A DNA stretch of 64,000 nucleotides from the NCBI GenBank assembly GCA_964651815.1, contig CAZYWG010000006.1, positions 23,259-87,258 of the forward strand. Direction: 5' to 3'. A model generated the notes under the pieces. The model made no database searches. It had not been told where the DNA came from and was given only the letters and a program-made list of their open reading frames with translations. Of the stretch, positions 1 through 64,000 are shown one piece after another. A program made the translations under genes and the position numbers. Source of the DNA: an uncultured Gammaproteobacteria bacterium. GTDB lineage: Bacteria > Patescibacteriota > Microgenomatia > Levybacterales > GWA1-39-11. How positions within the stretch are numbered: the stretch's first letter is position 1; each line of letters begins with the position of its first letter.

Positions 1-2
1 AA

Positions 3-623
3 AAGGCAAGTGAACAAGAAAAAAAAGAAGTTGAAAAGCTGACAGGCGGTCATGGCAAGCTGGCAAAGCTTTCATATGAGGCAATTCTAGCCGATCCCGG
101 TGAAAAAGATATTGAAAAACTATTACTTTCAAAGCCACAAATAAAAGGGGCGCTTTTTGAGATCTGGAATTATTTGACTCCTGAAGAACAAAACGATTTA
201 AGGGAAGGGTCAGACAATGAATTTCTTTCAAAAATGCATTTACTTGAAAACGGAAAACTCACAATTCCGCTGTTTGCGTCATATATAAAACTTCTCCCGC
301 AAACTGAATCCACTAGTAAATTAAAATATGATGCTGAAAGAAATGAAATACTAAAGGGTTCAGAAACTTTGACTGACAGATTAACACCTTCCGAATTCAG
401 GCTCTTACGTCATCTCATGGTAAACCAAGACCGCGTCTCTGAAAAAGATGAAATTATACAAGCGGTTTGGAGTGATTCAAAAACGCGCGAAGGCGTGACA
501 GATCAAGCACTTGACCAGATTATTTACAGGCTAAGGAAGAAAATTGAAGATGACCCAAATAACCCACACTTTATTCAAACAATAAAAGGGCGCGGGTATA
601 AATTTAACGGTCAGTCTTCTTGA
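3..623 (+). CDS. 5'-truncated winged-helix (OmpR/PhoB trans_reg_C-like) DNA-binding protein. The frame is open to the window edge.
   Basis: C-terminal segment LTPSEFRLLRHLMVNQDRVSEKDEIIQAVW...RLRKKIE...IQTIKGRGYKF matches the OmpR-type wHTH consensus. No stop codon upstream in frame back to nt 3. The N-terminal part is not a recognisable receiver domain. Confidence 0.6.
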   Translation, partial: KASEQEKKEVEKLTGGHGKLAKLSYEAILADPGEKDIEKLLLSKPQIKGALFEIWNYLTPEEQNDLREGSDNEFLSKMHLLENGKLTIPLFASYIKLLPQTESTSKLKYDAERNEILKGSETLTDRLTPSEFRLLRHLMVNQDRVSEKDEIIQAVWSDSKTREGVTDQALDQIIYRLRKKIEDDPNNPHFIQTIKGRGYKFNGQSS

Positions 624-657
624 CTTGCCTTCCCCCTTATGACTATCATTAAATAAG

Positions 658-2100
658 GTGAGATTTGTAAAAAAGGCTGTTAACTTATTTTTTGTTTGCT
701 TGATTTTCTTTATCCTCCTCGGATTTTTCACAAAACAGACTACGGCGGCTGATCCATGCGCTGATCCAAATATTCCATGCGCAGGCACCCAAACTTCTAA
801 TAATTCTGCTCCGGACACATCAAGCGATACGTTTGGTCAGTCTGATGTTACGCCGGATTTTACAACTAATCCTGACGGGAAAAATATATCAGATGGAACT
901 CAACAAGTAAAAGTCACATTCAATAATCTTACAGGGAAAGAAAATGCTATATGCACAGGTAATAACTCATGTTTTGTAGGACTAGGTTCTAGAGATAACT
1001 CCGGAACCGTTGGTTTTCCTACGCTTTTTTTTAATGATGATGAACTAATTACAGATTTTCAAGGCATCAAGGTTCAGGACCTCGGCATCACTCTACCAAT
1101 TTGCGGAAATGATAATGAGGTCCAAATTTGTAAAGATCCCGGTAATCATTATTTTATAGGTGGCCAAATGTATACTTTTAGCATTGGGATTAAAAAAGAC
1201 AATTTATATTACCCCCAAAAATTTGCATTCTTTTATGTTCCGCGCTCTTTCCCCACACCGCATATTGACCCTACTGACGATTTGACGGTAAAAAGTACAA
1301 TTAAAGTAACACTTGACCCTCCAAAAGATGATCATGGTAATAGCGCAATAAGAGGCGGTGGTGGGACAGGCGTTTGGCTCCGTAATAATTACAAAATAAG
1401 CATGATTGGGGGAGGAGCAATTAGCAAAGGTGGATGCGTTGGATGGTTTAACAAAGGTGACACCAACACAATCGGCGTAACATTTAGCAATCTGACTAGG
1501 GGTAGATATACACTTTCTATAAGTGAACAAACAAGCGATTCAGACAGTAATCCTTGGAAGAAAAAAGACAAAGACAGTAGTATAGTACAAGCACAGGACG
1601 ATCCCAACAATCACGATTGTGAAGGTGGCTTTCCTTATTGGCGTGCAGTATGTGAAGTAACGCCAGACCATCCGGGCGGCAAATGCAGTAAGCCGGTGAG
1701 AGACCCAAGCGGACAAGAATATAAAGATTTTCTAAATGACCTTGACGCACTCAACAGTATTGCACCCGGAATGAAATACCCTTGTGGAGGTGGTAAAAAC
1801 ACCGTAAACAACTCATGTCCGTCAGTTGATACTGCAATTGGGACAATTCAAGTAACACCTCAGGGGTTTATCACTGACATTTTCACATTTGTCTTAACAA
1901 TTGCAGGATTTGGTTCAATGATAATCATAATTTACGCTGGTTACACATTTATGGTATCACGAGGTGATAAAGAAAAAATTGCAGGAGCGCGCGAGACTCT
2001 TACGTCTGCAATTGTTGGATTGTTGTTTATAATATTATCAATTGTTATACTTGAAATTATTGGGGTAGATATTTTGAGAATCCCCGGAATCGGACGATAA
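658..2100 (+). CDS. Secreted Cys-rich extracellular domain fused to a C-terminal TrbC/VirB2-like pilin hairpin (adhesin-pilin fusion)
   Basis: GTG start. Signal peptide MRFVKKAVNLFFVCLIFFILLGFF..TTA/ADP. About 400 aa of Cys/Gly/Asn/Thr-rich region. C-terminus is two hydrophobic helices flanking SRGDKEKIAGARETLTSAIVGLLFI, the same motif as the five other pilin-like ORFs. A ttgact-18-tatcat promoter abuts the start. Confidence 0.55.
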   Translation: MRFVKKAVNLFFVCLIFFILLGFFTKQTTAADPCADPNIPCAGTQTSNNSAPDTSSDTFGQSDVTPDFTTNPDGKNISDGTQQVKVTFNNLTGKENAICTGNNSCFVGLGSRDNSGTVGFPTLFFNDDELITDFQGIKVQDLGITLPICGNDNEVQICKDPGNHYFIGGQMYTFSIGIKKDNLYYPQKFAFFYVPRSFPTPHIDPTDDLTVKSTIKVTLDPPKDDHGNSAIRGGGGTGVWLRNNYKISMIGGGAISKGGCVGWFNKGDTNTIGVTFSNLTRGRYTLSISEQTSDSDSNPWKKKDKDSSIVQAQDDPNNHDCEGGFPYWRAVCEVTPDHPGGKCSKPVRDPSGQEYKDFLNDLDALNSIAPGMKYPCGGGKNTVNNSCPSVDTAIGTIQVTPQGFITDIFTFVLTIAGFGSMIIIIYAGYTFMVSRGDKEKIAGARETLTSAIVGLLFIILSIVILEIIGVDILRIPGIGR

Positions 2101-2101
2101 A

Positions 2102-2428
2102 ATGAAATTATTAGCGCTTACTGTCAACAACATGAAAGGCACGCCTGAACAAATTGTTCCTCCTACAGGCATTCCAACCGGTATCTCATTAGGATCACTT
2201 GCGACAGGATTTATTGATGTTGTTATGGTCATAGGCGTTCTACTCTCTCTTGCCTATCTTGTCTATGGAGGAGTTTTCTGGATTCAATCTAAAGGTAATA
2301 AAGAAACGCTTGATAAAGCAAGAAGGATAATTCTTTACGCAATTATTGGGCTTATTGTCATGTCTGTTGCGCTTGTTGCAGTAAACCTTGTGACATCAGC
2401 AATTGGCGTAACAACTCTAATTCACTAA
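2102..2428 (+). CDS. TrbC/VirB2-like pilin family protein
   Basis: 108 aa with two hydrophobic helices separated by SKGNKETLDKARRIILYAIIGLIV. Immediately downstream of 658..2100. Confidence 0.55.
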   Translation: MKLLALTVNNMKGTPEQIVPPTGIPTGISLGSLATGFIDVVMVIGVLLSLAYLVYGGVFWIQSKGNKETLDKARRIILYAIIGLIVMSVALVAVNLVTSAIGVTTLIH

Positions 2429-2437
2429 ATTTCAAAA

Positions 2438-3916
2438 TTATTTTTTGTAAATTACCGCAGTTTTATCTTCAAAGATCTTCGCCCAATGGTCATATTCTAG
2501 TCGGCTTATAAATCTCGCTTTATAGTGGTTTGAATTTTGCAATAAAGATATATCAACTCCAAATACATCAATGCTAAGTGGTTTTGAATTTTTGTTTTGC
2601 CACAAAACATAATGGACATTATATTTTTTAAAAAATTTTTCGTAGCTGGCCGCGCCGCTTACTATACTCGCATAATCTTTGAATGCTGAATCGCTTTCTG
2701 AAGCGCTCGCGCGCCACTGCCAGGAAGGCATCCTTCCATCAATAAATACACGTTTTTCAGGGAGCTTCCACAATAAATATCCTCCCCAATTATAAACTGA
2801 AAAAATTTCTCCATTTATATTTTGCTTTTTTAAAAATGAAACAGCACTTTTTGGATAATATTTTTTTTCGGAAAGATCTGAATGTAAACCAATAGAATAT
2901 GTTTTACTCAAAAAAACGGCAAGTGCGTATAGCACAAAGATTAAAACGGCTTTTGAAAAACGCGCGAGCATGGCTTCATTTTTTTTAACTTCTTCCCGGA
3001 AAAATTCAAAAAAAGGCGGAACAATTATTAGTGTCGCAACTATAAAATACGGTAAGTGCCTAACGCTTGATATAACAAGTAAAAGAAGTGCCAGATAAAT
3101 AACGAGTGCTTGAAGCTTCAACTTTTTCCTATATCTAAAAATTAGAACAAAAGACAAGGCTAAAAGTATAAAAAAGGAAAGGTCAAAAAAGAAAACCCCC
3201 GGGAGCCATTCAATTATTTCCCACCTTAATGCTGAATCTGTAATTGATGAAAGTACTTCTCCCCAGAGTCGCGCGCCGTATGGATTTATAAATGTGGCAA
3301 GAATTGATCCCCCCAAAACTAAAAAATCATATCGGTCTACTCTTTTTTGGATAATTCTCAAAACAATAAATATTGATAGTAGATAGATTGCTACCGCAAA
3401 ACTTCCATGAAGATTGGCCCAAATTAAAATTAATACTGGAATTGTAATTTTCCATTTCTTCCACAGTTTTTCATTCAACAAAACTGTAAGCAAGACAGCG
3501 GCCAAAAACCAGGAAATAACCTGTATTCTTAATCCTGAAAATGAAAGAAGAATTGATGCAGCCAGAAGAAAAAATGAGGCATAATACACTTTAAATTGTT
3601 TTTTAAGTGAAAATGCAATTGCACCTATTGGGAAAGCCGCAAAGAAGAAAGAAAGAAGAAGCGGATGTATTTTGTAAAGAAAGTATATTACTACATCCGC
3701 AAGCCACTCATGATCTATGGCCGGAAAAGAAAGCATAGTATAGGAAAAAGTGTCTTTATATTGAAAACCGTGTTTTAAAGTGAGTTCTCCGAGTTTTAAG
3801 TGCCATCCAAAATCAGGATCTAGTGCAATTGTGTTGTGGATAAAAAAAACTATAAAAGAAGCAAAAACTAAACCCAAAAAAATTACTAAAGCTATCCTCC
3901 TACTATTCAAATTCAT
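2438..3916 (-). CDS. Polytopic membrane protein (about 10-12 TM) with a roughly 130-aa C-terminal soluble domain. GT-C glycosyltransferase-like architecture; function uncertain.
   Basis: Hydropathy pattern of the translation. N-terminal loop DPDFGWHLKLGE. Soluble C-terminal domain VYNWGGYLLWKLPEKRVFIDGRMPSWQW. Embedded among the pilin genes. Confidence 0.45.
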   Translation of the reverse strand: MNLNSRRIALVIFLGLVFASFIVFFIHNTIALDPDFGWHLKLGELTLKHGFQYKDTFSYTMLSFPAIDHEWLADVVIYFLYKIHPLLLSFFFAAFPIGAIAFSLKKQFKVYYASFFLLAASILLSFSGLRIQVISWFLAAVLLTVLLNEKLWKKWKITIPVLILIWANLHGSFAVAIYLLSIFIVLRIIQKRVDRYDFLVLGGSILATFINPYGARLWGEVLSSITDSALRWEIIEWLPGVFFFDLSFFILLALSFVLIFRYRKKLKLQALVIYLALLLLVISSVRHLPYFIVATLIIVPPFFEFFREEVKKNEAMLARFSKAVLIFVLYALAVFLSKTYSIGLHSDLSEKKYYPKSAVSFLKKQNINGEIFSVYNWGGYLLWKLPEKRVFIDGRMPSWQWRASASESDSAFKDYASIVSGAASYEKFFKKYNVHYVLWQNKNSKPLSIDVFGVDISLLQNSNHYKARFISRLEYDHWAKIFEDKTAVIYKK

Positions 3917-4017
3917 ATGAGCTTTATTCTACAAAAATTGTTTATGCTTTGTCTTGGTGTATTTTGCAAACTCGGAAGCACTTGACAAACTATTTCAAAC
4001 GTGCTGTAATTAAAAAT

Positions 4018-4431
4018 GTGAAAAGAATTTCAAAGTATTTAGTTCTCCTTCTCCCCCTCTTGGGTTTTATAAATGTTCCTATAGTATCAGCTAATGTTTT
4101 GTTCTCAGGTGTTAATACTGGAAGAATAAGCAATAGAATTATAAGTCCAGATCAAAGCATTGGGTCAATCGTTTCATTCGCTGTTGCATTTATTGTAGTC
4201 CTCTCGTTTCTTCTTGCACTTATTTTTATTGTTATCGGAGCAGTCCAATGGATAACATCAGGTGGTGACAAACAAAAAGTGGCGGACGCACGAAACCATA
4301 TAATTTCTGCAATTATTGGACTTATAATTGTCGCGCTCTCTTTTGTCATTGTTAACATTGTTATAACGGCGCTTGGCCTTGGATCTCTCACAAACCTCAC
4401 TATCCCAACTCTTTCGGAATTTGGCCAATAA
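4018..4431 (+). CDS. TrbC/VirB2-like pilin family protein. The GTG start at 4018 is preferred over the ORF-track start at 3949.
   Basis: Signal peptide VKRISKYLVLLLPLLGFINVPIVSA, then two TM helices around SGGDKQKVADARNHIISAIIGLII. C-terminal tail ...TLSEFGQ. TTGACA(3983)-17-TGTAAT(4006) lies just upstream of the GTG, so the longer 3949 start would sit upstream of the promoter. Confidence 0.5.
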   Translation: MKRISKYLVLLLPLLGFINVPIVSANVLFSGVNTGRISNRIISPDQSIGSIVSFAVAFIVVLSFLLALIFIVIGAVQWITSGGDKQKVADARNHIISAIIGLIIVALSFVIVNIVITALGLGSLTNLTIPTLSEFGQ

Positions 4432-4474
4432 ATCTTCCTTGCTTTTGTATCTTTCTTCTTTGTAAAATAGATTT

Positions 4475-4798
4475 ATGAATGATTTTATTCCAACCTCTGA
4501 TTGGTCAAGCTGTTTGAGCAATGGGGACGTTGCCACTCTATCTTGTATTCCTATAGTTCTTCAAAATATTATTAATTTTCTTGTTCTTTTTGCAGGTATT
4601 GCGTGTGTTTTTATAATAATTTTTGCAGGTTTTAAATTCGTAACGTCAGAAGGAGACCCTGAAAAAGTTGCACTTGCAAGAAAAACCGCGATGTATGGAA
4701 TTGGAGGATTTTTATTGGTACTTGCGTCTTTTGTTCTTGTAACAATGATTTCTAAGTTTACGGGAGTCACCCAAATCGCACCAAAAAACATCCCTTAA
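4475..4798 (+). CDS. TrbC/VirB2-like pilin family protein
   Basis: Two TM helices around SEGDPEKVALARKTAMYGIGGFLLV. No classical cleavable signal peptide. A -10-like taaaat sits about 9 nt upstream of the ATG. Confidence 0.5.
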   Translation: MNDFIPTSDWSSCLSNGDVATLSCIPIVLQNIINFLVLFAGIACVFIIIFAGFKFVTSEGDPEKVALARKTAMYGIGGFLLVLASFVLVTMISKFTGVTQIAPKNIP

Positions 4799-5499
4799 TT
4801 TATCCTCCTGAGTAAAAACTTGGCTATTATAAAAATTACAGTATTCACGGCAACTGGAATTAAAAAAAGCAAAACTACTAGTTTTAATGCTCCAAGAATT
4901 CGATGATCAAAAATAACATGCGATATAGGAGTAATTAAGTCAACTTTTAGAAATTGCGCCATGAGTATTGCAATAAATGCTAAAAACGCAACTAACAAAA
5001 CTAAAAAGACGCTCCCCTCCATATCTTTTTTACTTGAAAACATTGTGTTGGTGATAAAAAAAACAATATAGATAACGCCGCCTGTTTTTAAAACATCAAA
5101 AAATGATGAAAAAATAATATCCGGGTGCAAAAAATTAAGGTAATAAAACAAAACACTAAAAATTATAATCATTCCTACCACGACAGGAGCCGCTCCAATT
5201 AAAAAACTCCTCACTATATCTGTTTTCCTTATCTCAACGCTCCCCATCCGAAAGTTGCCATGCTCTATTTTTGGTGAGATCTCCAAACCATAGGTTTTGA
5301 CAAATAAAGCTTCCGCAACAAGCATATGTGCAAGCTCATGAAGTACTACTCCGGGAAGGAATAAAATAAAAATGGGGATTGCTGCTCTATCACTCTTTTT
5401 GAAAAGTCTATATGAGAAAATAAAAAGCGCAGAAAAAATAAATTTTGAAGTTAAAAAAAGTATTAAGAACTCTGCCGCAAAAAGCGCCCAAAATATCAT
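4795..5499 (-). CDS. Integral membrane zinc metalloprotease-like protein (HExxH)
   Basis: Multi-TM protein with HELAHMLVAE (HExxH) at the end of an early TM segment. Last gene of the minus-strand operon with 5855..8956. Converges on the pilin genes with a 4-nt overlap. Confidence 0.45.
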   Translation of the reverse strand: MIFWALFAAEFLILFLTSKFIFSALFIFSYRLFKKSDRAAIPIFILFLPGVVLHELAHMLVAEALFVKTYGLEISPKIEHGNFRMGSVEIRKTDIVRSFLIGAAPVVVGMIIIFSVLFYYLNFLHPDIIFSSFFDVLKTGGVIYIVFFITNTMFSSKKDMEGSVFLVLLVAFLAFIAILMAQFLKVDLITPISHVIFDHRILGALKLVVLLFLIPVAVNTVIFIIAKFLLRRIN

Positions 5500-5847
5500 T
5501 TAGTTATCAGCCTTAATTATCTCAGCAAGCTTATCCCGGGTAATATCTAGATCCATTGCTTGAATCTCCTCGGCTGTTACATGATCCATTTCAGACATAG
5601 TTAAATCTCTAATTCTATTGTAAAAATTTTTATCCAGTTTTTCGCGATTTTCCATTGCTTCTTCAAAAGCGATAGCCATATTTTTTTCAAGTTTAATTCC
5701 AAATATTATTTTGTATGCTGCCCAAAGCATTCTCCCTATGTTAAATTTACTGTCCTCGCTGAGATTGTCGTATGAATCGATCAAATCTTTTTTAAATTCT
5801 TCATCAAGTGGCAAAATCTTAACTATGTCTTTTGTTGTTCTTATCAT
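5500..5847 (-). CDS. Hypothetical protein (115 aa)
   Basis: ORF tightly packed between 5855..8956 and 4795..5499. No recognisable motif. Confidence 0.4.
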   Translation of the reverse strand: MIRTTKDIVKILPLDEEFKKDLIDSYDNLSEDSKFNIGRMLWAAYKIIFGIKLEKNMAIAFEEAMENREKLDKNFYNRIRDLTMSEMDHVTAEEIQAMDLDITRDKLAEIIKADN

Positions 5848-5854
5848 ATATTTA

Positions 5855-8800
5855 TTATAGCGCTTCTCCTTCGTCTTTAAATCTATCTATAACTGCTAAT
5901 AAAGCATTTTCCATTTCAGTTACCTTTACATCTCCTGTATCCATTTGATCTTTGAGAATATCTAAAAATGTTTCAAAATTCGGTGTTATGAGTGGGCTAA
6001 AGGGTGTTCCGAATAAAGGTTCATTCATGATCTCCATAAGCCTATCTGGCGTAATAATGGAGCTTACTTTTTTGAAATATTCTTCTCGATCATTTCTATC
6101 CTTATATTTAAGCATTACATCAAGAAATTCATAGTATCCTCTCGGAGGTTTTTCCGGCGGATCCCTAAAGGTAACATCGCGTTCCGAAGGAGTGTAAGTT
6201 GTATAATCCGGATCCGTAGGATTAATTTTTGTATTTTTTGTAAATTCGTCCTTTTTTTCAAAAATCTCGTATCTTCTATCCATTATTCTGTCGAAGTTCT
6301 TTAAAAGATCGCTAGTTACTTCGATTTGCTTTATCTCACCACTCAAATCTACCTTGCCAATTTCATCCTCTTGTATCTTTATCTTACCGTCAAATTCTTT
6401 TTCTAATCTCTCTCCGGCTTGCGCCCTTGAATCAAACTTGATCATTGCAAACTTTACCGCATCATTAATTTCAGAATCTGAAGGAACGGGAGGCGGTGGA
6501 GTCCCAAGCACTGGCGCGCGCTTATCAAGCATTGCCTTAATCTCCGCAAAAGACATAGTTCTAAGCTCTTCGTCAGTTAAAGCCCAAGTTGGCTCATCGG
6601 TTAATTTTTTGAAATTACTTTCTAGATCTGCTTTTCTTGGAGTAGAACTTTCAATCCTCCGCCCTCTTGCCTCAATCATGGCATTAATTACCTTGTTGCG
6701 GATATCATCTTTATCGTTCTGTTCTTTTTTCCAACCCGCCGGAAGAACATTAACTAGATCCATTATTTGATCTATATCATTTGTTCTAAGCTGTGCGTCT
6801 GATAATCCAATTGCCCGTAGTTCTCTGTATGCCTTGGTGTAGCCTTCGGTGGTTGTCTTTATTTCTGTGAATCTTGAACCTTCCTCTTTGAGGTTGACTC
6901 TTTGCTCATCAATTTTATCAAGTACCTCTTGAAGTCTGTTTTTCTCTGTTAAGACTTTGTTTACATCTTCCTGAATTTTAGCAGCTTTTCGGGCGACCTC
7001 GCTGTCAATATTTTCTCTTGCTAATCGAAGTCTTTCACTAAAATGTTCCGCTTCTTCATCAGTTCGCTTTATAACACGACCTGCGATTTCCTCGTACTGT
7101 TCTTCTTGCCATGTTTCTAACTCTAAGTTTCGTTGTTTAGTAGATTTGATTCTATCCCCATTTATAATTACCTCTGTGCCAATTCCATTTATTACGTCGT
7201 CTAATCCTGACATTGCCCCTTCAATACTCGTAAACCGACCGGCAAAATTTCTTACGACCTCTTTTGTAGCTCTGGTACGTATTTCCTCTATCGCTTTTCT
7301 CCCCTTATTGTATTCTTCGATTGTTGTCTTCCCAGCATCTATAGACCCTCTATCTCTTTTATATAGATCTCTATTTGTTTCAAAGTCTTTAACTCTTGCT
7401 TTATAAACAGTCGCTTCTTCTCCCTTACTCTTATCTCTTGCTTTTATTTTCTCTTCCCATCTTGATGCTCCCGGCAAAGATGTTTTCTTCTGCTCAATAA
7501 TATACTTTTTAAGCTGGTCCATTGCCACGTCTAATCTCGCTTTTTCAAATCTCTCTCTGTTGCCATGGTAATCAAGCGTTGCTAGACCTGTTAGAAAAGC
7601 GGGATTGTTAATCCATGAATTGGTGGCATCATCAAACACTTTACGCGTCCGCCCTAATGTGTCTCGTATTCCGTCTTCGTCTGCATTAAATTTTTCGGCT
7701 ATTTCTTCCATGTATCTAACTGCTGTTTTTTCCGGATAGCCTTTCCTCCCATCAGAATTGTAAAGAAATCCGATTGCAAGAGCATCTGCTCCGGCCCTAT
7801 CCGCGTGAATATCCTTCATGAATTCCATCCTTGCCTTAATTCTTGCGTCAATATCGTGTCTAAGTTGTTTTTGATTAGCTTCACTCGCACCGGGCGAAGG
7901 ATTAAGAACGTTAATTCCCGACATTAGTCTTACGTATTTAATGCGATCTGGGCTTGATTTAATATATTCAAGTGCTTTTTTTGATTCATGTGAATCAGGT
8001 TTTTTATAATCTCTTGAAACACCTTTTCCAACTGCAAGTGCAATTGCCTCAGCTGCTGTCGGAGCAAAACCTAACGTCGCGGCAGCTAAAGCAGGCGCCA
8101 TACCAAGAGTTGCAACTCCTAATCCTCCTGCTAACGCTGCTCCTGCTCCGACAAGTAGTACTCCTGTCTGAAGTCTATTTTGGTCATTAAATCTTGATAG
8201 ATATGGATAAGGTATGCTTAATGGACCAATTTTCTTTGAACCTATTGCCGGAACAATAGGAACATTGGGCAATCTGATTGATCCTAATATTGCTACCTCA
8301 CCTTTTCTACCATCATAAGAAGCAGTAGGTTCAGAAAGAAATTCCTGGGCTTTTCTAGCTGGATATCCAAGAGGTCCTTCTCTCATTCCAAGTGGCGTTT
8401 GATCTCTCGGCTCTGTGCCGATATCTTCAGTTGGCCCAGGATTAGTTTCCGGTATTAACCCTAGTGCAGACGAATCAACTTCCGTCTGACGCCCCATCAT
8501 AATGTCAGTAATCACGTAACCCCTAGGACTGTTTAGAAACTCGTCAACACTTTTCTCAAGGTCATTTATATCTGCGTCCTCAAATTCAACCTTAAGGGCA
8601 CCAGTATCTGTTTTTCCGGCAAGTATCCCGTAAACTTCACGGTCTAAATCATCCATTAATTCAGGGGCGTCTTTTTTTACTTTTGACAAGCGGTCCTTAA
8701 TGTGGTCTGTCATGAAGCGTCTATATTTATCCCGAGTGTCCCGGCTGAGATCCGTCCAAGGGTTCCGTTCTTTTCTTTGCCCACCACTTCTATCTCTCAT

Positions 8801-8956
8801 CTCTTCCCCAGTTCCTCGCTCACTTACAAAAGAAGATATACGAAATTGAGTATCGTCTCGATTGAGCTCTCGTTTTGAAAGCTTGGTATTTTTATTGGAA
8901 GTTTTTGATTCACCTTCACCTGCTGTCTTTTCTAACGCGGCATCCGATACAGACAT
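5855..8956 (-). CDS. Large (1033 aa) charged, coiled-coil-rich protein with a central Gly/Ala-rich hydrophobic hairpin. No recognisable family.
   Basis: Long uninterrupted ORF. Residues about 264-311 read TGVLLVGAGAALAGGLGVATLGMAPALAAATLGFAPTAAEAIALAVGKG (nt about 8024..8167), flanked by highly charged K/E/R/D-rich sequence with heptad-like stretches. No P-loop. Confidence 0.6.
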   Translation of the reverse strand: MSVSDAALEKTAGEGESKTSNKNTKLSKRELNRDDTQFRISSFVSERGTGEEMRDRSGGQRKERNPWTDLSRDTRDKYRRFMTDHIKDRLSKVKKDAPELMDDLDREVYGILAGKTDTGALKVEFEDADINDLEKSVDEFLNSPRGYVITDIMMGRQTEVDSSALGLIPETNPGPTEDIGTEPRDQTPLGMREGPLGYPARKAQEFLSEPTASYDGRKGEVAILGSIRLPNVPIVPAIGSKKIGPLSIPYPYLSRFNDQNRLQTGVLLVGAGAALAGGLGVATLGMAPALAAATLGFAPTAAEAIALAVGKGVSRDYKKPDSHESKKALEYIKSSPDRIKYVRLMSGINVLNPSPGASEANQKQLRHDIDARIKARMEFMKDIHADRAGADALAIGFLYNSDGRKGYPEKTAVRYMEEIAEKFNADEDGIRDTLGRTRKVFDDATNSWINNPAFLTGLATLDYHGNRERFEKARLDVAMDQLKKYIIEQKKTSLPGASRWEEKIKARDKSKGEEATVYKARVKDFETNRDLYKRDRGSIDAGKTTIEEYNKGRKAIEEIRTRATKEVVRNFAGRFTSIEGAMSGLDDVINGIGTEVIINGDRIKSTKQRNLELETWQEEQYEEIAGRVIKRTDEEAEHFSERLRLARENIDSEVARKAAKIQEDVNKVLTEKNRLQEVLDKIDEQRVNLKEEGSRFTEIKTTTEGYTKAYRELRAIGLSDAQLRTNDIDQIMDLVNVLPAGWKKEQNDKDDIRNKVINAMIEARGRRIESSTPRKADLESNFKKLTDEPTWALTDEELRTMSFAEIKAMLDKRAPVLGTPPPPVPSDSEINDAVKFAMIKFDSRAQAGERLEKEFDGKIKIQEDEIGKVDLSGEIKQIEVTSDLLKNFDRIMDRRYEIFEKKDEFTKNTKINPTDPDYTTYTPSERDVTFRDPPEKPPRGYYEFLDVMLKYKDRNDREEYFKKVSSIITPDRLMEIMNEPLFGTPFSPLITPNFETFLDILKDQMDTGDVKVTEMENALLAVIDRFKDEGEAL

Positions 8957-8971
8957 ATACTTAATTATTAC

Positions 8972-9000
8972 TTGAAAGCGCTTGCTATTTCAACTATGAT
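8972..9000. promoter_or_regulatory. Compact bidirectional sigma70-like promoter pair for the divergent 5855..8956 and 9007..10353 genes
   Basis: Plus strand: TTGAAA(8972-8977)-17nt-TATGAT(8995-9000), with ATG at 9007. Minus strand: TTGAAA (complement of 8989-8994)-17nt-TAATAA, with ATG at 8956. The two -35 boxes form an inverted repeat. Confidence 0.4.
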
Positions 9001-9006
9001 AAAGAT

Positions 9007-10353
9007 ATGGTTGGAGAAGGACCGCAGCCTAGTGTTGCAGAAACAGGCGCAATCGCTACTGCTGATCGACCAAATAACGCACCCGCCGCTGGGCCTACCG
9101 TTCAGATTGAAAATCCAAGCAGCTCTCCCACAAACCCTTATTTAGATGGTGAAGAAGCAGAAGTAAAAGGAGCACCAAAGCCAAATGTCGCAAGTGAGGA
9201 AGAAGATCAGGAACCTGCAATAGAATCAGGCCCATCAAGAAGAATTCAAACAAAAGAGCTTCATGAGCTTGCAGACACCAATATAAATATCGCGGGTAAA
9301 CAAATTAAGGACAAAATAAACAAAGCGCCAACGAAAAAAGAGGGCGTGGCTTCCTTATCCACAGCAGAAAAAGAACTTTATTCGTTGTTTACAATAAGAG
9401 GTTGGAAGGAAAGTGACGGAGATTTGGAATTTGTAAGAGAAGATAGCAAAGGACATAAATCCGGCACGCCGCTTAATATTGAAGGAGTTGGACTAATTAC
9501 TAAATTCAGAGTACTAGAAGGAGGTAAATTAAAAGTTCATATTAGTGGATCAGACAGTGAAGTAGAGGTTGATCGCGCTCGGGTAGAAGAAGCACAACTT
9601 CTCTCTCATAAAAATGACATTTTGAATAATTTTTCGGGGAGCAGAAGAGAAATTGAAGAAATTGAGATTAATTCGATTGAACATCCCGGAGCGGATATTT
9701 TTGGTGGTAAGACTAATGCAGACATAAATAGTCTCATTGAATCCGCCGCAGACGAAGCTTCTTACCCGACAACAGGCGATATCAGAACCTATGTTAGTGG
9801 GATGCCAGATAGCCCGCAGAAACAAGAATTACTCACCATGCTTTCTGGAAGTAATCTTCCATCATCAGAAATTATTGATAAGGTTTATGTTGGCGCAAAT
9901 ACTGATAAAGCACTTGTTGATCTGCGTGCAGATGTTAAGAGATTACAGGAAACAGTAAATAATAACAAAGGAAATAAAGAAGCAATAAGAAGTCTTGATG
10001 TTGCTCAGAGATATTTGAAGTTATATACGGATGCTGAAGCAAAATTACAATCGGGAGGTTCACAAGAAATAATTAACAAAATTTCTGCCGGACAAATTGA
10101 TATTGAAAAATCCAAGGCAATAAAAAATGCACTTAGGACAGGACGTATGGATGCCCTTATTCCTCTTCTCGCTAAGGATCTGCAGGATGACCCAGATAAT
10201 GATTCACCTGAAGTGCTTGCTGACAAAGCGGAAAAGAGACGCGAGCTAAAGAAAAAAATGGAGACAATGAGTTGGTTTGCGCTTGCTGCCTTGCTTTTAT
10301 CCGGTATGGCTGTTGGAAAACTTGGTGAAGGCGTTGTTGGCGGCGGTAGATAA
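9007..10353 (+). CDS. Acidic hypothetical protein (448 aa) with a single C-terminal TM anchor (tail-anchored)
   Basis: Ala/Pro/Glu-rich N-terminus. Ends in MSWFALAALLLSGMAVGKLGEGVVGGGR. First gene of the plus-strand operon that leads into VirB4. Confidence 0.5.
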   Translation: MVGEGPQPSVAETGAIATADRPNNAPAAGPTVQIENPSSSPTNPYLDGEEAEVKGAPKPNVASEEEDQEPAIESGPSRRIQTKELHELADTNINIAGKQIKDKINKAPTKKEGVASLSTAEKELYSLFTIRGWKESDGDLEFVREDSKGHKSGTPLNIEGVGLITKFRVLEGGKLKVHISGSDSEVEVDRARVEEAQLLSHKNDILNNFSGSRREIEEIEINSIEHPGADIFGGKTNADINSLIESAADEASYPTTGDIRTYVSGMPDSPQKQELLTMLSGSNLPSSEIIDKVYVGANTDKALVDLRADVKRLQETVNNNKGNKEAIRSLDVAQRYLKLYTDAEAKLQSGGSQEIINKISAGQIDIEKSKAIKNALRTGRMDALIPLLAKDLQDDPDNDSPEVLADKAEKRRELKKKMETMSWFALAALLLSGMAVGKLGEGVVGGGR

Positions 10354-10511
10354 ATTTAGTTTTCACACACTACGCATAAATAACCTCTAATCTGACATAT
10401 TTTGAGACTCTTGCAATGAAAATTTTCACGTTATAAGCTGAAATATATAGAGAAGCACAGTTCTATAGAGTTAATCTTAGAGATTATATGCTCTAAATTC
10501 TAAATTCTTTT

Positions 10512-11738
10512 ATGGAAAATCATCCTATACCACAAGACGTTACAGGCTTTAAATTTAAGCTGATTGGTAGCATGACTGTCAAACAGTTTTTATATCTATT
10601 AGGGTTTGGTATTTTGAGTATGATCTTTCTTATTTTCCACATGAATTTATTTATAAAAGTCCCTATCATGACCGTACTTGGGTGCATTGGAATATTTCTT
10701 GCATTTATTCCAATTGAAGGGCGTCCAGCGGACATTATGATAATGAATTTTGCAAAAGCAATTCCTTCTGAAAACAGGTACATTTTTAAAAAACGCGGCG
10801 TCAATTTGGCGAACTATGAAGCTTTCAAAATAATTGTCAAAAAGCCAGTTCCAGCGTCAGCAGCACCTGGGACGCAACCGTCTACACCAAAAAGTGTTTC
10901 TGATGATAAACGGGCAATTTTGATTTCGCGTCTTCGCAACTCTTCTTTCAGGCCTGATGATTCGGAAATTAAACAACTTAACAACATTAAAGCTATTTTT
11001 GATACAGATAGTAGTGCTACCCCACAAACGCAAATTTTTGTAAGTGAGCAAAAAAATAAACCAATGGTAGCAATACACGCCGACGAACCAAAAGTTGAAA
11101 TAACCAATGCTGTCTCCGCAGCGGCGCCAATTATACTTTCCTCTCCCGTGCCACAGGTAGCTGTGCATGAAATTAAGCCGCCCGAAGAAAAAAAAGCTGA
11201 TATGCCGGCAGAAAATCCGTCACTCCAAGCGGCAAAACCCGCTGCAAGCGAACAACCAGCGCAGCAAGAAGCGCCAAGACAAGAAATTCCACAGCCTCAA
11301 ATTAAACTTTCTGACAATGAAGAAAAAACACACTCTACCCCTCCCCCCGTGGCTATTGGCCAAGTATCTGCGCCTAATCTTGCCGGAGGATTCCCCACCC
11401 TTCCCGATGTTGGAAATGTAGTTCTTGGAATGGTTCGTGACGCTCGCGGCCGTACACTACCAAACATTTTGGTTGAGGTGGTGGACGACAACAATATTCC
11501 AGTGCGCGCTTTTAAAACAAACGCTTTAGGACAATTTGCTTCTGCTACCCCACTACCTGATGGCGTTTACAAAATACATTTTGAAGACCCGCAGAAAAAT
11601 CAGGAATTTGAAATTGTTGACATCAACCTTAGTGGCGAAATTTTTCAACCCATAGAAGCAGTTTCGGTTGACGCCCGAGAAAAATTAAGGCGCGAGCTTT
11701 TTGGCACTCAACCCGCAGCGCCAAGCTCAGTAGTATAA
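10512..11738 (+). CDS. PrgI/VirB3-like two-TM membrane protein with a long Pro-rich linker and a C-terminal prealbumin/carboxypeptidase-regulatory-like beta-sandwich domain
   Basis: N-terminus FKFKLIGSMTVKQFLYLLGFGILSMIFLIF...VPIMTVLGCIGIFLAFIPIEG resembles the small VirB3/PrgI component that precedes VirB4 genes. C-terminus GNVVLGMVRDARGRTLPNILVEVVDDNNIPVRAFKTNALGQFASATPLPDGVYKIHFE resembles CarboxypepD_reg-like folds. Confidence 0.45.
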   Translation: MENHPIPQDVTGFKFKLIGSMTVKQFLYLLGFGILSMIFLIFHMNLFIKVPIMTVLGCIGIFLAFIPIEGRPADIMIMNFAKAIPSENRYIFKKRGVNLANYEAFKIIVKKPVPASAAPGTQPSTPKSVSDDKRAILISRLRNSSFRPDDSEIKQLNNIKAIFDTDSSATPQTQIFVSEQKNKPMVAIHADEPKVEITNAVSAAAPIILSSPVPQVAVHEIKPPEEKKADMPAENPSLQAAKPAASEQPAQQEAPRQEIPQPQIKLSDNEEKTHSTPPPVAIGQVSAPNLAGGFPTLPDVGNVVLGMVRDARGRTLPNILVEVVDDNNIPVRAFKTNALGQFASATPLPDGVYKIHFEDPQKNQEFEIVDINLSGEIFQPIEAVSVDAREKLRRELFGTQPAAPSSVV

Positions 11739-11746
11739 AATAAATT

Positions 11747-12388
11747 ATGGCAAAAAAAGTTCATTCAACAACTCAAGACTTTACAGAAATAGTTGACATA
11801 TCAGACGACGTTGTTTTTTTTAGGGGAGGGAGCGCATGTATGATAGCCGAGGCGTCTTCAGTTAATTTTTTCCTTCTTTCAACTGATGAACAAAACGCAA
11901 GAATCTACGGATACATGGCTCTCCTAAATTCTTTGTCGTCATATCTCCAGATATTAATTGTTTCACGTCGTGTTGACCTTGGAAATTACTTAAAAATCAT
12001 TGACGAAAAAATTTCAAATGTTAAAAACCCTAAGATTTCAGAACAACTTGTTCTCTACCGCGATTTTATAAAAGATCTAATTAAGGGCGAAGGATTGCTT
12101 GATAAAAAAATCTATATTGTGGTCCCTTTTTCCCAACTTGAACTCGGTCCGTCATCTATGCCACAGCAAACAACGCAACAAGCAAGTAAACCCCTCTCTC
12201 TAAATGAGAGGATTAAATCCGGATTAATATCTAAAAGAAATAATGTCATAACTCAGGTTGAACGCATGGGGCTTACCGCAAAGCCACTTGGGACAAACGA
12301 ACTAATCAAGCTTTTTTACGAATTGTTTAACCAGGAATTTGTGACTCTGGACTTCAATTCAAGTGATATTAAGAATGTGATTATATAA
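11747..12388 (+). CDS. VirB4 N-terminal-like module encoded as a separate ORF (213 aa)
   Basis: DISDDVVFFRGGSACMIAEASSVNFFLLSTDEQNARIYGYMALLNSLSSYLQILIVSRRVDLGNYL resembles the first conserved region of TraC/VirB4-family N-termini. Same reading frame as the downstream ATPase ORF, separated from it by TAA/TAA/TAG stops. Confidence 0.4.
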   Translation: MAKKVHSTTQDFTEIVDISDDVVFFRGGSACMIAEASSVNFFLLSTDEQNARIYGYMALLNSLSSYLQILIVSRRVDLGNYLKIIDEKISNVKNPKISEQLVLYRDFIKDLIKGEGLLDKKIYIVVPFSQLELGPSSMPQQTTQQASKPLSLNERIKSGLISKRNNVITQVERMGLTAKPLGTNELIKLFYELFNQEFVTLDFNSSDIKNVII

Positions 12389-12403
12389 ACACGAAGCACT
12401 AGA

Positions 12404-12480
12404 TTCGAAACCCGAAACAAGTTTTAAAAATTAAAAAATTAGAATTTGTTTCGAATTTCGATATTCGAATTTCGAATTTT
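12404..12480. repeat. Imperfect inverted repeat plus tandem tcgaattt units between the two VirB4 ORFs
   Basis: ttcgaaacccgaaacaa (12404-12420) pairs with ttgtttcgaatttcgat (12446-12462) at 14 of 17 positions, around a 25-nt A/T loop. Followed by tcgaattt at 12451, 12465 and 12473. Confidence 0.5.
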
Positions 12481-12481
12481 T

Positions 12482-14782
12482 ATGTTGGGCTTTGGGAAAA
12501 AAACAAAACAAATTCAAAATGAAGCACCTCAACAGGTATTGAGTGCCGCGGGCGAACCTACTGTGGCGCCACAAGTCCAACCAACAATTGTTGTAAAGGC
12601 CGGGACAAAAGGCAAAAAAGCAGCTGGACAAAGCTCGCATCCGCAAAACGTGCAAAGTAAAGGGTATGCTGCTCTTTCTCAAGGGGCTGTTTCTGTAGTT
12701 GACATTATTTCCCCGTCGTCAGTTGAAGTTGATTTTAAAAATATTCGCGTTGGAAATAAATTTTTCAGGACTTTTTTTGTTGTTGATTATCCACGGCAAG
12801 TATCTCCCAACTGGCTTTCAATACTCATCGACTACAAAGAGACTATGAACATTTCAATGTTCTCATACCCCGTTGAGAGCAAAGACGTATTAACAAATTT
12901 AAGAAGAAAAATTTCTGAGATGGAAGCAACGCTTCAATCAGACGCTGAGCAAGGACTTGAACCGGACCCTAAGACTAGCGCCGGGCTGGAAGATGCAATC
13001 GCTTTGCGAGAAGAACTGGCACGTGGGCTTGAGCGATTTTTCCAATTCGGTTTATATATCACTTTGGCCGCTGAAACTGTTGAAGAACTTGACTCAAAAA
13101 CCAAAGAGCTAACTTCTCTTCTTGCGTCAAACCTTTTACTTATTAAACCCGCAACTCTCCAAATGGAAGACGGATTCAAAACTACGTTGCCAGGCGGCGT
13201 TGACAAACTTTTTATAACTCGCAACATGGATACAACTTCTCTTGCTTCAACTTTTCCTTTCACGTCTTATGAAATATCACACCCTAATGGAATCCTGTAT
13301 GGAGTCAACACAATAAATAATTCACTTGCGATTGTGGACCGTTTTTCTTTTGAAAATGCAAATGAGGTAGTCTTTGGAAAGTCAGGTGCCGGAAAATCTT
13401 TCCTGGTAAAACTTGAAATACTTCGCCAAATGATGTTTGACGCGGAGATTTTGATTATCGACCCAGAAGATGAATATAGAGCTCTTTGCCACGCGCTTGA
13501 CGGCGAATACATTAATTTTTCAAAGGACTCTGACATTAAAATTAACCCATTTGCGCTAATTTCTGAAGACATGACAGACGCGCAACTTGGAATAAAAATC
13601 TTATCACTTCACGGGCTTCTCAAAACCATGCTTGGGGAGATGACGCCAACTCAAGAAGCAATTCTCGATAGGTCTCTTGTATTATGTTATAAGCAAAAAG
13701 GGATAACTCCGGACCCCGCAACTTACAGACAAGAACCACCAATTCTTGAAGATCTTTACAAAACTCTTCTTAACATGGAAGAACCCGAAGCAAAAGATCT
13801 TTCATTCAGGCTCGAAAAATATGTGAAAGGTGGTTTCTCAGGTCTTTTTAATCAACAAACAAATTATGATGTTAAAAACCAACTAACTGTTTTTTCAATA
13901 AAACAACTTGAAGACGCGCTCCGTCCAATTGCTATGCATGTAATTTTGGATTTTATCTGGAACCGCGTCAGGACAAAGCTTAAAAAAAGAATACTGGTAG
14001 TTGATGAGGCGTGGTATCTAATGCAACACCCTGATTCTGCAAGTTTTTTGCAAGGAATTGCCAAACGGGCAAGAAAATATTTCCTTGGAGTAACTACTCT
14101 TACTCAAGATATTGAAGACTTTCTCAATAACGATTATGGAAAATCCATTTTATCTAATTCCTCAGTTCAAATTCTTTTAAAACAGAATTCTTCAGAAGTT
14201 GAAACCCTGGCAAAAGCGCTATTTTTATCGGAAGGAGAAAAACAATTTCTAGTGACGGCACAAGTTGGAGAAGGGCTTTTGTTTGCCGGGCAAAATCACA
14301 TAACCGCTCAGTTTGTGGCATCAAATTCAGAATATGAACTAATTACTTCAAAGCCACAAGATATATTAAGAAATGAACAGGACGCGGAAAATATTCAGGC
14401 GGCACAATTGGCTTCCGCGCAAGCTAATCCGCCTCAACCCACAGAACAAACACAAGCGCCGCCACCTCCACCAGAACAACCAATGCAACCTCAACAGCCT
14501 ACGGCAATACCAGTGGTACCTACCCAAAGCGTGCCGACACAAGATCCTGAAAACATCACAGTTGTTCCACAGCAAATCCAGACACCAGTACAACCTGCTG
14601 TAACACAGCAACCAATCACACAAATACCTACAGTGAGTGTACCCCAGCCAGGTACCATCCCGGCAGCACCAATTGCTTCTTTCAATCAAGCTCTCCCTAC
14701 AGCGCCCCCTGTAGCGCCACAACCCCCGATTGTTCCTACGGAAAACGTTCAGCCCCCTACAAATCCCACTGGGAGCGCATAA
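12482..14782 (+). CDS. virB4: VirB4/TrbE/CagE-family type IV secretion ATPase (ATG at 12482 preferred; ORF-track TTG at 12446)
   Basis: N-terminal region IISPSSVEVDFKNIRVGNKFFRTFFVVDYPRQVSPNWLSILIDY..MNISMFSYP. Walker A FGKSGAGKSF (nt 13375-13398). Walker B ILVVDEAWYLMQ. About 140-aa Pro/Gln-rich C-terminal extension. Confidence 0.8.
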   Translation: MLGFGKKTKQIQNEAPQQVLSAAGEPTVAPQVQPTIVVKAGTKGKKAAGQSSHPQNVQSKGYAALSQGAVSVVDIISPSSVEVDFKNIRVGNKFFRTFFVVDYPRQVSPNWLSILIDYKETMNISMFSYPVESKDVLTNLRRKISEMEATLQSDAEQGLEPDPKTSAGLEDAIALREELARGLERFFQFGLYITLAAETVEELDSKTKELTSLLASNLLLIKPATLQMEDGFKTTLPGGVDKLFITRNMDTTSLASTFPFTSYEISHPNGILYGVNTINNSLAIVDRFSFENANEVVFGKSGAGKSFLVKLEILRQMMFDAEILIIDPEDEYRALCHALDGEYINFSKDSDIKINPFALISEDMTDAQLGIKILSLHGLLKTMLGEMTPTQEAILDRSLVLCYKQKGITPDPATYRQEPPILEDLYKTLLNMEEPEAKDLSFRLEKYVKGGFSGLFNQQTNYDVKNQLTVFSIKQLEDALRPIAMHVILDFIWNRVRTKLKKRILVVDEAWYLMQHPDSASFLQGIAKRARKYFLGVTTLTQDIEDFLNNDYGKSILSNSSVQILLKQNSSEVETLAKALFLSEGEKQFLVTAQVGEGLLFAGQNHITAQFVASNSEYELITSKPQDILRNEQDAENIQAAQLASAQANPPQPTEQTQAPPPPPEQPMQPQQPTAIPVVPTQSVPTQDPENITVVPQQIQTPVQPAVTQQPITQIPTVSVPQPGTIPAAPIASFNQALPTAPPVAPQPPIVPTENVQPPTNPTGSA

Positions 14783-14789
14783 ATAAAAT

Positions 14790-17312
14790 ATGGACAACAC
14801 TGCTCAAGAGGGTAATTCAAAAAAATCCTCAGAATCAACTAAGGGCGTAATTATTTCAGGACTTGTATATGGACCGTCTAATGCGGGATCAAATGAAAAC
14901 GTTGCGCTCGGCGGAATAACAATAAGAATACAAGGTGCTTCGCGCGCGACAGATTCCCAAGACGTAACTTCTGGCGAGACAGGCGAATTTTCCTCAAGAC
15001 TACTTTCCCCGGGAAAATATAAAGTTACGCCTATTGATTCAAAAGCAATATATTTCCGTCCCCCACTGACAATTCCAGTAAACAATGATACCCCCCTCGA
15101 AATATACATGACGCCTGCTGGAACACCTAACCGCAGACGAGGCAACCATCACTCTTTTATGCCAATTATTAAAAACAACATTTACGGATTTCTTGTTGAG
15201 AGGCAAAAAAAACCAATCGCAAATATCGACGTGAGTGTTAAAAGCGTAACGCTCGATCCGGCAAAAAGTAATAAGGGCCTAATTGAAAAACTCGCAAGTT
15301 TTGTTTCAAGAAAGAATGCTACAGAAAACGAAGAAGGTAAAAATAAAGAGCCCGAACCAATTTCTATAATACTTAAAACAAACGCGCTAGGATCATTTGC
15401 TGTGAGGCAACGTTTGCCGAATGGGGCTTACATAGTTAAGTGTATAGATCCTTCCAAAAAATATACTTTTAGATCCAGATTTATGGTACTTAAAGGGTAC
15501 TACCTTCCACCTCTTTGGTTTACGGGTTATACAACATCAGACCTTGATGAATTAAAAAAGAAACACCAGGAAAGAAAAGATAAAGCACCTGAAGAGGAGA
15601 AAGACAAGGAGGCAGAAGAATCGACAACATCAAAAAAAGGTGGTACAGAAAGTGAAGATGCCAAAAATAAGGAGGGGCTAGAAGAAGGCGATGGAAAAAA
15701 AGCAGCTGATGAAGCTGCAAGAATAATCCATGAAAATCAGGCACCTTCTAAGCCACCCAAAACCGGAGGGAGTTTGAAGCCTGATGAAAGCCCAACTGGC
15801 GCTACTCCCGAAACAAAACGGGAAACCATAAGTCGAAGTGCTACTGGAACAGCGACTCTTGAGCGACCCCAAACGGAACTTCAACCAAATTTGAGGGATT
15901 ATCCTCAACCAACTTCCTTTCCTGCCATTGAAACAATAGTTCGGCCGCCACAATTTGATGAACCATCGATCCCCCAACAATCAAGCGAACAACAAAGAAC
16001 ACAGAGCGCTCAAAATGCACAAAGCGCTCAAGGAAATAGACAAAGACGATCTTCTGTTAGATCGCCGAGAATTCCAAACCCTGCAAAAAATGCAGCAAGC
16101 CAAGCGGCTCGAGGTGGAGAGAAAGAAGTTTTAAATGCTATAAATACTGCTACCGCGCCTGTTCAATCTGTCTTAAAAAAATATTTAATAGGGGCAGCAA
16201 TTATCATAATTCTTCTTATCATAATCATTCAATTTTTCGGCCCAGAGTCTCCCGCCTCCCCTTTCAGCAGTGGTGAGACGAGCGCAAATCCGGGCAATCC
16301 GGGCAATCCGACAAATCCAAACCCAGGCAACCCAGGGGTGAATACAGGCGGAGGGCTTGATTATGCAATCCTTATAAATGACCCGACCATTTTACCTGAC
16401 AATATAAAACAAACTATTGCATCAAATTGGCCAAACGCCCTGCTTCAAAATTTAGATAATATAGTATCCACTGCAAAGTCTCACAACTGGAACCCATCCT
16501 TCCTTTTGTCCCTGTGGATCGAAGAATCTGGAGGGCAAGCTGGCACGAGCAATGCGGATGGCAACCCAAATGGATACACAGATGCTCTTGGATGTGACCC
16601 TCAGCACCCCACAAGCAACATAAATTCATCTCTTACTTGTTTTTTTAATCAGTATGGATCTTATACAAAAAGTTTTGCCGACTTTATGTGTAATTACAGC
16701 GAAAGTAAAGATGCCCCTTGTACTTTTTCTACCAATCCGAATTTTCCTGGATCAATTAAATCCGTTTATGCAACGCTTGTTCCAAATGGTCCAGGGGCGG
16801 AAATAAATATTACTCCAACAACAACCCCCGGCGGCGGATCAGTTACTGCAACCTGCCCCATACGGGGGGGTATAATAACTTGTGGAAGCAAGTTCAATAC
16901 TGTTAATAATTGTGGACATTGCAACCCAAACACAGACTATGCATCCGATATGGATCAATGTACTTATAACGGAATAAATTACGCGGAGGACGTTGGGGCT
17001 TCCGCAGGAACAAACGTAATACTGCCGAGTCTTAATGGCGAGTCTATAATCTGGAACTTTTACAACGAGCAGCAGTCGGGTATTGGATCAACCATTATGT
17101 ATAAAGGGAATGACTCACATGATATTACTTATGTAATTGAATTTCATCACGTTGCAGGGGGAAGCAGTGTGAAACGCGGTCTTTCAGGAGATATTGGAGC
17201 AAAAACATGCACTGGGGACTCCCGCTGTAATCATGTTCATATTGAATTTTACAAACTGCCTGCAACAGGAGTACAAGATTATGTAGATGCGTCTAAAACT
17301 TTTTGCCAATGA
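14790..17312 (+). CDS. Membrane-anchored peptidoglycan hydrolase: two prealbumin-like N-terminal domains, a charged linker, one TM, an SLT-like lytic transglycosylase region and a C-terminal M23 (LytM) peptidase domain
   Basis: TM helix KKYLIGAAIIIILLIIIIQFF. SLT-like LLSLWIEESGGQAG...YTDALGCDPQ. M23 signature YVIEFHHVAGGSSVKRGLSGDIGAKTCTGDSRCNHVHIEF (HxH...E). NPGNPGNP tandem linker at about 16260-16330. Follows virB4 by 8 nt. Confidence 0.65.
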   Translation: MDNTAQEGNSKKSSESTKGVIISGLVYGPSNAGSNENVALGGITIRIQGASRATDSQDVTSGETGEFSSRLLSPGKYKVTPIDSKAIYFRPPLTIPVNNDTPLEIYMTPAGTPNRRRGNHHSFMPIIKNNIYGFLVERQKKPIANIDVSVKSVTLDPAKSNKGLIEKLASFVSRKNATENEEGKNKEPEPISIILKTNALGSFAVRQRLPNGAYIVKCIDPSKKYTFRSRFMVLKGYYLPPLWFTGYTTSDLDELKKKHQERKDKAPEEEKDKEAEESTTSKKGGTESEDAKNKEGLEEGDGKKAADEAARIIHENQAPSKPPKTGGSLKPDESPTGATPETKRETISRSATGTATLERPQTELQPNLRDYPQPTSFPAIETIVRPPQFDEPSIPQQSSEQQRTQSAQNAQSAQGNRQRRSSVRSPRIPNPAKNAASQAARGGEKEVLNAINTATAPVQSVLKKYLIGAAIIIILLIIIIQFFGPESPASPFSSGETSANPGNPGNPTNPNPGNPGVNTGGGLDYAILINDPTILPDNIKQTIASNWPNALLQNLDNIVSTAKSHNWNPSFLLSLWIEESGGQAGTSNADGNPNGYTDALGCDPQHPTSNINSSLTCFFNQYGSYTKSFADFMCNYSESKDAPCTFSTNPNFPGSIKSVYATLVPNGPGAEINITPTTTPGGGSVTATCPIRGGIITCGSKFNTVNNCGHCNPNTDYASDMDQCTYNGINYAEDVGASAGTNVILPSLNGESIIWNFYNEQQSGIGSTIMYKGNDSHDITYVIEFHHVAGGSSVKRGLSGDIGAKTCTGDSRCNHVHIEFYKLPATGVQDYVDASKTFCQ

Positions 17313-17827
17313 AAATAAATTTTAAAACTGAATATTTATTTATAATTCTCATAATTATTCTCATTCCTGTTTTTGTTTGGCTTATTGCTGCAAGGTTTTC
17401 ATCAAACACTTCAAATAATACTTCTACTGATAAGGCATTAACATCATCAACGCCAACTCCTGTCTATGTCGTTCCTACCGGCCTATCCAAAAATAAAGTA
17501 TTAGCGGTAACGCATACGCTCCCAATTGATGATACAGGTATTACATATCAACCTATTCAACCCATTGAATTTTCTTTTAATAATTCCGTAGATGCGGCAG
17601 GAATTAAGTATTCTGTTAATCCTAAAATAGATGTAGTTGTAAAAAATGGATCTTATGCAAACAAAGTGTTAATTTATCCTGCGGTTAAATGGAATGAAGG
17701 AATAACAACTATTACAATTCTCCCGGGTAGTAGTGCTCTTGATGGCACCAAGCTTTATATTCCTTTTACTTACGAACTAAATACAGCGCAACCAACTGTG
17801 CCACCTCATAGCCCTGGAGCTTATTAA
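17303..17827 (+). CDS. Small N-terminally membrane-anchored hypothetical protein (174 aa)
   Basis: ATGA overlap with the preceding hydrolase stop. TM helix LFIILIIILIPVFVWLIAA followed by an S/T-rich linker. Confidence 0.4.
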   Translation: MPMKINFKTEYLFIILIIILIPVFVWLIAARFSSNTSNNTSTDKALTSSTPTPVYVVPTGLSKNKVLAVTHTLPIDDTGITYQPIQPIEFSFNNSVDAAGIKYSVNPKIDVVVKNGSYANKVLIYPAVKWNEGITTITILPGSSALDGTKLYIPFTYELNTAQPTVPPHSPGAY

Positions 17828-17828
17828 T

Positions 17829-18929
17829 TTATTCTTGCACTCTTACTGGCATTATTATGTGGACGTAGTCTGGGTCGTCCGTGGTCTTAAAAAGTGCAGG
17901 CTCAACTCCGCTTGACAACTCCATCTCAACATTTTTACTTGAGAGAGTTTTTAAAACATCGTTTAAAAATTTAACATTAAACGCAATTTCATTTTCCTCA
18001 CCCTCAATTTCTGCTTCCAACGTTGCCTCCCCTTCTCCAAGGCTTGCGGCACTAGATAAGATCTTTATTTCATGTTCAAGAACCATAATTTTAATAATAT
18101 TAGCGGCTTCTCTGGCAAAGACGGAAGATAGCCTTATTTTTTGTAAAAACTCTTCCCTATCAACGGTCGCGCGAGTTTTATTTGTTTTTGGGATTACCCT
18201 TTCATAATTTGGAAAATCCCCGTTTATTAACCTCCCTATCAAGATTGTGTCCTCAGTTTCAAATATAACTTGATTTGATTTTTTATAAATGTACATTTTG
18301 ATTATTTCATCCTTTAAAGAAAGCGCTTCGGCAATAATTTTAGAAGGTAAAATAAGAGTATCGCCTTCTTCAAGAATTTTTTTGTTTTTTATCTTTTTTA
18401 AAGATAGTCTAAAACCGTCAGTTGCAACAAAATCTATACTCTCTTCTTTTTGTGAGATTAATATTCCTGTTAATTCCGGCCTTGCCTCATCAAGCGATAC
18501 TGCAAAAATTATTTTTGCAAATATTTGTTTTAATTCATCCGTTTTAAAAGCATATATCTCTTCTCCTTTTTCTTCAAAAAGCGTAGGAAATTCCTCTTTT
18601 GATATTGTTTGAAAAACTACTTTATTTCCTCGTCCTAAAAGCGTTAATTTTTCTTTTTCTAAAGATATGCTAACTTTGTCTTTTGGAAATGACGACAAAG
18701 CTTCTAAGAATTGTTTCCCTGGTACTGTTGTTGCGCCTGTCTCTTCTACTTTTGCCGGTATTTTTATTCTTATTCCTATTTCAAGGTTAGTTGAAGAAAT
18801 AAAAAGCCCTGAGTCTTGTGCTTCTATTAAAAGGTTAGCAAGTACTGGGATTTGGGAGTGGATAGGTAATATCTTAGAAATGATTGGTAAAAATCGCTCA
18901 ACATTTTCTATAAGAAACTCTGCTTTCAT
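17829..18929 (-). CDS. dnaN: DNA polymerase III beta subunit (sliding clamp)
   Basis: 366 aa with a three-domain beta-clamp-like sequence, immediately downstream of dnaA. Confidence 0.85.
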   Translation of the reverse strand: MKAEFLIENVERFLPIISKILPIHSQIPVLANLLIEAQDSGLFISSTNLEIGIRIKIPAKVEETGATTVPGKQFLEALSSFPKDKVSISLEKEKLTLLGRGNKVVFQTISKEEFPTLFEEKGEEIYAFKTDELKQIFAKIIFAVSLDEARPELTGILISQKEESIDFVATDGFRLSLKKIKNKKILEEGDTLILPSKIIAEALSLKDEIIKMYIYKKSNQVIFETEDTILIGRLINGDFPNYERVIPKTNKTRATVDREEFLQKIRLSSVFAREAANIIKIMVLEHEIKILSSAASLGEGEATLEAEIEGEENEIAFNVKFLNDVLKTLSSKNVEMELSSGVEPALFKTTDDPDYVHIIMPVRVQE

Positions 18930-19061
18930 ATATTATTTGTAATAGTAGTAGCAGTAGTATATGTGGAGAAGTGGAATAAAGCAAGAACGCGTGCGTGAGA
19001 AAATGTGGAAAACCGGGTGATAACTTTGTGTATAGCTTGTTGATAAGTAATATTCGTCATT
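18930..19061. promoter_or_regulatory. dnaA-dnaN intergenic region with two 8/9 DnaA-box-like motifs (candidate oriC segment)
   Basis: tgtggagaa at 18962-18970 and tgtggaaaa at 19014-19022, against the consensus TGTGGATAA. An agtagtagcagtagta A/T-rich trinucleotide run lies at 18943-18958. Confidence 0.4.
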
Positions 19062-20396
19062 TTACCTGGCAAATTCTTCATTTATCTTCCTTTTTATAAA
19101 CGAGATTTCCTCACGGGTTTTGTCCGATGAATCCACATTTTTCTTTATTTTTTCCACACCATGCATAACGGTTGAATGATCACGTCCACCAAGTAGATTC
19201 CCTATTTCAACAAAAGTTAACCCCGCCTCCTCTTTTAATAAAAACATACAGATATGTCTTGGGCCAACAAGGTATGAATCTCGCCTCTCCCCTTTAAGCT
19301 GGGTTGTTTTAATATTGTAGAATGTGCAAATTGCAGAAATTATTGTGTCGGGCCTAAGCATTACATGTGTTTGCTTATTTTTTTCAAGGAGCGGTAGAAC
19401 AAGCTCAATATCAATTGTTTCACCTTGATGGTTTGCAGATGCAAGTTTTAATAAAAATCCTTCAAGAGCCCGCGCGTCTTCAATTTTTTCAGCAACTGCT
19501 TTTGCCGACTCCAACGACATTTCCATTCCGTACTTTCTGCTTTTAATAACAAGAATCGCGCACCTAAGTTCAAAGTCTGGCGGCTCAATATCAACTGACA
19601 ACCCTCCTTCAAATCTTGAGGCAAGACGTGCCTCTATTTTTTTTATTTCCGACGGTGGTCTGTCTGAAGAAAATACAATTTGGCTTCCGCGGTCAACGAG
19701 CGTGTTGAATGTATGGAAGAGCTCTTCCTGCACTTTTTCTTTTCCTGCAAGAAATTGTATGTCATCAAGCAGTAAGAGATTAACGTTCCTGAATTTTTTC
19801 CTTAATTCACCGGTTGCTTTCTCCATGATTGCCTCAACTACCTCATTTGTAAATTCTTCAGTAGTCATATAGAGAATTTTAAAGTTTTCACTTTCATCAA
19901 AAGCCTTATTTGCAATTGCGTTCATAAGGTGGGTTTTTCCAACCCCAACCGTACCATAAAGAAAAAGCGGGTTATATTTGCTTCCGGGGTCTGAGGCAAC
20001 GGTTAGCGCTGCAGTGTAGGCAAGTTGATTACTTGCTGACACTGCAAGCGACTCAAAGGTGTAGTCACTCCTTATTCTGGGTGGCCTTATTTTTGAGTGA
20101 GACGCGAGGTCTTTTACAAAAAGGGGACCTGGAGTGTCTATAACCTTTTTTTGTGGCATTCCGGAAGACAGAAAAACAAGGCTAACATTCTGTCCAGTTT
20201 TCTTGTCAATGATCCTTTTAATAAGTGAATAATATCTTTCTTCTATATATTTTCCGGCCATTGGGGTGTGGGAATTAATTGTTGCTACGGAATTATTAAT
20301 TGAGGCAAGCTTTGCAGGTTTGAAAAAACCCAAGAAAACCGGCTTTGAGACCTCGAGTTCAATTTCAGCTAAAACTTGTTTCCAAAGTTCATCCAT
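19062..20396 (-). CDS. dnaA: Chromosomal replication initiator protein DnaA
   Basis: AAA+ Walker A GTVGVGKTHLMNAI. C-terminal DNA-binding helix-turn-helix ...RDHSTVMHGVEKIKK. Confidence 0.9.
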   Translation of the reverse strand: MDELWKQVLAEIELEVSKPVFLGFFKPAKLASINNSVATINSHTPMAGKYIEERYYSLIKRIIDKKTGQNVSLVFLSSGMPQKKVIDTPGPLFVKDLASHSKIRPPRIRSDYTFESLAVSASNQLAYTAALTVASDPGSKYNPLFLYGTVGVGKTHLMNAIANKAFDESENFKILYMTTEEFTNEVVEAIMEKATGELRKKFRNVNLLLLDDIQFLAGKEKVQEELFHTFNTLVDRGSQIVFSSDRPPSEIKKIEARLASRFEGGLSVDIEPPDFELRCAILVIKSRKYGMEMSLESAKAVAEKIEDARALEGFLLKLASANHQGETIDIELVLPLLEKNKQTHVMLRPDTIISAICTFYNIKTTQLKGERRDSYLVGPRHICMFLLKEEAGLTFVEIGNLLGGRDHSTVMHGVEKIKKNVDSSDKTREEISFIKRKINEEFAR

Positions 20397-20443
20397 AAAG
20401 AGGCATAAAATGAGCAGAAAAAATTAGTACCAAAGTATACGAA

Positions 20444-20500
20444 TGTGGATAACTTTTTGTCAAGAGTCGTTTTATTGCTATACTCTATCAATATGGATAA
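20444..20500. promoter_or_regulatory. DnaA boxes upstream of dnaA (candidate oriC / autoregulatory region)
   Basis: Perfect TGTGGATAA at 20444-20452 and an 8/9 box tatggataa at 20492-20500. Confidence 0.5.
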
Positions 20501-20648
20501 TTTTGAAGAAATAAGCGGAGACGTTAGGAGTGTCTTGAATATGCCTCTTCAGAATTGTCCAAAATGCGGAGAGATAATTGGTGCATTTTCAGGAGGACGC
20601 GACGCCGTCTGCCAAAACTGCGGCTATAAAGACCCTTGCTGCGAATGA
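20493..20648 (+). CDS. Small zinc-ribbon protein (about 51 aa; the ORF track alternative starts at 20445)
   Basis: CPKCGEIIGAFSGGRDAVCQNCG, a CxxC...CxxC motif. Both candidate ATGs overlap the DnaA boxes, so it is uncertain whether this is a real gene. Confidence 0.3.
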   Translation: MDNFEEISGDVRSVLNMPLQNCPKCGEIIGAFSGGRDAVCQNCGYKDPCCE

Positions 20649-20674
20649 TTTAGTCTTAGACTATAATATGATTT

Positions 20675-23068
20675 ATGAGAATAGGTTTTTTCACAGACGG
20701 ATTTTTACCTCAGCCAAATGGCGTTGCAACATCAGTTTCTGAGACTGCTTATGAGTTAGAACGGCGGGGACATGAAGTATATATTATTGCTCCCAAATAT
20801 CCTGGATTTGTTGACCAAAACCCGCACGTTATAAGACTTACCTCTTTTAGCATACATAAGCCTACAAAAACACGGTTTGTTTTAAGTCTTCCGGATAAGT
20901 CATTGCGTAAAATTCTCTCAATGGATTTTGACATAATTCATGGGCATAGCGGGGGTTCTGTAACGCTACTCGGGTGGGAGATTTCACGCGCCAAAAAGAT
21001 TCCTTTTGTTGCAACCTATCATACGCTTTGGAATAGGTATACACACTATTTTTTGAAAGGAAAAGTTGTTACTCCAAAAATGATGGAACAAGCAACTAAA
21101 ATTTTTGGAAACAGGGTGGATTTTTTGATCGCGCCAACTCCCCGCGTTGAAAAAGAATTAACACGCTACGGCGTTAAACGTCCCATAAAGGTAGTGCCTT
21201 CTGGAATTGACGTAGAAAAATTTAAAAATGCAAAGCCGGGGTTTTTAAGAACCAAATTGCGCCTTTCTGAAAACACACCAATCCTTTTATATGTGGGGAG
21301 GCTTGGGCACGAGAAATCGGTCGATTTCATTTTGAGAAGTTTTAAAAAAATTGTAGAACACGATTCAAGCACTCATTTTGTAATTGTGGGGGACGGCGTT
21401 GATAGGAAAAAGCTTGAAGCGCTTAGCCGCCGCCTGAAGGTCTCAGAAAATACCCATTTTTTTGGAGATGTAAAAAGTACCGATATCCAAAAAGTTTATG
21501 CAGACGCAACAGTTTTTGTATTTGCCTCAACAACAGAGACGCAGGGGCTTGTTGTGCCTGAAGCGCTTGCCGCAGGCGTCCCTGTTGTCACAATTGATGA
21601 CCCGGCTTTTGAATGTGTTGAAAATGGGAAAAACGGATACAGGGTTGGAGAAAATGAAGAGGAATTTGCTCTGAAAACGCTTTCAATAATAGAGAACAAG
21701 GATTTAAGAGCAGAGCTTTCAAGGTATGCAAGTCAAAGCGCTGAAAATTTGTCTGTCAAAAAAACAGTAGATAGTCTTGAGCAGATTTATTTTTCTCTTT
21801 TTGAGAAAAGTAACAAAGAAAGTGTCGCGCGTATAATGTCAACAAATGCAAGAAATGAAGCAGTATTTAGTATTTCAGCCACATTTTGGGTAACAGTTAT
21901 CTTGACGCGTCTTTTGACTCTCTTAAACCACAATAATTTATATCCTAAAATAAATATGTTTAATCAATCTTTTTACCAATCAACGGCCGGTTTTATATTA
22001 ATTCTTTTATTTCTTGCACTTTTTGTGCGCAGACGCAACATTAGCGGTTTGTCGGTTCTAGCACTCGGGGTGGGCGCCGGGCTCGTTTTAAATGAAGCAT
22101 GGTCTATTATTTTTAGCCATGCGGTTTATCTTGATTATTGGAATATATTTAATTTTCTCCCGATATTTTTGGCTGGAATTCTCCCGGTGCTTTTCTTCCA
22201 TGACAAAGTAAATGACAGGCCAAAGTTTTATATAGGGACACGCCAGTTAAAGCATATAAATCCTGAAAAGCCGCGAGTCACGGTTGTTGTCCCTGCATAT
22301 AACGAAGCGGAATTTATTGTGCCTACTCTCAAAAGCTTAATTAACCAAACTTATCAGGAATTTGAACTAATAGTAGTTGATAACAATTCAACGGATTCTA
22401 CGGCTGAAGTTGCCGCTGAATATGGTGCTCGTGTGGTCGTTCAAAAAATAAAAGGGGTGGCGGCGGCCAGGCAAGCTGGGTTTTTTGAAGCGAAAGGCGA
22501 AATAATTGTGTCTACAGACGCAGATTCTGTCATTCCGGAAAACTGGCTCGAGCAAATTATTAAAAGATATGATCAAAATGAAAATCTTGTTGGATTTGGA
22601 GGCCTAAGCCTTTTATACTCGGGCGCCGTGTCGGCCCGCGCTGCGGGACGCTATTTATTCCCTCTTTTTTGGCAAGTAGATAAAATTCTCTCAGGCGGTT
22701 GGAATATGGCTGGGTTTAATATGTCTGTCAGGAAAAATGCATTCTTAAAAATTGGTGGATTTAACGCCGACCTTAAAATGGGAGAAGACATAGACCTTTC
22801 GCAGAACCTTAGAAAGGTTGGGACTGTTGAAATAGATCCAGAGCTTATTGCTTATGCCTCAGGACGCCGGTTTGCAGATGGTCTTACCCCGGGCCTTATG
22901 ATATACGGTCCGTGGTGGGTATCAAAAGTTATACTGAGGCGGGAAAAGCCGTTTGAGTTCCCAGCAGTTAGAAGCGAAAAATCAAAAAATTCAGCTACTG
23001 GCTTTTTGCCAATTTCATTTGCAATAGTGCTGCTCTCCTTAATGTTCTATATAGCAAATGCAATTTAA
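20675..23068 (+). CDS. Bifunctional glycosyltransferase: N-terminal GT4 (GT-B) domain, central TM segments, C-terminal GT2 (GT-A) domain
   Basis: N-terminus MRIGFFTDGFLPQPNGVATSV and ...TETQGLVVPEALAAGVPVV (GT4). C-terminus VTVVVPAYNEAEFIVPTLKSLINQ..ELIVVDNNSTDST and STDADSV (GT2 DxD). Four or five TM helices between the two domains. Confidence 0.75.
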   Translation: MRIGFFTDGFLPQPNGVATSVSETAYELERRGHEVYIIAPKYPGFVDQNPHVIRLTSFSIHKPTKTRFVLSLPDKSLRKILSMDFDIIHGHSGGSVTLLGWEISRAKKIPFVATYHTLWNRYTHYFLKGKVVTPKMMEQATKIFGNRVDFLIAPTPRVEKELTRYGVKRPIKVVPSGIDVEKFKNAKPGFLRTKLRLSENTPILLYVGRLGHEKSVDFILRSFKKIVEHDSSTHFVIVGDGVDRKKLEALSRRLKVSENTHFFGDVKSTDIQKVYADATVFVFASTTETQGLVVPEALAAGVPVVTIDDPAFECVENGKNGYRVGENEEEFALKTLSIIENKDLRAELSRYASQSAENLSVKKTVDSLEQIYFSLFEKSNKESVARIMSTNARNEAVFSISATFWVTVILTRLLTLLNHNNLYPKINMFNQSFYQSTAGFILILLFLALFVRRRNISGLSVLALGVGAGLVLNEAWSIIFSHAVYLDYWNIFNFLPIFLAGILPVLFFHDKVNDRPKFYIGTRQLKHINPEKPRVTVVVPAYNEAEFIVPTLKSLINQTYQEFELIVVDNNSTDSTAEVAAEYGARVVVQKIKGVAAARQAGFFEAKGEIIVSTDADSVIPENWLEQIIKRYDQNENLVGFGGLSLLYSGAVSARAAGRYLFPLFWQVDKILSGGWNMAGFNMSVRKNAFLKIGGFNADLKMGEDIDLSQNLRKVGTVEIDPELIAYASGRRFADGLTPGLMIYGPWWVSKVILRREKPFEFPAVRSEKSKNSATGFLPISFAIVLLSLMFYIANAI

Positions 23069-24049
23069 TTAGTCCAGATTTTTGTAAACAACAACAAGAA
23101 GAGAAATAAACGGTATTGCTAGAAGCGCACCTATAATACCAAGTAGTTTACCCCCGGTAATAATCGCAAGTATGATAACAATCGGATTGAGTCCAACAGC
23201 CCGTTGCATAACTCGAGGTACAACCACGTGGTTTTCAATTAGCTGAATAAAAACATAAGAGATTCCAACAGCCCCAGCCATAGTAAGAGAAATATTAAAA
23301 GCGACAATAAGTGCTGGAATTGCAGAAATAATAGGTCCAATTGTTGGGACAAGCTCAAAAACTCCAGCAATAACAGCCAATGGCAGCGCAAATTCTATGC
23401 CAAGTACAGTTAACACAAACCACGTAAGCATTCCAATTACAAATGACAAAACAATTTGTCCTCTTAGCCAGCTACCTAGCTTATCTTCCACTAAAACAGT
23501 TGTCCGTTTTACTTTTTCTGCGCTTTTTTTTGGGAAAAGAGTGACAAAGCTACGCCTAACCGTTTCGCGATATAAAAGAAGATAGAAAGATATTGCAAAA
23601 ACACTAATGATTGAAAAAATACTCCCAAAAATTTTGCTAGTAATTGATAATGCGCCGCTACCTATATTATTAATCTCTGAAGCAGCAAATGTTGTAAGTT
23701 GACTGGCGTCAATTGCCACTCCAAGAAGCTTTGCCTCGCGGTATAGATAGGCAGGAAAGGACGAGAGTAAAAGTTGAATTTGTGATATTAAAAATGGCAA
23801 AAGCGAAAGAATTACCACAAAAATCAAAGCGACACTTATGAAGTATGGAATAGCCGCAGCAAAAGCTCTTGGCACTCTCTTTTTTTCAAGGAAATTAGAA
23901 TAAGGTTCAATTGCAGCCATAAGAATATACGCCACAAAAAAAGCAATAAGCACATCCCTGACTTCAATAACAAGCCAAGTAGCGGCAATAACTAAAAGCG
24001 CTGTTAGTATTTGATTTTGAAATATGTATTTGGCCAGCCGTTTTCTCAC
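23069..24049 (-). CDS. AI-2E family (PerM/UPF0118) transporter
   Basis: Eight-TM pattern with the C-terminal signature ...GVFELVPTIGPIISAIPALIVAF. Confidence 0.7.
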   Translation of the reverse strand: MRKRLAKYIFQNQILTALLVIAATWLVIEVRDVLIAFFVAYILMAAIEPYSNFLEKKRVPRAFAAAIPYFISVALIFVVILSLLPFLISQIQLLLSSFPAYLYREAKLLGVAIDASQLTTFAASEINNIGSGALSITSKIFGSIFSIISVFAISFYLLLYRETVRRSFVTLFPKKSAEKVKRTTVLVEDKLGSWLRGQIVLSFVIGMLTWFVLTVLGIEFALPLAVIAGVFELVPTIGPIISAIPALIVAFNISLTMAGAVGISYVFIQLIENHVVVPRVMQRAVGLNPIVIILAIITGGKLLGIIGALLAIPFISLLVVVYKNLD

Positions 24050-24084
24050 ACGGCAATTATAACATTATAGGATGTAAAGAGCAA

Positions 24085-24711
24085 TTGGTGTATAATAAAT
24101 TAGTGGACAAGATTTTGATTCTTGACATAGACGGAACACTTTTTAATTCTAACCGTTTTGGAGAGCAGATTCGCGCCGAATTTATTAAGATACTCGGAAT
24201 TGAGGAAGATGATTTAGTAAGGACAATTGCCGACTATTATGCAGCGCTTGAACACTACTCCGATTTTAACCCAAGAGAAATAACTGACTTTGTTTCTAAG
24301 CGCTATTCTGTAGATCGCGCGTTACTTGACGAGGTTTTCTGGGGGGAAGATGTGATTTATAGAGAATCATTATATTCTGAAACAGTTGACGTTCTTAAAA
24401 AACTTTCAGGAAATAAAACGCTCGGGATCTTCTCACAAGGCAACCAAGAATTACAAGAAAGAAAATTAACGGCAGCAGGAATTATTAAGTTTTTTGACCC
24501 CGGATATATTTTTGTCCACGCAAGAAAGCTTTCGGATGAAGCAATAGCAATTCTGCCGCGCGCCTCAACTGTAATTGACGATAATCATGATGTAGCCGTC
24601 ACTATCTCCTCGTTTGTTAACTCAATCTGGATAAACAGACGAACTGAAGATAAGGATTCCCAAGTCAAAACAATCCACAATTTGAATGAGTTAATAGCAA
24701 ATAGTAAATAG
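24085..24711 (+). CDS. HAD-superfamily hydrolase
   Basis: Motif I ILILDIDGTLFNS (DxDGT). Confidence 0.7.
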   Translation: MVYNKLVDKILILDIDGTLFNSNRFGEQIRAEFIKILGIEEDDLVRTIADYYAALEHYSDFNPREITDFVSKRYSVDRALLDEVFWGEDVIYRESLYSETVDVLKKLSGNKTLGIFSQGNQELQERKLTAAGIIKFFDPGYIFVHARKLSDEAIAILPRASTVIDDNHDVAVTISSFVNSIWINRRTEDKDSQVKTIHNLNELIANSK

Positions 24712-24712
24712 T

Positions 24713-25492
24713 TTATTTTTTGCCAACCACAACCCACATGGCTTTACCTTCTATTAAATCGTCGACATTTAAGCCTGCTTTTGTAAACTCTTCCGCTATC
24801 TCATCACGAGTAAAACGGTGAGAAGTAAATACTCTTTTTCCGTTAACGTGTATAGCTACGTCGTGATTTTTTTGATCATACCAGAATTGTGGCATAGCAT
24901 GGTGCTCATCCATAACAGAGTCCCAAAAAAAGCTATATCCTGCATACTCAATAATTTCTGCTAGCAAGTTATTGTCGTTTGGATTTAGGGTCTGGAGATG
25001 GTCCGATTTTTTAATACGACTTGCAAGTTTAACATGCTGGGTTCTTTTGTATACTGAAATAATAACGCGATCATCCGGCTTCATTACCGAATGAACATTC
25101 CTTAATGCGAGAATTCTTTCACTCTTACTGAAGTTCCCAAACGTGTTAATTAATGACAGATAAATTAATGGATTATTAGCATTTTCCTTCGCGATTTTTT
25201 GAGAATACTTTGGTTTAAACAAATCATCAACGTAAAGCTCTACTTCGTGGCTGCATTTATTGGCTACCTTTTGACAGAAATCAATCATAACGGGGGAATA
25301 GTCTATTCCAATTATCTTTGCTACATTTTTTAATTTATCTATCCATGCTAATTCTCTACCTGTTCCAATACCTAGGTCTACTAAAACTTTTTCTTTCTGA
25401 GGCGCAAATGATTCTATAACACCCACCACAATTTTTTCATCAACAACTCCGGAGGCTCCTTTGGTTGCTTCTTCGTGGTATTCTTGAGGCAT
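24713..25492 (-). CDS. Class I SAM-dependent methyltransferase. The start is uncertain because the ORF-track start at 25597 overlaps the upstream gene.
   Basis: VLVDLGIGTGRELAWI glycine-rich SAM loop. An internal Met (MPQEYHEE) gives a non-overlapping start. Confidence 0.6.
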   Translation of the reverse strand: MPQEYHEEATKGASGVVDEKIVVGVIESFAPQKEKVLVDLGIGTGRELAWIDKLKNVAKIIGIDYSPVMIDFCQKVANKCSHEVELYVDDLFKPKYSQKIAKENANNPLIYLSLINTFGNFSKSERILALRNVHSVMKPDDRVIISVYKRTQHVKLASRIKKSDHLQTLNPNDNNLLAEIIEYAGYSFFWDSVMDEHHAMPQFWYDQKNHDVAIHVNGKRVFTSHRFTRDEIAEEFTKAGLNVDDLIEGKAMWVVVGKK

Positions 25493-25520
25493 TTTAGTGT
25501 GAAACCAAAACGCTTTGTGG

Positions 25521-26132
25521 TTATTCGTTGTCATCTTGAAGCACGGTTTTTTCTTTTTGAAAGATAATCTTTGGATTAGGTGCAGCAATTGGGTCAAATA
25601 TCCACTCCTCTTTCCATTCTACAGGAGTAAATGACCAGGCTTTAGATATCCAGCCTTGTTTAGAAGCTCTAGTAAAAAAATCAACTAATTGATTCTGAGA
25701 TTTTGTTGACACGACGAGCATTATATCCCACTCGTTACCTTGCAATATATATGCATGACGAATTATGTCGATATTCATCTCTTTTTCAACTTCTTTAAGT
25801 CCCGTTAAATAATCTTTAGTTACCCATCCAACGGGAAATTTTGTTTCCATTCCAATAACTGGGGGTTGAATAGCAGCTTTAACTAAAACTATGTAATATC
25901 CGTCCCAAACCTTAACCTGATCCAAAATTGAAACGCGATCTTTGAGGAGAATTTTCTTTTCTCGGAGACTTTTTATTCGATTTTTTGCTTCTGTTGCATC
26001 AATCCCCACTTTTTTTGCGAGTGCTTCATATTCTTGTTCTGAAAACTCTTTTTCTTTTGCGAGTTCCCACATTATTTCAACATCTTTTTTATCAACACTT
26101 GCCTCGGTCAATTTTCTATAAATACTTGCCAT
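25521..26132 (-). CDS. Lrp/AsnC-like transcriptional regulator (extended; 203 aa)
   Basis: KKDVEIMWELAKEKEFSEQEYEALAKKVGIDATEAKNRIKSLREKKIL fits the Lrp HTH consensus. A beta-rich C-terminal half follows. Confidence 0.4.
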   Translation of the reverse strand: MASIYRKLTEASVDKKDVEIMWELAKEKEFSEQEYEALAKKVGIDATEAKNRIKSLREKKILLKDRVSILDQVKVWDGYYIVLVKAAIQPPVIGMETKFPVGWVTKDYLTGLKEVEKEMNIDIIRHAYILQGNEWDIMLVVSTKSQNQLVDFFTRASKQGWISKAWSFTPVEWKEEWIFDPIAAPNPKIIFQKEKTVLQDDNE

Positions 26133-26189
26133 GATTTGGATTATACTACTCTAGAAGTTAAGTTCAAATGCCTCTGCTATAATCTGACT

Positions 26190-26666
26190 ATGGTAATTTT
26201 GGGGATTGATCCGGGGATTGGCAGAACTGGTTGGGGAATAATTGACAAACAGGGTTCAAAAACAAAATCGTTAGGCTATGGATGCATTGAAACTGAAGCA
26301 GGACTTCCTTTAGAAAGACGCCTCCAAATAATTTGCGAAGAACTCGTTAAGATAATAAAAAAACACAAACCACATATGATGGGTATCGAAGATCTTTTCT
26401 TCAATACGAATGCCAAAACTGCCTTAATTGTTGGACAAGCTCGGGGAGCAATTATTGTTACGGCAGTGGGTCTTGGTTTGGAAATATTTTCCTACACTCC
26501 CCTTCAGGTTAAGACAGCAGTGACGGGATACGGACGAGCAGAAAAAGCGCAAATGGGGAAAATGGTAAAGATGCTTTTAAATTTGCCGGAAATACCAAAA
26601 CCTGATGATACGTGTGACGCGCTAGCCTGCGCGCTAGCCTGCGCGTTTTCTAGGAAGAACATTTAG
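26190..26666 (+). CDS. ruvC: Crossover junction endodeoxyribonuclease RuvC
   Basis: MVILGIDPGIGRTGWGII start. A TATAAT box at 26178-26183 lies 6 nt before the ATG (leaderless?). The 3' end carries a perfect 12-bp tandem duplication gcgctagcctgc x2 (26619-26642), giving ALACALAC. Confidence 0.85.
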   Translation: MVILGIDPGIGRTGWGIIDKQGSKTKSLGYGCIETEAGLPLERRLQIICEELVKIIKKHKPHMMGIEDLFFNTNAKTALIVGQARGAIIVTAVGLGLEIFSYTPLQVKTAVTGYGRAEKAQMGKMVKMLLNLPEIPKPDDTCDALACALACAFSRKNI

Positions 26667-27061
26667 GGCTTAAGCAGGGGTATAAAATTTGCATCTGACT
26701 CGGGTCCAAGCCCCAGAGCTGAGAGGATTACATTTACCATAACAAAAAAAGCGGCAGTAGCCAAAAATCCCACAATACCAAAAATAAGCTTCTGTTTTGC
26801 ACTGCTTTGTTTCACTCTGTCTCCTCTCGATAAAACCAGCTGAAAAATTCCCATTAAAATTAGTAATATCGATGAGAGAAATCCAAAAACAATGATCGCT
26901 TCCAGAAAAAAGTAAATTAGATAGTCGTAACCTAAGGACGTATCCGGCATAGTTATTTGGTCAGGAGGTGTTGCAACGTAGTCAGTCGATTTTAAAACGT
27001 CAGCATGGGCTGGCAAAGCAAAAAGCAGGAATAAAGGGAAAGTTAATAGAGCCTTTTTCAT
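26663..27061 (-). CDS. TrbC/VirB2-like pilin family protein
   Basis: Signal peptide MKKALLTFPLFLLFALPAHA. Two TM helices around SRGDRVKQSSAKQKLIFGIVGFLA. Inserted between ruvC and ruvA on the opposite strand. Confidence 0.5.
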   Translation of the reverse strand: MKKALLTFPLFLLFALPAHADVLKSTDYVATPPDQITMPDTSLGYDYLIYFFLEAIIVFGFLSSILLILMGIFQLVLSRGDRVKQSSAKQKLIFGIVGFLATAAFFVMVNVILSALGLGPESDANFIPLLKP

Positions 27062-27063
27062 AA

Positions 27064-27534
27064 TTATTGCCCAAACTCACTGAGGTTTGGAACACAGAGG
27101 CTGAGAGGTGAAGCTCCAATCCCAAACGCAGTATTCACAACATTAACTAATATAAAAATAACAAATATCAACCCGAGGGTAATTAAACCTGCAAAAATAC
27201 GATTTTTTGCGCTCCGCGATTTTTGTTTATCTTTTCTGAATTTTATCCACATGAAAACGCCAGTTAAAATAAAGACTAAAGATGAAAGAGAAATAGCCGT
27301 TGCAAACACCTCAAATAAAAGATTTAAAACAGTGTATGTGAGAGAATAGTGATATACATTACATGGTGAAGAATGGCCACTCATTAACAAAGACAATAGA
27401 GACATGAGATAGAGAGGCAAAGTGATTACGGGTGTTATTGTAAACATATTTGTTTTTTTCCAAAAAACAAAAACAATAACCATGGTCAACAAAGCAAGCA
27501 ACCCGATAATAACCGCGGAATTTAAAGTTTCCAT
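27064..27534 (-). CDS. TrbC/VirB2-like pilin family protein (extra N-terminal TM segments)
   Basis: C-terminal hairpin FRKDKQKSRSAKNRIFAGLITLGLI. Ends ...VPNLSEFGQ, the same tail as the 4018..4431 pilin. Confidence 0.5.
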   Translation of the reverse strand: METLNSAVIIGLLALLTMVIVFVFWKKTNMFTITPVITLPLYLMSLLSLLMSGHSSPCNVYHYSLTYTVLNLLFEVFATAISLSSLVFILTGVFMWIKFRKDKQKSRSAKNRIFAGLITLGLIFVIFILVNVVNTAFGIGASPLSLCVPNLSEFGQ

Positions 27535-27595
27535 AACTTAAGATTACCAGTATTAAATTTTGCAATCAAGACGCTGTGATATAATCTTTCTACTA

Positions 27596-28165
27596 ATGAT
27601 TAGCTTCCTCAATGGTAATATAATAATCCGCGATGATCCGTTTTTAATAATAGATGTAAATGGTGTTGGTTATAAAGTATATGCAACCTCAGATTCACTC
27701 TCGGAAGCAACGGTCGGCTCTCCTCTTAAAATATTTATTTACACGCACGTTAGGGAAGATATTTTAGATCTTTATGGATTTTCAAAATATTCAGACCTTA
27801 AATTATTTGAATCTTTAATTAACGTGTCAGGAGTTGGCCCCAAAACCGCAATTGGAATTTTTTCAGTCGGGACGTCAGACCAGATTAAACAGGCTATCTT
27901 TGAAGGGAATGTCTCTTTTTTTACTTCAGTTCCACGGCTCGGCTCAAAGAATGCTCAGAAGATTATAATTGAACTCAAAAATAAAATTGGTGGAGAAGGA
28001 TTGGATCTAGCAGACGTGTCTGCATCAAATAGAAGTGAAGTCTCCTCTGCTCTTAAAACTTTTGGGTTTACAACGGGTGAGATTAATGATGCACTCAGAA
28101 ATATTGACGGGGCGGCAAAAGCAGAAGAGCAAATAAAACTCGCGCTCAAATATTTAGGTAAATAA
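27596..28165 (+). CDS. ruvA: Holliday junction DNA helicase RuvA
   Basis: [11 protein letters not shown]...DVNGVGYKV and HhH motifs [12 protein letters not shown]. An extended -10 tgaTATAAT (27577-27585) lies 10 nt upstream of the ATG. Confidence 0.85.
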
Positions 28166-29202
28166 TGGACGACAAAAAACTAAAAGCTAAGGTTACTGAC
28201 GAATCAACGACTCCCGAAGAGGAGGTAATTTTTACTTCCCTTCGTGTTTCTGACTGGGCTGATTTTGTGGGGCAAGAACAAGTTAAACGCTCAATTCAAA
28301 TAGGGATCTCAGCAGCCAAAAAAAGAAAAGAACCGCTTGAACATGTTTTGCTTTACGGGCCTCCCGGTCTTGGTAAAACTACCCTTTCTCATTTAATTGC
28401 AAAAGAAATGGGCGCAAATATAAGAATCACATCAGGGCCTGCAATTGAGCGCGCCGGAGATTTGGCATCAATCCTAACAAATCTAGAACCCGGAGACGTT
28501 TTATTTATAGATGAAATTCATCGTTTAAATAAAGTAGTTGAAGAGACGCTCTATCCTGCAATGGAAGACTATGCGCTAGATATTGTCATTGGAAAAGGGC
28601 CAAGTGCCCGTACAGTAAGGCTTGATCTACCCCACTTTACAATAGTTGGCGCAACAACTCGCGCCGGAATGCTCTCAGGCCCATTGCGCGACCGTTTTGG
28701 TGTAGTTCACCGTATGGTTTTTTACGCACCTCCGGATCTTGAGACAATTATTGAAAAAGCGGCCAAAAAATTGAAAGTAAAAATTGATAAAAAATCGATT
28801 GGTGAAATTGCAAAAAGAGCACGCGGTACTCCCCGTATTGCTCTCCGATTGCTGAAACGATCAAGAGATTACGCGGAAGTCCATGGGGATGGATCTATAA
28901 CTTTTGAAATTTCAGAGAAAGCTCTAAGCCTAATTGAAGTTGATTCGTTAGGGCTCGATAATTTGGACCACAGATATTTAAAGTCGATAATAGAAAAACA
29001 CGGCGGCGGACCTGTTGGTGTTGAAACAATTGCTGCGTCTCTTGCAGAAGATACTGGGACAATTGAGGAAATGGTAGAGCCATACCTTTTGCAAATCGGG
29101 TTTATAAAACGCACGAATCGCGGCCGTGTTGCAACACCGGAAAGTTATAAGCATTTGGGGATAAAACAAAAAGGGAAAAGCGATCAGCCGAGTCTCTTAT
29201 GA
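28165..29202 (+). CDS. ruvB: Holliday junction DNA helicase RuvB
   Basis: Walker [25 protein letters not shown] sensor motif. C-terminal winged helix. Confidence 0.9.
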
Positions 29203-29263
29203 GCTTGTATTCCCATCAAGCTACTTGACAATGTATAACAAAATTGTATAAAATCGTTATACT

Positions 29264-29509
29264 ATGCAATTAACAGTTGGCCCCAAATATCAAATAGTTA
29301 TTCCAAAAGAAGTCAGAAAAAAGCTTAATGGTTTAAAACCCGGCTCAAAAGTTATGGTTAAAAAGGTAGGCGCTGACACAATTATTATTCAAACAAACCC
29401 TAGAGACTGGATTGAGCGAACTCGTGGTATTGCTAAAGAAGCATGGAAGGGAATAAACACAACTAAATATTTGGAGGACTTAAGAAATGAATGGGATAGG
29501 AAGGCTTAA
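29264..29509 (+). CDS. vapB: AbrB/MazE/SpoVT-type antitoxin (VapB-like)
   Basis: 81 aa. N-terminus LTVGPKYQIVIPKEVRKKLNGLKPGSKVMV (swapped-hairpin style). Overlaps the PIN gene by 23 nt. A TTGACA(29225)-16-TATAAA(29247) promoter with tgtataa direct repeats lies upstream. Confidence 0.6.
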   Translation: MQLTVGPKYQIVIPKEVRKKLNGLKPGSKVMVKKVGADTIIIQTNPRDWIERTRGIAKEAWKGINTTKYLEDLRNEWDRKA

Positions 29510-29909
29510 AATAGTTGGCTTAGATAGCAATATCTTCATTTATCAATTTGAAGATAATCCCGATTTTATTAAATTTACAGACTTAATTTTTAAAGACTTA
29601 GCCAATAATAAGAAGAAAGCGGTAACGAGTATAATTAGCGTGATTGAAGCACTTTCTTACCCCTCTCTGCCAAACGTGCTTGAGTCAATTGAAGATGCGT
29701 TCCAGTCTTTCCCAAATCTTAAAATATTTGGCATCGATAATGAAATTGCAAAAGATACAGCGAGAATTAGGAGAGAATATAAATATCGTTTGCCAGACGC
29801 TGTCCAACTAGCAACAGCAATACAAGGAAGAGCTCAAGCATTTATTACAAACGACAATAGGCTCAAAAAATTTAAGGAACTCAAAATTGTATTGCTTAAA
29901 GAAATCTAA
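29487..29909 (+). CDS. vapC: PIN-domain ribonuclease toxin (VapC-like)
   Basis: Acidic PIN residues in GLDSNIFIY, ...IEAL..., PDAVQLATAI and FITNDNRL. An 11-bp perfect hairpin (29917-29943) lies just after the stop. Confidence 0.7.
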   Translation: MNGIGRLKIVGLDSNIFIYQFEDNPDFIKFTDLIFKDLANNKKKAVTSIISVIEALSYPSLPNVLESIEDAFQSFPNLKIFGIDNEIAKDTARIRREYKYRLPDAVQLATAIQGRAQAFITNDNRLKKFKELKIVLLKEI

Positions 29910-30039
29910 ATAAAGAAATATTCAAAGAGATTGAATATTTCTAACTCCAGTAAAACAAAAAGGGAAAAATGACCAACAGCCCTTGTTATAAGTCCAAACA
30001 GCATTGTATTTAAGAAAATTAGTGTTATAATTCTCCTCA

Positions 30040-30615
30040 ATGATAAGAGGCGTAGAACAGCAACAAACCCAAGTACCTGATGGTTGGAAAAATATTAATC
30101 CAATTGTAAGTAGACGCAGAATTCTCGGTTTAGGTGGTGGCACTGTTACAGCTCTCTTTCTTGCATCTTGTGGAGAAGCCGAACGCGATCCTACACCTAC
30201 TACAAAGTTTAAAGCATTGAGTACAAATCCTACAGTAGATTCATATTCAGGCTTTAGAGCAAGATACAAAAAGAAAGGTGAGGTATCTTTAGAGCAGCAA
30301 CCAATACGCGAAACATTTTTAGCAAATGGGAAGGAAATAGTTTTAGATTCAGACAAACAAACCTACATTTTCTTGCAATACAAAAATCTAGGTGATAAAA
30401 AAAATCCAAGAATAGTTCCAGCATTAAACATTGATGGTTCGGATAATGATAATGTTTATATTCTTCAGACAACTCCGGATCCAGACGGTAATATTGACAC
30501 AGATTTTATAGAAATCGATACTGGCTCAGGTAATAAATTGCAAGAAAGATATGTAAAAGTTACGCAGATACCTGAAACCAATAGTTTTAAAGTGACTGAG
30601 CTTAAGGCAAAATAA
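30040..30615 (+). CDS. Putative lipoprotein with a Tat-like signal (SRRRILGLGGG...LASCGE)
   Basis: Twin-arginine-like motif followed by a hydrophobic stretch and an LASC lipobox. Confidence 0.4.
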   Translation: MIRGVEQQQTQVPDGWKNINPIVSRRRILGLGGGTVTALFLASCGEAERDPTPTTKFKALSTNPTVDSYSGFRARYKKKGEVSLEQQPIRETFLANGKEIVLDSDKQTYIFLQYKNLGDKKNPRIVPALNIDGSDNDNVYILQTTPDPDGNIDTDFIEIDTGSGNKLQERYVKVTQIPETNSFKVTELKAK

Positions 30616-30681
30616 ATCCCCGAAAAGAAATCCCTTGACATAAAATTAGCACCCGCATCTACAGACAGCATACTAATTAAT

Positions 30682-32385
30682 TTAGTAGTAAATATTGATA
30701 TTCCCCCGGTAGTTAACGGGGCACTCAAAACTATTCTCGAGGCAATTGATAGAACGGGTGTTAATTGGTGCCAAGTCTCCCCGCGCGCAATCACCTTTTT
30801 GTATATGTGATTCATTATCCATTATTGATGAGCTGGATGCATAGGAAATCACACGGTTTGGTAAAAAAAACTCTTCTTGCTCAAGAACACTGTGGTCATT
30901 CGTATGCAAGAGATTATCCGGCGAGACAAAGATGCAAAAGCCAGGATTATCAGGATATAGATTAGGGTTAGATTTTATAAAATTAAACGATTGCGTCAAA
31001 ACGTAGTTCTCCATGGTAAAGGGCCGGTTGGCTATTTGGAATATAAAAAAGTTGACAGTTTGGAATGCAAGATAAATAAGGATAAATGCAGAAAACGCTA
31101 TTTTAAGTTTGCGCTTCCTGAAGATGTCTATAAAAAATACAATTCCGAGTCCCGCAAATACTGAAGCTATAGAAAAAAGGGGGCTCAATCTATGGTCGGC
31201 GTTTATTAAATCAGTAATTGTACTATTGAAAAATGGCAAAATAAGTAATATCGCAATCAAGAAATTTAAAAAAGGCCTTTTTAAAATAAACAAGGCGTAT
31301 CCCACTCCAGTTATAAAGAAAATAGCAATAAGGGGAGAAAAAATCGGCTTCCATTCAGGATAAAAATATGAAGCAGGTTCATAAACGTAGGCCATAACAG
31401 ACTTAATATAATTTTGTTTAAGTGTTTCGATATTATGTAAAGTTGGCAATGTCACAGTTGTGAGATTTTCTTCATAAGTAAATCTGCTTGTATGGAAAAA
31501 ATCCTGAGTTGTTGTAGATAACAAGCGGGGCCCAAAACCAACCACTGTAAACATCACTAAGAAAACAATACTAAGAAGCGCCCTTTGTACTTGGGATTTT
31601 GATGTTTTTGCAAACGTTAACAGAATAGTTGCAGCAAGAATTAACAAACCAAAACTTCTAATTGCGGCGTGAAAGCCAAGGGAAAAACCTATAACCGCGC
31701 CCAAAAATACATAATCAATATAACGCATCCTTTTAGCTAGAATGTATAGTGGTATCAAGATTACGGGCACCCAGAAAAAATTGAAAGCAACAACTACTTG
31801 TGTGCGCGCAAAAAACATATGGAGAGGAAGTGTTGCGAGAATTAGCGCGCTCCAGAAAGCCACCTTTTTGTCGAGCGTAACACGTACAAGGAAGTATATT
31901 AGGATAACATCAATGGTCGAAAGAAGTGCAGCTGGGAATCTATACGTCAAAACACTGGCGTGAAAGATGTGATAAAAAAACCCAGAAATTACTGGGATAA
32001 TAAGTCCGTGTGCATCATAAGCTCCATATCCAAATATGTTTCTTATGGTGCCATCCATTATGCGTACTGCATATAATCCCCCATCACGAAGCTCATCAGA
32101 CAAGGAGACAAAAGGATATTGCGAAAGAAGAAAAAAGTTAACAATCTCAGCGATTATTATGATGACTATGATGGGCTGAATCTCCGCAGCTTTGACTTTT
32201 CTGATCTCAACTCTAAAATCAAACGTTTTAAAGTACAGAAAACAAAGCACGAGAAGTGAAATTATATGCAGCCAGAAAGTATACCAACGGAAAATAAAAT
32301 ACGTATCAATAGCACCCAGCGCAATCGACAAGACGTATAATCCCACACTAATTTCTATTAGAGTTTTAATAAGTTTTTTACTCAC
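30682..32385 (-). CDS. GT-C family membrane glycosyltransferase (GT39/PMT_2/ArnT-like)
   Basis: 567 aa with about 12 TM helices and a C-terminal soluble domain. Resembles the glycosyltransferase family 39 proteins common in Patescibacteria. Confidence 0.5.
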   Translation of the reverse strand: MSKKLIKTLIEISVGLYVLSIALGAIDTYFIFRWYTFWLHIISLLVLCFLYFKTFDFRVEIRKVKAAEIQPIIVIIIIAEIVNFFLLSQYPFVSLSDELRDGGLYAVRIMDGTIRNIFGYGAYDAHGLIIPVISGFFYHIFHASVLTYRFPAALLSTIDVILIYFLVRVTLDKKVAFWSALILATLPLHMFFARTQVVVAFNFFWVPVILIPLYILAKRMRYIDYVFLGAVIGFSLGFHAAIRSFGLLILAATILLTFAKTSKSQVQRALLSIVFLVMFTVVGFGPRLLSTTTQDFFHTSRFTYEENLTTVTLPTLHNIETLKQNYIKSVMAYVYEPASYFYPEWKPIFSPLIAIFFITGVGYALFILKRPFLNFLIAILLILPFFNSTITDLINADHRLSPLFSIASVFAGLGIVFFIDIFRKRKLKIAFSAFILIYLAFQTVNFFIFQIANRPFTMENYVLTQSFNFIKSNPNLYPDNPGFCIFVSPDNLLHTNDHSVLEQEEFFLPNRVISYASSSSIMDNESHIQKGDCARGDLAPINTRSINCLENSFECPVNYRGNINIYY

Positions 32386-32474
32386 AACTTATCATATACA
32401 TAAAACAAAAAAAGATAAAACTATATTTTGGTGACATTGGGGAACTTCAAACGTTATAATTGAGAAAGTTAAGG

Positions 32475-33224
32475 TTACACTACAAATTCCGCAAACATTG
32501 GATAATGGTCTGAGAACTTAATTCTTTCTGATTTAATGCTTTTTATCTCGCAATTTCTTGTAAATACGTAGTCTGTTTGGTGTGGAATTCTCCATTTTCT
32601 ATGAGTAATTACTCTTTTTTTATTACCTATTTCAAAACCGTGTTTGGCCATAAAACGTATTAAACCGCCGCGTCCTATAAGGCTTGAATAGTTATAGTCT
32701 CCTACAATAAGCGTTGGAATATCTAAAAAATTCAGAAGTCTTAGCGCTTCTATTGCCATTTCAAGCTGTTTTCGTCTCCTCCCATTTAGAGCCTGTGGTA
32801 AAAGATGGACGTTCACAACAATAAAAAGCTTTTTATCGAATTTAAAAACAGTGAGCAAGCTTCTCCATTTTGAGTTATGTCTTGAAATGAGTTTTGCAAG
32901 GATACTTGTCCCAAGATCCACAATTTGTGAGAAAACAAGGCTAATTTTTGCTTTATTGTATGCTGTAAGTTGTCCATATGTTACCCCCTTTTTTGTAAAA
33001 GAAGGCGCAAATTTATAGGAATATCCATGGAGGTCAAGGACTTTTTTGAAAGTTGGGAGCCTTCTATTGGGAATTTCTTGAAGACAGAGAATATCGGGTT
33101 TTGGATTAAGCTTCATAATCCACTCCCCTGCTTCGTCAAGCTTTTTTCCCCACGCAATATTATAAGAGATAAGTTCTAGTATGCGTAAATTATACCAAAT
33201 TTGACTTGTAGTTTTCTTTTTCAT
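32475..33224 (-). CDS. Endonuclease/exonuclease/phosphatase (EEP) family protein
   Basis: ILCLQEIPN, LIVGDYNYS, and SDHYPMFAEF at the C-terminus. Confidence 0.7.
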   Translation of the reverse strand: MKKKTTSQIWYNLRILELISYNIAWGKKLDEAGEWIMKLNPKPDILCLQEIPNRRLPTFKKVLDLHGYSYKFAPSFTKKGVTYGQLTAYNKAKISLVFSQIVDLGTSILAKLISRHNSKWRSLLTVFKFDKKLFIVVNVHLLPQALNGRRRKQLEMAIEALRLLNFLDIPTLIVGDYNYSSLIGRGGLIRFMAKHGFEIGNKKRVITHRKWRIPHQTDYVFTRNCEIKSIKSERIKFSDHYPMFAEFVV

Positions 33225-33235
33225 AAAGTTTTAGT

Positions 33236-33922
33236 ATGGACGACCATTTTTTAACTCGTGAAAAACTCCTATCTGTACATAAACACCCGAATTTTAAATG
33301 GATAATTTTCTTTTTTGGGATAATCATTTTTTGTGATCTTTTATTTTTAAATTACAAACTCCTTAATGAACCAAAAAATATTTCGACGAATGTTTCAAAA
33401 CAAGTAAATTCAGACAAACAAGCAAATGATCAAGGTGTAAGTGTTACAAAACAAGAGGACACTTGTGGAGCTATTTGCATGAGTGAAATTAATAAGGCAA
33501 TTTCTACGCTTTCATCGCAAAAAACCTCGCAAGACCATGTATCCACAAACCCAACAGCTAAAGAATATTTTATTCCTTTTGGGACAGGCGCCATATCTTC
33601 AACCGACTGGCAGGATGTCCCAGGACTCCAAGCAACAATTAATGGGAGTTCATACGGCGTGATTAAGAGCGCGACTTTTGAAGTTTCAATCCATGTGCCA
33701 ACCGGAAATGAAACAGCTGAAGTCCAATTATTTAATGTAACAGCAGGGCATCCAGTTTGGTTTTCAGACTTAATTTTTTCGGGCGGTTCTACACCGCAAT
33801 TTTTAACTTCACCACCGGTTACACTTGACCCTGGAAGCAATTCATATAAGGTTCAAATGAAAACGCAGCTTGGATATTCTGCAAATCTTGATCAAGCTCG
33901 CGTACATATAACCACAAACTAA
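33236..33922 (+). CDS. Membrane-anchored hypothetical protein
   Basis: N-terminal TM WIIFFFGIIIFCDLLFL followed by a likely extracytoplasmic beta-rich domain. Confidence 0.4.
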   Translation: MDDHFLTREKLLSVHKHPNFKWIIFFFGIIIFCDLLFLNYKLLNEPKNISTNVSKQVNSDKQANDQGVSVTKQEDTCGAICMSEINKAISTLSSQKTSQDHVSTNPTAKEYFIPFGTGAISSTDWQDVPGLQATINGSSYGVIKSATFEVSIHVPTGNETAEVQLFNVTAGHPVWFSDLIFSGGSTPQFLTSPPVTLDPGSNSYKVQMKTQLGYSANLDQARVHITTN

Positions 33923-33979
33923 TTTCAAATACTTGATGATATTTTTAACCCTTGATTCTTAATTCGTAATTCATTATTC

Positions 33980-34519
33980 TTGTATCAAATGGAAACGGCA
34001 ACTTTTGCAGGGGGATGTTTTTGGTGCACAGAGGCAATTTTTCAAAGGTTGAAAGGTATTGAGTCTATCATGCCCGGTTATTCTGGTGGAGACGTAGATA
34101 ACCCATCTTACGAGCAAGTTTCAGAAGGAACAACAGGACATGCGGAAGCAATTCAAATAGTTTTTAACCCTGAAATAATTTCCTTCGAAAAATTAGTGGA
34201 AATCTTTTTTCATCTTCATGATCCCACTACGCTAAATCAGCAAGGAAATGACGTTGGTACCCAGTATCGCTCGGCAATTTTTTATCATTCAGACGCACAA
34301 AAAGAGACAGCCCTGAAAATCCGCCAAAAAATAGAAGACGAGAATGTTTATAAAAATCACATTGTTACAGAAATTGTTGAGTTTAAGAATTTTTATAAAG
34401 CTGAAGATTATCACAAGAATTACTACAATAACAATCGAGAGGGAGGCTACTGCCGCGTAGTAATAGACCCTAAAATAAAAAAATTGCTTCGTGAATTTGC
34501 CACGGAAGTGAAAGAATAA
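33980..34519 (+). CDS. msrA: Peptide methionine sulfoxide reductase MsrA
   Basis: ATFAGGCFWCTEAIF active-site motif. Confidence 0.85.
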   Translation: MYQMETATFAGGCFWCTEAIFQRLKGIESIMPGYSGGDVDNPSYEQVSEGTTGHAEAIQIVFNPEIISFEKLVEIFFHLHDPTTLNQQGNDVGTQYRSAIFYHSDAQKETALKIRQKIEDENVYKNHIVTEIVEFKNFYKAEDYHKNYYNNNREGGYCRVVIDPKIKKLLREFATEVKE

Positions 34520-34520
34520 G

Positions 34521-34551
34521 AAAACTCCGGAAATTTCTTCCCGGAGTTTTT
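34521..34551. terminator. Bidirectional rho-independent terminator between convergent msrA and 34570..35076
   Basis: Perfect 10-bp stem aaaactccgg / ccggagtttt with a 10-nt loop, flanked by T runs. Confidence 0.6.
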
Positions 34552-34569
34552 AAATTTACGTTTAAAAAT

Positions 34570-35076
34570 TTAATACCCTTGATTTGATGTAGGATTAGGA
34601 TTTGTAGAACCTTGTGTTCCGCTTGGCCGCACTCCGCGCATCATCTGTGGATTAATCGAAACGTTTTGAGCCGTGACGCTACCATCAGAATTAGATGTGC
34701 CAAAAACCGCTACATTTGTGCCTGTAGTCAAGTCACTTTTTGATGCAGTAGCCGTTTTGTTAATCATAGTTGATGATGATAGAACCACTATTTTAGTACT
34801 TCCATCAGTCATCTTAACAGTCAAGCTATTGTTGTCTAGCGAGACAATTTGCCCAATAACAGGCCTGTTGGTAGTATTTGCACCGCCAAAACCGCGCCCT
34901 CCAAATCTCATCATGCCTCCGGGTCCGTTCGCGCCCGCGCCGTTTAAACCCGCAAAACTTGGTGTTTGCATTTTTTGATATTGCATTCCGCCAAAAATAC
35001 CTATTGCTAGCGCAACAATTGCAACGATTATGATAACAAGTAAGTTATTCTTTGAACCGTTTTTTTCATTTGCCAT
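34570..35076 (-). CDS. Gly-rich membrane-anchored hypothetical protein
   Basis: N-terminal TM, then a GANGPGGMMRFGGRGFGG low-complexity region. Confidence 0.4.
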   Translation of the reverse strand: MANEKNGSKNNLLVIIIVAIVALAIGIFGGMQYQKMQTPSFAGLNGAGANGPGGMMRFGGRGFGGANTTNRPVIGQIVSLDNNSLTVKMTDGSTKIVVLSSSTMINKTATASKSDLTTGTNVAVFGTSNSDGSVTAQNVSINPQMMRGVRPSGTQGSTNPNPTSNQGY

Positions 35077-35208
35077 AAATTTTAATCACCACCTTTCAAA
35101 ATAAATTTCAAGATCTAAATTGCAAATCCCAAACCAATTTTTAATATTTAAGTATTAAATCTTTAAATATTTACTTGGTGTTTGATATTTGGTTTTTGTT
35201 GCTTAAAT

Positions 35209-36429
35209 TTATTCATATCTAAGAGCCTCAATTGGACTAAGGCTTGCGGCCTTGCGAGCTGGATACCAACCAAATAGAATTCCAATTCCACCAGAAACGC
35301 CAAAAGCCAAAAGTATTGATTCAAATGACAAAACAAATGGGAGGCTAATTAGTGACGAGATAGTAAATGAAATGATAATTCCAAGTATCATTCCAAGAAG
35401 ACCGCCTGCGAAAGTCAAAATTACAGCCTCAACAAGAAATTGCGAAATAATCGTGTTGTTTTTTGCGCCTAGTGCTTTTCTTAAGCCTATCTCACGTGTC
35501 CTTTCGGTAACTGTGACGAGCATTATATTCATAATTCCAATCCCTCCAACTAAAAGAGAAATTGCCGCGATTCCTGAGAGAAGAGCCGTGAATGTTCCAG
35601 TTACGGAAGACGCTGCTCCCAGGATGTCGCTTTGCGAAAGAATTGAAAAGTCGGCTTTAGTTGGATCGGAAAGTTTATGCCGTGCAAGTAGCAAATATCC
35701 AACCTGATTTTCAGCGTCAGTCATAACATCCTGTCCTTTTGCGGCAACTGCAATATTTGAAAGATAATCCTGTCCAAAGACCTGCTTTTGAGCCGTCAAA
35801 AGTGGAATATATATAGAGTCATCCGGATTCTGAAATCCGCTTCCGCCTTTTGAGGCAGTTATGCCAACCACCCGGAAGGCAAGTTTGTTAATCCGAATTG
35901 TTTGACCAAGAGGATCAGACCCGTTAAATAGGTCGGATACAACTTGCGGCCCGATAACAGCAATTTTCGCGAGCGCCTGATTGTCTTGAGAAGTTATAAA
36001 CACGCCCTCAGAAAGCGTTACATTGTGAACAGTTGCATACGAGTCGATAGCCCCAATGACAGTAATATTTGTATTACTTCCAGCAGCAGATACTTGTGCT
36101 CGGCGCGACATTTCTGGAGAAACAGCTTTGACGTCTGTCACTTGGGTAGATGTTGAAAGCGCTTTCGCGTCATCATAAGTTAAAGTTTGATTAGAACCTG
36201 CACCCGCATTTATTCCACCCGTTGTTTGCGCGCCCGGTAAAATTGTCAAAAGGTTTGATCCTAGAGACTCGATTTGAGAAGAAACTTGTTTTTGGCTTGA
36301 TTGGCCTAAAGAAACGAGCGCAATAACGGAACCAATTCCAATGATTATTCCAAGAGTCGCAAGAGTAGTCCTTAACTTGTTTAGGCTTAGTGCTTCAAGT
36401 GCTGACAATATTAACTCATTAAAATCCAT
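35209..36429 (-). CDS. ABC transporter permease, FtsX/MacB family
   Basis: N-terminal TM, large extracytoplasmic domain, and a C-terminal FtsX-like four-TM bundle. Confidence 0.8.
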   Translation of the reverse strand: MDFNELILSALEALSLNKLRTTLATLGIIIGIGSVIALVSLGQSSQKQVSSQIESLGSNLLTILPGAQTTGGINAGAGSNQTLTYDDAKALSTSTQVTDVKAVSPEMSRRAQVSAAGSNTNITVIGAIDSYATVHNVTLSEGVFITSQDNQALAKIAVIGPQVVSDLFNGSDPLGQTIRINKLAFRVVGITASKGGSGFQNPDDSIYIPLLTAQKQVFGQDYLSNIAVAAKGQDVMTDAENQVGYLLLARHKLSDPTKADFSILSQSDILGAASSVTGTFTALLSGIAAISLLVGGIGIMNIMLVTVTERTREIGLRKALGAKNNTIISQFLVEAVILTFAGGLLGMILGIIISFTISSLISLPFVLSFESILLAFGVSGGIGILFGWYPARKAASLSPIEALRYE

Positions 36430-36437
36430 ATTTCTTT

Positions 36438-37127
36438 TTATTTTTTGCCGTTTTTCTTATCGGAAATTATTTTGCCATCTTTAAAGGTTATTATCCTTTT
36501 TGCGTTTTCCGCAATATCAGGCTCATGGGTAATCATGATAATAGTGTGTCCATCACTGTTTAATTTCTTGAAAATTCCCATTATTTCTTCTCCTTGCGCA
36601 CTTGCCAAGTTTCCCGTAGGCTCATCTGCCAAAAGCAACGCCGGGTTCATTACAAGAGAGCGTGCTATTGCAACTCTTTGCATTTGTCCACCAGAAAGTT
36701 GATTGGTTTTATGTGTGATACGGTCGCCAAGACCTACGAGCTCAAGATATTTTTTGGCCACCTCTTCTCTTTTTTCCTTGTGGATTCCGGCATAAACCAT
36801 AGGAAGCATTACGTTTTTTAATGCGCTTGTCCTGGGGAGTAGATTAAAAGCCTGGAAAACAAATCCTATTTTCCTATTTCTTATGTCGGCAAGTGCATCT
36901 TGTGTTAGTTTTGAAACATCCTCTCCATCAAGCGTATATGTTCCTGAAGTTGGTGTATCAAGTGCGCCAAGCATATGCATTAATGTGGATTTTCCACTTC
37001 CAGAAGGCCCCATTATGGCAACAAATTCGCCCTTCTGAACACTAAAAGAAACGTCTGACAAAGCAGCCGTTTCAGTTGTTCCGGTAGTGTATGTTTTTGT
37101 AAGGTGGGATACATGAATTAATGTCAT
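36438..37127 (-). CDS. ABC transporter ATP-binding protein (MacB/LolD-type)
   Basis: Walker A GPSGSGKST, signature LSGGQMQRVAIARSL, Walker B LLLADEPTGNL. Confidence 0.85.
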   Translation of the reverse strand: MTLIHVSHLTKTYTTGTTETAALSDVSFSVQKGEFVAIMGPSGSGKSTLMHMLGALDTPTSGTYTLDGEDVSKLTQDALADIRNRKIGFVFQAFNLLPRTSALKNVMLPMVYAGIHKEKREEVAKKYLELVGLGDRITHKTNQLSGGQMQRVAIARSLVMNPALLLADEPTGNLASAQGEEIMGIFKKLNSDGHTIIMITHEPDIAENAKRIITFKDGKIISDKKNGKK

Positions 37128-37133
37128 ACATAT

Positions 37134-38486
37134 TTAATTTCCGGTACGTCCTCCTCCGCCGCCTCGAGTGCCGCCGCCGCCTGCTCCACCACCAACAAAT
37201 CTTACATTTCCCCCTCCCCCGAATCCTCCAAAGAGACTTCTCGAGAATGGGGAAGCGGCACCAGAGGTGCTTGTTGTTTGGTTTGGTGTGTATCCAACCA
37301 AAACCGTGTCGCCAGAAGATAAACCGGAATCGATCTCAGTATTTGTGCCGTCAGTGTCGCCAATTGTGACGTCTACGGCTTGAATTTGTCCATTTTTCAT
37401 AGTGTAAACAGTTGACTGTGCTCCTCGTGTCGTTACGGATCCTGCCGGAACAAGCAAGACATTATCTTTGATATCCGTAATGATATTTGCAGACGCACTC
37501 ATGTTTGGGAGTATCGAGTCATCTCCAGTGTCAAGCGCAATTGTTGCTGGGTAGCTAGTTACTCCAGATGAAACAGTTCCTGTTGTGTCAATTCCAAGGA
37601 CTTTTCCTGTAAATGTTTTATTTGGTAGCGCGTCAAATGTGACAGTCGCGCGGTCTCCTGCTTTTACTTTCACGGCATCAATTTCTGACAAAGAAACAGA
37701 AATAATAGGTGTTCCGCTGTGCTTTATTGACGCCACTACTTGAGAAGAAATGCTGTTACTTGTCGCAGACTGGCTATTGGTGATAACAAGCCCGGGCGCA
37801 ATCGTGATATCAGATATTGTGCCCGCTACGGGTGCCGTAATGGATGATGAAATTTCATTATAAGCAAGAGACGCTGAATTAAGAGCTGCTTGGGATTGAG
37901 AAATAACTCCCTGTTGGTTAATATAGTTTGCTTGTGCTTGAAGCCAATTTGCATTCTCTTCTATATATACTGGATCGGCTTTGTCCTGGTCTGTGGGGTT
38001 TTTAATCCCACGGTCGGTAACAAATGCTTGGTTTGTTTTAAATAGTGTTGCTTGGAGAGAGTTTAGTTGAGCAAGTGCCGAATTTAAATTATTTTGAGAG
38101 GCCAAAAGCTGAGAATATGCCTGGGCTTGCCGTGCTAAACCGTCTGTGTCAAGCGTCAGATCTGCAATCTTCTCGCCAGCAGTAACAGTATCTCCATTTT
38201 TAACGTAAACTTGATTAACGGTTCCGCTTGTTTGCGTACTTATTGAAACACGGTTTGCAACTGCAACGCTTCCCGATTCGGCAACTGATACAACCAGAGT
38301 TCCTTTTTCCGCTTGCGTTGTTTGATACTGTGCTTTATTTGATGATTTAACAAATAATTTTCCGAATGCAAACCAGGCAATTCCAACAATTATTAAAACG
38401 ACGAAGATTTTTTTAACATTGGATTGTTTCAGAAACCAAGAGGGAAAAGCCGCAATTTTTGAAAAAATATTTTTCAATAAATTCAT
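37134..38486 (-). CDS. HlyD/MacA-like periplasmic adaptor (membrane fusion protein) with a Gly-rich C-terminal tail
   Basis: N-terminal TM, coiled-coil hairpin, and biotin-lipoyl-like and beta-barrel regions. Tail GGFGGGGNVRFVGGGAGGGGTRGGGGGRTGN. Confidence 0.7.
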   Translation of the reverse strand: MNLLKNIFSKIAAFPSWFLKQSNVKKIFVVLIIVGIAWFAFGKLFVKSSNKAQYQTTQAEKGTLVVSVAESGSVAVANRVSISTQTSGTVNQVYVKNGDTVTAGEKIADLTLDTDGLARQAQAYSQLLASQNNLNSALAQLNSLQATLFKTNQAFVTDRGIKNPTDQDKADPVYIEENANWLQAQANYINQQGVISQSQAALNSASLAYNEISSSITAPVAGTISDITIAPGLVITNSQSATSNSISSQVVASIKHSGTPIISVSLSEIDAVKVKAGDRATVTFDALPNKTFTGKVLGIDTTGTVSSGVTSYPATIALDTGDDSILPNMSASANIITDIKDNVLLVPAGSVTTRGAQSTVYTMKNGQIQAVDVTIGDTDGTNTEIDSGLSSGDTVLVGYTPNQTTSTSGAASPFSRSLFGGFGGGGNVRFVGGGAGGGGTRGGGGGRTGN

Positions 38487-38534
38487 AATATATCCAATTG
38501 TAACAAACCCTTCCTGAAAACTAGCTTAAGAATT

Positions 38535-39542
38535 CTAGGACGGTAGAATAACAGAGAATGTTGTTTCTTTTCCGGGCTTACTTTCAACACGAATTCTACC
38601 ATTGTGGGAATCTATGATTTTTTTAGCAATTGAAAGCCCAAGTCCGTGACCTGGGGTCTCACTTTTAGTACGTGATTTTTCTCCCCGAAAAAATCTGTCC
38701 CAAATATATGGGAGGTCCTCTTTTTCTATTCCAACACCGTGATCAGTAACTAAAACAGTGACTGCGTTTTTTTGTTTTTGAGAAGAAATTTTAACAACGC
38801 TTTTTTTAGAACTATATTTAACTGCATTATCAAGCAATATCACAAAAACTTCAGTTAGTCGGTCAGGAACGCCTTTAATAATGGAATCAGAAATATTGGT
38901 TTGGATTATTATCATCTTCCTTTTAGCCTGTGGCTCAATTTTCCTAATGGCATTATTTAGTATTTGAGAAATAGAAACGTTTGTATGTTTATCAATGCCG
39001 CCTCCGCGGCCATTTTGCGCAAGCTCTAGAAGGTGATCTGATAAAACCTGGAGACTTATTGTTTCTTCTAAATTGCTTTCAAGTAGCCGCTTTGCGTCAA
39101 CAAGTGACAAGCTTTTATTTCTGAGAGCAACTTCTATCTCAGAACGTAGAGATGTCAGGGGGGTCCTAAGTTCGTGTGAGGAGTCCGTTATAAATCTATT
39201 TTGTTCATCAACCATTTTTTTAATTGGTTTAAGCGTTATTCCGGCAAGAAAATATGCGGCCCCTCCTGCAAAAATAATAATTCCACCATTAATAATTAAA
39301 AGTAATATTGCAAGTCTTTGTCTTGATTCTTGTAAGTCTTCAAGAGATCTTGGCCTGAAAAAAGCCTCAGGTGGAGCTGGGTAATTTTGGTCAAGGTGTT
39401 GTGTCCTTAATTCTTGTATTCTAATTACTCTTTGAACTTCTCGTGATGCAGCATTATAAATTGCAATACTAAACATAACACTGATAAACATTATGATGAC
39501 TAGATACCAAGCTGTGAGTCGTAGGCGTGCGGATTCAAACAT
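38535..39542 (-). CDS. Sensor histidine kinase
   Basis: H-box SHELRTPLTSL. G-box HGLGLSIAKKII. Two N-terminal TM helices. Confidence 0.8.
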   Translation of the reverse strand: MFESARLRLTAWYLVIIMFISVMFSIAIYNAASREVQRVIRIQELRTQHLDQNYPAPPEAFFRPRSLEDLQESRQRLAILLLIINGGIIIFAGGAAYFLAGITLKPIKKMVDEQNRFITDSSHELRTPLTSLRSEIEVALRNKSLSLVDAKRLLESNLEETISLQVLSDHLLELAQNGRGGGIDKHTNVSISQILNNAIRKIEPQAKRKMIIIQTNISDSIIKGVPDRLTEVFVILLDNAVKYSSKKSVVKISSQKQKNAVTVLVTDHGVGIEKEDLPYIWDRFFRGEKSRTKSETPGHGLGLSIAKKIIDSHNGRIRVESKPGKETTFSVILPS

Positions 39543-39543
39543 A

Positions 39544-40218
39544 TTATTCTTCTATTTTATAACCAAAACCGCGCACCGTGTGAATTAATTTTGGGGCTTT
39601 TTTAAAAGAACGGTCTATTTTATTACGTAGGTATCCAATGTAAACCTCAATTGTATTGGGTAGAATATCAGATTCATAGCTCCAGACGTGGCTCGTAATC
39701 CGTTCTTTACTTAGAATATGTCCCGGATGCCTCATTAAAAATTCCAGAAGTGCAAATTCACGACTCGATAAATTAATCGCTTTCTCTCCGCGTTTAACTA
39801 TAAACGTTTTTGTATTTAGTGTTAAATTACCTACTCTTAGTTCTTCATTTAGTGTTTGTTTTGGGCGGCGGGTTAGTGCGCGAATGCGTGCCAAAAGCTC
39901 TTCAAAAGCAAAAGGTTTAACAAGATAATCGTCAGCACCAGAATCAAGTCCTTCTACTCTGTCTGATATTTGCCCTTTTGCAGTGAGCATAATTATCGGC
40001 GTATGAATTTTTTGTCCGCGGAGTTTTCTTGAAAGTAAAGCGCCTTCCATTCCGGGAAGCAAACGGTCAAGAACAATCACGTCATATTCTTCCCCTACTG
40101 CCAAGTCATAACCGTCAGTACCGTCGTAGGCTACGTCAACTGCATAATTTTCCTGTTCAAGACCTTGCTTTAAAGAATTTGCGATTTTATGCTCATCTTC
40201 AACGACTAGTATTCGCAT
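39544..40218 (-). CDS. OmpR-family response regulator
   Basis: Receiver domain MRILVVEDE...DVIVLDRLLPG. C-terminal wHTH ...YIGYLRNKID..IHTVRGFGYKI. Confidence 0.85.
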   Translation of the reverse strand: MRILVVEDEHKIANSLKQGLEQENYAVDVAYDGTDGYDLAVGEEYDVIVLDRLLPGMEGALLSRKLRGQKIHTPIIMLTAKGQISDRVEGLDSGADDYLVKPFAFEELLARIRALTRRPKQTLNEELRVGNLTLNTKTFIVKRGEKAINLSSREFALLEFLMRHPGHILSKERITSHVWSYESDILPNTIEVYIGYLRNKIDRSFKKAPKLIHTVRGFGYKIEE

Positions 40219-40275
40219 GTGCGTATTATACCAATTGCATGCTTAAAAAGAGCTGAGGGAGGTATTTGGATTCTT

Positions 40276-40881
40276 TTACTTTTTGTGGGAAATCGGAACA
40301 AAAATTAGAGTTGAAACAAGCGTTGCGGCCATTATAGCCGCCCACGCAATAAAAACATTAAATAATAATTGGTCTTCTCGCTTTTCAACCTCGCGAAGAT
40401 TTCTACCCGCTAACACAAAACCTGAAGGTTTACCTCCAGGGCCAAAGTAAGATGTCACCACGGTAGCAAACCGAAAACCTTCCATGGGTTCCCAAGTAAA
40501 TCTGTCTTCAAGATGTTTTTTTGCAAAGCCAAAAACTCCAGTAGGTGGTTTGAGCATTTTTCCAAAGAATAATCCAGAAGACGTCACAGGATTGCCGTTA
40601 TTATCAAAAATCATAATAAAGGTCGCGAGGCTCTGTGAAAGTTCAGTTTGTGTTTGTCTTACGAGAACCTTAGGGTCATCTCCCTGTTGTAATAATTGCC
40701 CAGTATCCTGCGCGATCTGAATTTGTGGATCGTTTGCCGACATTCTTAAATTTTGTTGACCGGCTAAATAAACTAATCCGCAGAGCCCTGTTATTGCAAT
40801 AGCCATGGGGATGAAGTATCGGATTTTTTCGACCACGCGATAATTATAACAAAAGTGCCTACCTGACAATACCAAGAGCAA
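40276..40881 (-). CDS. Membrane-anchored hypothetical protein
   Basis: TM near the N-terminus and another at the C-terminus. Confidence 0.35.
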   Translation of the reverse strand: MLLVLSGRHFCYNYRVVEKIRYFIPMAIAITGLCGLVYLAGQQNLRMSANDPQIQIAQDTGQLLQQGDDPKVLVRQTQTELSQSLATFIMIFDNNGNPVTSSGLFFGKMLKPPTGVFGFAKKHLEDRFTWEPMEGFRFATVVTSYFGPGGKPSGFVLAGRNLREVEKREDQLLFNVFIAWAAIMAATLVSTLIFVPISHKK

Positions 40882-41002
40882 GGAGACCCGAGATAATTAG
40901 GTATGCGGCGATAAGATAGTTAAGAAATTTTGGAAACACCAAAATTAATATCCCAAATAATATTGATACCCATGGATTAAAACTAGTTAGGCTAAGACTC
41001 AT
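40859..41002 (-). CDS. Unannotated small membrane protein (47 aa, DUF3096-like?)
   Basis: Hand translation: MSLSLTSFNPWVSILFGILILVFPKFLNYLIAAYLIISGLLALGIVR. Not in the ORF track because it is under 60 aa. Confidence 0.3.
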   Translation of the reverse strand: MSLSLTSFNPWVSILFGILILVFPKFLNYLIAAYLIISGLLALGIVR

Positions 41003-41026
41003 AAAATCACCTCCTATTTCTCATTT

Positions 41027-41476
41027 CTACTGGCTGTCTACGGTTCCTTCCACCTCCTCTGGCGTTACTGGTTTTACAATTTGAATTAACTGTACAATTC
41101 CTGATGCAATTAGCGCGTAAACTATAGCAGCAATAATAGTTGACCATTCAAAGACTGATCCCTGAGATTCTACGCTCGTACGAATAATCCCCTGAAAAGG
41201 AAGAGCCAAAGGGTCAGATATGGTATAAATTAAAGAAGCGAAGCCACTTATTGGATTTGCTCCTAAAGCCCTCAATGTCACTCGGAATGCCAGGAGTACC
41301 TCAATGACCCCTAATGCATACCAAATAATTTGGTAAGTTCTAAAAATGGTTTTTTTCTTCTCATATACTTTTTGAGGGTGTTCTGTTTTGACCATGGGAT
41401 CAACCCTTTTAGTTGTCCGGACTACGCGAGTAGGTTGTGCAACTTCATGTGTTTCTGTCTCTATGTATTCTTCCAT
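41027..41476 (-). CDS. YggT-family membrane protein with an N-terminal extension
   Basis: ALGANPISGFASLIYTISDPLALPFQGII...SQGSVFEWSTIIAAIV resembles the YGGT repeat. Confidence 0.45.
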   Translation of the reverse strand: MEEYIETETHEVAQPTRVVRTTKRVDPMVKTEHPQKVYEKKKTIFRTYQIIWYALGVIEVLLAFRVTLRALGANPISGFASLIYTISDPLALPFQGIIRTSVESQGSVFEWSTIIAAIVYALIASGIVQLIQIVKPVTPEEVEGTVDSQ

Positions 41477-41623
41477 AAAATATCCTTCAATCCTGATCTT
41501 AGTAAAGCAATTGGAGGAACATGTTAAAGGAATGTAAGAAAATGTTAAGCATTTGGGAGCCTAAGAAGGAAAAACTTCTGCAATTACTGTGAATCGTCCA
41601 CAAATTATTTGTATAATTAAAAA

Positions 41624-42364
41624 ATGAATCTTTCAGGAAAGACAATTCTGCTCACGGGTTCAAAAAGAATAGGTAGCGTGGTCGCAAAAAAAATAGCAGA
41701 AAAAGGTGCAAATTTAGCCATTGCATATAATTCATCTAAAGAAGAAGCAGATAAAACACGCCAAGAGATTATAAGTCTCGGAGGAAAAGCCGAGATATTT
41801 CAAGCGGAACTTGCAAAAGAGGAGGATGTTAAAAACTTAGTTGAGCAAGCAATTCAAAAATTCAGTTCAATCGACGGTTTGGTTCATATGGCGTCACCCT
41901 ACCCCAAAACACCTCTTGGGAATATTTCTATTGAAGACGTGCAAAAAATTATGAATACAATTGCCGGTTCGGCAATTCTCTTGGGGCAAGAGGCTGGGCT
42001 TCATATGCTCAAAAAGTCTGATGGGGAAACCAGGAAAATAATATTTTTTTCAGACTGGTCAGTACTCACCCGCCCGTCAAAAGATTATATTGTGTATAAC
42101 GCTGCAAAAGCAGCAATCAATTCAATAACAAAGAATTTGGCAATTGAGTTTGCGCCAAAAGTTACAGTCAACGCGATTGCGCCAGGACCCATTCTCAAAC
42201 CGCCGGATTTGACTGATGAAGAAGACAAAGAAGTTTTGGCAAGGACACCATTAAGGCGCTGGGGAGGTGAAGAAGAAATAGTAAAAGCAGTTTTGTATTT
42301 ACTTGATGCGGATTTTACAACTGGAGTAGTACTCCCAGTAGACGGCGGCCGCACAATTGGATAA
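41624..42364 (+). CDS. Short-chain dehydrogenase/reductase (SDR) family oxidoreductase
   Basis: LTGSKRIGSVVA Rossmann motif. Catalytic YNAAKAAI (YxxxK). Confidence 0.8.
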   Translation: MNLSGKTILLTGSKRIGSVVAKKIAEKGANLAIAYNSSKEEADKTRQEIISLGGKAEIFQAELAKEEDVKNLVEQAIQKFSSIDGLVHMASPYPKTPLGNISIEDVQKIMNTIAGSAILLGQEAGLHMLKKSDGETRKIIFFSDWSVLTRPSKDYIVYNAAKAAINSITKNLAIEFAPKVTVNAIAPGPILKPPDLTDEEDKEVLARTPLRRWGGEEEIVKAVLYLLDADFTTGVVLPVDGGRTIG

Positions 42365-42414
42365 ATAAAGAAATTTTTTCTTGACTTTTTTTTCTTCGGG
42401 TGTATTATTAACTA

Positions 42415-42852
42415 ATGATGAAGTGGCTAGGTATTGCAGTTGTTATAGTCGTTATACTTGTTGGTGGGTATTTCTTATTTGCAAAAAGTTCAACCGCCCC
42501 AATTACTCCTTCCACCCAAACACAGGCTCAACCAACCGCTGCACCTTCAGAGGCAATGACAGGTCCTACTACTGCGATGACAAATGAAAACTCAGTCACT
42601 TTAACAGCTGACGGATTTACTCCAGCAACGTTAACAATTAAGGTAGGGACAAAAGTTACATGGAAAAATACAAGTGGGGCTCCCGCAACTGTTAATTCAG
42701 ATCCTCACCCAACTCACACAGACTACCCTCCTCTTAATTTAAGTAAATTTGCGGACGGTGAGACACTTTCTCTCACTTTTGATAAAGCGGGTACTTACGG
42801 ATATCACAACCACTTCAATCCAAGCCAAACAGGTAAAATTATAGTACAATAA
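42415..42852 (+). CDS. Membrane-anchored cupredoxin-like domain protein lacking the canonical Cys ligand
   Basis: TIKVGTKVTWKNTSGAPATVNSDPHPTH...TYGYHNHFNP has a plastocyanin-like topology, but Asn replaces the usual Cys in the Y-x-Y-x-C-x-x-H region. Confidence 0.45.
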   Translation: MMKWLGIAVVIVVILVGGYFLFAKSSTAPITPSTQTQAQPTAAPSEAMTGPTTAMTNENSVTLTADGFTPATLTIKVGTKVTWKNTSGAPATVNSDPHPTHTDYPPLNLSKFADGETLSLTFDKAGTYGYHNHFNPSQTGKIIVQ

Positions 42853-42857
42853 ATTTA

Positions 42858-43214
42858 ATGAGCAATAGCAGGCTCACACTAATTCTTCTCAGGATCAGCA
42901 TTTCAAGCGTTTTTCTATACGCGGCAGTTGCTGCAACTCTTGAACCATACAATTGGATAGGTTATATTCCTCCAGTTTTGAGAACTATTTTTCCGTCTCA
43001 ACTTCTTCTTTTGGGGTTTTCTGCCTATCAATTAATTCTTGCCTTGTGGATTCTGTCGGGTTGGAAAAATTTCTTTTCAGCCTCTCTTGCTGCGTTAACT
43101 CTCCTTGCAATAATTGCAGGAAACATTACACAGCTTGATATTTTATTCCGAGATTTTGCAATATTCTTTGCAGCAGGCGCTTTAGCAGTTTCTTCGTATC
43201 CAGCAAAAAAATAA
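42858..43214 (+). CDS. DoxX-like four-TM membrane protein
   Basis: Four hydrophobic helices with a DoxX-like start LRISISSVFLYAAVA. Confidence 0.35.
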   Translation: MSNSRLTLILLRISISSVFLYAAVAATLEPYNWIGYIPPVLRTIFPSQLLLLGFSAYQLILALWILSGWKNFFSASLAALTLLAIIAGNITQLDILFRDFAIFFAAGALAVSSYPAKK

Positions 43215-43254
43215 TATCCTCGCCAAGCGGCTTCAAAAGAAGTAAAATACCAAC

Positions 43255-44226
43255 ATGAAATATAAATACGTTATTTTGGGCGGGACGTTTGACTTTTTAC
43301 ATAATGGCCACATTTCTCTTTTAAAAAAAGCTTTTTCTATTTCAGAAAAGGTGGCAATAGGAGTCAATTCGGACAAGTTTTGTCTTGATCACGGGAAGAG
43401 ACCTTACCAAAACCATAAAGAAAGACTCGCCGCAATAACTTCCTATTTAGAAGGAGAAGATTTATTAGAAAGGACAATATTTCATACTCATGAAGAAATA
43501 GGATGTCCTGCATATATTGATTCTAAACTCCAGGCAATAATAGCGAGTATCTTAACTCAGGAAGGCGCAAAAGAAGTAAACTTTAAAAGAGAGCAAAACC
43601 ATCTAAGTAAGCTTGATATAGTTTTTGTCCCAATTCTTTTATCTTCTGATTCTGGAGTTATCTCCTCAACCCGCATAAGAAATGGAGAAATTGATAGGAG
43701 AGGAAACGCGTATTTAAAACTTTTTGAAAAAGATTTAGTCTTGCCGGAATCACTTCGTCAAGAACTCAGAAAACCCTTTGGCGAGTTAATAAAAGGTTCA
43801 AAATTTAAATTACCGTCGGAAAGTTTTATCATTTCGATTGGCGACGCTGTGACAGTCAAGCTTCTTGATAATAATATTAATGTTAACATCGCCATTTTTG
43901 ATTTTAAGACAAAAAGACAACCTATCTTAAAAGAGATAGAGCAAAAATTGCCTTTACAAGATGTTACTGTTGAAAATAAGGCAGGGATAATTGAAAAAGA
44001 GGCAGTAGATGCGCTCCATGTTTCGATTAAAAAAACCCTCGGTAATAAAAGTTCAATTGCAATTAGAGTTGAAGGGGAAGAAGATCTTTTAACGTTTCCG
44101 GGAATCCTGCTCGCTCCTCTTGGTGCAAAAGTTTTTTATGGGATGCCTGATAAAGGCGCCGTATGTGTGAAGGTGACAGAACAAAAAAAGCAAGAAGCCC
44201 AAAAAATACTCTTAAAATTTAACTAG
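43255..44226 (+). CDS. Cytidylyltransferase-like (PPAT-type HxGH nucleotidyltransferase) fused to a C-terminal domain of about 170 aa. Possible archaeal-type CoA-biosynthesis fusion.
   Basis: N-terminus VILGGTFDFLHNGHISLL (the HxGH motif). Confidence 0.5.
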   Translation: MKYKYVILGGTFDFLHNGHISLLKKAFSISEKVAIGVNSDKFCLDHGKRPYQNHKERLAAITSYLEGEDLLERTIFHTHEEIGCPAYIDSKLQAIIASILTQEGAKEVNFKREQNHLSKLDIVFVPILLSSDSGVISSTRIRNGEIDRRGNAYLKLFEKDLVLPESLRQELRKPFGELIKGSKFKLPSESFIISIGDAVTVKLLDNNINVNIAIFDFKTKRQPILKEIEQKLPLQDVTVENKAGIIEKEAVDALHVSIKKTLGNKSSIAIRVEGEEDLLTFPGILLAPLGAKVFYGMPDKGAVCVKVTEQKKQEAQKILLKFN

Positions 44227-45049
44227 AATATTTCAATATCATATTTCCGAGTGATTCCGGAGTTTCAAGGTTTGGCATGTGTCCTGCCGCAGGAATAAAA
44301 TCTAGAGTTGCAGTAGGAATCAGCGCATGAAGTTTCTTAGCCTGGGATGGTGGGATTATTACGTCCGACCCGCCGTGGATCATGTGAATTGGTACTTTTA
44401 TTTTTTTAATCTTGTCATAGTTGTAATTTATTAAGTCATTCCAATAAGATTCAATTAATTCTTCGTTTTCAAAAGACCTGTCAGACGTTTTGATAATAAA
44501 TCTCAGCTTTTTCGAAAAAGTTTTAAACTTCACTGCATAAAGCCCAAAAGGAATTGTAAATATCCGTGCGCGCCACAAGAAAAAAAGACGTTTAATTATT
44601 CTTGGGGAAAGCGCACTGATATCCGCCAAATGTTTAAAAAATATTTCAGGCAGAGTCCCCTTGATGTAAGGTGTACTTAGGAGAAAAAGTTCTTTTACCT
44701 GCTCGGGAAAAAGGCTCGCAAAATCAATTGCAATTGCAGAACCCATACAATACCCAAAAATACTTAATTTCCCGAGTTTTTTTTGATTTAAAAATTCTTT
44801 AACGAATCGCGAATAGCTTTTAATAGTTAAATCGCCCGGTAATTCTTCTGATTTACCCCAGCCAGGCAAATCAAGCATGTAAATGTAATATTTTTTCTCG
44901 AGTATCTCAGCAACGTGTATAAGATCACTATGTGTCCCTGTAAAACCGTGCAGTATTAACAGAGGCGGGTTTTTGTTATCTCCAAAGGTCCAGTAATATT
45001 CTTCAAGCCCTTTATAAAGGAATTTATGTTTTTGCGCGCGGGGCTCCAT
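44219..45049 (-). CDS. Alpha/beta hydrolase fold protein (Cys at the nucleophile elbow, GYCMG)
   Basis: LILHGFTGTHSD oxyanion region. Nucleophile elbow FGYCMGSAIAI. C-terminal HGGSD. Confidence 0.65.
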   Translation of the reverse strand: MEPRAQKHKFLYKGLEEYYWTFGDNKNPPLLILHGFTGTHSDLIHVAEILEKKYYIYMLDLPGWGKSEELPGDLTIKSYSRFVKEFLNQKKLGKLSIFGYCMGSAIAIDFASLFPEQVKELFLLSTPYIKGTLPEIFFKHLADISALSPRIIKRLFFLWRARIFTIPFGLYAVKFKTFSKKLRFIIKTSDRSFENEELIESYWNDLINYNYDKIKKIKVPIHMIHGGSDVIIPPSQAKKLHALIPTATLDFIPAAGHMPNLETPESLGNMILKYSS

Positions 45050-45077
45050 ATAAAGAGTATAGCAAAGACTCGTTGGT

Positions 45078-45539
45078 TTACTTAAGCTTTAGTAGTTTTA
45101 GTCCTATCTTCTCATCGAGCGCTCTTTCTATTTTTGTTTCTGAAGATATTATATAAATTTCACAAGTTGCGCCAACTACCGCTTGTTTCAAATGCCCCCC
45201 AAAACAATTAAAATCTTCATCAGAAAGGACCGTGTGGATGTGAAAGAAGGGTTTACCGTCAACTGTCGCAATATTTCCTGTCAGACTCACTACTTCGCAG
45301 GTTCTATCGATCTTTTTAAAACTGTATTCTCTAGTGTCTAGGTGATAGTAACCAATTTCAGAAGATAAGAATCCGCCGATCCCTTGAATTACTCCGGAAA
45401 TGATTTTATTATCCTCACAAAATTTGGTTATGACAGGGATTATGTCTTCCCCTTTCTCAAGCCTTACTAAGTAGTATTTTTCCGTTTTAACAAATTGCAT
45501 TTTAAGTTTTTTGCTCGAGGTAGTCTTTAAGTGGACCAA
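45078..45539 (-). CDS. PPC/DUF296 domain protein
   Basis: YYLVRLEKGEDIIPVITKFCEDNKIISGVIQGIGG...VVSLTGNIA...PFFHIHTVLSDEDFNCFGGHL. Confidence 0.55.
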   Translation of the reverse strand: MVHLKTTSSKKLKMQFVKTEKYYLVRLEKGEDIIPVITKFCEDNKIISGVIQGIGGFLSSEIGYYHLDTREYSFKKIDRTCEVVSLTGNIATVDGKPFFHIHTVLSDEDFNCFGGHLKQAVVGATCEIYIISSETKIERALDEKIGLKLLKLK

Positions 45540-45891
45540 GATAATAGTCTTTCCAACCTTCCTCTAAATCTTTTGCTTCTCCGTCCGGGACATTCTCATG
45601 TAAAAAATCAATTGTAGTTATGCCACCCTTTTCAGTTAACGAAAAAGTTGCAATTGAGGCTTCATCCCATTTCCCGCCAAACCACTCCTGGACAAGGTTT
45701 TTATTTGGAGTAACTTTTATATTTTTACCATAAACGTCTCCTCCCCAAAGACTAAATTTTGTTCCAACCACGTAATCCATTTTAGCAGGGCCCCCGCCCC
45801 ATTTATCTATTTCTTTAGGGTCAACCAGCGCTTTCCAAACGGCTTCTTTGGGGGCTTTTATGTGGTATATTTGTTTAATAGTTTTCATCAA
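45502..45891 (-). CDS. SRPBCC (AHSA1/START-like) family protein
   Basis: IKAPKEAVWKALVDPKEIDKW... Confidence 0.55.
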   Translation of the reverse strand: MMKTIKQIYHIKAPKEAVWKALVDPKEIDKWGGGPAKMDYVVGTKFSLWGGDVYGKNIKVTPNKNLVQEWFGGKWDEASIATFSLTEKGGITTIDFLHENVPDGEAKDLEEGWKDYYLGPLKDYLEQKT

Positions 45892-45916
45892 TAATCGTTA
45901 TTTTATCACAAAGATT

Positions 45917-46408
45917 TTATCGATTAATAAAATAAAGGAAAATAACGCAAACAAGAGGACCAAGAGTGAGAGAGGTAATATCAACTAAAGGTTTAATAAG
46001 GTTGCGGTTCCCAGCTTTTACACGGCCCGCACGATTATCTGCATAAGAAGTAAGCGCAAGAAGTCCGAGTGGCGCTAAAAGCGTTCCTAAAAGAGAATGT
46101 AAAGCGACAATTATAGCTGTTGCGAAAATTGAAAGTCCTGCAAGCCAACGATCCCTGTTAAAAACATCCTTTGTGTGGAAAGAATTTTCAACTTTCCGGG
46201 CATCTTCTATAATTTCATTTCCTGCTGCCGTAATAAAAATAGTTAGTGTTCCAAATAGAAGCGAGACGTGAAAATTGGCTTTGCAAAAATAAAACAAAGA
46301 ACCCGAAACAAAAACATGGAAAATTGACCTCAAAGATAGGTTGAGATAATTATGACTGGTTTTCATTGGGAGAGAACTTATTATAAAAGGTTGCACATAA
46401 AATCGCAA
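45917..46408 (-). CDS. Membrane hypothetical protein
   Basis: Four predicted TM helices. Confidence 0.35.
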   Translation of the reverse strand: MRFYVQPFIISSLPMKTSHNYLNLSLRSIFHVFVSGSLFYFCKANFHVSLLFGTLTIFITAAGNEIIEDARKVENSFHTKDVFNRDRWLAGLSIFATAIIVALHSLLGTLLAPLGLLALTSYADNRAGRVKAGNRNLIKPLVDITSLTLGPLVCVIFLYFINR

Positions 46409-46507
46409 ATATTCAATTGGAATTCATTTTGGAATTATAGAAAAGTCTAGAATTTTCTTGTGTCCGCTGCGGCTTGTCTTAAGCCAAGCCTGAGCAGACC
46501 ACAAAAC

Positions 46508-46774
46508 CTATCCATTTAGAAATCCTGCCATTTCTTTTAGGTTTTGCTCAAAATTTGCAACATCCTCTGGAAATAAAAGAAAAGAATTGTAGATTCTATC
46601 TTTTCCTTCCCCCATGAATTTGGATTCTGTAATTTTGAGATATTTCTTCTCGTTTTGGCCTTGATTAACGTCAAAGAAGTATGTGCGTCTTCCAAATCTG
46701 ACGTGTGAGGACTTAATTTTATTACTCTTACCCTGTGTCATATGTATCACCCCCTTCCTTTTGTGTCTTCCCAA
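46508..46774 (-). CDS. PUR-alpha-like / DUF3276 nucleic-acid-binding protein
   Basis: FGRRTYFFDVNQGQNEKKYLKITESK...IYNSFLLFPEDVANFEQNL. Confidence 0.45.
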   Translation of the reverse strand: MGRHKRKGVIHMTQGKSNKIKSSHVRFGRRTYFFDVNQGQNEKKYLKITESKFMGEGKDRIYNSFLLFPEDVANFEQNLKEMAGFLNG

Positions 46775-46888
46775 CTCTTGTTTAAAGAACTGAAGATAAG
46801 TAAAAGAATAAACGAAAAATACACGAAAGTCAACTAAGACAAAATAGGTCTTTTTACGTCAATATTTTGGCTGGGAAAAACTTGTATT

Positions 46889-47275
46889 TTATGAAATTTG
46901 GAGAATAGAAAGAATGTTACCGTCGGGGTCGCGAAACCAAGCCGATTTTAAACTGCCCATTGTTGCTACTCCTTTTTCATCAGTCTTAATTCCGTTTGGC
47001 ATTTCATAATGTTCAAATTTAACCCCTTTTTTTGTTAGCTCATCAACTTCCTGCTCAAGAGCTTGAACTGTAAAAGTTGCAAGTGTATGTTCTGCTTTTG
47101 ATTCTCCTCTGACGTAGACATATAAAGTAGTTCCGTTACCGCATTCGTATAACGCTGCGTCTTCAGGAGACGCCATTTCACTTTTTTTAAGGCCCAAAAC
47201 ATTTTCATAAAACTCGCGGGACCTCTTTATATCAGTTGATGGAATCATTGCGGTGACCGGAGCGTTTGTTAACAT
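46889..47275 (-). CDS. VOC/glyoxalase family protein
   Basis: Glyoxalase-like beta-alpha-beta-beta-beta repeats with start TAMIPSTDIKRSREFYENVLGL. Confidence 0.6.
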   Translation of the reverse strand: MLTNAPVTAMIPSTDIKRSREFYENVLGLKKSEMASPEDAALYECGNGTTLYVYVRGESKAEHTLATFTVQALEQEVDELTKKGVKFEHYEMPNGIKTDEKGVATMGSLKSAWFRDPDGNILSILQIS

Positions 47276-47335
47276 AGAAGTTATACTATTTTAATAGGTT
47301 GAATTTGTCAAGAAAGAAAAGCGTAAATTATAAAT

Positions 47336-48064
47336 CTAAATTCCTGCAACACCAAGAATTCTGCCAATGCCGTAAGTGACCACCATTGCAAGAGCACCTC
47401 CTAATACTACTCTTGTTACTGAGCGCATCATGCTTGCGCCGCTTACCATTGCACTTAAAACACCGGTTACAACGAGAGCAATCAACACGGCAACAAATGC
47501 AACAGGAATTCTAATCCCGGCAGGCGGCACGAGTATAGCAATGATAGGTACCAAGGCTCCAACAAAAAAAGAGGCTGCAGAAGCAAAAGCAGCATGCCAG
47601 GGGTTTGTTAGATTGTCAGGGTCAAGTTTTAGTTCCGCATCAACGTGGGCGGCAAACGCGTCTCGGGCAGTTAGTTCAAGAGCTACAGTCTTTGCCGTTT
47701 TAGGCGATAAACCCTTCCGTTCGTAAATTGATATTAGTTCTTCAAGTTCTGCTTCCGGATAATTTTTAAGCTCGAACCTTTCTTTTTCAAGCAGTGCTTT
47801 TTCTGTGTCCCGGGAGCTACTTACAGAAACATATTCTCCAGCCGCCATAGAGATAGCGCCAGCAACTATTCCGGCAAGTCCCGCTGCAAGAATAATTGTT
47901 ACAGAATTAGTTACGCCCGCAACTCCAACAACCAATCCGGCAACTGATACTATTCCATCTCCCGCGCCTAGAACTGATGCACGTAGCCAATTTAATTTTG
48001 GACCAACACTTGGATTGTGCGGCTCAGGATGCGATTCGGATTTATCAATAGTTTTTACACTCAT
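47336..48064 (-). CDS. VIT1/CCC1-family iron/manganese transporter
   Basis: SVLGAGDGIVSVAGLVVGVAG and a C-terminal TM bundle. Confidence 0.65.
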   Translation of the reverse strand: MSVKTIDKSESHPEPHNPSVGPKLNWLRASVLGAGDGIVSVAGLVVGVAGVTNSVTIILAAGLAGIVAGAISMAAGEYVSVSSSRDTEKALLEKERFELKNYPEAELEELISIYERKGLSPKTAKTVALELTARDAFAAHVDAELKLDPDNLTNPWHAAFASAASFFVGALVPIIAILVPPAGIRIPVAFVAVLIALVVTGVLSAMVSGASMMRSVTRVVLGGALAMVVTYGIGRILGVAGI

Positions 48065-48117
48065 TGTAAGAATTATAGCAAAGATAGAAGATAAAGGCTT
48101 TATAAGAGGGACTTAAA

Positions 48118-48492
48118 TTATTTTCTGTTTCCGTCCAACCCGCCGCGCAAAGGGGTTTCAGAGACATGTGTTAATGGAGAATGTCCGTTAGATGTATATT
48201 TTGGTTGTCCATGTTCTAAAGCTGTTTCAATGTGGCCATTTGTGTGTGAGTAACCTTCTTGCATTGCGTCTTCTACAAGAGATTGCTTGAATTCTTCTCT
48301 ATAAGCGTTTGGATCCCAACCGCCAGGATATGAATTCCCTTTTAAGCCTTTACGTTTACTGTCAGGGGTTTTGAAAGGCGCTCTTCCACGTGCAAAAGTA
48401 TAACTCCTCATTCTATTTCTCATGGAACTTCCTTTTATATAGTGATAATCGGGGTCAGGCTGTTCTCGTAAATCGGGTTCTAGTTCTAGCAC
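48118..48492 (-). CDS. Hypothetical protein
   Basis: ORF only. Confidence 0.3.
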   Translation of the reverse strand: MLELEPDLREQPDPDYHYIKGSSMRNRMRSYTFARGRAPFKTPDSKRKGLKGNSYPGGWDPNAYREEFKQSLVEDAMQEGYSHTNGHIETALEHGQPKYTSNGHSPLTHVSETPLRGGLDGNRK

Positions 48493-48574
48493 AATTTTTT
48501 GATCATAGCAAAAAGAAATAAAGAGTTCAATATATCATTTTGGCACTATATATCTGGCAAAATAGTCCAAGCAA

Positions 48575-49147
48575 TTAGATGATTTGGGGAGTGTATGTTA
48601 GTAATACGTTGCCATTTTTGAATTCGCGGACGTTCGAAAGTTTTAAATTTAATTGAGTTTTAATGCCTTCAAATAATCTTGTTCCTTGTCCCAGTACAAC
48701 ACGATTTATCATAATTCTAAATTCGTCAATCAAATTGTGTTTAATAAATGTAAGACATAAATTGTCGCTTCCGTAAATTGCAATATCACCGCCCGGTTCA
48801 TTCTTAAGTTTTTTAATGTAGTTTGGATCGACGTTGTGTAATAGTTTGACATTTTTCCATTTCTCAGTTTCATGGATTTGAGTTAAAGTTTTTGAGAAAA
48901 CAACTTTTGGAGTCGTATTCATTAGATTAGCAACGATCGGATCATCCAACCTTGCCATATCAGTCGGCCAATAATTTGCCATCAGTTCATAAGTTCGTCG
49001 CCCGAATAACAAGGTTCCAACGTTTCTAGTTTGCTCAATTGCAAATTCGTTAAATTCCGCGTCTACATTGTGCCAGGACAGGTCATGATTTGGTCCCTCA
49101 AAAAAGCCGTCTAGTGAGACCATCATAAATAAAAATATTTTTCTCAT
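48575..49147 (-). CDS. Dihydrofolate reductase-family (RibD C-terminal domain-like) protein
   Basis: MRKIFLFMMVSLDGFFEGPNHDLSWH...LLFGRRTYELMANYWP. Confidence 0.6.
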   Translation of the reverse strand: MRKIFLFMMVSLDGFFEGPNHDLSWHNVDAEFNEFAIEQTRNVGTLLFGRRTYELMANYWPTDMARLDDPIVANLMNTTPKVVFSKTLTQIHETEKWKNVKLLHNVDPNYIKKLKNEPGGDIAIYGSDNLCLTFIKHNLIDEFRIMINRVVLGQGTRLFEGIKTQLNLKLSNVREFKNGNVLLTYTPQII

Positions 49148-49596
49148 TTTTTTAAGTTATTAATATATTGCATTCTGTTTTCAATCATTTTTTGTTGTCC
49201 TGCATTGGGAGTGCGAGGAATGTTGGCAAAATAGCCTATGATATATGGCAGAGCTATGTATAGCAATATAATCACAGTGATTATAGTTATGGTAATTGTT
49301 TTATTTATTCGCAGACCTTTCCACACAGCGAGTGTAACTACCCAAAGAATTAAAATATCAACTACAAGCAGAATCCAACGGTAATGCCAGCTGTAGTCCG
49401 CCGGGGAAGAAGATAATTGCAGGCCAAGAGAGGTTACCCTGCCGGCGAAAGGTAGAGGAAATCCAATTTGGACTGCGCAATAATCAATGCCGAGGCATTC
49501 CTGTCTTGTGAACCAAAAAATAGATGACAGTGTGGAAAACAATAAAGTTGCAATTAATAGAGTGATTATTAATTGTTTTGGTTTAAAGCCAAGCAT
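49144..49596 (-). CDS. Membrane hypothetical protein
   Basis: Four TM helices. 4-nt overlap with the upstream gene. Confidence 0.35.
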   Translation of the reverse strand: MLGFKPKQLIITLLIATLLFSTLSSIFWFTRQECLGIDYCAVQIGFPLPFAGRVTSLGLQLSSSPADYSWHYRWILLVVDILILWVVTLAVWKGLRINKTITITIITVIILLYIALPYIIGYFANIPRTPNAGQQKMIENRMQYINNLKK

Positions 49597-49628
49597 AACC
49601 TAAGTATAGGAAGCAGTAAGTGTTGATG

Positions 49629-49901
49629 TCAAACCAGGTTAAATCTCTTTTGGTTCCTTTGTTTAGATTTTGCTGCTTCTACTTCCCTATTTTTCGGGTC
49701 GGCATCTGTTGTAAGTGAAGTTAATAATTCGGAAGCTGCTTCGGTTACATGGTCAACTGCATGTCTAAATGCTTTCTCGTTTATTCTAGAAGGTTTATTA
49801 AAACCTGAAATTTTTCTTACAAACTGTTCTGACGCCGCACGAATCTCATCTTCTTTTGCAGGCGGGTCAAAATTAAAAAGCGGTTTTATATTTCTACACA
49901 T
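49629..49901 (-). CDS. DUF2277-like protein
   Basis: MCRNIKPLFNFDPPAKEDEIRAASEQFVRKISGF. Confidence 0.45.
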   Translation of the reverse strand: MCRNIKPLFNFDPPAKEDEIRAASEQFVRKISGFNKPSRINEKAFRHAVDHVTEAASELLTSLTTDADPKNREVEAAKSKQRNQKRFNLV

Positions 49902-50002
49902 GAGTAAATTTTCGTCAATTAAAATCTATAAAAAAATTTGCGAAATCCTAAAGCGCCGAGGCGCGTAGGATTACTTCCCGACAGTTAAAAATATTATAAA
50001 AG

Positions 50003-50037
50003 ATAAAACAAAACACTGAAACCCACAGGCTTCAGTG
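50003..50037 (-). terminator. Rho-independent terminator downstream of 50100..50549
   Basis: Minus-strand hairpin cactgaa / ttcagtg (50014-50037) followed by a U-run (plus-strand aaaacaaaa at 50003-50013). Confidence 0.5.
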
Positions 50038-50099
50038 TAGGTACCGTTCAATTCTAATTTCGTAGAAGGAATTTTTCAAGAGACTAATGGGACACACCA

Positions 50100-50549
50100 T
50101 TATTTCTTAGGATCCCAAGGTGTTATTAGTTGAAAGTAATTTCCATCAGGGTCAGCAAGTGTTGCAATCCAAAACTCTCCTTCATCCCCCATCTTGTAGG
50201 GTTCTGCAACAACTTTAACGCCAGAAATCTCCTTCACTCTTGCAAATTCACCTTTTACATCATTTGTTTCAAAGTTGAAAAGAATTCTATCAGGATTTGA
50301 ATTTTTGCCCTTAATTTTATCATGAGAGCCAATACTAAAGAAGCAGCTCCCAACTAAAAAGCCTGCATACCCTTCTTCTTCCATTTCAGGCTTTTTATCA
50401 AAAACTTTACCATAGAATTCAACAAGTTCTTTTTTGTTTTCTGTTGAAAGTAAAATTGAATTAAAATTTAACATATTATTCACCTCACTTTCGGGCTTTT
50501 GCCAGTATTTAATTTTAGCTAGCGGCTTTTTTGATTGCTTCAAGGTCAA
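50100..50549 (-). CDS. VOC/glyoxalase-like protein
   Basis: Glyoxalase fold pattern with end ...WIATLADPDGNYFQL. Confidence 0.45.
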   Translation of the reverse strand: MTLKQSKKPLAKIKYWQKPESEVNNMLNFNSILLSTENKKELVEFYGKVFDKKPEMEEEGYAGFLVGSCFFSIGSHDKIKGKNSNPDRILFNFETNDVKGEFARVKEISGVKVVAEPYKMGDEGEFWIATLADPDGNYFQLITPWDPKK

Positions 50550-51015
50550 GTTTTTTCATTGGCATGAAGGCGGCTGTTACTTTTTCAGTTTTTGTAGGAT
50601 CTCTCATGAGTTCATCTAAAATTCTTGGAACAATCTGCCAGGTAACACCAAATTTATCTGTACACCATCCGCATTGCTCGGCTTCAGGAACCGCAGACAA
50701 TTTTTCCCAGAAATGGTCAATTTCTTCTTGTGTTTCGCAGTTAACAACAAAAGATACTGAGCCATTAAGTTTGAACTGCTCAAGTGGTCCACCATTGAGA
50801 GCCATAAATTTTGCTCCATCAAGCTCATATTCAATGGTTAAAACACTTCCCGCTGGGCGCCCTGAGATTTCTGCGGCTGCTTCGGGAGTTTTTTGAGTGG
50901 TTGTGATTTTTCCTTCATGTTGACCAGGGGCAGACTTAAAAGTATCTACATAGTGATTTGCAGCTTCTTCGCCGTTGTTATTAACAAACCAAATGCAATT
51001 CGTAATCTTAGACAT
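50515..51015 (-). CDS. PhnB-like / 3-demethylubiquinone-9 3-methyltransferase-domain VOC protein
   Basis: ITNCIWFVNNNGEEAANHY...FKLNGSVSFVVNCETQEEIDHFWEKL. Confidence 0.5.
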   Translation of the reverse strand: MSKITNCIWFVNNNGEEAANHYVDTFKSAPGQHEGKITTTQKTPEAAAEISGRPAGSVLTIEYELDGAKFMALNGGPLEQFKLNGSVSFVVNCETQEEIDHFWEKLSAVPEAEQCGWCTDKFGVTWQIVPRILDELMRDPTKTEKVTAAFMPMKKLDLEAIKKAAS

Positions 51016-51068
51016 CGGGATATTCTACCAGAAATGTAAGAATTTTTTCAGTAGGAAAAATGTAAGAG

Positions 51069-51665
51069 TTAGCCCACTTCACCTGTCGCGACTTCTCCAT
51101 CACGCTTATAGTTAGCAGCTATCACTCCGTTATGTGTTATAGCACTTTTTATAAGCTTCCATCCAACAGGAATTGTTCCATCGTGAAAAAGTTTTTTACC
51201 GCTCCCTAAAGTAACGGGGAATACTTTAAGCCACAATTCATCTACAAGATCATGTTTCAATAATGTCTGAATAAGGTTTCCACTCCCGTAAATTTGTAAA
51301 GGTGATCCATCTTCTTCTTTGAGTTTTTTAATATCCTCAACGTTTTTTAGGACTTTTGTATTTTCCCAAGGGGTGTCTTTGATATTTTTTGAGACAACGT
51401 ATTTTGTGATCTTATTTACCTGCGGCCAAAATTCATCTGCGTGAGTTGGCCAATAGTTGGCAAATATGTCATATGTTTTTCTTCCCAAAAGCAAATCATA
51501 TTCTCCTGCCATTTGTTCTTGCATTATTTTCCCGGCCTCGTCGTCAAAAAATGGAGCTGTCCAACCGCCATATTTGAAGCCTTCAGCAGTATCTTCTTTT
51601 GATCCACCGGGAGCCTGCATTACCCCGTCGAGGGATATAAACTCTAAAACAATAATCTTTCTCAT
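51069..51665 (-). CDS. Dihydrofolate reductase-family (RibD_C-like) protein, paralog of 48575..49147
   Basis: MRKIIVLEFISLDGVMQAPGG...LLLGRKTYDIFANYWP. Confidence 0.6.
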   Translation of the reverse strand: MRKIIVLEFISLDGVMQAPGGSKEDTAEGFKYGGWTAPFFDDEAGKIMQEQMAGEYDLLLGRKTYDIFANYWPTHADEFWPQVNKITKYVVSKNIKDTPWENTKVLKNVEDIKKLKEEDGSPLQIYGSGNLIQTLLKHDLVDELWLKVFPVTLGSGKKLFHDGTIPVGWKLIKSAITHNGVIAANYKRDGEVATGEVG

Positions 51666-51758
51666 AGCGTTATTCTAGCATGAATTGTAAGAACTTTAAA
51701 ATAGGAATTTTGTTAAGAAAGTGTATGAAAAAAATTCGAGTGCGGCCGCACTTTTTAG

Positions 51759-52226
51759 TTATAAACTTTCTACTACTTTTGCAAGTCTTTCAAGACCTGC
51801 AGACGCGCCTTCTTTCATTCCCATTGAAACCATTCCTTCCAAGTCCTGAGCATTATCAAATTTTGATATTGTAGTAACTTTAGTTTTTCCTCCATCAACA
51901 GGCTCAAGATTAAGAGTCTCGGTCATAATATGTCCCGCCATAGGCTCGTATTCAAAAGTTCTGACGATTTTTTTGGGTTCGTCAATTTCTTTCATTTCGC
52001 CGCGGAATGCGTGTTCTTTTCCATCTCCTTCGTGGCTGTGACTCACAAAACGCCATGCACCGCCCACTTTCATCTCTAGCTTATCAACAGTGGTATTTTC
52101 CCACCATTTAACAATTAATTCAGGCTTTGTATATGCTGCCCAAAGCTTGTCCGGTGTCGCATTGAAAACGCGCGTGATTCTGACTTCTAATTTATCTTTA
52201 TCAACTTCAAATTGAGTGTCATTCAT
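51759..52226 (-). CDS. SRPBCC (AHSA1-like) family protein
   Basis: ITRVFNATPDKLWAAYTKPELIVKWW. Confidence 0.55.
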   Translation of the reverse strand: MNDTQFEVDKDKLEVRITRVFNATPDKLWAAYTKPELIVKWWENTTVDKLEMKVGGAWRFVSHSHEGDGKEHAFRGEMKEIDEPKKIVRTFEYEPMAGHIMTETLNLEPVDGGKTKVTTISKFDNAQDLEGMVSMGMKEGASAGLERLAKVVESL

Positions 52227-52326
52227 TATTTTTTCCCTCCTTTCAATAAAAATTTCGTCAACTAAAATAAGATAATAAATTTTTTATTGATACTGAGCCC
52301 TCCCTTCGGGAGGCGAATGTACTACC

Positions 52327-52641
52327 TTATTTTTGTTTCTTTAATTTCTCAAGTAATTTGTCTAATTTTTTAAAACGCTCATCCCACATTTTTACCATCT
52401 TTTTTGCCCACTCTTCTATTTCATGGATTGAAGTAGCATTAATTGTATAAATCCTTTGCTGCGCGCGTTTTTCCATATCAACGAGCTTTGCTTCTCGCAA
52501 AACTTTTAGATGCTGAGAAATAGCAGGTGCTGAAACTTTAAAATTGCCGGAAATATCAGACGCTGTGAGTTGTCCTTTTGCGGCAATCAATTCCAAAATG
52601 CGGCGGCGATTGGGGTCAGAAAGAGCCTGAAAAGTATCCAT
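52327..52641 (-). CDS. ArsR/SmtB-family transcriptional regulator
   Basis: LSDPNRRRILELIAAKGQLTASDISGNFKVSAPAISQHLKVLREAKLV. Confidence 0.75.
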   Translation of the reverse strand: MDTFQALSDPNRRRILELIAAKGQLTASDISGNFKVSAPAISQHLKVLREAKLVDMEKRAQQRIYTINATSIHEIEEWAKKMVKMWDERFKKLDKLLEKLKKQK

Positions 52642-52730
52642 TAAGAAGTATTATAAATCATCCACTTAATTAAGTCAAGGGTTAAATAGAAGAAGGAATT
52701 GAACTTTACCTAAAATGCTACAATAAAATT

Positions 52731-54071
52731 ATGGAAAAACTTTTTGATTTGACCAAGAAATCTTTGGTTATAGTTTTTGCATACGCGCCAACGGGACTCG
52801 GACATCTTCGGGTAACAGATGCTTTATACCACGGTCTTCCAGAAAATGCGGCTCCTCTTCTTTTGGGCTCGCAGGATAAAACCCTCAGCGAAATTTATAG
52901 GCTTACAAGTATTCATCGTTTGGCTTCCTCAGTACTTGAATTTTTTGAATTTTTTGCTCCTGCCGTCACAATTTATAAAAAATATCTAAGAAGCCATACA
53001 AATCTTTTGTATGGGCAGCTCTTAACAATTCTTGATGAGCGTTTAACGGTTCCAGAAACAGTAGTTTTGGTTGCAACGCATTTTGGCTTGGCGCAACAGC
53101 TCGGCGCAATTAAAGGAAAAATAGAACAAGCGCGTGGTGTAAAAGTCTTTCTTTTTGTCCAAGTAACAGATGATAGTCCCCACCCTCTTTGGTACGTAGA
53201 AGGCGCTGACATTATTTTTGTCCCAAGTTTTAAAACTAAAAAAGCATTTCAGGATTACGCAGGTGAGGCAAAACTTCCCGCAGTTCATTTCCAGGTTTCG
53301 TCTTACCCCGTCACCCCAACGCTTACACAAGCGCTCCACGCGGATGAATATGCAGAGAGGCGGGAAGAACTTGATAATACGCATACAAGAAAAATTCACT
53401 TTGCAATTCCTGTTTCAGGAGCAGCCATTGGAACAAACTTTATTGAACGCTTTACAAGCGCGCTACACGCAAAAAATGAAAAGTTCCATTTTCATATTAT
53501 GGTTAAAGACGCGTTTTATACCCAAAGTTTCATAAAAGATATGAAGCGCCGTTCTTATGTGGAGCTTGCGACGTCAACCCATGACAGAGGAACGGTTGAT
53601 GCATACGAGGAAGTTTATAAAAAGAATATTATCGCGCTTGAAATGACAAAACCGTCCGAACAAACGTTTAAAGTCCTCTGCTCCCCTAAAAACCGCGGTG
53701 GTGCAATGCTTTTGCTGGCTCCACCCGTTGGAAAATGGGAATTTGATAATTTGAATTTTTTGCACCGCCACAATTTAATTCCCTTACCTGAGACAGAAAG
53801 GGCATTACTTGAGCTTGTAGAAAAAGATGATGCTCCGTCAGAGCAATTACTTGAAGCGGCAAAATCCTGGCGGGCTTTAATTCTGCCGCAAGATAAAAAT
53901 CTTGCAGTAAAATTTGTGCTTTGGTGTCTTAAGAATAAGATTTTTTACTCAATGGCGCATTATGAGCTTGAAAATAAAGATTCAGATGAAAACAAACAAG
54001 AGCTAAGTCCGGAAGGAGTGCAAGAATTTTGGGAAAGTGTCTCCGCTTTTTTAAAAGAACAAACCAAGTAA
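52731..54071 (+). CDS. Hypothetical protein (446 aa), possibly GT-B-like
   Basis: N-terminal VIVFAYAPTGLGHLRVTDAL loosely resembles GT-B donor-binding N-termini. Otherwise no assignable motif. Confidence 0.35.
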   Translation: MEKLFDLTKKSLVIVFAYAPTGLGHLRVTDALYHGLPENAAPLLLGSQDKTLSEIYRLTSIHRLASSVLEFFEFFAPAVTIYKKYLRSHTNLLYGQLLTILDERLTVPETVVLVATHFGLAQQLGAIKGKIEQARGVKVFLFVQVTDDSPHPLWYVEGADIIFVPSFKTKKAFQDYAGEAKLPAVHFQVSSYPVTPTLTQALHADEYAERREELDNTHTRKIHFAIPVSGAAIGTNFIERFTSALHAKNEKFHFHIMVKDAFYTQSFIKDMKRRSYVELATSTHDRGTVDAYEEVYKKNIIALEMTKPSEQTFKVLCSPKNRGGAMLLLAPPVGKWEFDNLNFLHRHNLIPLPETERALLELVEKDDAPSEQLLEAAKSWRALILPQDKNLAVKFVLWCLKNKIFYSMAHYELENKDSDENKQELSPEGVQEFWESVSAFLKEQTK

Positions 54072-54082
54072 AGGGTTAAATA

Positions 54083-54445
54083 CTACTTTTCTATCTGGGT
54101 GAGTTTTGTTTTCGCGGGAGTTACAGTAATATGTGTAAACCTGCCTTTATTAAGTGCGCCGTGAGAATGTATTTCGCCTGCGGGGCTCCATGCAATATCT
54201 CCCTCTTTTAAAATAAATCGCTTATCTTTTGTCTCGTAAAATCCAACACCTTCAGTTACTATTAAAACCTGGTCGTGGGTATGTTTGTGGAAACGGTTTC
54301 TTACGTTGTTGGGGAAATGAACATAGGCGACATTCATATCAGCACCCTCTTCTTCTGATACTGCTGTTTGCATGACAACCTCATCAGTAAAAAGCGGCGC
54401 TGCAACCTTTTTCTTCTTAATATCTTTTATGTTTACAACTTTCAT
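54083..54445 (-). CDS. Cupin domain protein
   Basis: HKHTHDQVLIVTEGVGFYE...GEIHSHGA. Confidence 0.55.
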   Translation of the reverse strand: MKVVNIKDIKKKKVAAPLFTDEVVMQTAVSEEEGADMNVAYVHFPNNVRNRFHKHTHDQVLIVTEGVGFYETKDKRFILKEGDIAWSPAGEIHSHGALNKGRFTHITVTPAKTKLTQIEK

Positions 54446-54478
54446 TTGGGAGTATGATACAGCGGGTTCACGCGTCTG

Positions 54479-55063
54479 TCAATTCGGCCATGCTTCCTTG
54501 GAGCGTCTTTGCGAACGCATCTCCATACCGTAAGCTCGTCTATCCCGGTAGGTTCTGACAGTTGATGAATCTTCAAAATCTACTATTCTACCAAGCGCTC
54601 TGAGAGCTTTGGGAGAAATAACATCTATGTGCATGAGATGTTCTCCGCCCTCTTGTCCACCCGTGGTCCTTTTCCATCCGTCTATTCCTTCCAAGGGACT
54701 ATTGAGTAAATACTGTCCATCAACTTTAATTTCCATACCGGTTTGTGCAAATTTAAGTTCGGGTTGTAGAGCGAACCGTGCAAGAGCACGCGCTGTTCTT
54801 ACTGCAAGCTCGTTTGTACCCTTTGCGGCAATTGCTTCTTCTATATCTTTACCGGTGAATGTGCCGCGGTTTCCTGCATCAAAAACCTCGTCTTCTCGGA
54901 AAGGTTCGTCACCTACTTCAACAACTTTTAATGTAGCTTTGCCGTATTTTTCTCTTGGATCCTCATCCGATGCAAAGATTTTTATGATCTTTGTTCCGTG
55001 AGGGACTTTTTTCCTCTCGAGAAAATACATTGCCTCGGTCCAATCTTCAAATCGAATATGCAT
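54479..55063 (-). CDS. Hypothetical protein
   Basis: ORF only. Confidence 0.35.
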   Translation of the reverse strand: MHIRFEDWTEAMYFLERKKVPHGTKIIKIFASDEDPREKYGKATLKVVEVGDEPFREDEVFDAGNRGTFTGKDIEEAIAAKGTNELAVRTARALARFALQPELKFAQTGMEIKVDGQYLLNSPLEGIDGWKRTTGGQEGGEHLMHIDVISPKALRALGRIVDFEDSSTVRTYRDRRAYGMEMRSQRRSKEAWPN

Positions 55064-55127
55064 GAGCGCAATTATAGCAAAATTTTGGTTCGGGCGGGTG
55101 TCAATTCACGGCTGGCGGTTTATGGGA

Positions 55128-55508
55128 TTATTTTTGGGTTATGAAGTGGAGGGCGAAAACCTCATTTTGATAAGTGATAGGCACCATTATGATGTCTGTT
55201 GATATTTTTGTTCCATCCTTTTTGACAATCTTTGCTGAAAGGTGAGATGCATTAAAATTCTGAGAAGCCTCACTATATGCTTCAATAACTTTGTCCCTGT
55301 CCTCCTCCGCAACATCTGCCACCGGTGTTTGATTTTCAACCCATTCGCGAATAGATTTGTAGCCAACCAAATCGGCAAATTTCTGATTGCAGTTTTTGTG
55401 GGCATCATCCAGATATAAATAGATTGCCTGGTCAGAATTATTAAAGACAGTGCTTAATTGGTCTGTAAGTTCTTTTACAAGATGTTCGTGGTGCTCGTCG
55501 TGGGGCAT
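55128..55508 (-). CDS. Small PAS-like domain protein
   Basis: NNSDQAIYLYLDDAHKNCNQKFADLVGYKSIREW resembles a PAS fold. Confidence 0.3.
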   Translation of the reverse strand: MPHDEHHEHLVKELTDQLSTVFNNSDQAIYLYLDDAHKNCNQKFADLVGYKSIREWVENQTPVADVAEEDRDKVIEAYSEASQNFNASHLSAKIVKKDGTKISTDIIMVPITYQNEVFALHFITQK

Positions 55509-55558
55509 ACCAAGATTTTAGAACTGCAAATTTTAAATGTCAAATGTTTGAGACTTTC

Positions 55559-56212
55559 TCAGGCAGCTTTGGTTTCCGGAACTCTTGCGTCCAGAAGATC
55601 TATTACGAGTTGTTGTTCTTCCGCTTCTAGTTGTAGATTGTCAAAAGCGTCCTCTTCTTTTGTTCTCTGCGGAAACTCTACAGAATAAATAGCTCCATTA
55701 TCTCTAGTAGTATTTAGATCCAAAGTGTGAGTAATAAATTTATATTTGGTTGGATTAAGAACGAAATCTATCCATTCAAAGTAATTTATGGCTTTTTCTA
55801 AATTCCATGTTTTTTCACCTTGGGCAACAAGAACGTGAAACGGAGTTGAATAATCTACGCCAATTTCTGGCGGAGAAACCGTAGCTCTGTTTCCTTCAAA
55901 ACCCTTGCTTTTAAAGTAGGCTTGATAGAGAGGTTCTATTTCTTCTTCATGACCACGTAAAAATTTATAGCTATTATTAGTAGGTTGTGCTAAATACATG
56001 GCAACTGCCATTTTTAGCCACCCGGGCTCTTTTTGCAAACGAGGAAAATAATGACCATGTATTGGTTTGGCTATTGCCAAAGTCTGAACCATGTCGATTT
56101 TTGAGTGGTGTAATAATTCAAGTTTTTCCTTGACTTGTCTAGGTTTCCAGATTTCCACGGCTCCTGTTTCCGGGGTTCCAAGCCTGTGTCTTACTGCTTC
56201 TATTACTCCCAT
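55559..56212 (-). CDS. Hypothetical protein
   Basis: ORF only. Confidence 0.35.
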   Translation of the reverse strand: MGVIEAVRHRLGTPETGAVEIWKPRQVKEKLELLHHSKIDMVQTLAIAKPIHGHYFPRLQKEPGWLKMAVAMYLAQPTNNSYKFLRGHEEEIEPLYQAYFKSKGFEGNRATVSPPEIGVDYSTPFHVLVAQGEKTWNLEKAINYFEWIDFVLNPTKYKFITHTLDLNTTRDNGAIYSVEFPQRTKEEDAFDNLQLEAEEQQLVIDLLDARVPETKAA

Positions 56213-56271
56213 TCGCAGATTATATCACATAATTATAGGATATTAAATGAGGCTAGGTTCTTTAAATTCAG

Positions 56272-57141
56272 TCAGTTATTGGTTGAAGGTTTAGGACTGG
56301 ATATGGCTCGGCTTATACTTTCAAAGAAGCTTACTAATTCGGGGGAAGTATCCGGTTTGTCCGCATATCCAAGCGTTGGATTGATTAGAATATACAACTG
56401 GTCAAGTCTAGTGGAAATCTCAAAAATTCTCATAAAATTTTCTTTGGGAGTAGTGTGTAAGCGTTGGGAGTAAAGCTGCATAATTTTATAGAGTTTTCCA
56501 AATTTTGTAGCCTTTGGGAGTTCATTTAGGTCAAGATAATCTTTCCACTGGGAGACGGTGCCGTCCATATCTTCCGCGGCCGGCCTTTTAATGATGGCAT
56601 CTAAAACCGGTTTTATAATGTGCTCCGGGGCCGGACAAGCCTCCGGTCCTTCTTCTGCCAGGAAATAGTTTTTCCTTGATGGGTTGGCGCCATTGGCAAA
56701 TCTATAAATCTGGTAGCTTGAAATTCTCTCATCCATTGGTACTCCACTATCGCGAATGCCTTGAAGCGGTAAAATAATTCCTTCAGAAGTTCTGGCAAGG
56801 TCTATTGTTGCAGGTGGTAAGGAATGCTCTTCAATAGGATTATTTTTGCGAAGTGCCATATAAATGGGTAAAACAGACATTAAGCTTGTAATATCTATTA
56901 ATTGTTGAAGATTTAGTTTGTCCTCCGGGAATCCTGAACGCAAATAGCGAATAAGTCCATACATATCGCCCGCGCCTTCCCTGATCTCTTTCATGGAAGC
57001 GGTATTTGCCGTATGTCCTTCGCGACCCTTAAGCATATTGGGCGCGAGGTCTGAAGGGATTGCTTCAGTAATTATGTGCCTGCCGTGGGTATCGGCAACT
57101 CTGTCATAAGAACCAACCAATCTTCCCATTTCTACTGCCAT
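56272..57141 (-). CDS. Hypothetical protein
   Basis: ORF only. Confidence 0.35.
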   Translation of the reverse strand: MAVEMGRLVGSYDRVADTHGRHIITEAIPSDLAPNMLKGREGHTANTASMKEIREGAGDMYGLIRYLRSGFPEDKLNLQQLIDITSLMSVLPIYMALRKNNPIEEHSLPPATIDLARTSEGIILPLQGIRDSGVPMDERISSYQIYRFANGANPSRKNYFLAEEGPEACPAPEHIIKPVLDAIIKRPAAEDMDGTVSQWKDYLDLNELPKATKFGKLYKIMQLYSQRLHTTPKENFMRIFEISTRLDQLYILINPTLGYADKPDTSPELVSFFESISRAISSPKPSTNN

Positions 57142-57246
57142 GCGGGCATATTACACCACCCTTACTTTACTGTCAATTCGCTAAGTCTGCGGGGCGAGTG
57201 AGCTAATTATTTATAAGAATTGCTTGCGTGTGATGCGATGATGCGG

Positions 57247-57900
57247 CTATGTCTTTGTCTGTCCGCTTCTTATTAAAAAAACATCTTCTTGATTTCTATC
57301 TTTTGCCCGCTCTGTAACAACCCTAAAGTCCGGAGCAACATCGCGGCATATATCTAAAACTTTCTGAGGATCATAATAAAAAAGAAAATCATCTTTTTCT
57401 ACATGCTCCTTAACCAGAAAATTAAATGCAACAGCAGAGTTTACCATTGGTGTTAAGCGTTGCAACATCCTTCTTAAAAATAAATAGTTATCTTGAGAAT
57501 TTTGTATTACGGATAAAGCTCCGGACAAAAATGCAAAATCATATTTTTCCTGGGTGACATCTCCTCCCAGAATGTCTCTTTTTTCAAAGCGCTCATTAGG
57601 GCGTTTGGCCCTGGCAGTAACTAGAGAAGGTTCGTAAACATCAATGCCATAATATTTTCCTCCACCCACTCTTTTCCAAAAATCTGCAAATTCTCCGGTT
57701 CCGCACCCTATATCAATACAGGTTGCGTCTTTAACAGGTCTTCCTGACATAGAAACAACTCGGAAAAGACTTTGGAAATTTTCTTGTTGATGATTTCCTT
57801 CCCACCCGTCAGGATTACCGACAGCCGTGAGAAGATGATAGACAGAATTGTTTGCAAACAAATCTGCCCGGCCCAATCCTACCTGAGATTCACAAGCCAT
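57247..57900 (-). CDS. Class I SAM-dependent methyltransferase (small-molecule type)
   Basis: IDIGCGTGEFADFW. No DNA-MTase motifs (DPPY/PCQ). Confidence 0.6.
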   Translation of the reverse strand: MACESQVGLGRADLFANNSVYHLLTAVGNPDGWEGNHQQENFQSLFRVVSMSGRPVKDATCIDIGCGTGEFADFWKRVGGGKYYGIDVYEPSLVTARAKRPNERFEKRDILGGDVTQEKYDFAFLSGALSVIQNSQDNYLFLRRMLQRLTPMVNSAVAFNFLVKEHVEKDDFLFYYDPQKVLDICRDVAPDFRVVTERAKDRNQEDVFLIRSGQTKT

Positions 57901-58032
57901 AGTTTGGGAGCATAATACACCACTTCGTTTTAGAACTCAAGCGCAATTCAAAAACTCAGCGCGGGGTACAATCGGAATTTCTCGGGCCGTGGTTATTTAT
58001 TTACAAGAAGTTTGGTTGATTTTAAGAGTAAT

Positions 58033-58302
58033 TTAGAGTTCGTAGCCTCCGGAGGGTGCTTCATGCAATTCCACCGCAGCGTAGTAGATCTTATTAATGT
58101 CTACTGAGGGGTCGTCATCCATCTGGTATTCTTTGTGGTCTTCTTCATACTCTATAAGGTGTGCTTTGATGCCATAATAAAGAACGCTTGCAGCCCCCTC
58201 TTTACTCTCGTGATATGTATAAAATATCTTTGTGCAATAGGTGCAAGGGTGAGAATAGTACATAATTTGAGGATAGTATAGCTCTTTTAATAAAATTTGC
58301 AA
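58033..58302 (-). CDS. Hypothetical protein
   Basis: ORF only. Confidence 0.3.
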   Translation of the reverse strand: MQILLKELYYPQIMYYSHPCTYCTKIFYTYHESKEGAASVLYYGIKAHLIEYEEDHKEYQMDDDPSVDINKIYYAAVELHEAPSGGYEL

Positions 58303-58322
58303 TAAGTGTTAACGGGAACTTT

Positions 58323-58661
58323 TTAATGGGGGAGTTCGAGCCAAACGGCGGCTTCATTTCCTACTGTCCAACCGTCGTGGTCCGGAGGAATATTTACAAC
58401 GTCTCCTGCAGTTAATTCTTCTACTTCTCCACCTGTGAGTTGAGAAGCAAGCGTTCCCGAAATCATGTAAAGAAGATGATCTTTTTGGCAGGTTTCAGTT
58501 TTTAAAACCGGTTTCAAACTTTCAGACCATTTCCATCCGGGTCCGGCTGTGATTTTTTGAATTTTTATGTTGCCAAAAGAAACTGTTTCAACTTTTACCT
58601 TGTCTCCAGGATTTGCAGTTTCATCCGGGGAATTAAAATTTTTCTTATTAATATTTGCCAT
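58323..58661 (-). CDS. Cupin domain protein
   Basis: Beta-barrel motif pattern ...HLLYMISGTL...GDVVNIPPDHDGW. Confidence 0.5.
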   Translation of the reverse strand: MANINKKNFNSPDETANPGDKVKVETVSFGNIKIQKITAGPGWKWSESLKPVLKTETCQKDHLLYMISGTLASQLTGGEVEELTAGDVVNIPPDHDGWTVGNEAAVWLELPH

Positions 58662-58664
58662 ATT

Positions 58665-59198
58665 TTATTTGGATTTCTTATCTACTAATTTTATAATTTC
58701 TCTCATAAATGCGGGTAAATCGGCGGGCCATCTTGAGGTAACCAGATTTCCGTCAACCACAACCTCACGGTCCTCCCATTTTCCTCCAGCCTCTTTTACA
58801 CTTTCAGGAACTCCGTCATGCCAGTATGAAGTGAGATGGCGTCCTTTAAGAACTCCTGAATCAGCAAGAGTCCAAGGACCGTGACAAATAGAAGCAACGG
58901 GTTTATTTTTAGCAAAAAAGTCTTGAGTTATCTCCTGCGCTTTTTTTATTTTTCTGACTACAGAAGGAGCTCCATCCGGCGAGCCGCCGGGGATTACAAG
59001 TAGGTCATATTTGCCAGGGTCAACTTTGCTGATTAGAATATCCGGCATAAGCTCTGCATACCCAAATTCGCCATGTATTGCCTCAATTTTTGGTGCTGCA
59101 ACGTCCACTTGCCATCCGGCTTCTTGCAAACGCATTAAAGGATACATCACTTCCATATCCTCAAATAAATTTGCCGTAAGGATTACCGCTTTTTTCAT
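58665..59198 (-). CDS. DJ-1/PfpI family protein
   Basis: Nucleophile elbow ASICHGPWTL. Confidence 0.75.
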   Translation of the reverse strand: MKKAVILTANLFEDMEVMYPLMRLQEAGWQVDVAAPKIEAIHGEFGYAELMPDILISKVDPGKYDLLVIPGGSPDGAPSVVRKIKKAQEITQDFFAKNKPVASICHGPWTLADSGVLKGRHLTSYWHDGVPESVKEAGGKWEDREVVVDGNLVTSRWPADLPAFMREIIKLVDKKSK

Positions 59199-59221
59199 TA
59201 ACAGTAGTATATCACTAAAAT

Positions 59222-59431
59222 TTATTTCTTTTTACCCAGGAGTTTGTAGCCACTGTATGCTAAGAACCAGGCAGCAACTACTCCAATAATGCTAACCCAC
59301 ATGGGTGCTTCCCATCCACCGATAATAATGGGCCATCCCATCAATAGTCTAATAACGTGAGCTGTTCCTACACCGAAGAAAATAATTTTTGTGAGTTTGA
59401 TATAAGTTTTTGTATCTAACAAAAGAATCAC
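59222..59431 (-). CDS. Small two-TM membrane protein
   Basis: 69 aa with two hydrophobic helices. Confidence 0.3.
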   Translation of the reverse strand: MILLLDTKTYIKLTKIIFFGVGTAHVIRLLMGWPIIIGGWEAPMWVSIIGVVAAWFLAYSGYKLLGKKK

Positions 59432-59534
59432 CTCCCCCTTTTAATTTTGCTCTCCGTGATTTGCTGTGTCAAGAAATAAGTGTTCTAGATTTATTTACTT
59501 ATCTTTTTTGATTTGAGGGAGCCCGTTATTCATA

Positions 59535-60011
59535 TTATTTTATCAACTCCATTTTTTTTATTATTCTTCCAACTGTTTTCCAGGTTCGGGTTGTAATTTC
59601 TTTTCCATGTTGTTTTTCAAGCTTTCCCATGAAATCTGGAGTTCTGCCCTCATCAGTATTAATAACTGTGCATAGTTCCGGCTTGCGATCTTTAAAAAAC
59701 GTAATAATTAAGTAATTTGGTGTTTCATCAGGAATACCCTTAAATGGGTCTTTTGCCACAAGCTTTTTTAATTCATTTTGCGCGCGGATAATTACTATTC
59801 TTGAAAATCCCAGATATTTTGGTAGTTCTTTTTCAATCCTACTCTCAAGAGCTTTTGTATCTTTTAAATCACTTTCAAAAACAACATTTCCGCTGGCAAT
59901 AACAGTTGCAACGTTTTTAAAACCCAGATATTCAAAAAATTCGCTTAATTTTTCACCTTTCATGTTTGGATTACCGGGTCCAATTCCGCGAAGAAGCGCT
60001 ACGTATTTCAT
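59535..60011 (-). CDS. DUF1697 family protein
   Basis: MKYVALLRGIGPGNPNMKGEKL. Confidence 0.5.
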   Translation of the reverse strand: MKYVALLRGIGPGNPNMKGEKLSEFFEYLGFKNVATVIASGNVVFESDLKDTKALESRIEKELPKYLGFSRIVIIRAQNELKKLVAKDPFKGIPDETPNYLIITFFKDRKPELCTVINTDEGRTPDFMGKLEKQHGKEITTRTWKTVGRIIKKMELIK

Positions 60012-60018
60012 GAGGCGA

Positions 60019-61080
60019 TTATAACAAAGTAACAGGTAAACCCAAAAACTTTTCGTAATCTTTTACAGCTTCATTAACTTGAGACTTCTCCGATAAATTA
60101 AGATTCCGAAACGTATTTAATTTGATTTCAATTTTATCTTTCTTCAACTTTCTTTTCCAACTTCCTTCAATTTTACCGTTAATTACAATAAGCGAGGTAA
60201 GGAGTGCATTTCCTACAGCAGCCATTTTTTTCTTATTTTCTTCGTCCATTATCAGGCTTCTGTCGGTATACCCAATAAAATATTCATCATAAACTGAGAA
60301 AACGAAAGCACTTTTGTCGGAATTGATATTTTCAGAACCGATAAAATAATAATCCTTCCCTTCTTTAGTCATTTTTTCCACTCGTGATTTGATAGAAGCC
60401 AAACCTTCAGAGGATTCTTTCATTGTGAGGCCGGACCACCAGGCAAAATCCTTTATCTGTGCTGGTCCATGGCTTTGAAAATACCTTAGTGCAATAGTTG
60501 CAAGCGCAGCATCTCGGTCCAAATGTTTTGCTTGTGGAGCACGGTCAGTGATTAGTGCATAAGTGTGTTGTTTGTCTCTGAGTGGACCGCTTGCAATAAG
60601 TCCGTCAAGCTCGGCTGTGGATACAATATGCCCGAGTCTTTGAGTATCTGCTTTTATTTTAGAATCGCTTAAAATGGTTTTAAGTTCAAGTCTGGTCAAG
60701 AAATTCTTATTAGAAAGTGCCTGCGTGATTATTTTGTTTGTTTTCTCAAGTAAATCTTCCGTGATTTCGAGCCTTTTTTCGTAATACGTCATGAGTTTTT
60801 TTACTCGCTGAGATGTAAGATCTTGCATCCACAAAATATCTTCCGCTGGGACAAAGTGCCAGGTAGGACGCATAACATGCGTCCTTAATATGCGTCCTTC
60901 GTTAAATGCTTTTGTAATCTCTTCGTCTGAGGGATTTTTCATGCGGAGACCCAAGCACCATTTAGCAGGTTGAAAATCCTGTGATTGTACTGCTCCAAGC
61001 CATCCAACAACTTCTTCAGGAGTTTTAAATTTATCGCCCAAGAGATGGTGATTTGAGAGTCTTGTTGAAAGAATATCCAT
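60019..61080 (-). CDS. AlkZ/YcaQ-like winged-helix DNA glycosylase family protein
   Basis: ...ILRTHVMRPTWHFVPAEDILWM... Confidence 0.5.
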   Translation of the reverse strand: MDILSTRLSNHHLLGDKFKTPEEVVGWLGAVQSQDFQPAKWCLGLRMKNPSDEEITKAFNEGRILRTHVMRPTWHFVPAEDILWMQDLTSQRVKKLMTYYEKRLEITEDLLEKTNKIITQALSNKNFLTRLELKTILSDSKIKADTQRLGHIVSTAELDGLIASGPLRDKQHTYALITDRAPQAKHLDRDAALATIALRYFQSHGPAQIKDFAWWSGLTMKESSEGLASIKSRVEKMTKEGKDYYFIGSENINSDKSAFVFSVYDEYFIGYTDRSLIMDEENKKKMAAVGNALLTSLIVINGKIEGSWKRKLKKDKIEIKLNTFRNLNLSEKSQVNEAVKDYEKFLGLPVTLL

Positions 61081-61097
61081 TCGCTCGTGCGCGGGAC

Positions 61098-61508
61098 TTA
61101 TTTTGGCATATCCATCATAGGGAGAGGCTGGAGAATGCTTACGCGGTTGCCCTCAGTGTCTTCAAAAACTGCCCAATTTCCAATGCCCGGGATCATTTCA
61201 GGCTGCTTCAAAAATTTTCCGCCTGCTGCTTCAACATTTTTCATTGCAGCCTCGATATTTTCAACCGAGATAACAACTGAAGTAAGGTTATTTTCCTCAG
61301 AGTTTGGAAAAAATCCTCCGTTGATTTCCCCGGGATTTTTGGGACGCCTTGTTTTTTCATCCTGATCGCCTGTTACGGCTACAACATAACTCCCCATTTC
61401 TTGTCCCATTTGTTGCATTTTCCAATCAAATGCTTTTTCATAGAACTCGGAAACGCGTTTTGCATCTTTGTAAGGCATTTCAAAGTGAACTACGGGATTT
61501 TTCTTCAT
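61098..61508 (-). CDS. VOC/glyoxalase family protein
   Basis: Glyoxalase fold repeats with start VVHFEMPYKDAKRVSEFYEKAFDW. Confidence 0.55.
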   Translation of the reverse strand: MKKNPVVHFEMPYKDAKRVSEFYEKAFDWKMQQMGQEMGSYVVAVTGDQDEKTRRPKNPGEINGGFFPNSEENNLTSVVISVENIEAAMKNVEAAGGKFLKQPEMIPGIGNWAVFEDTEGNRVSILQPLPMMDMPK

Positions 61509-61921
61509 TATTTCTGTTCTCCTTGCGAGATATTAACCATCCAGTGAACCCCATATTTATCGGTTAACATTCCAAAAATATCTCCCCACATTTGTTTTTC
61601 AAGCGGCATATCAACTTTCCCGCCTTCTGCGAGTTTGTTAAAATATTCTGTAAGTTTCTCAACATCCGACCCGACAATGCTTAGATGTACGTTATCACCG
61701 AATTTTACCTCTCCCATATGTCCCGTGTCGCTGGCCATGATTTCCATCTCATCTGTATGAAGATGTGCATGCATAGTTTGATCTTTATATTTCTCGTCAT
61801 TCATCCCGGACTCGCCGAATGTTGAAATTGTCAGTTCACCCCCGAAGATAGCCTTATAAAACTCCATTGCTTCCCGGGAATTTCCGTTGAAATTTAGATA
61901 AGGATTAAGTGCTGTTTTCAT
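61508..61921 (-). CDS. VOC family protein (PhnB/YjdN-like)
   Basis: MKTALNPYLNFNGNSREAMEFYKAIFGGEL. Confidence 0.55.
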   Translation of the reverse strand: MKTALNPYLNFNGNSREAMEFYKAIFGGELTISTFGESGMNDEKYKDQTMHAHLHTDEMEIMASDTGHMGEVKFGDNVHLSIVGSDVEKLTEYFNKLAEGGKVDMPLEKQMWGDIFGMLTDKYGVHWMVNISQGEQK

Positions 61922-61977
61922 TTCTTAGGTATTATAGCAAAATAGAAATTAAAAAAAACAAAGAAAATTGTAAGAAT

Positions 61978-62112
61978 TTATCGGCGGGATTTTTTCTTTT
62001 GCTTCTTGGGTTTTCTTGCGGCAAGCATTGCATGTTTTATTGCAAGCCTTTTTTTGGTCTTTGGTGAATGGGTTCTGCTTCTTTTTCCAACTCCTGTTGC
62101 TCTTTTTGCCAT
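61978..62112 (-). CDS. Unannotated 45-aa very basic protein, weakly L34 (rpmH)-like
   Basis: Hand translation: MAKRATGVGKRSRTHSPKTKKRLAIKHAMLAARKPKKQKKKSRR. The KR.RTH...LAARR.K.K core resembles bL34, but genomic context does not support that (no rnpA downstream). Confidence 0.3.
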   Translation of the reverse strand: MAKRATGVGKRSRTHSPKTKKRLAIKHAMLAARKPKKQKKKSRR

Positions 62113-62129
62113 AAGTCTATTATACACTA

Positions 62130-62480
62130 TTATGCTTCATCGTTCCTTTTCATTTGTGCTTTAACTAGCTTTTTGATTAAAGAAATTGGAAGGGGTTTGT
62201 CAAATGGAAAACGAAGAGTCGCTTTGCCTGTTCTATACTTTTTAACTTCCTCTTTATACTTTTCTATGCTCATAGGCATAGCGTAAAGCCCTATGTGGTC
62301 TTTAGTATAGGAAAAATATGCAACACGTCCTTTGTGATAATAAAAAGGCATTGCGTAACTTATTCTCTCTTCTGCATTTGGTGCAACTGATTTAATAGTT
62401 TTTCTGAGTTTCTGAAGTTTTGCCTGCACTTCGGCTGGTGCATTTGCAATATATTCATCAACACTTTTAGCCTTTTGCAT
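62130..62480 (-). CDS. DUF1801 (YdhG-like) protein
   Basis: AEVQAKLQKLRKTIKSVAPNAEERISYAMPFYYHKGRVAYFS. Confidence 0.5.
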   Translation of the reverse strand: MQKAKSVDEYIANAPAEVQAKLQKLRKTIKSVAPNAEERISYAMPFYYHKGRVAYFSYTKDHIGLYAMPMSIEKYKEEVKKYRTGKATLRFPFDKPLPISLIKKLVKAQMKRNDEA

Positions 62481-62501
62481 GCTCTTATTATACCCAAAGT
62501 A

Positions 62502-63623
62502 TCAATAATTTTGTCGACCGTCGTACGCCATTGCCACTACTCGTTCACCCTTTTGTGTATAGCGGGAGGCAATGAGAATATTCCCAAGCGTTGAATTGCC
62601 ATAAGTATCAATAAGAACTTTTGGTAGCAAAACGCCATAATTAAGGGGAAGCAGACCCGCCGGAGAATTAGGCTGCAACTTCTTATACGCTTCCTGCACT
62701 TTGTTGTCAGTAAAAAGCGCGTAATTATCGATAAGATTACTGTTGAAAGCGCGTTCATGTAAGGGCATTTCTATTCCGATAGGAGCATTAGTTCCGAATG
62801 CTGAGAAATGAGACATTAATTCCGGATGCCCGGGGTCAATACCGAACAAATCTCCGTAGGAAGATGCTCCATGGGATTTTGCATAACGATCAAATCCGCC
62901 TCCGTATGCAAAAGATTCGGTCGCAACTACTTTTGCATTTTCCGTGTGAGATTTAACATATTCGCCAAGCGCACATAGACTTGCTCCATTTCCCATAGAA
63001 ACAACAACCCTTATTGGTTTGTCCTGTTCGCTAAAATTTGCAAGAAGTTGTCGTCCGAGTTCGGACATTGTATTAACGGTAATATTGGTTTTAATTTCAT
63101 CGCCAGCCGCATGATTTGGTGAAACATATCTCTTTTTTCCTTCCTGTATTCTTTCTCTGTTAAAACTCAAACTTGTTAAGTGTTCAAGTTCTTCTGGCAT
63201 TCCCTCTGCGTATTTTTCTTTTGGAGTTTTAATTATTTCAACTTTTCGTCCCTTCGGATGTAGATACCTAGCTTCCGGTAATCCGTCCGGCATAATTACA
63301 GCATGTTCATATCCTAGCATTTGTGCTGCATCGCTAAACGCAACCCATCCGTTACCTGTACTTGCTTCAACCAATTTAGAATTTGCAGGAGTTACCCGTT
63401 TTTCTGTCTCCATGTATTTGATAAGTGGAACAAAAACGTTTTTCAAACCATAATGACAACCCGGAACCTGGGTTACGTCAAGCACAATTATTTCCGCGAG
63501 ATTTGGCGCAAGACCCTCAAATTTTTCTCCAAGCCTGTAAACTTGGGCTTGGTAATGAAGTTCGCTTTCGGCTTTGTGAAATAACTCGTCTCTGCCGGAT
63601 AAAAGAATAGGCACCTCAGTCAT
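62502..63623 (-). CDS. Divergent PLP-dependent fold-type II (tryptophan synthase beta / cysteine synthase superfamily) enzyme
   Basis: EASTGNGWVAFSDAAQMLGYEHAVIMPDG aligns to the E-x-TSGNTG...A..G.....MP core of PALP enzymes. The N-terminal PLP-lysine region is unclear. Confidence 0.45.
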   Translation of the reverse strand: MTEVPILLSGRDELFHKAESELHYQAQVYRLGEKFEGLAPNLAEIIVLDVTQVPGCHYGLKNVFVPLIKYMETEKRVTPANSKLVEASTGNGWVAFSDAAQMLGYEHAVIMPDGLPEARYLHPKGRKVEIIKTPKEKYAEGMPEELEHLTSLSFNRERIQEGKKRYVSPNHAAGDEIKTNITVNTMSELGRQLLANFSEQDKPIRVVVSMGNGASLCALGEYVKSHTENAKVVATESFAYGGGFDRYAKSHGASSYGDLFGIDPGHPELMSHFSAFGTNAPIGIEMPLHERAFNSNLIDNYALFTDNKVQEAYKKLQPNSPAGLLPLNYGVLLPKVLIDTYGNSTLGNILIASRYTQKGERVVAMAYDGRQNY

Positions 63624-63651
63624 AACGGCAATTATCCTATAATTTGAGCTT

Positions 63652-63669
63652 TTAGCAAAAAAGTGCTAA
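63652..63669. promoter_or_regulatory. Palindromic candidate operator TTAGCA-N6-TGCTAA overlapping a -10 (TAAAAT), upstream of the wHTH regulator gene
   Basis: Perfect 6-bp inverted half-sites at 63652-63657 and 63664-63669. ATG at 63682. Confidence 0.35.
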
Positions 63670-63681
63670 AATAGATTAATT

Positions 63682-64000
63682 ATGACAATAAGTCCTCAGG
63701 CGCAGTCCATTTATAAAATATTACAGGATTCTAATAAGCCGCTTTCTGCAAAAATTATTGCGGAAGAACTTAACATATTCCCAAACTCCGTTTATCGCTT
63801 GACAGAAGAATTAATAAGCATGGGTTTAATTAAAAAGACTGGTAAGCGCCCATTTAGATTTGAAACCAAGGCTCAGGATGAGGGATTATCTTTGTTTTTG
63901 CTTTATCAAAACGAATGGTTTTCAAGACAGTTTCCCAAATCCGCTAAAAAAACCGAGAAGAAGGAAAATACCTACTCACCACAGATAAGTCTATCTTTTA
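63682..64000 (+). CDS. 3'-truncated winged-helix (TrmB/MarR-like) transcriptional regulator
   Basis: MTISPQAQSIYKILQDSNKPLSAKIIAEELNIFPNSVYRLTEELISMGLIKK is an HTH. The frame stays open to the window end. Confidence 0.5.
   Translation, partial: MTISPQAQSIYKILQDSNKPLSAKIIAEELNIFPNSVYRLTEELISMGLIKKTGKRPFRFETKAQDEGLSLFLLYQNEWFSRQFPKSAKKTEKKENTYSPQISLSF

Follow-up and report, generated by a model that had tools for sequence, protein, structure and literature searches.

The window (the whole 64,000-nucleotide stretch of DNA that was analysed) carries a T4SS cluster, which lies next to dnaA/dnaN and comprises a VirB2-like pilin array, PrgI/VirB3, TrsD, VirB4 and a downstream hydrolase-type gene; there is no T4CP gene in this cluster. 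PrgI, TrsD, VirB4 and the pilins are detected by Pfam/NCBIfam. The cluster surrounds the genes of three further proteins, here called BIG, SM and TA (Table 1). The two large open reading frames among them, BIG and TA, which had been described in a first-pass annotation, are real, with the charge, helicity, Gly/Ala stretch and C-terminal hydrophobic tail that had been ascribed to them.

Table 1. Genes and sequence features of the locus (positions in the window)
Feature	Position	Strand	Description
234-aa HExxH protein	4795..5499	-	polytopic membrane protein, abuts SM
SM	5500..5847	-	115-aa, mostly acidic helical protein
BIG	5855..8956	-	1033-aa all-alpha protein, ORF; member of an unannotated family of ~1000-aa proteins
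Most conserved block of BIG	6002..6214	-	residues about 915-985
Gly/Ala-rich segment of BIG	8027..8173	-	uncharged, residues 262-310, basic flank ahead
Divergent control region	8957..9006	.	50 bp, two overlapping back-to-back sigma-70-like promoters
TA	9007..10353	+	448-aa acidic protein, ORF, transcribed divergently from BIG
C-terminal hydrophobic tail of TA	10267..10326	+	residues 421-440, Lys/Arg-rich flank ahead

The promoters of the control region have the form TTGAAA-17/18-TATGAT or AATAAT, and their -10 boxes end 6-7 nt before each ATG, which suggests that the divergent mRNAs are leaderless or near-leaderless. Over the whole control region the number of sigma-70-like sites is not above chance. 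The arrangement CTTGAA...TCAAG/C plus -10 box recurs at the same place in at least seven homologous loci. Rfam gave no match in the window.

Relatives of BIG were found through a full HMMER scan, whereas word-indexed searches with BIG, TA and a BIG profile of 76 sequences found nothing beyond the query. The family has 124 cluster representatives (86 at E<=1e-10), nearly all of them 900-1100 aa long, with a mean column identity of 20%. BIG had been described as highly charged, helical and heptad-like, and this was borne out: D+E make up 18.2% and K+R 16.5% of its residues, the AlphaFold2 model (76-sequence alignment, pLDDT 80.9, pTM 0.60) is 60% helical overall and 72% helical over residues 320-1033, with longest helices of 56 residues, and a crude heptad a/d test gave 49 windows versus 2.2 +/- 4.3 in shuffled sequences (0/200 shuffles as high). 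The most conserved block has the consensus D..Y[TS]..E....GYYE.M.LLFDY...DR..YF..I...LPP..LA..LN, in which Y951 is invariant and E925, G940, Y941, F949 and P970 are kept at >=93%. A reading of this block as a catalytic-tyrosine or relaxase domain was rejected, as the block lacks a conserved His or an HUH motif, belongs to an entirely helical domain and gave no fold match.

BIG has no match in Pfam, NCBIfam, PHROGs, PADLOC or PDB, and sequence and profile searches of PDB with BIG, TA and SM gave coiled-coil noise only. In agreement with the earlier statement that the two large proteins lack recognisable enzymatic motifs, no enzymatic domain was found in BIG or TA with Pfam or NCBIfam. Homologues of BIG are absent from the plasmid and phage collections searched (50,697 phage records). 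Foldseek comparison of the BIG model returned nothing significant from PDB (best E 0.07, TM 0.06) or BFVD (best E 0.03, TM 0.06).

In SMC/MukB/Rad50 proteins an antiparallel coiled coil is framed by the two halves of an ABC ATPase head (Walker A, Walker B and signature motifs), one at the N- and one at the C-terminus, and dynamin-like proteins combine a GTPase domain (G1-G4 motifs) with a membrane-inserting paddle or hairpin. An SMC-like or dynamin-like fold, named beforehand as a result that would speak against the original description, was not found for BIG in PDB or BFVD with Foldseek. The possibility that BIG nevertheless belongs, as a divergent sequence, to one of the known families of long helical proteins (SMC/MukB/Rad50, bacterial dynamin-like, tape-measure, colicin-type or alpha-pore-forming toxin) draws on its top Foldseek matches, MukB (7nyw_B, E 0.074, TM 0.06), colicin Ia (1cii, E 0.16), Rad50, PaxB and AhlB, and on BFVD matches to tape-measure proteins (E about 0.1). 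BIG does share with colicin Ia and MukB the possession of very long helices, of 40-56 residues, and these two are its best matches, but at E 0.07-0.16 and TM 0.06-0.12 they are non-significant, as are all Foldseek matches (TM 0.05-0.13, rmsd above 30 A). Neither an ABC head nor a colicin channel or receptor domain is present. The 143 columns of BIG conserved at >=60% contain no P-loop or other NTPase motif, and Pfam and NCBIfam give no match to the SMC group. Pfam and NCBIfam likewise show no GTPase domain of the dynamin-like/mitofusin type, the only dynamin match being 5owv_A (E 6.2, TM 0.06). The resemblance to phage tape-measure proteins suggested earlier did not hold either: there is no PHROG match, the tape-measure matches in BFVD reach at best an E of about 0.1 and stay under 0.1 in TM, none of the phage records matched, and the neighbours are T4SS and chromosomal genes, with no phage genes nearby. 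With PADLOC empty as well and no homologue on plasmids, we reject SMC, dynamin, tape-measure and colicin membership and regard descent of BIG from any of these families as extremely improbable.

The Gly/Ala-rich segment of BIG had been taken for a glycine-zipper hairpin in the middle of the protein. The uncharged stretch is real, but it is located about one quarter along the sequence; a second, weaker hydrophobic window spans residues 221-239. Position and composition of the segment, though not its sequence, are conserved in most full-length relatives (median 39 residues, 36% Gly+Ala, ~3 GxxxG per 50 residues), and the GxxxG register is not conserved across the family. When the Gly/Ala regions of 10 BIG-family members were searched against the Pfam Gly-zipper models with hmmscan (E<=1) no match was obtained, which rejects membership in Gly-zipper_Omp, Gly-zipper_YMGG and their relatives, and the 'glycine zipper' is no more than a compositional resemblance. 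Glycine-zipper segments are known from pore-forming toxins such as VacA, Tse4 and TelE. BIG shares with these an uncharged stretch that is rich in Gly and Ala and in which GxxxG recurs (median 3 per 50 residues); it differs in having no Pfam match and no conserved register, and no toxin domain or immunity-like gene was recognised.

As to the membrane hairpin, the membrane-type character of the segment stood up to analysis, the hairpin less so. The flank upstream of the segment has a mean net charge of +1.3 and is positive in 70% of cases versus 32% in the background, with RR-[WY]-H conserved in it. By Hessa-scale sums, a simple, crude and position-independent calculation, the best 19-mer of the window protein scores +1.1 kcal/mol, no other member of the family being more hydrophobic (median +4.1), whereas genuine TM segments encoded by neighbouring genes lie at -1.0 to -4.8 kcal/mol. 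Since no helix is predicted by AlphaFold over residues 210-317 (pLDDT below 50) and most family members are too polar there for a TM helix, the segment could instead be a flexible linker.

TA fits its earlier description as an acidic protein with one C-terminal hydrophobic segment: its net charge is -17, and the tail is its sole hydrophobic segment and is kept in position in 11/11 homologues. Besides the tail, the protein comprises a disordered Pro/Ser-rich N-terminus, helices and a small beta region; its AlphaFold model, built from the single sequence, is of low quality (pLDDT 45), and mean column identity is 24%. Like BIG, TA gave no match in Pfam, NCBIfam, PHROGs or PADLOC. Homologues were identified by jackhmmer and by hhalign (probability 95.7-100%), and in each of the 11 contexts tested their genes point away from BIG. 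Tail-anchored proteins have one hydrophobic segment within about 30-40 residues of the C-terminus, lack an N-terminal signal and lie mostly in the cytosol; this architecture, with the basic flank before the segment, is predicted for TA and its homologues. At +3.0 kcal/mol in the window and -0.5 to +6.4 in the homologues (Hessa-scale sums) the tail is of marginal hydrophobicity, so that stable insertion is not assured. The hydrophobic segments of BIG and TA are both only marginally hydrophobic.

SM is the best conserved of the three proteins (mean column identity 46% versus 20% and 24%), and has no match in Pfam, NCBIfam, PHROGs or PADLOC. Its gene directly follows BIG in every context for which there is sequence, except L087/L088, where one gene is inserted. 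Divergent SM-like proteins follow other large proteins adjoining prgI in L029 and L041; this pairing with unrelated large proteins looks like a pattern of conserved adaptor and variable partner. The gaps between BIG and SM (7 nt) and between SM and the HExxH gene (0 nt) fit one transcription unit, as the first-pass annotation had proposed for the three genes of the window. The HExxH protein is, however, no member of the conserved module. Its family, without match in Pfam, NCBIfam, PHROGs or PADLOC, occurs in nine related loci, seven of which lack BIG, and the arrangement seen in the window was found only in L022.

The conserved unit is therefore not the BIG/TA pair plus the HExxH protease, as first supposed; TA, BIG and SM form one conserved three-gene module, TA<->BIG-SM. 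The module was defined as a BIG gene followed by an SM gene, with TA reading away from BIG on the other side of a promoter region of at most about 60 bp, and is present in the window and in L009, L022, L038, L052, L082-L089, L091, L094, L099, L101 and L103. As far as sampled, it is confined to Levybacteria/Microgenomatia-type Patescibacteria.

Of the 14 informative contexts, 10 have the module in one and the same slot, with the VirB2-like pilin array on one side and prgI-trsD-virB4 on the other; these contexts span lineages whose DnaA proteins are only 46-72% identical. In the remaining four (L085, L086, L087/88, L099) the available sequence contains no T4SS gene, and the intact trio lies among genes for EF-P, a tRNA synthetase, ribosomal protein S9 and SAM synthetase. 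Among 80 related VirB4-anchored loci the module is present in only four. About 20 VirB4-anchored loci carry a different cassette in the same slot, consisting of a small (~115 aa) and a large (~650-700 aa, C-terminal TM) protein, and L089 carries both. Homology of the trio to this alternative cassette (f13 + f27/f33/f34) was rejected (hhalign probability 15% or less). The slot is thus a hypervariable one in a chromosomal, origin-proximal, Gram-positive-type T4SS cluster. The tie of BIG and TA to the T4SS, assumed in the original description, holds for the constant slot but is loosened by the unlinked contexts and by the rarity of the module in related loci.

The suggestion that BIG and TA are structural parts of the apparatus cannot be maintained for its core, as the module is absent from 76/80 related VirB4 loci. 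BIG, TA and SM have no Pfam/NCBIfam match to VirB6/PrgH, VirB8/PrgL, VirB10 or VirD4-type T4CP, and the architectures of these core proteins (five or more TM segments in VirB6, an N-terminal TM segment with an NTF2-like domain in VirB8, Walker A/B in T4CP) were not found, BIG having one hydrophobic region, TA one tail and neither a P-loop. From its rarity in related loci and its lack of linkage to the T4SS in four contexts it follows that the module is an optional accessory or cargo cassette rather than a core structural part. Comparison of the window with L009 gave identities of 26% for BIG, 29% for TA, 51% for SM, 51% for PrgI, 61% for DnaN, 72% for DnaA, 76% for TrsD and 81% for VirB4; by this measure BIG and TA are the fastest-diverging genes of the locus.

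The linkage of the module to the T4SS could be largely inherited from one ancestor and not independently maintained. Taken further, the trio might be a membrane-associated coiled-coil system unrelated to the T4SS, serving envelope or division scaffolding or membrane remodelling, its adjacency reflecting inherited gene order near the replication origin. Such a system would account for the four contexts with an intact trio among housekeeping genes, and is consistent with the compact divergent promoter unit of its own and with the absence of any sequence or fold link to a T4SS protein. It accords poorly with the retention of the exact slot across deep divergence (DnaA 46%), with the analogous small-plus-large cassettes that otherwise occupy this slot, with the SM-like genes directly preceding prgI in L029 and L041, and with a patchy occurrence in close relatives that is unlike that of a housekeeping scaffold. 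We consider it improbable, and think it rather likely that the module works with the T4SS.

As to how it does so, we tentatively favour, well short of conviction, that BIG and TA are membrane-targeting cargo of the T4SS and SM their chaperone or adaptor, a proposal in which we infer everything beyond the synteny. BIG, and probably TA too, would be handled by the T4SS; because their hydrophobic elements are only marginally hydrophobic, both would escape insertion in the producer's own membrane. SM would keep BIG soluble and/or present it to the T4SS. Once exported, BIG and TA would insert into or coat the target membrane at the epibiont-host interface. In BIG, assembly or recognition rather than catalysis would be the task of the long helical bundles and of the C-terminal block that is conserved.

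Several observations were counted for the cargo proposal: a real, length-constrained family, the trio kept in all contexts examined together with its overlapping divergent promoter pair, the shared slot and its polymorphism, the SM-like pairing, the fast divergence of BIG and TA, the weak hydrophobicity (+1.1 to about +4 for BIG, +3.0 for TA) and the absence of an N-terminal signal-like hydrophobic segment from BIG, TA and SM in a hydropathy scan. The indications that these are T4SS substrates (no signal peptide, intermediate hydrophobicity, a small partner, a conserved C-terminal block and synteny) are indirect. It has been found experimentally that TM segments of T3SS and T4BSS substrates have a hydrophobicity just under the threshold for inner-membrane targeting and are shielded by chaperones (PMC6110835). 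Patescibacterial T4SS usually have no coupling protein or relaxase nearby and are believed to export proteins or to have some different role (PMC12102498, PMC10633639).

On the other hand, a family that holds to ~1000 aa at ~20% identity and is homologous from end to end resembles a structural component more than a typical modular effector, the basic flanks before the Gly/Ala segment and the TA tail fit positive-inside anchoring in the producer membrane, low-constraint coiled-coil proteins are also expected to diverge fast, and 4/14 contexts lack a T4SS gene in the sequence available. Export would be unnecessary if BIG and TA, attached by a re-entrant or in-plane Gly/Ala hairpin and by a tail anchor respectively, formed with SM a scaffold on the cytoplasmic face of the producer's own membrane, as an accessory T4SS platform that, for example, replaces the missing coupling-protein/receptor complex or positions the machine. 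The lack of signal peptides in the trio, the basic residues that flank both hydrophobic elements cytoplasmically, the strict length and full-length homology of BIG, its confidently modelled long helical bundles and the adjoining T4SS in 10/14 contexts would all suit such a scaffold, as would the rarity of T4CP homologues near virB4 in Patescibacteria (PMC12102498). Yet a core platform should be conserved, while 76/80 related T4SS loci do without the module and have unrelated cassettes instead; in most members stable insertion of the Sec/YidC type would call for stronger hydrophobic segments; and all machine parts diverge more slowly than BIG and TA. A scaffold that is never exported is the main rival of the cargo proposal and seems to us only slightly less probable.

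The cargo proposal has parallels in known secretion systems. Hydrophobic translocators of T3SS (SipB/IpaB/YopB), which have class II chaperones (SicA/IpgC/SycD), are large helical or coiled-coil proteins with an internal, moderately hydrophobic segment of hairpin length. BIG likewise is a large helical protein with an internal hairpin-length segment and a small partner encoded alongside it in a secretion cluster. The T3SS pairs and the trio are, however, unrelated in sequence and fold; BIG has about twice the length of a translocator, SM shows no sign of being a TPR protein, the machine is a Gram-positive-type T4SS and export of BIG is putative. Legionella TMD-effectors with IcmS/IcmW and Agrobacterium VirE2-VirE1 are T4SS examples with small (about 65-150 aa) acidic partners and C-terminal recognition elements. 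The trio resembles these in the absence of a signal peptide, the weakly hydrophobic TM segments and the small acidic partner; with T3SS translocators, too, the comparable principle is a TM hydrophobicity of secreted proteins below the inner-membrane targeting threshold (PMC6110835). The Legionella and Agrobacterium systems differ in that there is no homology, that BIG is conserved over its full length and not modular, and that they are diderm T4A/T4B systems with coupling proteins, whereas the trio would act on a host that is a bacterium or an archaeon.

The genes around the module match the description of the Patescibacterial MPF_FATA-like T4SS given in the available parts of PMC12102498 and, for Ca. 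Southlakia SEML1_0006-0019, of PMC10633639. Counterparts of BIG, TA and SM are not among the components presented there, and the trio is limited to a subset of Microgenomatia-type genomes. In the one Patescibacterium that is genetically tractable, epibiotic growth requires the T4SS, which has no recognisable relaxase or coupling protein and for which no substrate or function is known (PMC10633639, PMC12102498, PMC12857230).

A conserved unannotated cassette in the T4SS cluster is a concrete candidate for the cargo of this machine or for host contact, and combines rapid diversification with membrane-type segments of secretion-compatible hydrophobicity and a small conserved partner. In a more far-reaching version, which we think doubtful at best, BIG would be the first identifiable Patescibacterial T4SS substrate, an SM-chaperoned ~1000-aa helical translocon whose Gly/Ala hairpin would be inserted with TA in the host membrane, tethering the epibiont or opening a conduit, and whose fast diversification and cassette swapping would track host envelopes. 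Even as a producer-side scaffold, the module would add a lineage-specific element to a Gram-positive-type T4SS that is otherwise minimal. Comparative and structural studies can now draw on three newly defined protein families and on the hypervariable slot of the locus.

All open reading frames described in the first-pass annotation are present in the window, and the finding is both real and more structured than at first reading: a trio of genes occupies a variable T4SS slot. The gene of the 1033-aa protein (BIG) is followed 7 nt downstream by that of a 115-aa protein (SM), and a 448-aa protein (TA) is encoded divergently. In every related locus (L-numbers) with enough sequence an SM homologue follows BIG and a TA homologue is divergent; this arrangement was seen in the window, L009, L022, L038, L052, L082-L086, L089, L094, L099, L101 and L103. 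L091 and L092 match L009 in gene lengths and order, and in L087/L088 one additional gene separates BIG and SM. As had been proposed, TA is acidic (net charge -17) and has a single C-terminal hydrophobic segment, a tail kept in 11 of 11 TA homologues. Mean column identity is 46% for SM, the best of the three, 24% for TA and 20% for BIG. Between the window and L009, the nearest genome having the trio in common with it, identities are 81% (VirB4), 76% (TrsD), 72% (DnaA), 61% (DnaN) and 51% (PrgI), compared with 51% for SM, 29% for TA and 26% for BIG; the divergence of BIG and TA is exceptional.

The 234-aa polytopic HExxH membrane protein, previously placed in one operon with BIG and SM, adjoins SM in the window but was found next to prgI without BIG in seven of nine loci, and is therefore outside the module. 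It carries HELAH, has no match in Pfam or NCBIfam, and represents its own family, next to prgI in nine related loci.

BIG and TA are separated by only 8-63 bp, typically about 50 bp. Common to at least seven loci are two overlapping back-to-back -35/-10 pairs with the motif CTTGAA ... TCAAG/C and a -10-like box after each (window, L038, L083, L084, L085, L089 and L103). The -10 boxes are 6-8 nt from each ATG, and each -35 falls within the opposite promoter's spacer, making a fully overlapping divergent pair; the window's copy holds the central palindrome AAGCGCTT. A promoter scan alone did not rise above chance for this AT-rich region. The shared layout suggests that the BIG and TA transcripts are co-regulated and of leaderless type, and mutual interference of the overlapping promoters is possible. 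The three genes TA, BIG and SM form a conserved module with a divergent promoter in common.

The cluster surrounding BIG and TA is a Gram-positive-type T4SS (see table). The window, a chromosome segment with a low GC content (about 39%), belongs to a Patescibacterium of Levybacteria/Microgenomatia type, and the nearest VirB4-anchored loci are in Candidatus Levybacteria/Levyibacteriota MAGs. The cluster agrees with the MPF_FATA-like Patescibacterial T4SS, for which PMC12102498 describes pilin arrays, dnaA proximity and loci that often lack a coupling protein and relaxase nearby. It also agrees with the T4SS of Ca. Southlakia, which is essential (PMC10633639).

Features of the trio region and its T4SS cluster (window positions unless a locus is named)
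Feature	Position	Strand	Remarks
VirB2-like T4SS_pilin gene	658-2100		C-terminal domain only
VirB2-like T4SS_pilin genes	2102-2428, 3949-4431, 4475-4798		
492-aa polytopic protein	2438-3916	-	within pilin array, opposite strand
HExxH protein, 234 aa	4795-5499	-	stop overlaps convergent pilin gene by 4 nt
SM, 115 aa	5500-5847	-	
BIG, 1033 aa	5855-8956	-	
BIG-TA spacer	8957-9006		
TA, 448 aa	9007-10353	+	
PrgI/VirB3-like	10512-11738		408 aa
TrsD-like	11747-12388	+	213 aa
VirB4, CD1110-type	12446-14782	+	778 aa
840-aa gene	14790-17312	+	downstream of virB4
dnaN	17829-18929		adjoins trio/T4SS region
dnaA	19062-20396		adjoins trio/T4SS region
Equivalent of 840-aa gene, L103	1889-4354		Glucosaminidase domain (PF01832)
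PF05635 genes, L083	8023-8451, 13653-14057, 15525-15893		

As in other Patescibacteria, VirB4 is split into a TrsD-like N-terminal-domain protein and a separate ATPase, the final ~140 residues of which are a Pro/Gln-rich low-complexity tail. In PrgI a long linker rich in Pro, Ala and Gln is present, as is a CarboxypepD_reg-like domain at the C-terminus. The 840-aa protein, without family match, has a CarboxypepD_reg-like domain at its N-terminus, a TM segment in the centre and a domain rich in Cys and His at its C-terminus. The gene at the corresponding position in L103 (see table) suggests that the position 3' of virB4 is a VirB1-like cell-wall hydrolase slot. The 492-aa protein (9-10 predicted TM segments, no Pfam match) could be a highly diverged VirB6 analogue; such analogues are reported as scarce in Microgenomatia (PMC12102498). 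It has no detectable relation to f17, a ~500-aa polytopic family of more distant loci (hhalign probability 0.3%). In L083 three genes of the 23S rRNA intervening-sequence protein family PF05635, one of which also matches bAvd weakly, are interleaved with pilin genes and flank the trio; they could encode diversity-generating retroelement accessory proteins or unrelated four-helix-bundle proteins, and none is present in the window's cluster. Many MAGs with a Patescibacterial T4SS locus are titled 'uncultured Gammaproteobacteria' or 'Pseudomonadales'. Their VirB4 proteins, 50-84% identical to the window's, stand alongside loci titled Levybacteria/Levyibacteriota, most with prgI and trsD homologues, and the titles appear to be taxonomic mislabels.

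The earlier question whether homologues occur only beside T4SS-like loci received a mixed answer. Of 14 contexts with sufficient flanking sequence, 10 (window, L009, L022, L038, L052, L083, L084, L089, L094 and L103) have the trio in one slot, bounded by the pilin array and prgI-trsD-virB4; DnaA in these lineages has only 46-72% identity to that of the window. In L085, L086, L087/88 and L099 the neighbours of the trio are housekeeping or other genes, and the sequence available there contains no T4SS gene. BIG is present in only 4 of 80 VirB4-anchored related loci. About 20 loci (L004, L006, L012-L016, L019-L021, L025, L027, L030, L031, L033, L036, L049, L089) carry in the same slot, in either orientation, an alternative cassette of a ~115-aa protein (f13) and a larger one of ~650-700 aa that has a TM segment at its C-terminus, the latter from mutually homologous families (f27/f33/f34/f90/f93/f143; the f27/f33/f34 superfamily). 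L089 contains both cassette and trio, which have no detectable homology (hhalign probability <=15%). Immediately 5' of prgI, L029 and L041 have a diverged SM-like gene preceded by that of an unrelated large protein; still other loci have 1200-2000-aa proteins in the pilin-prgI slot. The slot is hypervariable among Levybacteria, and residence of the trio is preferential, not obligatory. We infer that the trio is probably coupled functionally to the T4SS; a scaffold independent of it, a reading favoured by the four contexts among other genes, is a possible but less likely alternative.

Word-indexed searches gave no match beyond the BIG query itself. BIG is nevertheless a family and not an orphan, because a full HMMER scan of 1.84 billion representatives recovered 124 proteins at E<=1e-3 (86 at E<=1e-10), nearly all 900-1100 aa long and sharing no more than 30% identity with the query. 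Conservation is strongest in a C-terminal block, GYYE.M.LLFDY...DR..YF...LPP..LA..LN, with Y951 invariant and E925, G940, Y941, F949 and P970 nearly so. In line with the lack of enzymatic motifs stated in the first-pass annotation, the conserved residues make up no recognisable catalytic set; a P-loop is not conserved. The annotation's description of a charged, helical protein with heptad-like stretches was also borne out: D+E is 18.2% and K+R 16.5%, a crude heptad test gave 49 windows against 2.2 ± 4.3 in shuffles, and in the AlphaFold2 model (76-sequence alignment; mean pLDDT 80.9, pTM 0.60, 586 residues at pLDDT >=90) residues 320-1033 are 72% helix, the longest helices having 56 residues. 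Searches of Pfam, NCBIfam, PHROGs, PADLOC and PDB (sequence and profile) had no match, and no homologues were found in plasmid and phage collections. Foldseek detected nothing significant in PDB (best MukB, E 0.074, TM 0.06; colicin Ia, E 0.16) or BFVD (best E 0.029; TM <0.13), hence neither of the SMC-like or dynamin-like folds that would have contradicted the earlier reading. The supposed tape-measure likeness was not substantiated (BFVD matches at E ~0.1), and membership tests placed BIG in none of the SMC, dynamin, tape-measure or colicin families. The family that BIG represents is new, all-alpha and constrained in length; its fold is modelled with confidence, and no relatives could be detected.

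Hydrophobic windows of BIG are at residues 221-239 (weak) and 262-310. The Gly/Ala-rich stretch reported earlier exists, but at ~26-30% of the length rather than mid-protein, and it is matched by no Pfam glycine-zipper model. Residues 210-317, which include it, have pLDDT <50 and no secondary structure in the AlphaFold2 model. Most full-length members have an uncharged Gly/Ala-rich segment at residues ~200-300 (median 39 residues, ~3 GxxxG per 50 residues, 36% Gly+Ala), kept in position and composition but not in sequence, with a basic upstream flank, often RR-[WY]-H. By a simple Hessa-scale sum the best 19-mer is +1.1 kcal/mol in the window protein, the lowest in the family (median +4.1, no member below 0), and the TA tail is +3.0 (family range -0.5 to +6.4), compared with -4.7, -4.8 and -1.0 kcal/mol for true TM segments of neighbouring genes. 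A hydropathy scan of BIG, TA and SM found no N-terminal hydrophobic segment. In experiments, TM segments of T3SS/T4BSS substrates had hydrophobicity just under the need for inner-membrane targeting and were shielded by chaperones (PMC6110835). The marginal values fit an exported, conditionally inserting protein; the Gly/Ala segment may instead be a flexible Gly-rich linker or a weak in-plane anchor. Within a coupling to the T4SS, BIG and TA might tentatively be regarded as membrane-targeting cargo or translocon and SM as chaperone or adaptor. That the trio is instead a producer-side membrane scaffold is only slightly less probable.

The functional reading of the trio is put forward as a hypothesis. 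In this uncultivated lineage the trio is a concrete, testable candidate for the role of the Patescibacterial T4SS, which specialists regard as an open problem.

Follow-up and report, generated by a model that had tools for sequence, protein, structure and literature searches.

The locus and its gene order

The window (the whole 64 kb stretch of DNA analysed here) carries on its forward strand a run of three genes that encode, in order, a PrgI/VirB3-like membrane protein, a short protein (ORF1) and a VirB4-like ATPase (ORF2), the coordinates of which are collected in Table 1. The first product matches the Pfam PrgI family over residues 5-82 (E 3.4e-6, 27.9 bits at a cut-off of 27) and bears a CarboxypepD_reg-like domain at its C-terminus, and ORF1 is a free-standing protein of about 200 residues with a start and a stop codon of its own. 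[quoted passage not shown] For comparison we gathered 37 loci from genomes and 32 from metagenomes, together with several contigs, and across these collected loci the order prgI-like, trsD-like, virB4 is constant.

Table 1. The prgI-trsD-virB4 run and the features of its trsD-virB4 junction, in coordinates of the window.
Feature	Position	Strand	Remarks
PrgI/VirB3-like membrane protein gene	10512..11738	+	first in the prgI-trsD-virB4 run
ORF1, TrsD-type protein, 213 aa	11747..12388	+	free-standing homologue of the VirB4 N-terminal ~200 residues
trsD stop codon TAA	12386..12388	+	genuine; family-conserved position after ...DIKNVI[IL] (alignment, junction listings)
Lineage-specific insertion, 90 nt (3 x 30)	12392..12481	.	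between ancestral "TAA aca" and the virB4 ATG
Predicted imperfect hairpin	12392..12474	+	RNA fold and inverted repeats
Tandem heptamer array TTCGAAT/TTCGATA/TTCGAAT/TTCGAAT	12450..12477	+	3' arm; sequence reading, direct repeat
ORF2, VirB4-like ATPase without the first N-terminal module	12482..14782	+	

ORF1 and ORF2 lie in one reading frame (positions 11747, 12446 and 12482 are all congruent modulo 3) and are separated by 93 nt of non-coding DNA at 12389-12481, the in-frame stops between them being TAA at 12386, TAA at 12425 and TAG at 12440. These coordinates, the shared frame, the three stops, a 17-nt inverted repeat and three tcgaattt units are all as an earlier note on this DNA had reported them. 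The frame of ORF2 is open from a TTG at 12446 to its end at 14782, with an ATG at 12482, and we place the start of the ATPase at this ATG and not at the TTG because relatives share a conserved M[LF]G.GKK N-terminus: in the collected loci its first residues are without exception M[LF]G.GKK or MFGKKK. The gene call of an independent Logan assembly also starts the ATPase at 12482.

ORF1 and ORF2 together cover one VirB4

The product of ORF1 aligns with positions 132-278 of the 894 in the NCBIfam VirB4_plasma model (E 8.5e-6), and runs end to end along the NCBIfam TrsD/TraD model NF041427 (10-200 of 201), but with just 22 bits (E 1.1e-4); the curated cut-off of NF041427 is 200 bits, so ORF1 does not pass this plasmid-based model. 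We regard ORF1 as a remote relative of plasmid TrsD, its membership being drawn from remote homology and gene context. The Pfam family PF26593 (TraC-like) is recorded for most homologues of ORF1 and not for the window protein itself (P0001), a scan of ORF1 and four homologues against a local copy of Pfam returned nothing useful, and a sequence search of the PDB with the ORF1 family profile gave chance-level matches alone (E above 0.3). A full-length relative is more informative: by BLASTP, residues 2-196 of ORF1 are 36% identical (E 2e-46) to residues 3-200 of P0147, a fused and complete VirB4 of 787 residues that comes from a Patescibacteria MAG, is found in several assemblies and fits positions 3-735 of the CD1110-family VirB4 model. 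An AlphaFold2 model of ORF1, built on an alignment of 47 sequences, has a mean pLDDT of 82, and the 14 best Foldseek matches of this model in the PDB are all TrwK/VirB4 chains of the R388 T4SS (E 2.5e-4 to 3e-3, probability 1.0). ORF1 had been proposed to be a VirB4 N-terminal module; the model matches, the alignment with P0147 and the structural search all agree, and we take ORF1 to be such a module, homologous in sequence and in predicted fold to the first ~200 residues of full-length VirB4.

ORF2 consists of a low-complexity linker (residues 1-75), the remaining VirB4 N-terminal domain with the ATPase (~76-640) and a Pro/Gln-rich tail (~640-766). It matches the NCBIfam CD1110-family VirB4 model with 408.7 bits (cut-off 325) over positions 176-751 of 752, its alignments beginning at position 293 of 894 in VirB4_plasma, 238 in TIGR00929 and 272 in TraC. 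Pfam matches are to P-loop_TraG (E 2.1e-33), AAA_10 and DUF87, the PDB entry 4ag5 is matched at E 4.7e-45, and the translation contains the Walker A motif GKSGAGKS. Residues 76-639 are 56% identical to residues 213-778 of P0147. Since ORF1 takes up residues 3-200 of this protein and ORF2 residues 213-778, the two ORFs tile one VirB4 without overlap, as the earlier note had proposed to check, and the matches to the NCBIfam models tile over ORF1 and ORF2 as well. Where P0147 has a link of ~12 residues, the window has the 75-residue low-complexity stretch at the N-terminus of ORF2.

A palindromic insertion between stop and start

The junction of the window reads TAA aca, then 90 nt, then ATG, whereas that of the closest relatives is compact: TAAacaATG in L040 (TrsD 87% identical) and TAAaATG in L043 (86%). 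With only 1-3 nt between stop and start in these relatives, the window spacer is a recent, lineage-specific insertion of 90 nt, acquired after divergence from relatives that keep TAA-aca-ATG. Other pairs differ in the same manner, namely L004 and L046 (TrsD 95% identical; 80 against 3 nt) and L056 and L057 (88%; 141 against 21 nt). The suggestion in the earlier note of a footprint of a small inserted element thus holds for the spacer, for which these compact junctions speak, and fails for the division of the gene. No target-site duplication was found at the borders of the indel in either the window/L040 or the L004/L046 pair, and no second copy of the window element in the 64 kb or in 76 loci (inverted-repeat scan, blastn-short and fuzzy heptamer patterns).

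Most of the insertion is an imperfect hairpin, whose predicted stems pair 12392-12396 with 12470-12474, 12405-12410 with 12456-12461 and 12413-12427 with 12439-12453 around a loop at 12428-12438; an example stretch of the element reads TTCGAATTTCGATATTCGAATTTCGAA. The 3' arm is the tandem heptamer array of Table 1, and the 5' arm (12403-12421) is its inverse, ATTCGAA ACCCGAA ACAAG; a search for the heptamer pattern gave 4 matches against 0.92 expected. The inverted repeat noted earlier joins 17-nt arms at 12404-12420 and 12446-12462 that are complementary at 14/17 positions, the repeat finder extends it to a longer, imperfect one of 25 nt (12387-12411 / 12448-12472), and the three tcgaattt units start at 12451, 12465 and 12472. 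TTCGAA occurs 7 times in the 64 kb, where base composition predicts about 21, and 4/7 of these sites are inside the spacer. Folded as RNA, the stop-to-start segment reaches -23.5 kcal/mol (z = -4.9), as good a value being found in 0/200 dinucleotide shuffles, and a 111-nt segment (12380-12490) has z = -3.95, its outermost, weak stem pairing the UAA stop region with UUUAUGU around the start codon. None of the other intergenic regions of the window (~34) falls below a z of about -3.6; in this intergenic scan the spacer was scored as 12389-12445 only, with z -0.86.

The single look-alike of the element, in L074, sits within a coding region, and a visual resemblance to the element of L056 is unsupported by BLAST at E <= 1e-3. 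An intrinsic terminator was rejected: the stem is AU-rich and long and is followed by just AAUUUUU, and there is no short G+C-rich stem with a T-run. The scan for promoters and terminators placed no site in 12389-12481, and an Rfam search of the spacer gave chance-level miRNA and pseudoknot matches only (E above 0.3). The hexamer TAGAAT at 12440-12445 resembles -10 boxes before other genes here, such hexamers being expected by chance in AT-rich DNA. A second array in the window, TCTAAAT TCTAAAT, abuts the ATG of prgI.

Comparable elements at T4SS junctions of other Levybacteria

Long spacers are scattered patchily over a similarity tree of TrsD. Their sequences differ completely between lineages, while their architecture is common: an A-rich array of units of ~7-11 nt, a loop, and an inverse T-rich array that ends a few bases before the ATG. 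The RNA folds of some are strong (z of -4.9 in the window, -6.2 in L011, -4.6 in L023, -3.6 in L009 and -2.5 in L006), and about half of the long spacers have no significant fold. The 66-nt element of the L011 trsD-virB4 junction is also present before trsD (L011 and L009) and before prgI (L009 and L054), every copy ending directly at an ATG and the one in L054 holding a GC-rich palindrome nested within it; L023 has related arrays at all three junctions, before prgI, trsD and virB4. The spacers of L053 and L068 are 92% identical (97/105 aligned positions), against 60% for the neighbouring trsD coding DNA and 56% for the encoded proteins, a disparity suggestive of horizontal spread or of strong constraint. 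When two families of elements (5 sequences each) were folded to a consensus, 0 and 3 compensatory pairs resulted and no usable covariation, a search of the literature for palindromic intergenic repeats in CPR returned nothing relevant, and TIGR arrays were set aside as a description of the spacer element, there being no adjacent Tas-like gene and the unit length not fitting.

These elements bring up the question of whether the spacer, instead of being a passive insertion, serves the T4SS operon as a cis-regulatory module, be it as internal promoter or leader, as attenuator or terminator, or as protein-binding array; it would then be one of a class of palindromic arrays of short repeats located immediately ahead of T4SS start codons in Levybacteria. 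We consider this possible, on balance doubtful. The repeated presence of related elements before several T4SS genes of single genomes (L023; the 66-nt element of L011, L009 and L054), always abutting the ATG, is what such a module would lead one to expect, as are the greater identity of the L053/L068 spacers than of their flanks, the array at the window's prgI and the -10-like hexamer. The closest relatives, however, manage without the insert, the sequences of the elements are wholly different between lineages, covariation support is absent, about half of the long spacers lack a significant fold, a -10-like hexamer is no surprise in AT-rich DNA, and the scan for promoters and terminators was negative. 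More tentatively still, the insert may be a member of an undescribed class of Levybacteria cis-elements, inverted-array hairpins at the stop/start junctions of T4SS genes (prgI, trsD and virB4), which would spread between divergent genomes, possibly by recombination via the conserved flanking codons, and would control T4SS subunit expression in largely Shine-Dalgarno-less, leaderless-prone genomes.

Conservation of the split and the meaning of the shared frame

Stand-alone relatives of ORF1 are abundant. A word-index search with ORF1 found 314 homologues, and the 120 listed, all from Patescibacteria/Levybacteria assemblies, are 179-235 aa long and 58-87% identical; when aligned they share 58 invariant columns, and the stop comes directly after a conserved C-terminus, ...DIKNVI[IL]. 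A profile search with these homologues collected 2260 relatives among 1.8 billion representative proteins, and in the best 150 of the 2260 the domain lies at residues 1-205, with one alone fused to an ATPase. Split genes are the norm when orthologous loci are compared for fused and divided forms, and of the possibilities raised in the earlier note it is the genuinely split ATPase that the relatives bear out, in keeping with the published TrsD (PMC12102498). The trsD/virB4 split is old, conserved and under purifying selection, and trsD and virB4 are two genes, each with initiation and termination of its own, that jointly make up one VirB4.

Among 49 distinct junctions the relative frame of the two genes is 0 in 22, +1 in 12 and +2 in 15, the excess of the same frame (22/49) having a binomial p = 0.06 against 1/3 with loci that are not independent. 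Gaps of 1-9 nt are found in 24 of these junctions, of 19-39 nt in 7 and of 71-141 nt in 18, and arrangements in which the trsD stop and the virB4 start overlap also occur among relatives. The prior for a shared frame of ORF1 and ORF2 is 1/3, not beyond chance, and that a non-coding, AT-rich stretch of 93 nt should contain two additional stops is nothing unusual. The frame in the window is that of an ancestral TAA-NNN-ATG, which an insertion of 3 x 30 nt kept by chance; "in-frame" and "three stop codons" carry no biological weight.

This distribution bears directly on programmed readthrough, hopping or bypassing, by which a fused TrsD-VirB4 would be made with the hairpin as recoding signal, and which the earlier note had raised as regulated readthrough or recoding. 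Such a mechanism could draw on the shared frame in the window, on a stable hairpin that begins 4 nt past the stop and on the outer stem of the 111-nt fold, which pairs the region of the stop codon with that of the start codon. It would, however, need readthrough at each of three in-frame stops, the closest relatives L040 and L043 have no spacer, among long-spacer relatives the frames 0, +1 and +2 occur 9:4:5, and the start codon and N-terminus of the ATPase are conserved; with genes that overlap or lie 1-141 nt apart in all three relative frames, the junctions rule out readthrough or frameshifting as an obligatory step, and we hold recoding to be very improbable, bypassing of ~90 nt keeping a slight formal chance on sequence alone. 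An assembly or sequencing artefact in the spacer deserves about as little credence: palindromic low-complexity DNA is prone to mis-assembly, but over 12340-12520 the window agrees letter for letter with an independent Logan assembly of run SRR9179562, and analogous inserts are found at the same junction in many unrelated assemblies. Weakest of all is the view that a nonsense mutation recently broke up a once-fused virB4 (pseudogenisation) and left ORF1 and ORF2 as decaying fragments, which we dismiss since, for all that the ORFs share a frame, tile a fused homologue and have fused VirB4 counterparts in Patescibacteria, the same stop position and a stand-alone protein of ~210 aa recur in hundreds of relatives, that stop and the ATPase's own M[LF]G.GKK start are conserved in dozens of genomes, the relative frames take all three values with stop/start overlaps among them, the sequence is strongly conserved, with its 58 invariant columns, and TrsD is present throughout the phylum in the published survey (PMC12102498).

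A model for the two-gene VirB4 and its junction

We are strongly confident in the explanation taken as a whole, that the window holds an ancient two-gene VirB4, trsD plus virB4, into which a lineage-specific palindromic insert has come that stands outside any coding or recoding mechanism. Here trsD supplies the N-terminal domain of VirB4 with its first ~200 residues and virB4 encodes the remainder with the ATPase, the two proteins being separate products for each of which start and stop are conserved. In the solved R388 T4SS complex the VirB4 N-domain contacts VirB3, and by analogy with this contact TrsD may bind the truncated VirB4 and the PrgI/VirB3-like protein and so rebuild the membrane-proximal N-domain.

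In relatives with compact junctions virB4 is perhaps translated by stop-start coupling, a suggestion we make with reserve. In the window 93 nt separate stop and start, yet the stem of the insert would bring the two together. The insert may act at the RNA or the DNA level, for instance as a structural, stability or attenuation element; alternatively it may furnish a new 5' end, as an internal promoter or leader in place of direct stop-start translational coupling, or it may simply be tolerated as a REP/MITE-like, selfish or slippage-derived palindrome. If functional, the junction inserts could tune the ratios of T4SS subunits and would do so variably between close relatives, exactly at the stop/start junctions, in genomes mostly without Shine-Dalgarno sites whose T4SS is thought essential for the epibiotic lifestyle. 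The split itself matters little, the arrangement being published; for annotation, ORF1 should be entered as TrsD-like, an N-terminal module of VirB4, without a pseudogene flag.

Comparison with known systems

Small intergenic palindromic repeats are familiar in bacteria as REP/BIME, Correia (CREE), BOX/RUP and MITE-like elements. With these the window element has in common that it is a short (70-140 nt), hairpin-forming intergenic insertion whose presence varies between close relatives, and the comparable elements of related genomes share with REP and MITE-like repeats several copies per genome and a high identity across divergent hosts. The resemblance stops at the details: a terminal inverted repeat with target-site duplication was looked for and not recognised, the arms are built as arrays of units of 7-8 nt (about 10-11 nt in the L011 type), first A-rich and later T-rich, every copy seen is placed exactly in the gap from a stop codon to the following start codon in T4SS genes, and the window's own element is single within 64 kb.

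The proteins themselves have known counterparts. Full-length VirB4/TraC/TrwK proteins (the CD1110 family; R388 TrwK in 7o41 and 8rtb) are covered over their whole length by ORF1 and ORF2 taken together, whereas the window encodes the protein as two polypeptides. Another counterpart is TrsD/TraD of staphylococcal pGO1/pSK41 (MPF_FATA; NF041427), which like ORF1 is a separate homologue of the VirB4 N-terminus of ~200 aa; both the plasmid TrsD and that of Patescibacteria adjoin a virB4 without that part, within a monoderm-type T4SS with a PrgI/VirB3-like gene. Compared with the plasmids, the window differs in that its match is remote (22 bits) and in the palindromic insertion between trsD and virB4, which it shares with some relatives.

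The Patescibacteria TrsD belongs with these, and a survey of Patescibacteria T4SSs (Microb Genom 2025) describes it as remotely homologous to the N-terminus of VirB4 and as the T4SS component of greatest abundance there; the survey counted 2,272 TrsD homologues, 1,664 of them VirB4-associated, and found TrsD outside Patescibacteria limited to the pGO1-type subclass of MPF_FATA (PMC12102498). The word TrsD is absent from the main text of Guglielmini 2014 (PMC4027160), and for the homology of TrsD we cite the survey only. The T4SS clusters of the survey are oriC-proximal, with essentiality reported in Ca. Southlakia epibionticum (PMC12102498), and those that carry TrsD resemble the window in being chromosomal as well as oriC-proximal. 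The division of VirB4 into TrsD and a truncated ATPase is thus an already described, standard feature of the Patescibacteria T4SS of which the window is one more example, and the palindromic short-repeat-array inserts at T4SS gene junctions are its sole mildly new aspect.

The Fission Point of the Split VirB4

The free-standing VirB4 N-terminal module (ORF1) ends in a conserved C-terminal tail, EFVTLDFNSSDIKNVII, which has low pLDDT in the predicted model. It is weakly similar to SVEVDFKNIRVGN, the first conserved strand in the downstream virB4-like ATPase (ORF2). Both segments share a BLAST target in P0147, a fused full-length VirB4 from a Patescibacteria MAG. The ORF1 tail may be what is left of an overlapping duplication where the two genes split apart; alternatively, it may serve as a docking motif. 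Among TrsD-like proteins of other lineages, many are 300-715 aa long (representative proteins P0130-P0264); in these long forms a VirB4-N-like domain at residues 1-205 is followed by long tails in which no ATPase model was matched, and the stand-alone module is thus often extended rather than minimal.

Palindromic Elements at Gene Junctions

A palindromic element of ~66 nt with GATT/GATC periodicity is repeated in three related genomes (L011, L009 and L054) and, across these, directly precedes the prgI, trsD and virB4 start codons; the L054 copy contains a nested GC-rich palindrome, CCTGCCTTGCCGGCAGGCAGG. In two other related T4SS loci, L053 and L068, the spacer elements share 92% identity, against 60% for the trsD coding DNA beside them, a disparity which suggests that the junction element has spread horizontally. 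The L068 spacer has an additional nested palindrome, tccgccagctggcgg.

Base composition predicts about 21 occurrences of the BstBI-type palindrome TTCGAA in the whole 64 kb; only 7 are present, four of them within the 90-nt insert separating ORF1 from ORF2. One possible explanation for this scarcity is that the host avoids CpG or restriction sites and that the insert is foreign in composition. Two other repeats of the window are listed in the table.

Coordinates of features in the window and in related sequences
Feature	Location	Remark
ORF1 tail	12335-12385	residues 197-213
ORF2 first conserved strand	12713-12754	residues 78-91
Shared BLAST target	P0147 residues 215-229	787 aa
~66-nt element	L011:3934-3999, 4640-4710	
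~66-nt element	L009:2851-2916, 3939-3999	
~66-nt element	L054:1344-1420	
Spacer element	L053:991-1096	
Spacer element	L068:3140-3255	
Repeat array	10470-10511	TCTAAAT TCTAAAT TCTTTT, directly adjoins prgI ATG
Second, weaker hairpin	35077-35208	7-nt units (ACCAAAT.. / TTGGTTT..), between two minus-strand genes
PrgI/VirB3-like protein	10512-11738	
Protein after virB4	14790-17312	840 aa
dnaN, dnaA and intergenic region	17829-20674	
Candidate oriC	20397-20674	278 nt
Gene start regions (examples)	30040(+), 40218(-), 41624(+), 48064(-), 55063(-), 56212(-), 60011(-), 63623(-)	

Translation Starts

Shine-Dalgarno-like motifs precede only 6 of the 44 window genes, and in many a TATAAT-like box, often TGnTATAAT, ends 6-8 nt 5' of the ATG; together these start-region patterns suggest that leaderless mRNAs are widespread in this genome.

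Genomic Setting

Many MAG records with clearly Levybacteria-type T4SS loci (L007-L010, L015-L030 and others) carry the title "uncultured Gammaproteobacteria bacterium"; the submission batch was probably mislabelled.

Within the cluster, the PrgI/VirB3-like protein combines a long low-complexity linker with a C-terminal CarboxypepD_reg-like domain, and the protein encoded after virB4 has a domain of this kind at its N-terminus. Directly downstream of the cluster lie dnaN and dnaA, followed by an intergenic region that may be oriC. This placement beside dnaN/dnaA agrees with the oriC-proximal location reported for the T4SS of Patescibacteria (PMC12102498).

Follow-up and report, generated by a model that had tools for sequence, protein, structure and literature searches.

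The closest described counterparts of the protein considered here are found in Gram-positive-type T4SSs, in phages, and in a cultivated Saccharibacterium. PrgK (Enterococcus faecalis pCF10, DELTA-class) consists of a long intracellular N-terminal region, one transmembrane (TM) helix, and extracellular hydrolase domains in the order LytM, muramidase, CHAP (PMC11323569). The LytM domain of PrgK, which is without metal motifs, is degenerate and catalytically dead, and it down-regulates the muramidase (PMC11323569); an M23 fold by itself is therefore no proof of activity. Phage phi29 gp13 (3csq), a tail cell-wall-degrading enzyme, combines a lysozyme-like glycosidase with a following M23/LytM endopeptidase; it is a soluble virion protein that attacks the target cell from outside and has neither a TM helix nor N-terminal modules. 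M23 enzymes are defined by the motifs H(x)nD and HxH, with n variable and the catalytic histidine located about 30 residues before HxH; n is typically 3, and is 7 in gp13 and 12 in LasA (PMC9662197).

In the sole genetically tractable member of the Patescibacteria, epibiotic growth requires the T4SS; the Patescibacteria system has pilins but no relaxase, and a linked coupling protein is usually missing. A survey from 2025 detected VirB1-type hydrolases close to virB4 in Paceibacteria only, without settling what takes their place in other groups. In Southlakia epibionticum, the cultivated Saccharibacterium, two hydrolase genes lie directly 3' of virB4: SEML1_0007 encodes a DD-peptidase-fold protein and SEML1_0006 a GH73/lysozyme/Cys-protease protein (PMC10633639 supplement), and both are essential in Tn-seq (PMC10633639 supplement; PMC12102498).

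The window analyzed here is a stretch of 64,000 nucleotides, in which the gene at 14790..17312 occupies the equivalent position (Table 1). Its product is a very divergent version of the accessory enzyme expected of Gram-positive-type T4SSs. It is probably the dedicated wall hydrolase of an oriC-proximal, chromosomal MPF-FATA-like T4SS in a CPR/Patescibacteria bacterium, probably a member of Microgenomatia, and a functional analogue of VirB1, PrgK, TraG, TcpG, and CwlT. A preliminary description of this DNA had proposed a bifunctional membrane-anchored hydrolase of the PrgK/CwlT kind, and two independent structure predictions, conserved candidate residues, domain swaps among relatives, and synteny with virB4 all argue for that proposal; the ORF, single TM helix, NPGNPG linker, LWIEESGG (aa 575-582), and HVHIEF (aa 815-820) that it listed were each located in the sequence. 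As modelled, a membrane anchor with extracytoplasmic glycosidase and peptidase folds fits the Gram-positive T4SS hydrolase class.

Table 1. Features of the hydrolase gene and its neighbors (nucleotide positions in the window; aa numbering within each product).
Feature	Position	Strand	Details and basis
PrgI/VirB3-like protein	10512..11738	+	PF12666, 27.9 bits; PF13620, 26.4 bits
TrsD/TraC-like (VirB4 N-domain-like) protein	11747..12388	+	NCBIfam TrsD, E=1e-4
virB4, CD1110-type conjugal ATPase	12446..14782	+	NCBIfam NF045971, 408.6 bits
Whole hydrolase ORF	14790..17312	+	840 aa, ATG start; ORF list and translation
D1, transthyretin/CarboxypepD_reg-like beta-sandwich	14844..15119	+	aa ~19-110; predicted cytoplasmic; PF13620 and joint profile
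D2, second CarboxypepD_reg-like domain	15171..15530	+	aa ~128-247; Lys/Glu-rich insertion; BLASTP and alignment
Low-complexity linker	15531..16169	+	aa 248-460; predicted cytoplasmic and disordered; composition in 40-aa blocks
Single TM helix, predicted N-in/C-out	16179..16241	+	aa 464-484; hydropathy and flank charges
Extracytoplasmic Gly/Pro/Asn-rich tether including NPGNPG repeat	16242..16349	+	aa 485-520; translation
Predicted lysozyme-like (GH73-like) glycosidase domain	16350..16784	+	aa 521-665; AF2, Foldseek, weak PF01832, conservation
Predicted divergent M23/LytM-fold domain	16848..17309	+	aa 687-840; AF2, Foldseek, hhalign, conservation
Small membrane-anchored protein (TM, Pro/Thr linker, beta domain)	17309..17827	+	172 aa; sequence and alignment

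The hydrolase ORF begins 7 nt beyond the end of virB4 in the same orientation, and the + strand shows no terminator-like site after virB4, in keeping with the co-transcription that had been suggested. The next gene is translationally coupled to it through an ATGA overlap and is kept in nine loci. Upstream, the PrgI/VirB3-like protein consists of a TM hairpin (aa 26-68), a long linker, and a CarboxypepD_reg-like domain (aa ~304-385), a fusion that also occurs in loci L002, L004, and L010; genes syntenic with the TrsD/TraC-like gene match PF26593 (TraC-like), and TrsD homologues are known in Patescibacteria (PMC12102498). Clustered at 50% identity, the family to which the hydrolase belongs forms 584 or more clusters, and its locus usually adjoins dnaN/dnaA; virB4 is directly upstream of a family member in all 13 informative loci, with dnaN downstream in 10, and the VirB4 proteins of the compared loci are down to ~50% identical. 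A protein identical to the one described here is already present in public collections, there without a name.

By position and description, the Southlakia locus runs in the same order, with PrgI first, then a gene at the TrsD-like position, VirB4, the hydrolase gene(s), a small Ig-like exported protein, and dnaN/dnaA, and the GH73 Glucosaminidase domain of SEML1_0006 recalls the glycosidase predicted here. The Southlakia activities are divided between two separate genes, however, with a Hedgehog/DD-peptidase (M15-like) fold and a Cys-protease in place of the M23 fold; the prealbumin-like domain, fused to the hydrolase here, has its own gene in Southlakia (SEML1_0004).

The helical domain following the tether is predicted to be a lysozyme-like peptidoglycan glycosidase that is closest to GH73 glucosaminidases, and not an SLT domain. 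Its AF2 model (pLDDT 90.2, pTM 0.87) has SagB, Ecd09610, LytB, and AtlE (probability 0.87-0.96, TM-score 0.50-0.56), together with g-type lysozyme, as the top Foldseek matches in the PDB; goose-type lysozymes rank after the GH73 enzymes, with TM-scores of ~0.5. In BFVD the top matches are to peptidoglycan hydrolases and glucosaminidases of phages, the best at E=8e-4, and across both databases all of the named top matches are peptidoglycan glycosidases, GH73 first (probability up to 0.96-1.0, TM-score 0.5-0.61). GH73 enzymes (SagB, AtlE, LytB, FlgJ; PF01832) also provide the sole weak profile match, which spans positions 4-117 of the 123 in PF01832 (17.2 bits, where the cut-off is 30.2; E=0.008) and is found in 3 of 54 homologues of the domain; hhalign of the glycosidase family against the GH73 domain of E. 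coli FlgJ gave a null result. By eye, 'LWIEESGGQ' resembles FlgJ 'AALESGWGQ' and 'TNPNFPGSIK' resembles 'TDPHYARKL', with no significant alignment joining them. TcpG of pCW3 is a T4SS hydrolase with a FlgJ-type domain.

An SLT/GH23 identity was rejected: SLT-family profiles at E<=1-10 matched neither the whole protein, nor the isolated domain, nor the 54 domain homologues, and MltE, Slt35, MltF, and EtgA reach TM-scores of only 0.2-0.44 with probabilities below 0.25. An SLT_3 match at E=3e-5 occurs somewhere in the sequence of one distant relative out of 50. What had been described as an SLT-like segment thus keeps its lysozyme-like glycosidase character by predicted fold, with GH73 as the nearest family in place of SLT. 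The candidate catalytic residues E578 and E579 (codons 16521-16526) are present in 101 and 103 of 105 relatives, respectively, and are followed by S/T580 (104/105) and G581 (about 104/105). This extra glutamate (EE) and four conserved cysteines distinguish the family from GH73. The bond cut by this domain could be that of a glucosaminidase, a muramidase, or a lytic transglycosylase.

The beta-rich C-terminal domain is modelled with an M23/LytM fold and lies outside the curated M23 family by sequence, so its assignment depends on fold and motif conservation and not on a profile match. With the AF2 model (pLDDT 80-90) as query, the ~30 top Foldseek matches in the PDB are M23/LytM structures (probability 0.9-1.0); phi29 gp13 and the pre-ejectosome protein of cyanophage A4, both phage proteins with two domains, come up in the same search. 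Across both hydrolase domains the Foldseek E-values are modest (1e-3 to 5e-2) and come from predicted rather than solved structures. PF01551 (Peptidase_M23), which has its cut-off at 28.7, gives 12.7-15 bits here (E=0.15 to 0.029), and it stays under that cut-off in 48 of 48 family members, only two of which give any match (best E=0.016). Profile searches against PDB sequences returned no lysozyme and no active M23 enzyme, the only M23 entry being SpoIIQ at E=2.2, and hhalign against canonical M23 gave E~1e-3 with a probability of only ~21%.

The hhalign alignment places D734, H787, and H815/H817 on M23 motif columns; H815-V-H817 aligns with lysostaphin H113-L-H115 and D734 with lysostaphin D36, and H787, located 28 residues before H815, aligns with the 'xHL' histidine of canonical M23. 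Among 85 relatives these residues are conserved in 82 (D734, codon 16989-16991), 82 (H787, 17148-17150), 80 (H815, 17232-17234), and 81 (H817, 17238-17240). The domain thus resembles M23 enzymes (lysostaphin, LytM, LasA; PF01551) in fold, in HxH, in an Asp followed by 'G-T-x-V', and in the spacing of the catalytic histidine. It differs from them in that the canonical first zinc-ligand histidine (HxxxD, D-4) is missing, its position being taken by the variable N730. The only invariant upstream histidine is H710 (81/85; codon 16917-16919), located 23 residues before D734 within a CGHC motif, in an added Cys-rich N-terminal segment of ~45 residues (CP..TCGS..CGHC). As judged from this pattern, H710 may replace the missing histidine as a candidate zinc ligand.

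The preliminary description had tied its M23 and SLT assignments both to profile matches and to conserved catalytic residues. None of the curated SLT, Glucosaminidase, or Peptidase_M23 profiles (Pfam, NCBIfam) reaches threshold in the 840-aa protein, while conservation of the catalytic residues was found; the M23 claim stands on fold and on D734, H787, and HxH, and falls short at the profile match, with the H(x)nD motif represented by its Asp and, as a candidate, by H710.

Relatives give evidence of domain swaps at the C-terminal position. In P0089, an N-terminal module, TM helix, and glycosidase like those described here are combined with a canonical PF01551 domain (65 bits), and of 50 relatives, 19 carry canonical M23, four CHAP, four C39-like, and two YkuD domains; the canonical M23, CHAP, or C39 domains occupy the same position as the divergent domain described here.

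The two prealbumin-like domains previously noted at the N-terminus are supported. D1 matches PF13620 at E=2.3e-5 (25.1 bits, under the gathering cut-off of 32.3) and is kept in the relatives P0117, P0154, and P0089. That the module recurs in the C-terminal part of the PrgI-like protein is supported by pairwise alignment, in which the D2 core is 40% identical to aa 334-381 of that protein (BLASTP, E=5e-7); the PrgI-like C-terminal domain itself scores 26.4-30.2 bits with PF13620 (cut-off 32.3). Direct pairwise comparison of D1 with D2 detected no similarity. When D1, D2, and the PrgI C-terminal domains are combined in one joint profile, it matches transthyretin-like domains of NOMO2 (8e-14), SdrD (4e-10), and carboxypeptidase M (1e-3), and 7 of the 12 member domains of the joint alignment match PF13620, with E-values down to 5.5e-7. 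The domain in common with the PrgI/VirB3-like protein is found in one subfamily.

Topology bears on the role of these modules. The protein has no signal peptide, the single TM helix has flank charges of +2/0 on the N-side and 0/-2 on the C-side, 12 of the 13 cysteines are C-terminal of the TM helix, and the hydrolases are necessarily outside; the N-terminal 460 aa are therefore predicted to be cytoplasmic. The copy in the PrgI-like protein would also be cytoplasmic, since that protein is an N-in/C-in hairpin. From these sequence features the prealbumin-like modules are most likely cytoplasmic, rather than surface or host-binding. A role in binding the surface or host wall, as once suggested, conflicts with the N-in topology, whereas the companion suggestion of partner binding could still hold on the cytoplasmic side. 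Transthyretin-like domains are unusual in the cytoplasm. The N-terminal domain of PrgK is also intracellular (PMC11323569).

Comparison with PrgK shows the same position directly 3' of the VirB4 homologue and the same plan of an intracellular N-terminal region, one TM helix, and an extracellular glycosidase and LytM fold, all predicted for the protein here; no sequence similarity to PrgK is detectable. Tail enzymes of phages, phi29 gp13 among them, are structural relatives of the PrgK glycosidase (PMC11323569) and, by predicted fold, of the one described here. In contrast to PrgK, the glycosidase precedes the M23-like domain, there is no CHAP domain, the His/Asp set is conserved, and the N-terminal region contains the tandem transthyretin-like module, which PrgK does not have. 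gp13 shares the order of glycosidase and M23/LytM domain, and its H(x)7D spacing is likewise non-standard (PMC9662197); Foldseek aligned the two-domain model with gp13 over 332 columns (E=1.4e-3) with a low TM-score, because the domains are differently oriented relative to each other, and the family profile gave no significant hhalign match to gp13.

Three other readings of the protein have to be weighed. In one of them, the LytM fold would have no enzymatic role and would bind peptidoglycan or regulate the neighboring glycosidase, as in EnvC, NlpD, DipM, or PrgK, and only the glycosidase would cut. The missing HxxxD histidine would fit such a module, as would the presence of the degenerate LytM domains of EnvC, DipM, Csd2, and SpoIIQ among the structural and sequence matches and the down-regulation of the PrgK muramidase by its own degenerate LytM domain (PMC11323569). 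Retention of D734, H787, H815, and H817 in 80-82 of 85 very divergent relatives, along with invariant H710, is nonetheless the pattern of an active site and not of a degenerate domain; relatives have a Pfam-matched canonical M23 domain in the same position, and a range of H-to-D spacings is accepted within the M23 family (PMC9662197), which makes a purely regulatory domain unlikely. A housekeeping autolysin for general wall remodelling or division, oriC-proximal by chance and with no T4SS link, is more improbable still. Autolysins often combine M23 with glycosidase domains (PMC9662197) and the locus lies among the core genes dnaA and dnaN, but such an enzyme would not be expected co-oriented next to virB4 in every informative locus despite the divergence of VirB4, nor so tightly packed between virB4 and the overlapping next gene; the domain that one subfamily has in common with the PrgI/VirB3-like protein and the Southlakia positional counterparts inside an essential T4SS block also speak for a T4SS link.

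CPR bacteria are obligate epibionts, and the lack of a relaxase, and usually of a linked coupling protein, in their T4SSs (PMC12102498; PMC10633639) suggests a host-directed function; the enzyme, or a C-terminal half cleaved at the tether, might instead attack host peptidoglycan at the epibiont contact and so admit the T4SS pilus or channel into the host. The nearest two-domain structural analogues (phi29 gp13, the pre-ejectosome protein of cyanophage A4, and phage G gp183) are phage entry enzymes, which digest the wall of the target cell from outside, and the flexible NPG-rich tether is a possible processing site. The protein is membrane-anchored, however, like PrgK, which reaches its own wall only (PMC11323569), and its tether has only ~35 residues; there is no sign of cleavage or secretion, no adjoining immunity gene was recognized, and the architecture matches that of cis-acting Gram-positive T4SS hydrolases. 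An offensive role is for these reasons doubtful, to about the same degree as a regulatory M23 domain.

For the preferred reading, a dedicated wall hydrolase of the T4SS, the following mechanism can be proposed. The N-terminus would remain in the cytoplasm, with the helix anchoring the enzyme beside the VirB3/VirB4 inner-membrane complex, and the ~35-residue Gly/Pro/Asn tether would allow two disulfide-stabilized catalytic domains to reach the cell's own peptidoglycan. The glycosidase would cleave glycan strands and the zinc endopeptidase peptide cross-links, creating a local gap for the channel and a VirB2-like pilus. The zinc site is probably formed by D734 and H817, with H710 replacing the canonical histidine to give H(x)23D, and H787 and H815 would be the catalytic pair. 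More speculatively, the cytoplasmic transthyretin-like domains probably dock the hydrolase to the inner face of the machine (VirB4, TrsD, or PrgI), and docking would confine lysis to assembly sites.

A broader proposal joins three elements: a widespread, unrecognized 'missing VirB1'; a new subtype of M23 whose first zinc ligand would have moved to CGHC, 23 residues before the Asp, with Cys possibly participating; and a cytoplasmic module docking the hydrolase to VirB3. That all three hold jointly is a tentative idea, with the balance against it; if true, the shared transthyretin-like module would couple wall lysis to VirB3/VirB4, a targeting mode not described in other systems.

A large family that is invisible to Pfam and NCBIfam is now placed directly 3' of virB4, filling a gap in the detected hydrolases and pointing to a possible cytoplasmic connection of a hydrolase with a VirB3-like subunit. 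This would allow better annotation of CPR genomes and provides a concrete enzyme for expression and a candidate handle to block T4SS assembly.

The linker between D2 and the TM helix (~210 aa), previously described as acidic, is by composition a mixed-charge Lys/Glu-rich part followed by a Pro/Gln/Ser/Thr-rich part. The NPGNPG segment of the tether is encoded by a 9-nt tandem repeat at 16287-16310 (TRF).

The 840-aa protein encoded at 14790..17312 (+), referred to here as the query, is the product of a real, conserved and operon-embedded gene, and its functional class is rather likely that of a PrgK-like T4SS wall hydrolase, expected in kind and new in detail. The ORF list and translation bear out the coordinates, length and ATG start of the preliminary description, and the identical protein is found in public collections (NCBI and Logan) with no name attached. 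The overall layout described there is also correct: the NPGNPG-type stretch (seen in the DNA as a 9-nt repeat, 16287-16310), LWIEESGG and HVHIEF are all present in the translation. The proposed co-transcription with virB4 (NF045971, 408.6 bits) holds as well; virB4 ends 7 nt 5' of the query ORF with no terminator-like site on the + strand after it, and the query stop codon overlaps the ATG of the next ORF (ATGA, 17309). By hydropathy the protein has a single TM helix (about aa 464-484) and lacks an N-terminal signal peptide; two prealbumin-like domains (D1 and D2) precede the helix, and a middle domain and a C-terminal domain follow it, together with 12 of the 13 cysteines.

Current profiles miss both catalytic domains because of their divergence; one is GH73-like, and the other has an M23 fold whose first ligand is non-canonical. 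Searches of Pfam, NCBIfam and PHROGs with the full protein and with each domain yield no match above threshold; neither SLT nor M23 is matched in the full protein (Pfam, NCBIfam). The isolated C-terminal domain scores only 12.7-15 bits against Peptidase_M23 (cut-off 28.7), and the only signal for the isolated middle domain is Glucosaminidase (GH73, PF01832; E=0.008, 17.2 bits, cut-off 30.2), over profile positions 4-117 of 123. Against PDB sequences, the full protein matches nothing (phmmer), a further profile gives a TM/Gly-rich artefact, the middle-domain profile gives a spurious HORMA match (E=0.004) over a Cys-rich stretch, and the C-terminal-domain profile finds SpoIIQ only (E=2.2). With hhalign there is no match (probability <1%) between the middle-domain profile and the GH73 domain of E. 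coli FlgJ, or between the two-domain profile and phi29 gp13. The hydrolase claim thus finds no backing in Pfam or NCBIfam, where SLT and M23 stay below threshold, but it is upheld by catalytic residues that are near-invariant across divergent relatives.

A word-indexed search recovers only 8 relatives; an exhaustive profile search recovers 584 cluster representatives at E<=1e-3 (148 at E<=1e-30). Among the best 154 of the 584, both domains are present in 33, the middle domain only in 69 and the C-terminal domain only in 52, and most have an N-terminal region of 200-560 aa followed by a single TM helix. The conservation pattern in both domains (see table) is, across divergent relatives, of the active-site type.

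The segment aa 520-672 was also modelled separately, from 54 sequences (pLDDT 90.2, pTM 0.87), and the named structural neighbours of this model in PDB and BFVD are all peptidoglycan glycosidases; GH73 glucosaminidases (SagB, Ecd09610, LytB, AtlE) rank ahead of goose-type lysozymes, with lytic transglycosylases weaker still, and phage G gp183 matches with E=8e-4 and TM 0.61. Because of these neighbours, the middle domain is best regarded as lysozyme-like, and GH73-like rather than SLT. The "SLT-like" segment of the preliminary description is therefore a predicted peptidoglycan glycosidase fold, but the SLT class, for which there is no profile match, gives way to a GH73-like or generic lysozyme-like assignment on the strength of the structural neighbours and the PF01832 signal.

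For the C-terminal domain, the M23 claim stands in fold and in the conserved D734, H787, H815 and H817, but not in profile match or in the canonical first histidine. AF2 predicts aa 520-840 with a pLDDT of 80-90 over the C-terminal beta domain, and Foldseek matches this model in the PDB almost exclusively to M23/LytM structures (StM23, lysostaphin, EnvC, ShyA, Csd1/2, DipM, zoocin A, EnpA; probability 0.9-1.0). Two matches are full-length: a cyanophage pre-ejectosome protein and phi29 gp13, which like the query model combines a lysozyme-like domain with M23. Two motifs, H(x)nD and HxH, define the M23 family; n is typically 3 (gp13 has 7, LasA 12), and an additional catalytic histidine lies about 30 residues ahead of HxH (PMC9662197). 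When the C-terminal-domain profile is aligned by hhalign with lysostaphin plus LytM, or with 22 canonical M23 domains from relatives (both E~1e-3, probability ~21%), D734 corresponds to the zinc-ligand Asp, H787 to the "xHL" His and H815/H817 to HxH, while the canonical first His falls on N730, which is variable in the family. The only invariant histidine upstream is H710, in a CGHC motif; judged from sequence, it may replace the canonical first His, with a spacing that would be H(x)23D.

In the relative P0089, the N-terminal module, TM helix and glycosidase domain are as in the query and the C-terminal end is a canonical Peptidase_M23 (65 bits). Fifty relatives have the glycosidase domain without the CGHC-type domain; canonical M23 occurs in 19, CHAP in 4, Peptidase_C39_2 in 4 and YkuD in 2. 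Pairing one glycan-cutter with exchangeable peptide-cutters is a hallmark of multidomain wall hydrolases.

Other arrangements also occur. Relatives such as P0008 (locus L002, 7395..8669) keep the CGHC-type domain, and a different helical domain, with SLT-like motifs by eye (AMHENLSF, GLMQI, ERYYNS) and no match in Pfam, replaces the GH73-like one. The modules occupy separate genes in L007 (4963..8480, from a Ca. Levyibacteriota MAG), in the order VirB4, an 814-aa gene, a 155-aa gene, a 199-aa gene (the CGHC-type domain alone), a small protein and dnaN/dnaA.

The PrgI-like protein does carry the prealbumin-like domain at its C-terminus, as previously proposed: D2 matches that domain with 40% identity (E=5e-7), and D1 matches PF13620 (E=2.3e-5). 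D1, D2 and the PrgI C-terminal domains can be aligned together and share Gly, Phe, Tyr and Asp residues at invariant positions; PF13620 is matched by 7 of the 12 member domains, and the joint profile matches transthyretin-like domains of NOMO2, SdrD and carboxypeptidase M. A word-indexed search with the N-terminal 250 aa of the query returns nothing; relatives of the module are recovered solely by local phmmer among family representatives, and among the hydrolases the module occurs in a subfamily (P0117, P0154 and P0089). The PrgI-CarboxypepD_reg fusion, which here has a ~230-aa Pro/Gln/Ala-rich linker and a conserved "DAREKLRRELFG" tail, is more widespread, recurring in L001, L002, L004 and L010.

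A cell-surface or host-wall-binding role for these modules had been suggested, but it is unlikely and is rejected because the module is predicted to be cytoplasmic. The N-terminal 460 aa of the query should lie inside because the protein lacks a signal peptide, the TM flanks carry charges of +2 (N-side) and -2 (C-side), the cysteines of each outer domain are even in number, and the hydrolase domains are necessarily outside. The PrgI-like copy should be cytoplasmic too, since this protein is a hairpin with both ends inside (N-in/C-in) and positive charge on either flank. PrgK shares this plan, having an intracellular N-terminal domain (PMC11323569). Cytoplasmic docking at the VirB3/VirB4 complex is the preferred, putative role of the prealbumin-like modules.

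The same gene order is found in every locus examined: T4SS_pilin genes, PrgI (often fused to CarboxypepD_reg), TrsD/TraC-like, VirB4, the query family, a small TM protein, dnaN(-) and dnaA(-). In all 13 informative loci the family member directly follows VirB4, whose identity falls as low as ~50%. A genome-collection scan yields only 3 loci, one from a Candidatus Levyibacteriota MAG; as the scan pattern was narrow, taxonomy rests on this MAG and the literature. A survey of Patescibacteria T4SSs describes an MPF-FATA-like system, near dnaA in Microgenomatia and Paceibacteria, with TrsD homologues, and finds little association between VirB1 homologues and virB4 except in Paceibacteria (PMC12102498); the query family plausibly supplies the "missing VirB1" of the Microgenomatia-type system. 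In Southlakia, two essential genes, SEML1_0007 (DD-peptidase fold) and SEML1_0006 (GH73, phage-tail lysozyme and Cys-protease domains), are syntenic with the query, directly after virB4; the genes beyond them encode an exported Ig-like protein and then a prealbumin-like one (PMC10633639 supplement).

Features of the T4SS locus and its surroundings, with conserved residues of the query
Feature	Position	Strand	Size	Remarks
Trans_reg_C regulator	174..623			
T4SS_pilin (PF18895)	658..2100	+		
T4SS_pilin (PF18895)	2102..2428	+		
Multi-TM protein	2438..3916	-	492 aa	~8 predicted TM helices; among T4SS pilin genes
T4SS_pilin (PF18895)	3949..4431	+		
T4SS_pilin (PF18895)	4475..4798	+		
Large ORF	5855..8956	-	1033 aa	one TM helix; between pilin genes and prgI
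Large ORF	9007..10353	+	448 aa	no TM helix; between pilin genes and prgI
PrgI-like	10512..11738	+		C-terminal CarboxypepD_reg-like domain
TrsD/TraC-like	11747..12388	+	213 aa	similar to VirB4 N-terminal domain; separate, 5' of virB4
virB4	12446..14782	+		
Query hydrolase	14790..17312	+	840 aa	
Small downstream protein	17309..17827	+	172 aa	TM helix, Pro/Thr-rich linker, ~110-aa beta-rich domain
GT4-GT2 glycosyltransferase fusion	20675..23068	+	797 aa	immediately past putative origin
Middle domain	E578			conserved 101/105
Middle domain	E579			conserved 103/105
Middle domain	S/T580			conserved 104/105
Middle domain	G601			conserved 104/105
Middle domain	C602			conserved 102/105
C-terminal domain	H710			conserved 81/85
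C-terminal domain	D734			conserved 82/85
C-terminal domain	H787			conserved 82/85
C-terminal domain	H815			conserved 80/85
C-terminal domain	H817			conserved 81/85

The small downstream protein has no family match; it has homologues directly behind the hydrolase in 9 further loci, and in Southlakia its position is taken by the exported PEGA/Ig-like SEML1_0005. A PrgL/VirB8-like (NTF2) identity is unsupported by its sequence pattern, in which the TM helix and Pro/Thr linker lead into a beta-rich Ig-like segment. The separate TrsD/TraC-like gene ahead of virB4 is arranged as described for Patescibacteria, and in VirB4 the ATPase match is followed by a C-terminal tail of ~140 aa, rich in Pro and Gln (aa 636-778). 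One T4SS_pilin protein is 480 aa long, with 13 cysteines and a C-terminal pilin domain. The large, divergently transcribed 1033-aa and 448-aa ORFs have no family matches and are missing from the otherwise syntenic L001. The 492-aa multi-TM protein, which has no Pfam match and a 483-aa counterpart in L001, is a candidate VirB6-like channel subunit. VirB6-like subunits are reported to be scarce in Microgenomatia.

Across the whole window (1..64000), Rfam gives no family, including tRNA, at the gathering threshold, and DnaA-box-like sites number 27, not above chance (17 +/- 4.5). Three of them (18962, 19004 and 19038) cluster in the dnaN-dnaA intergenic region (18930..19061), and the region upstream of dnaA (20397..20674) holds a perfect DnaA box, TTATCCACA, at 20444 and another DnaA-box-like site at 20492, which suggests a replication origin flanking dnaA. 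The T4SS operon (+) converges on dnaN, so that its transcription would run head-on against a fork moving leftward. The GT4 part of the glycosyltransferase fusion is similar to monoglucosyl-diacylglycerol synthase, and L009 has a GT4 gene at the equivalent position.
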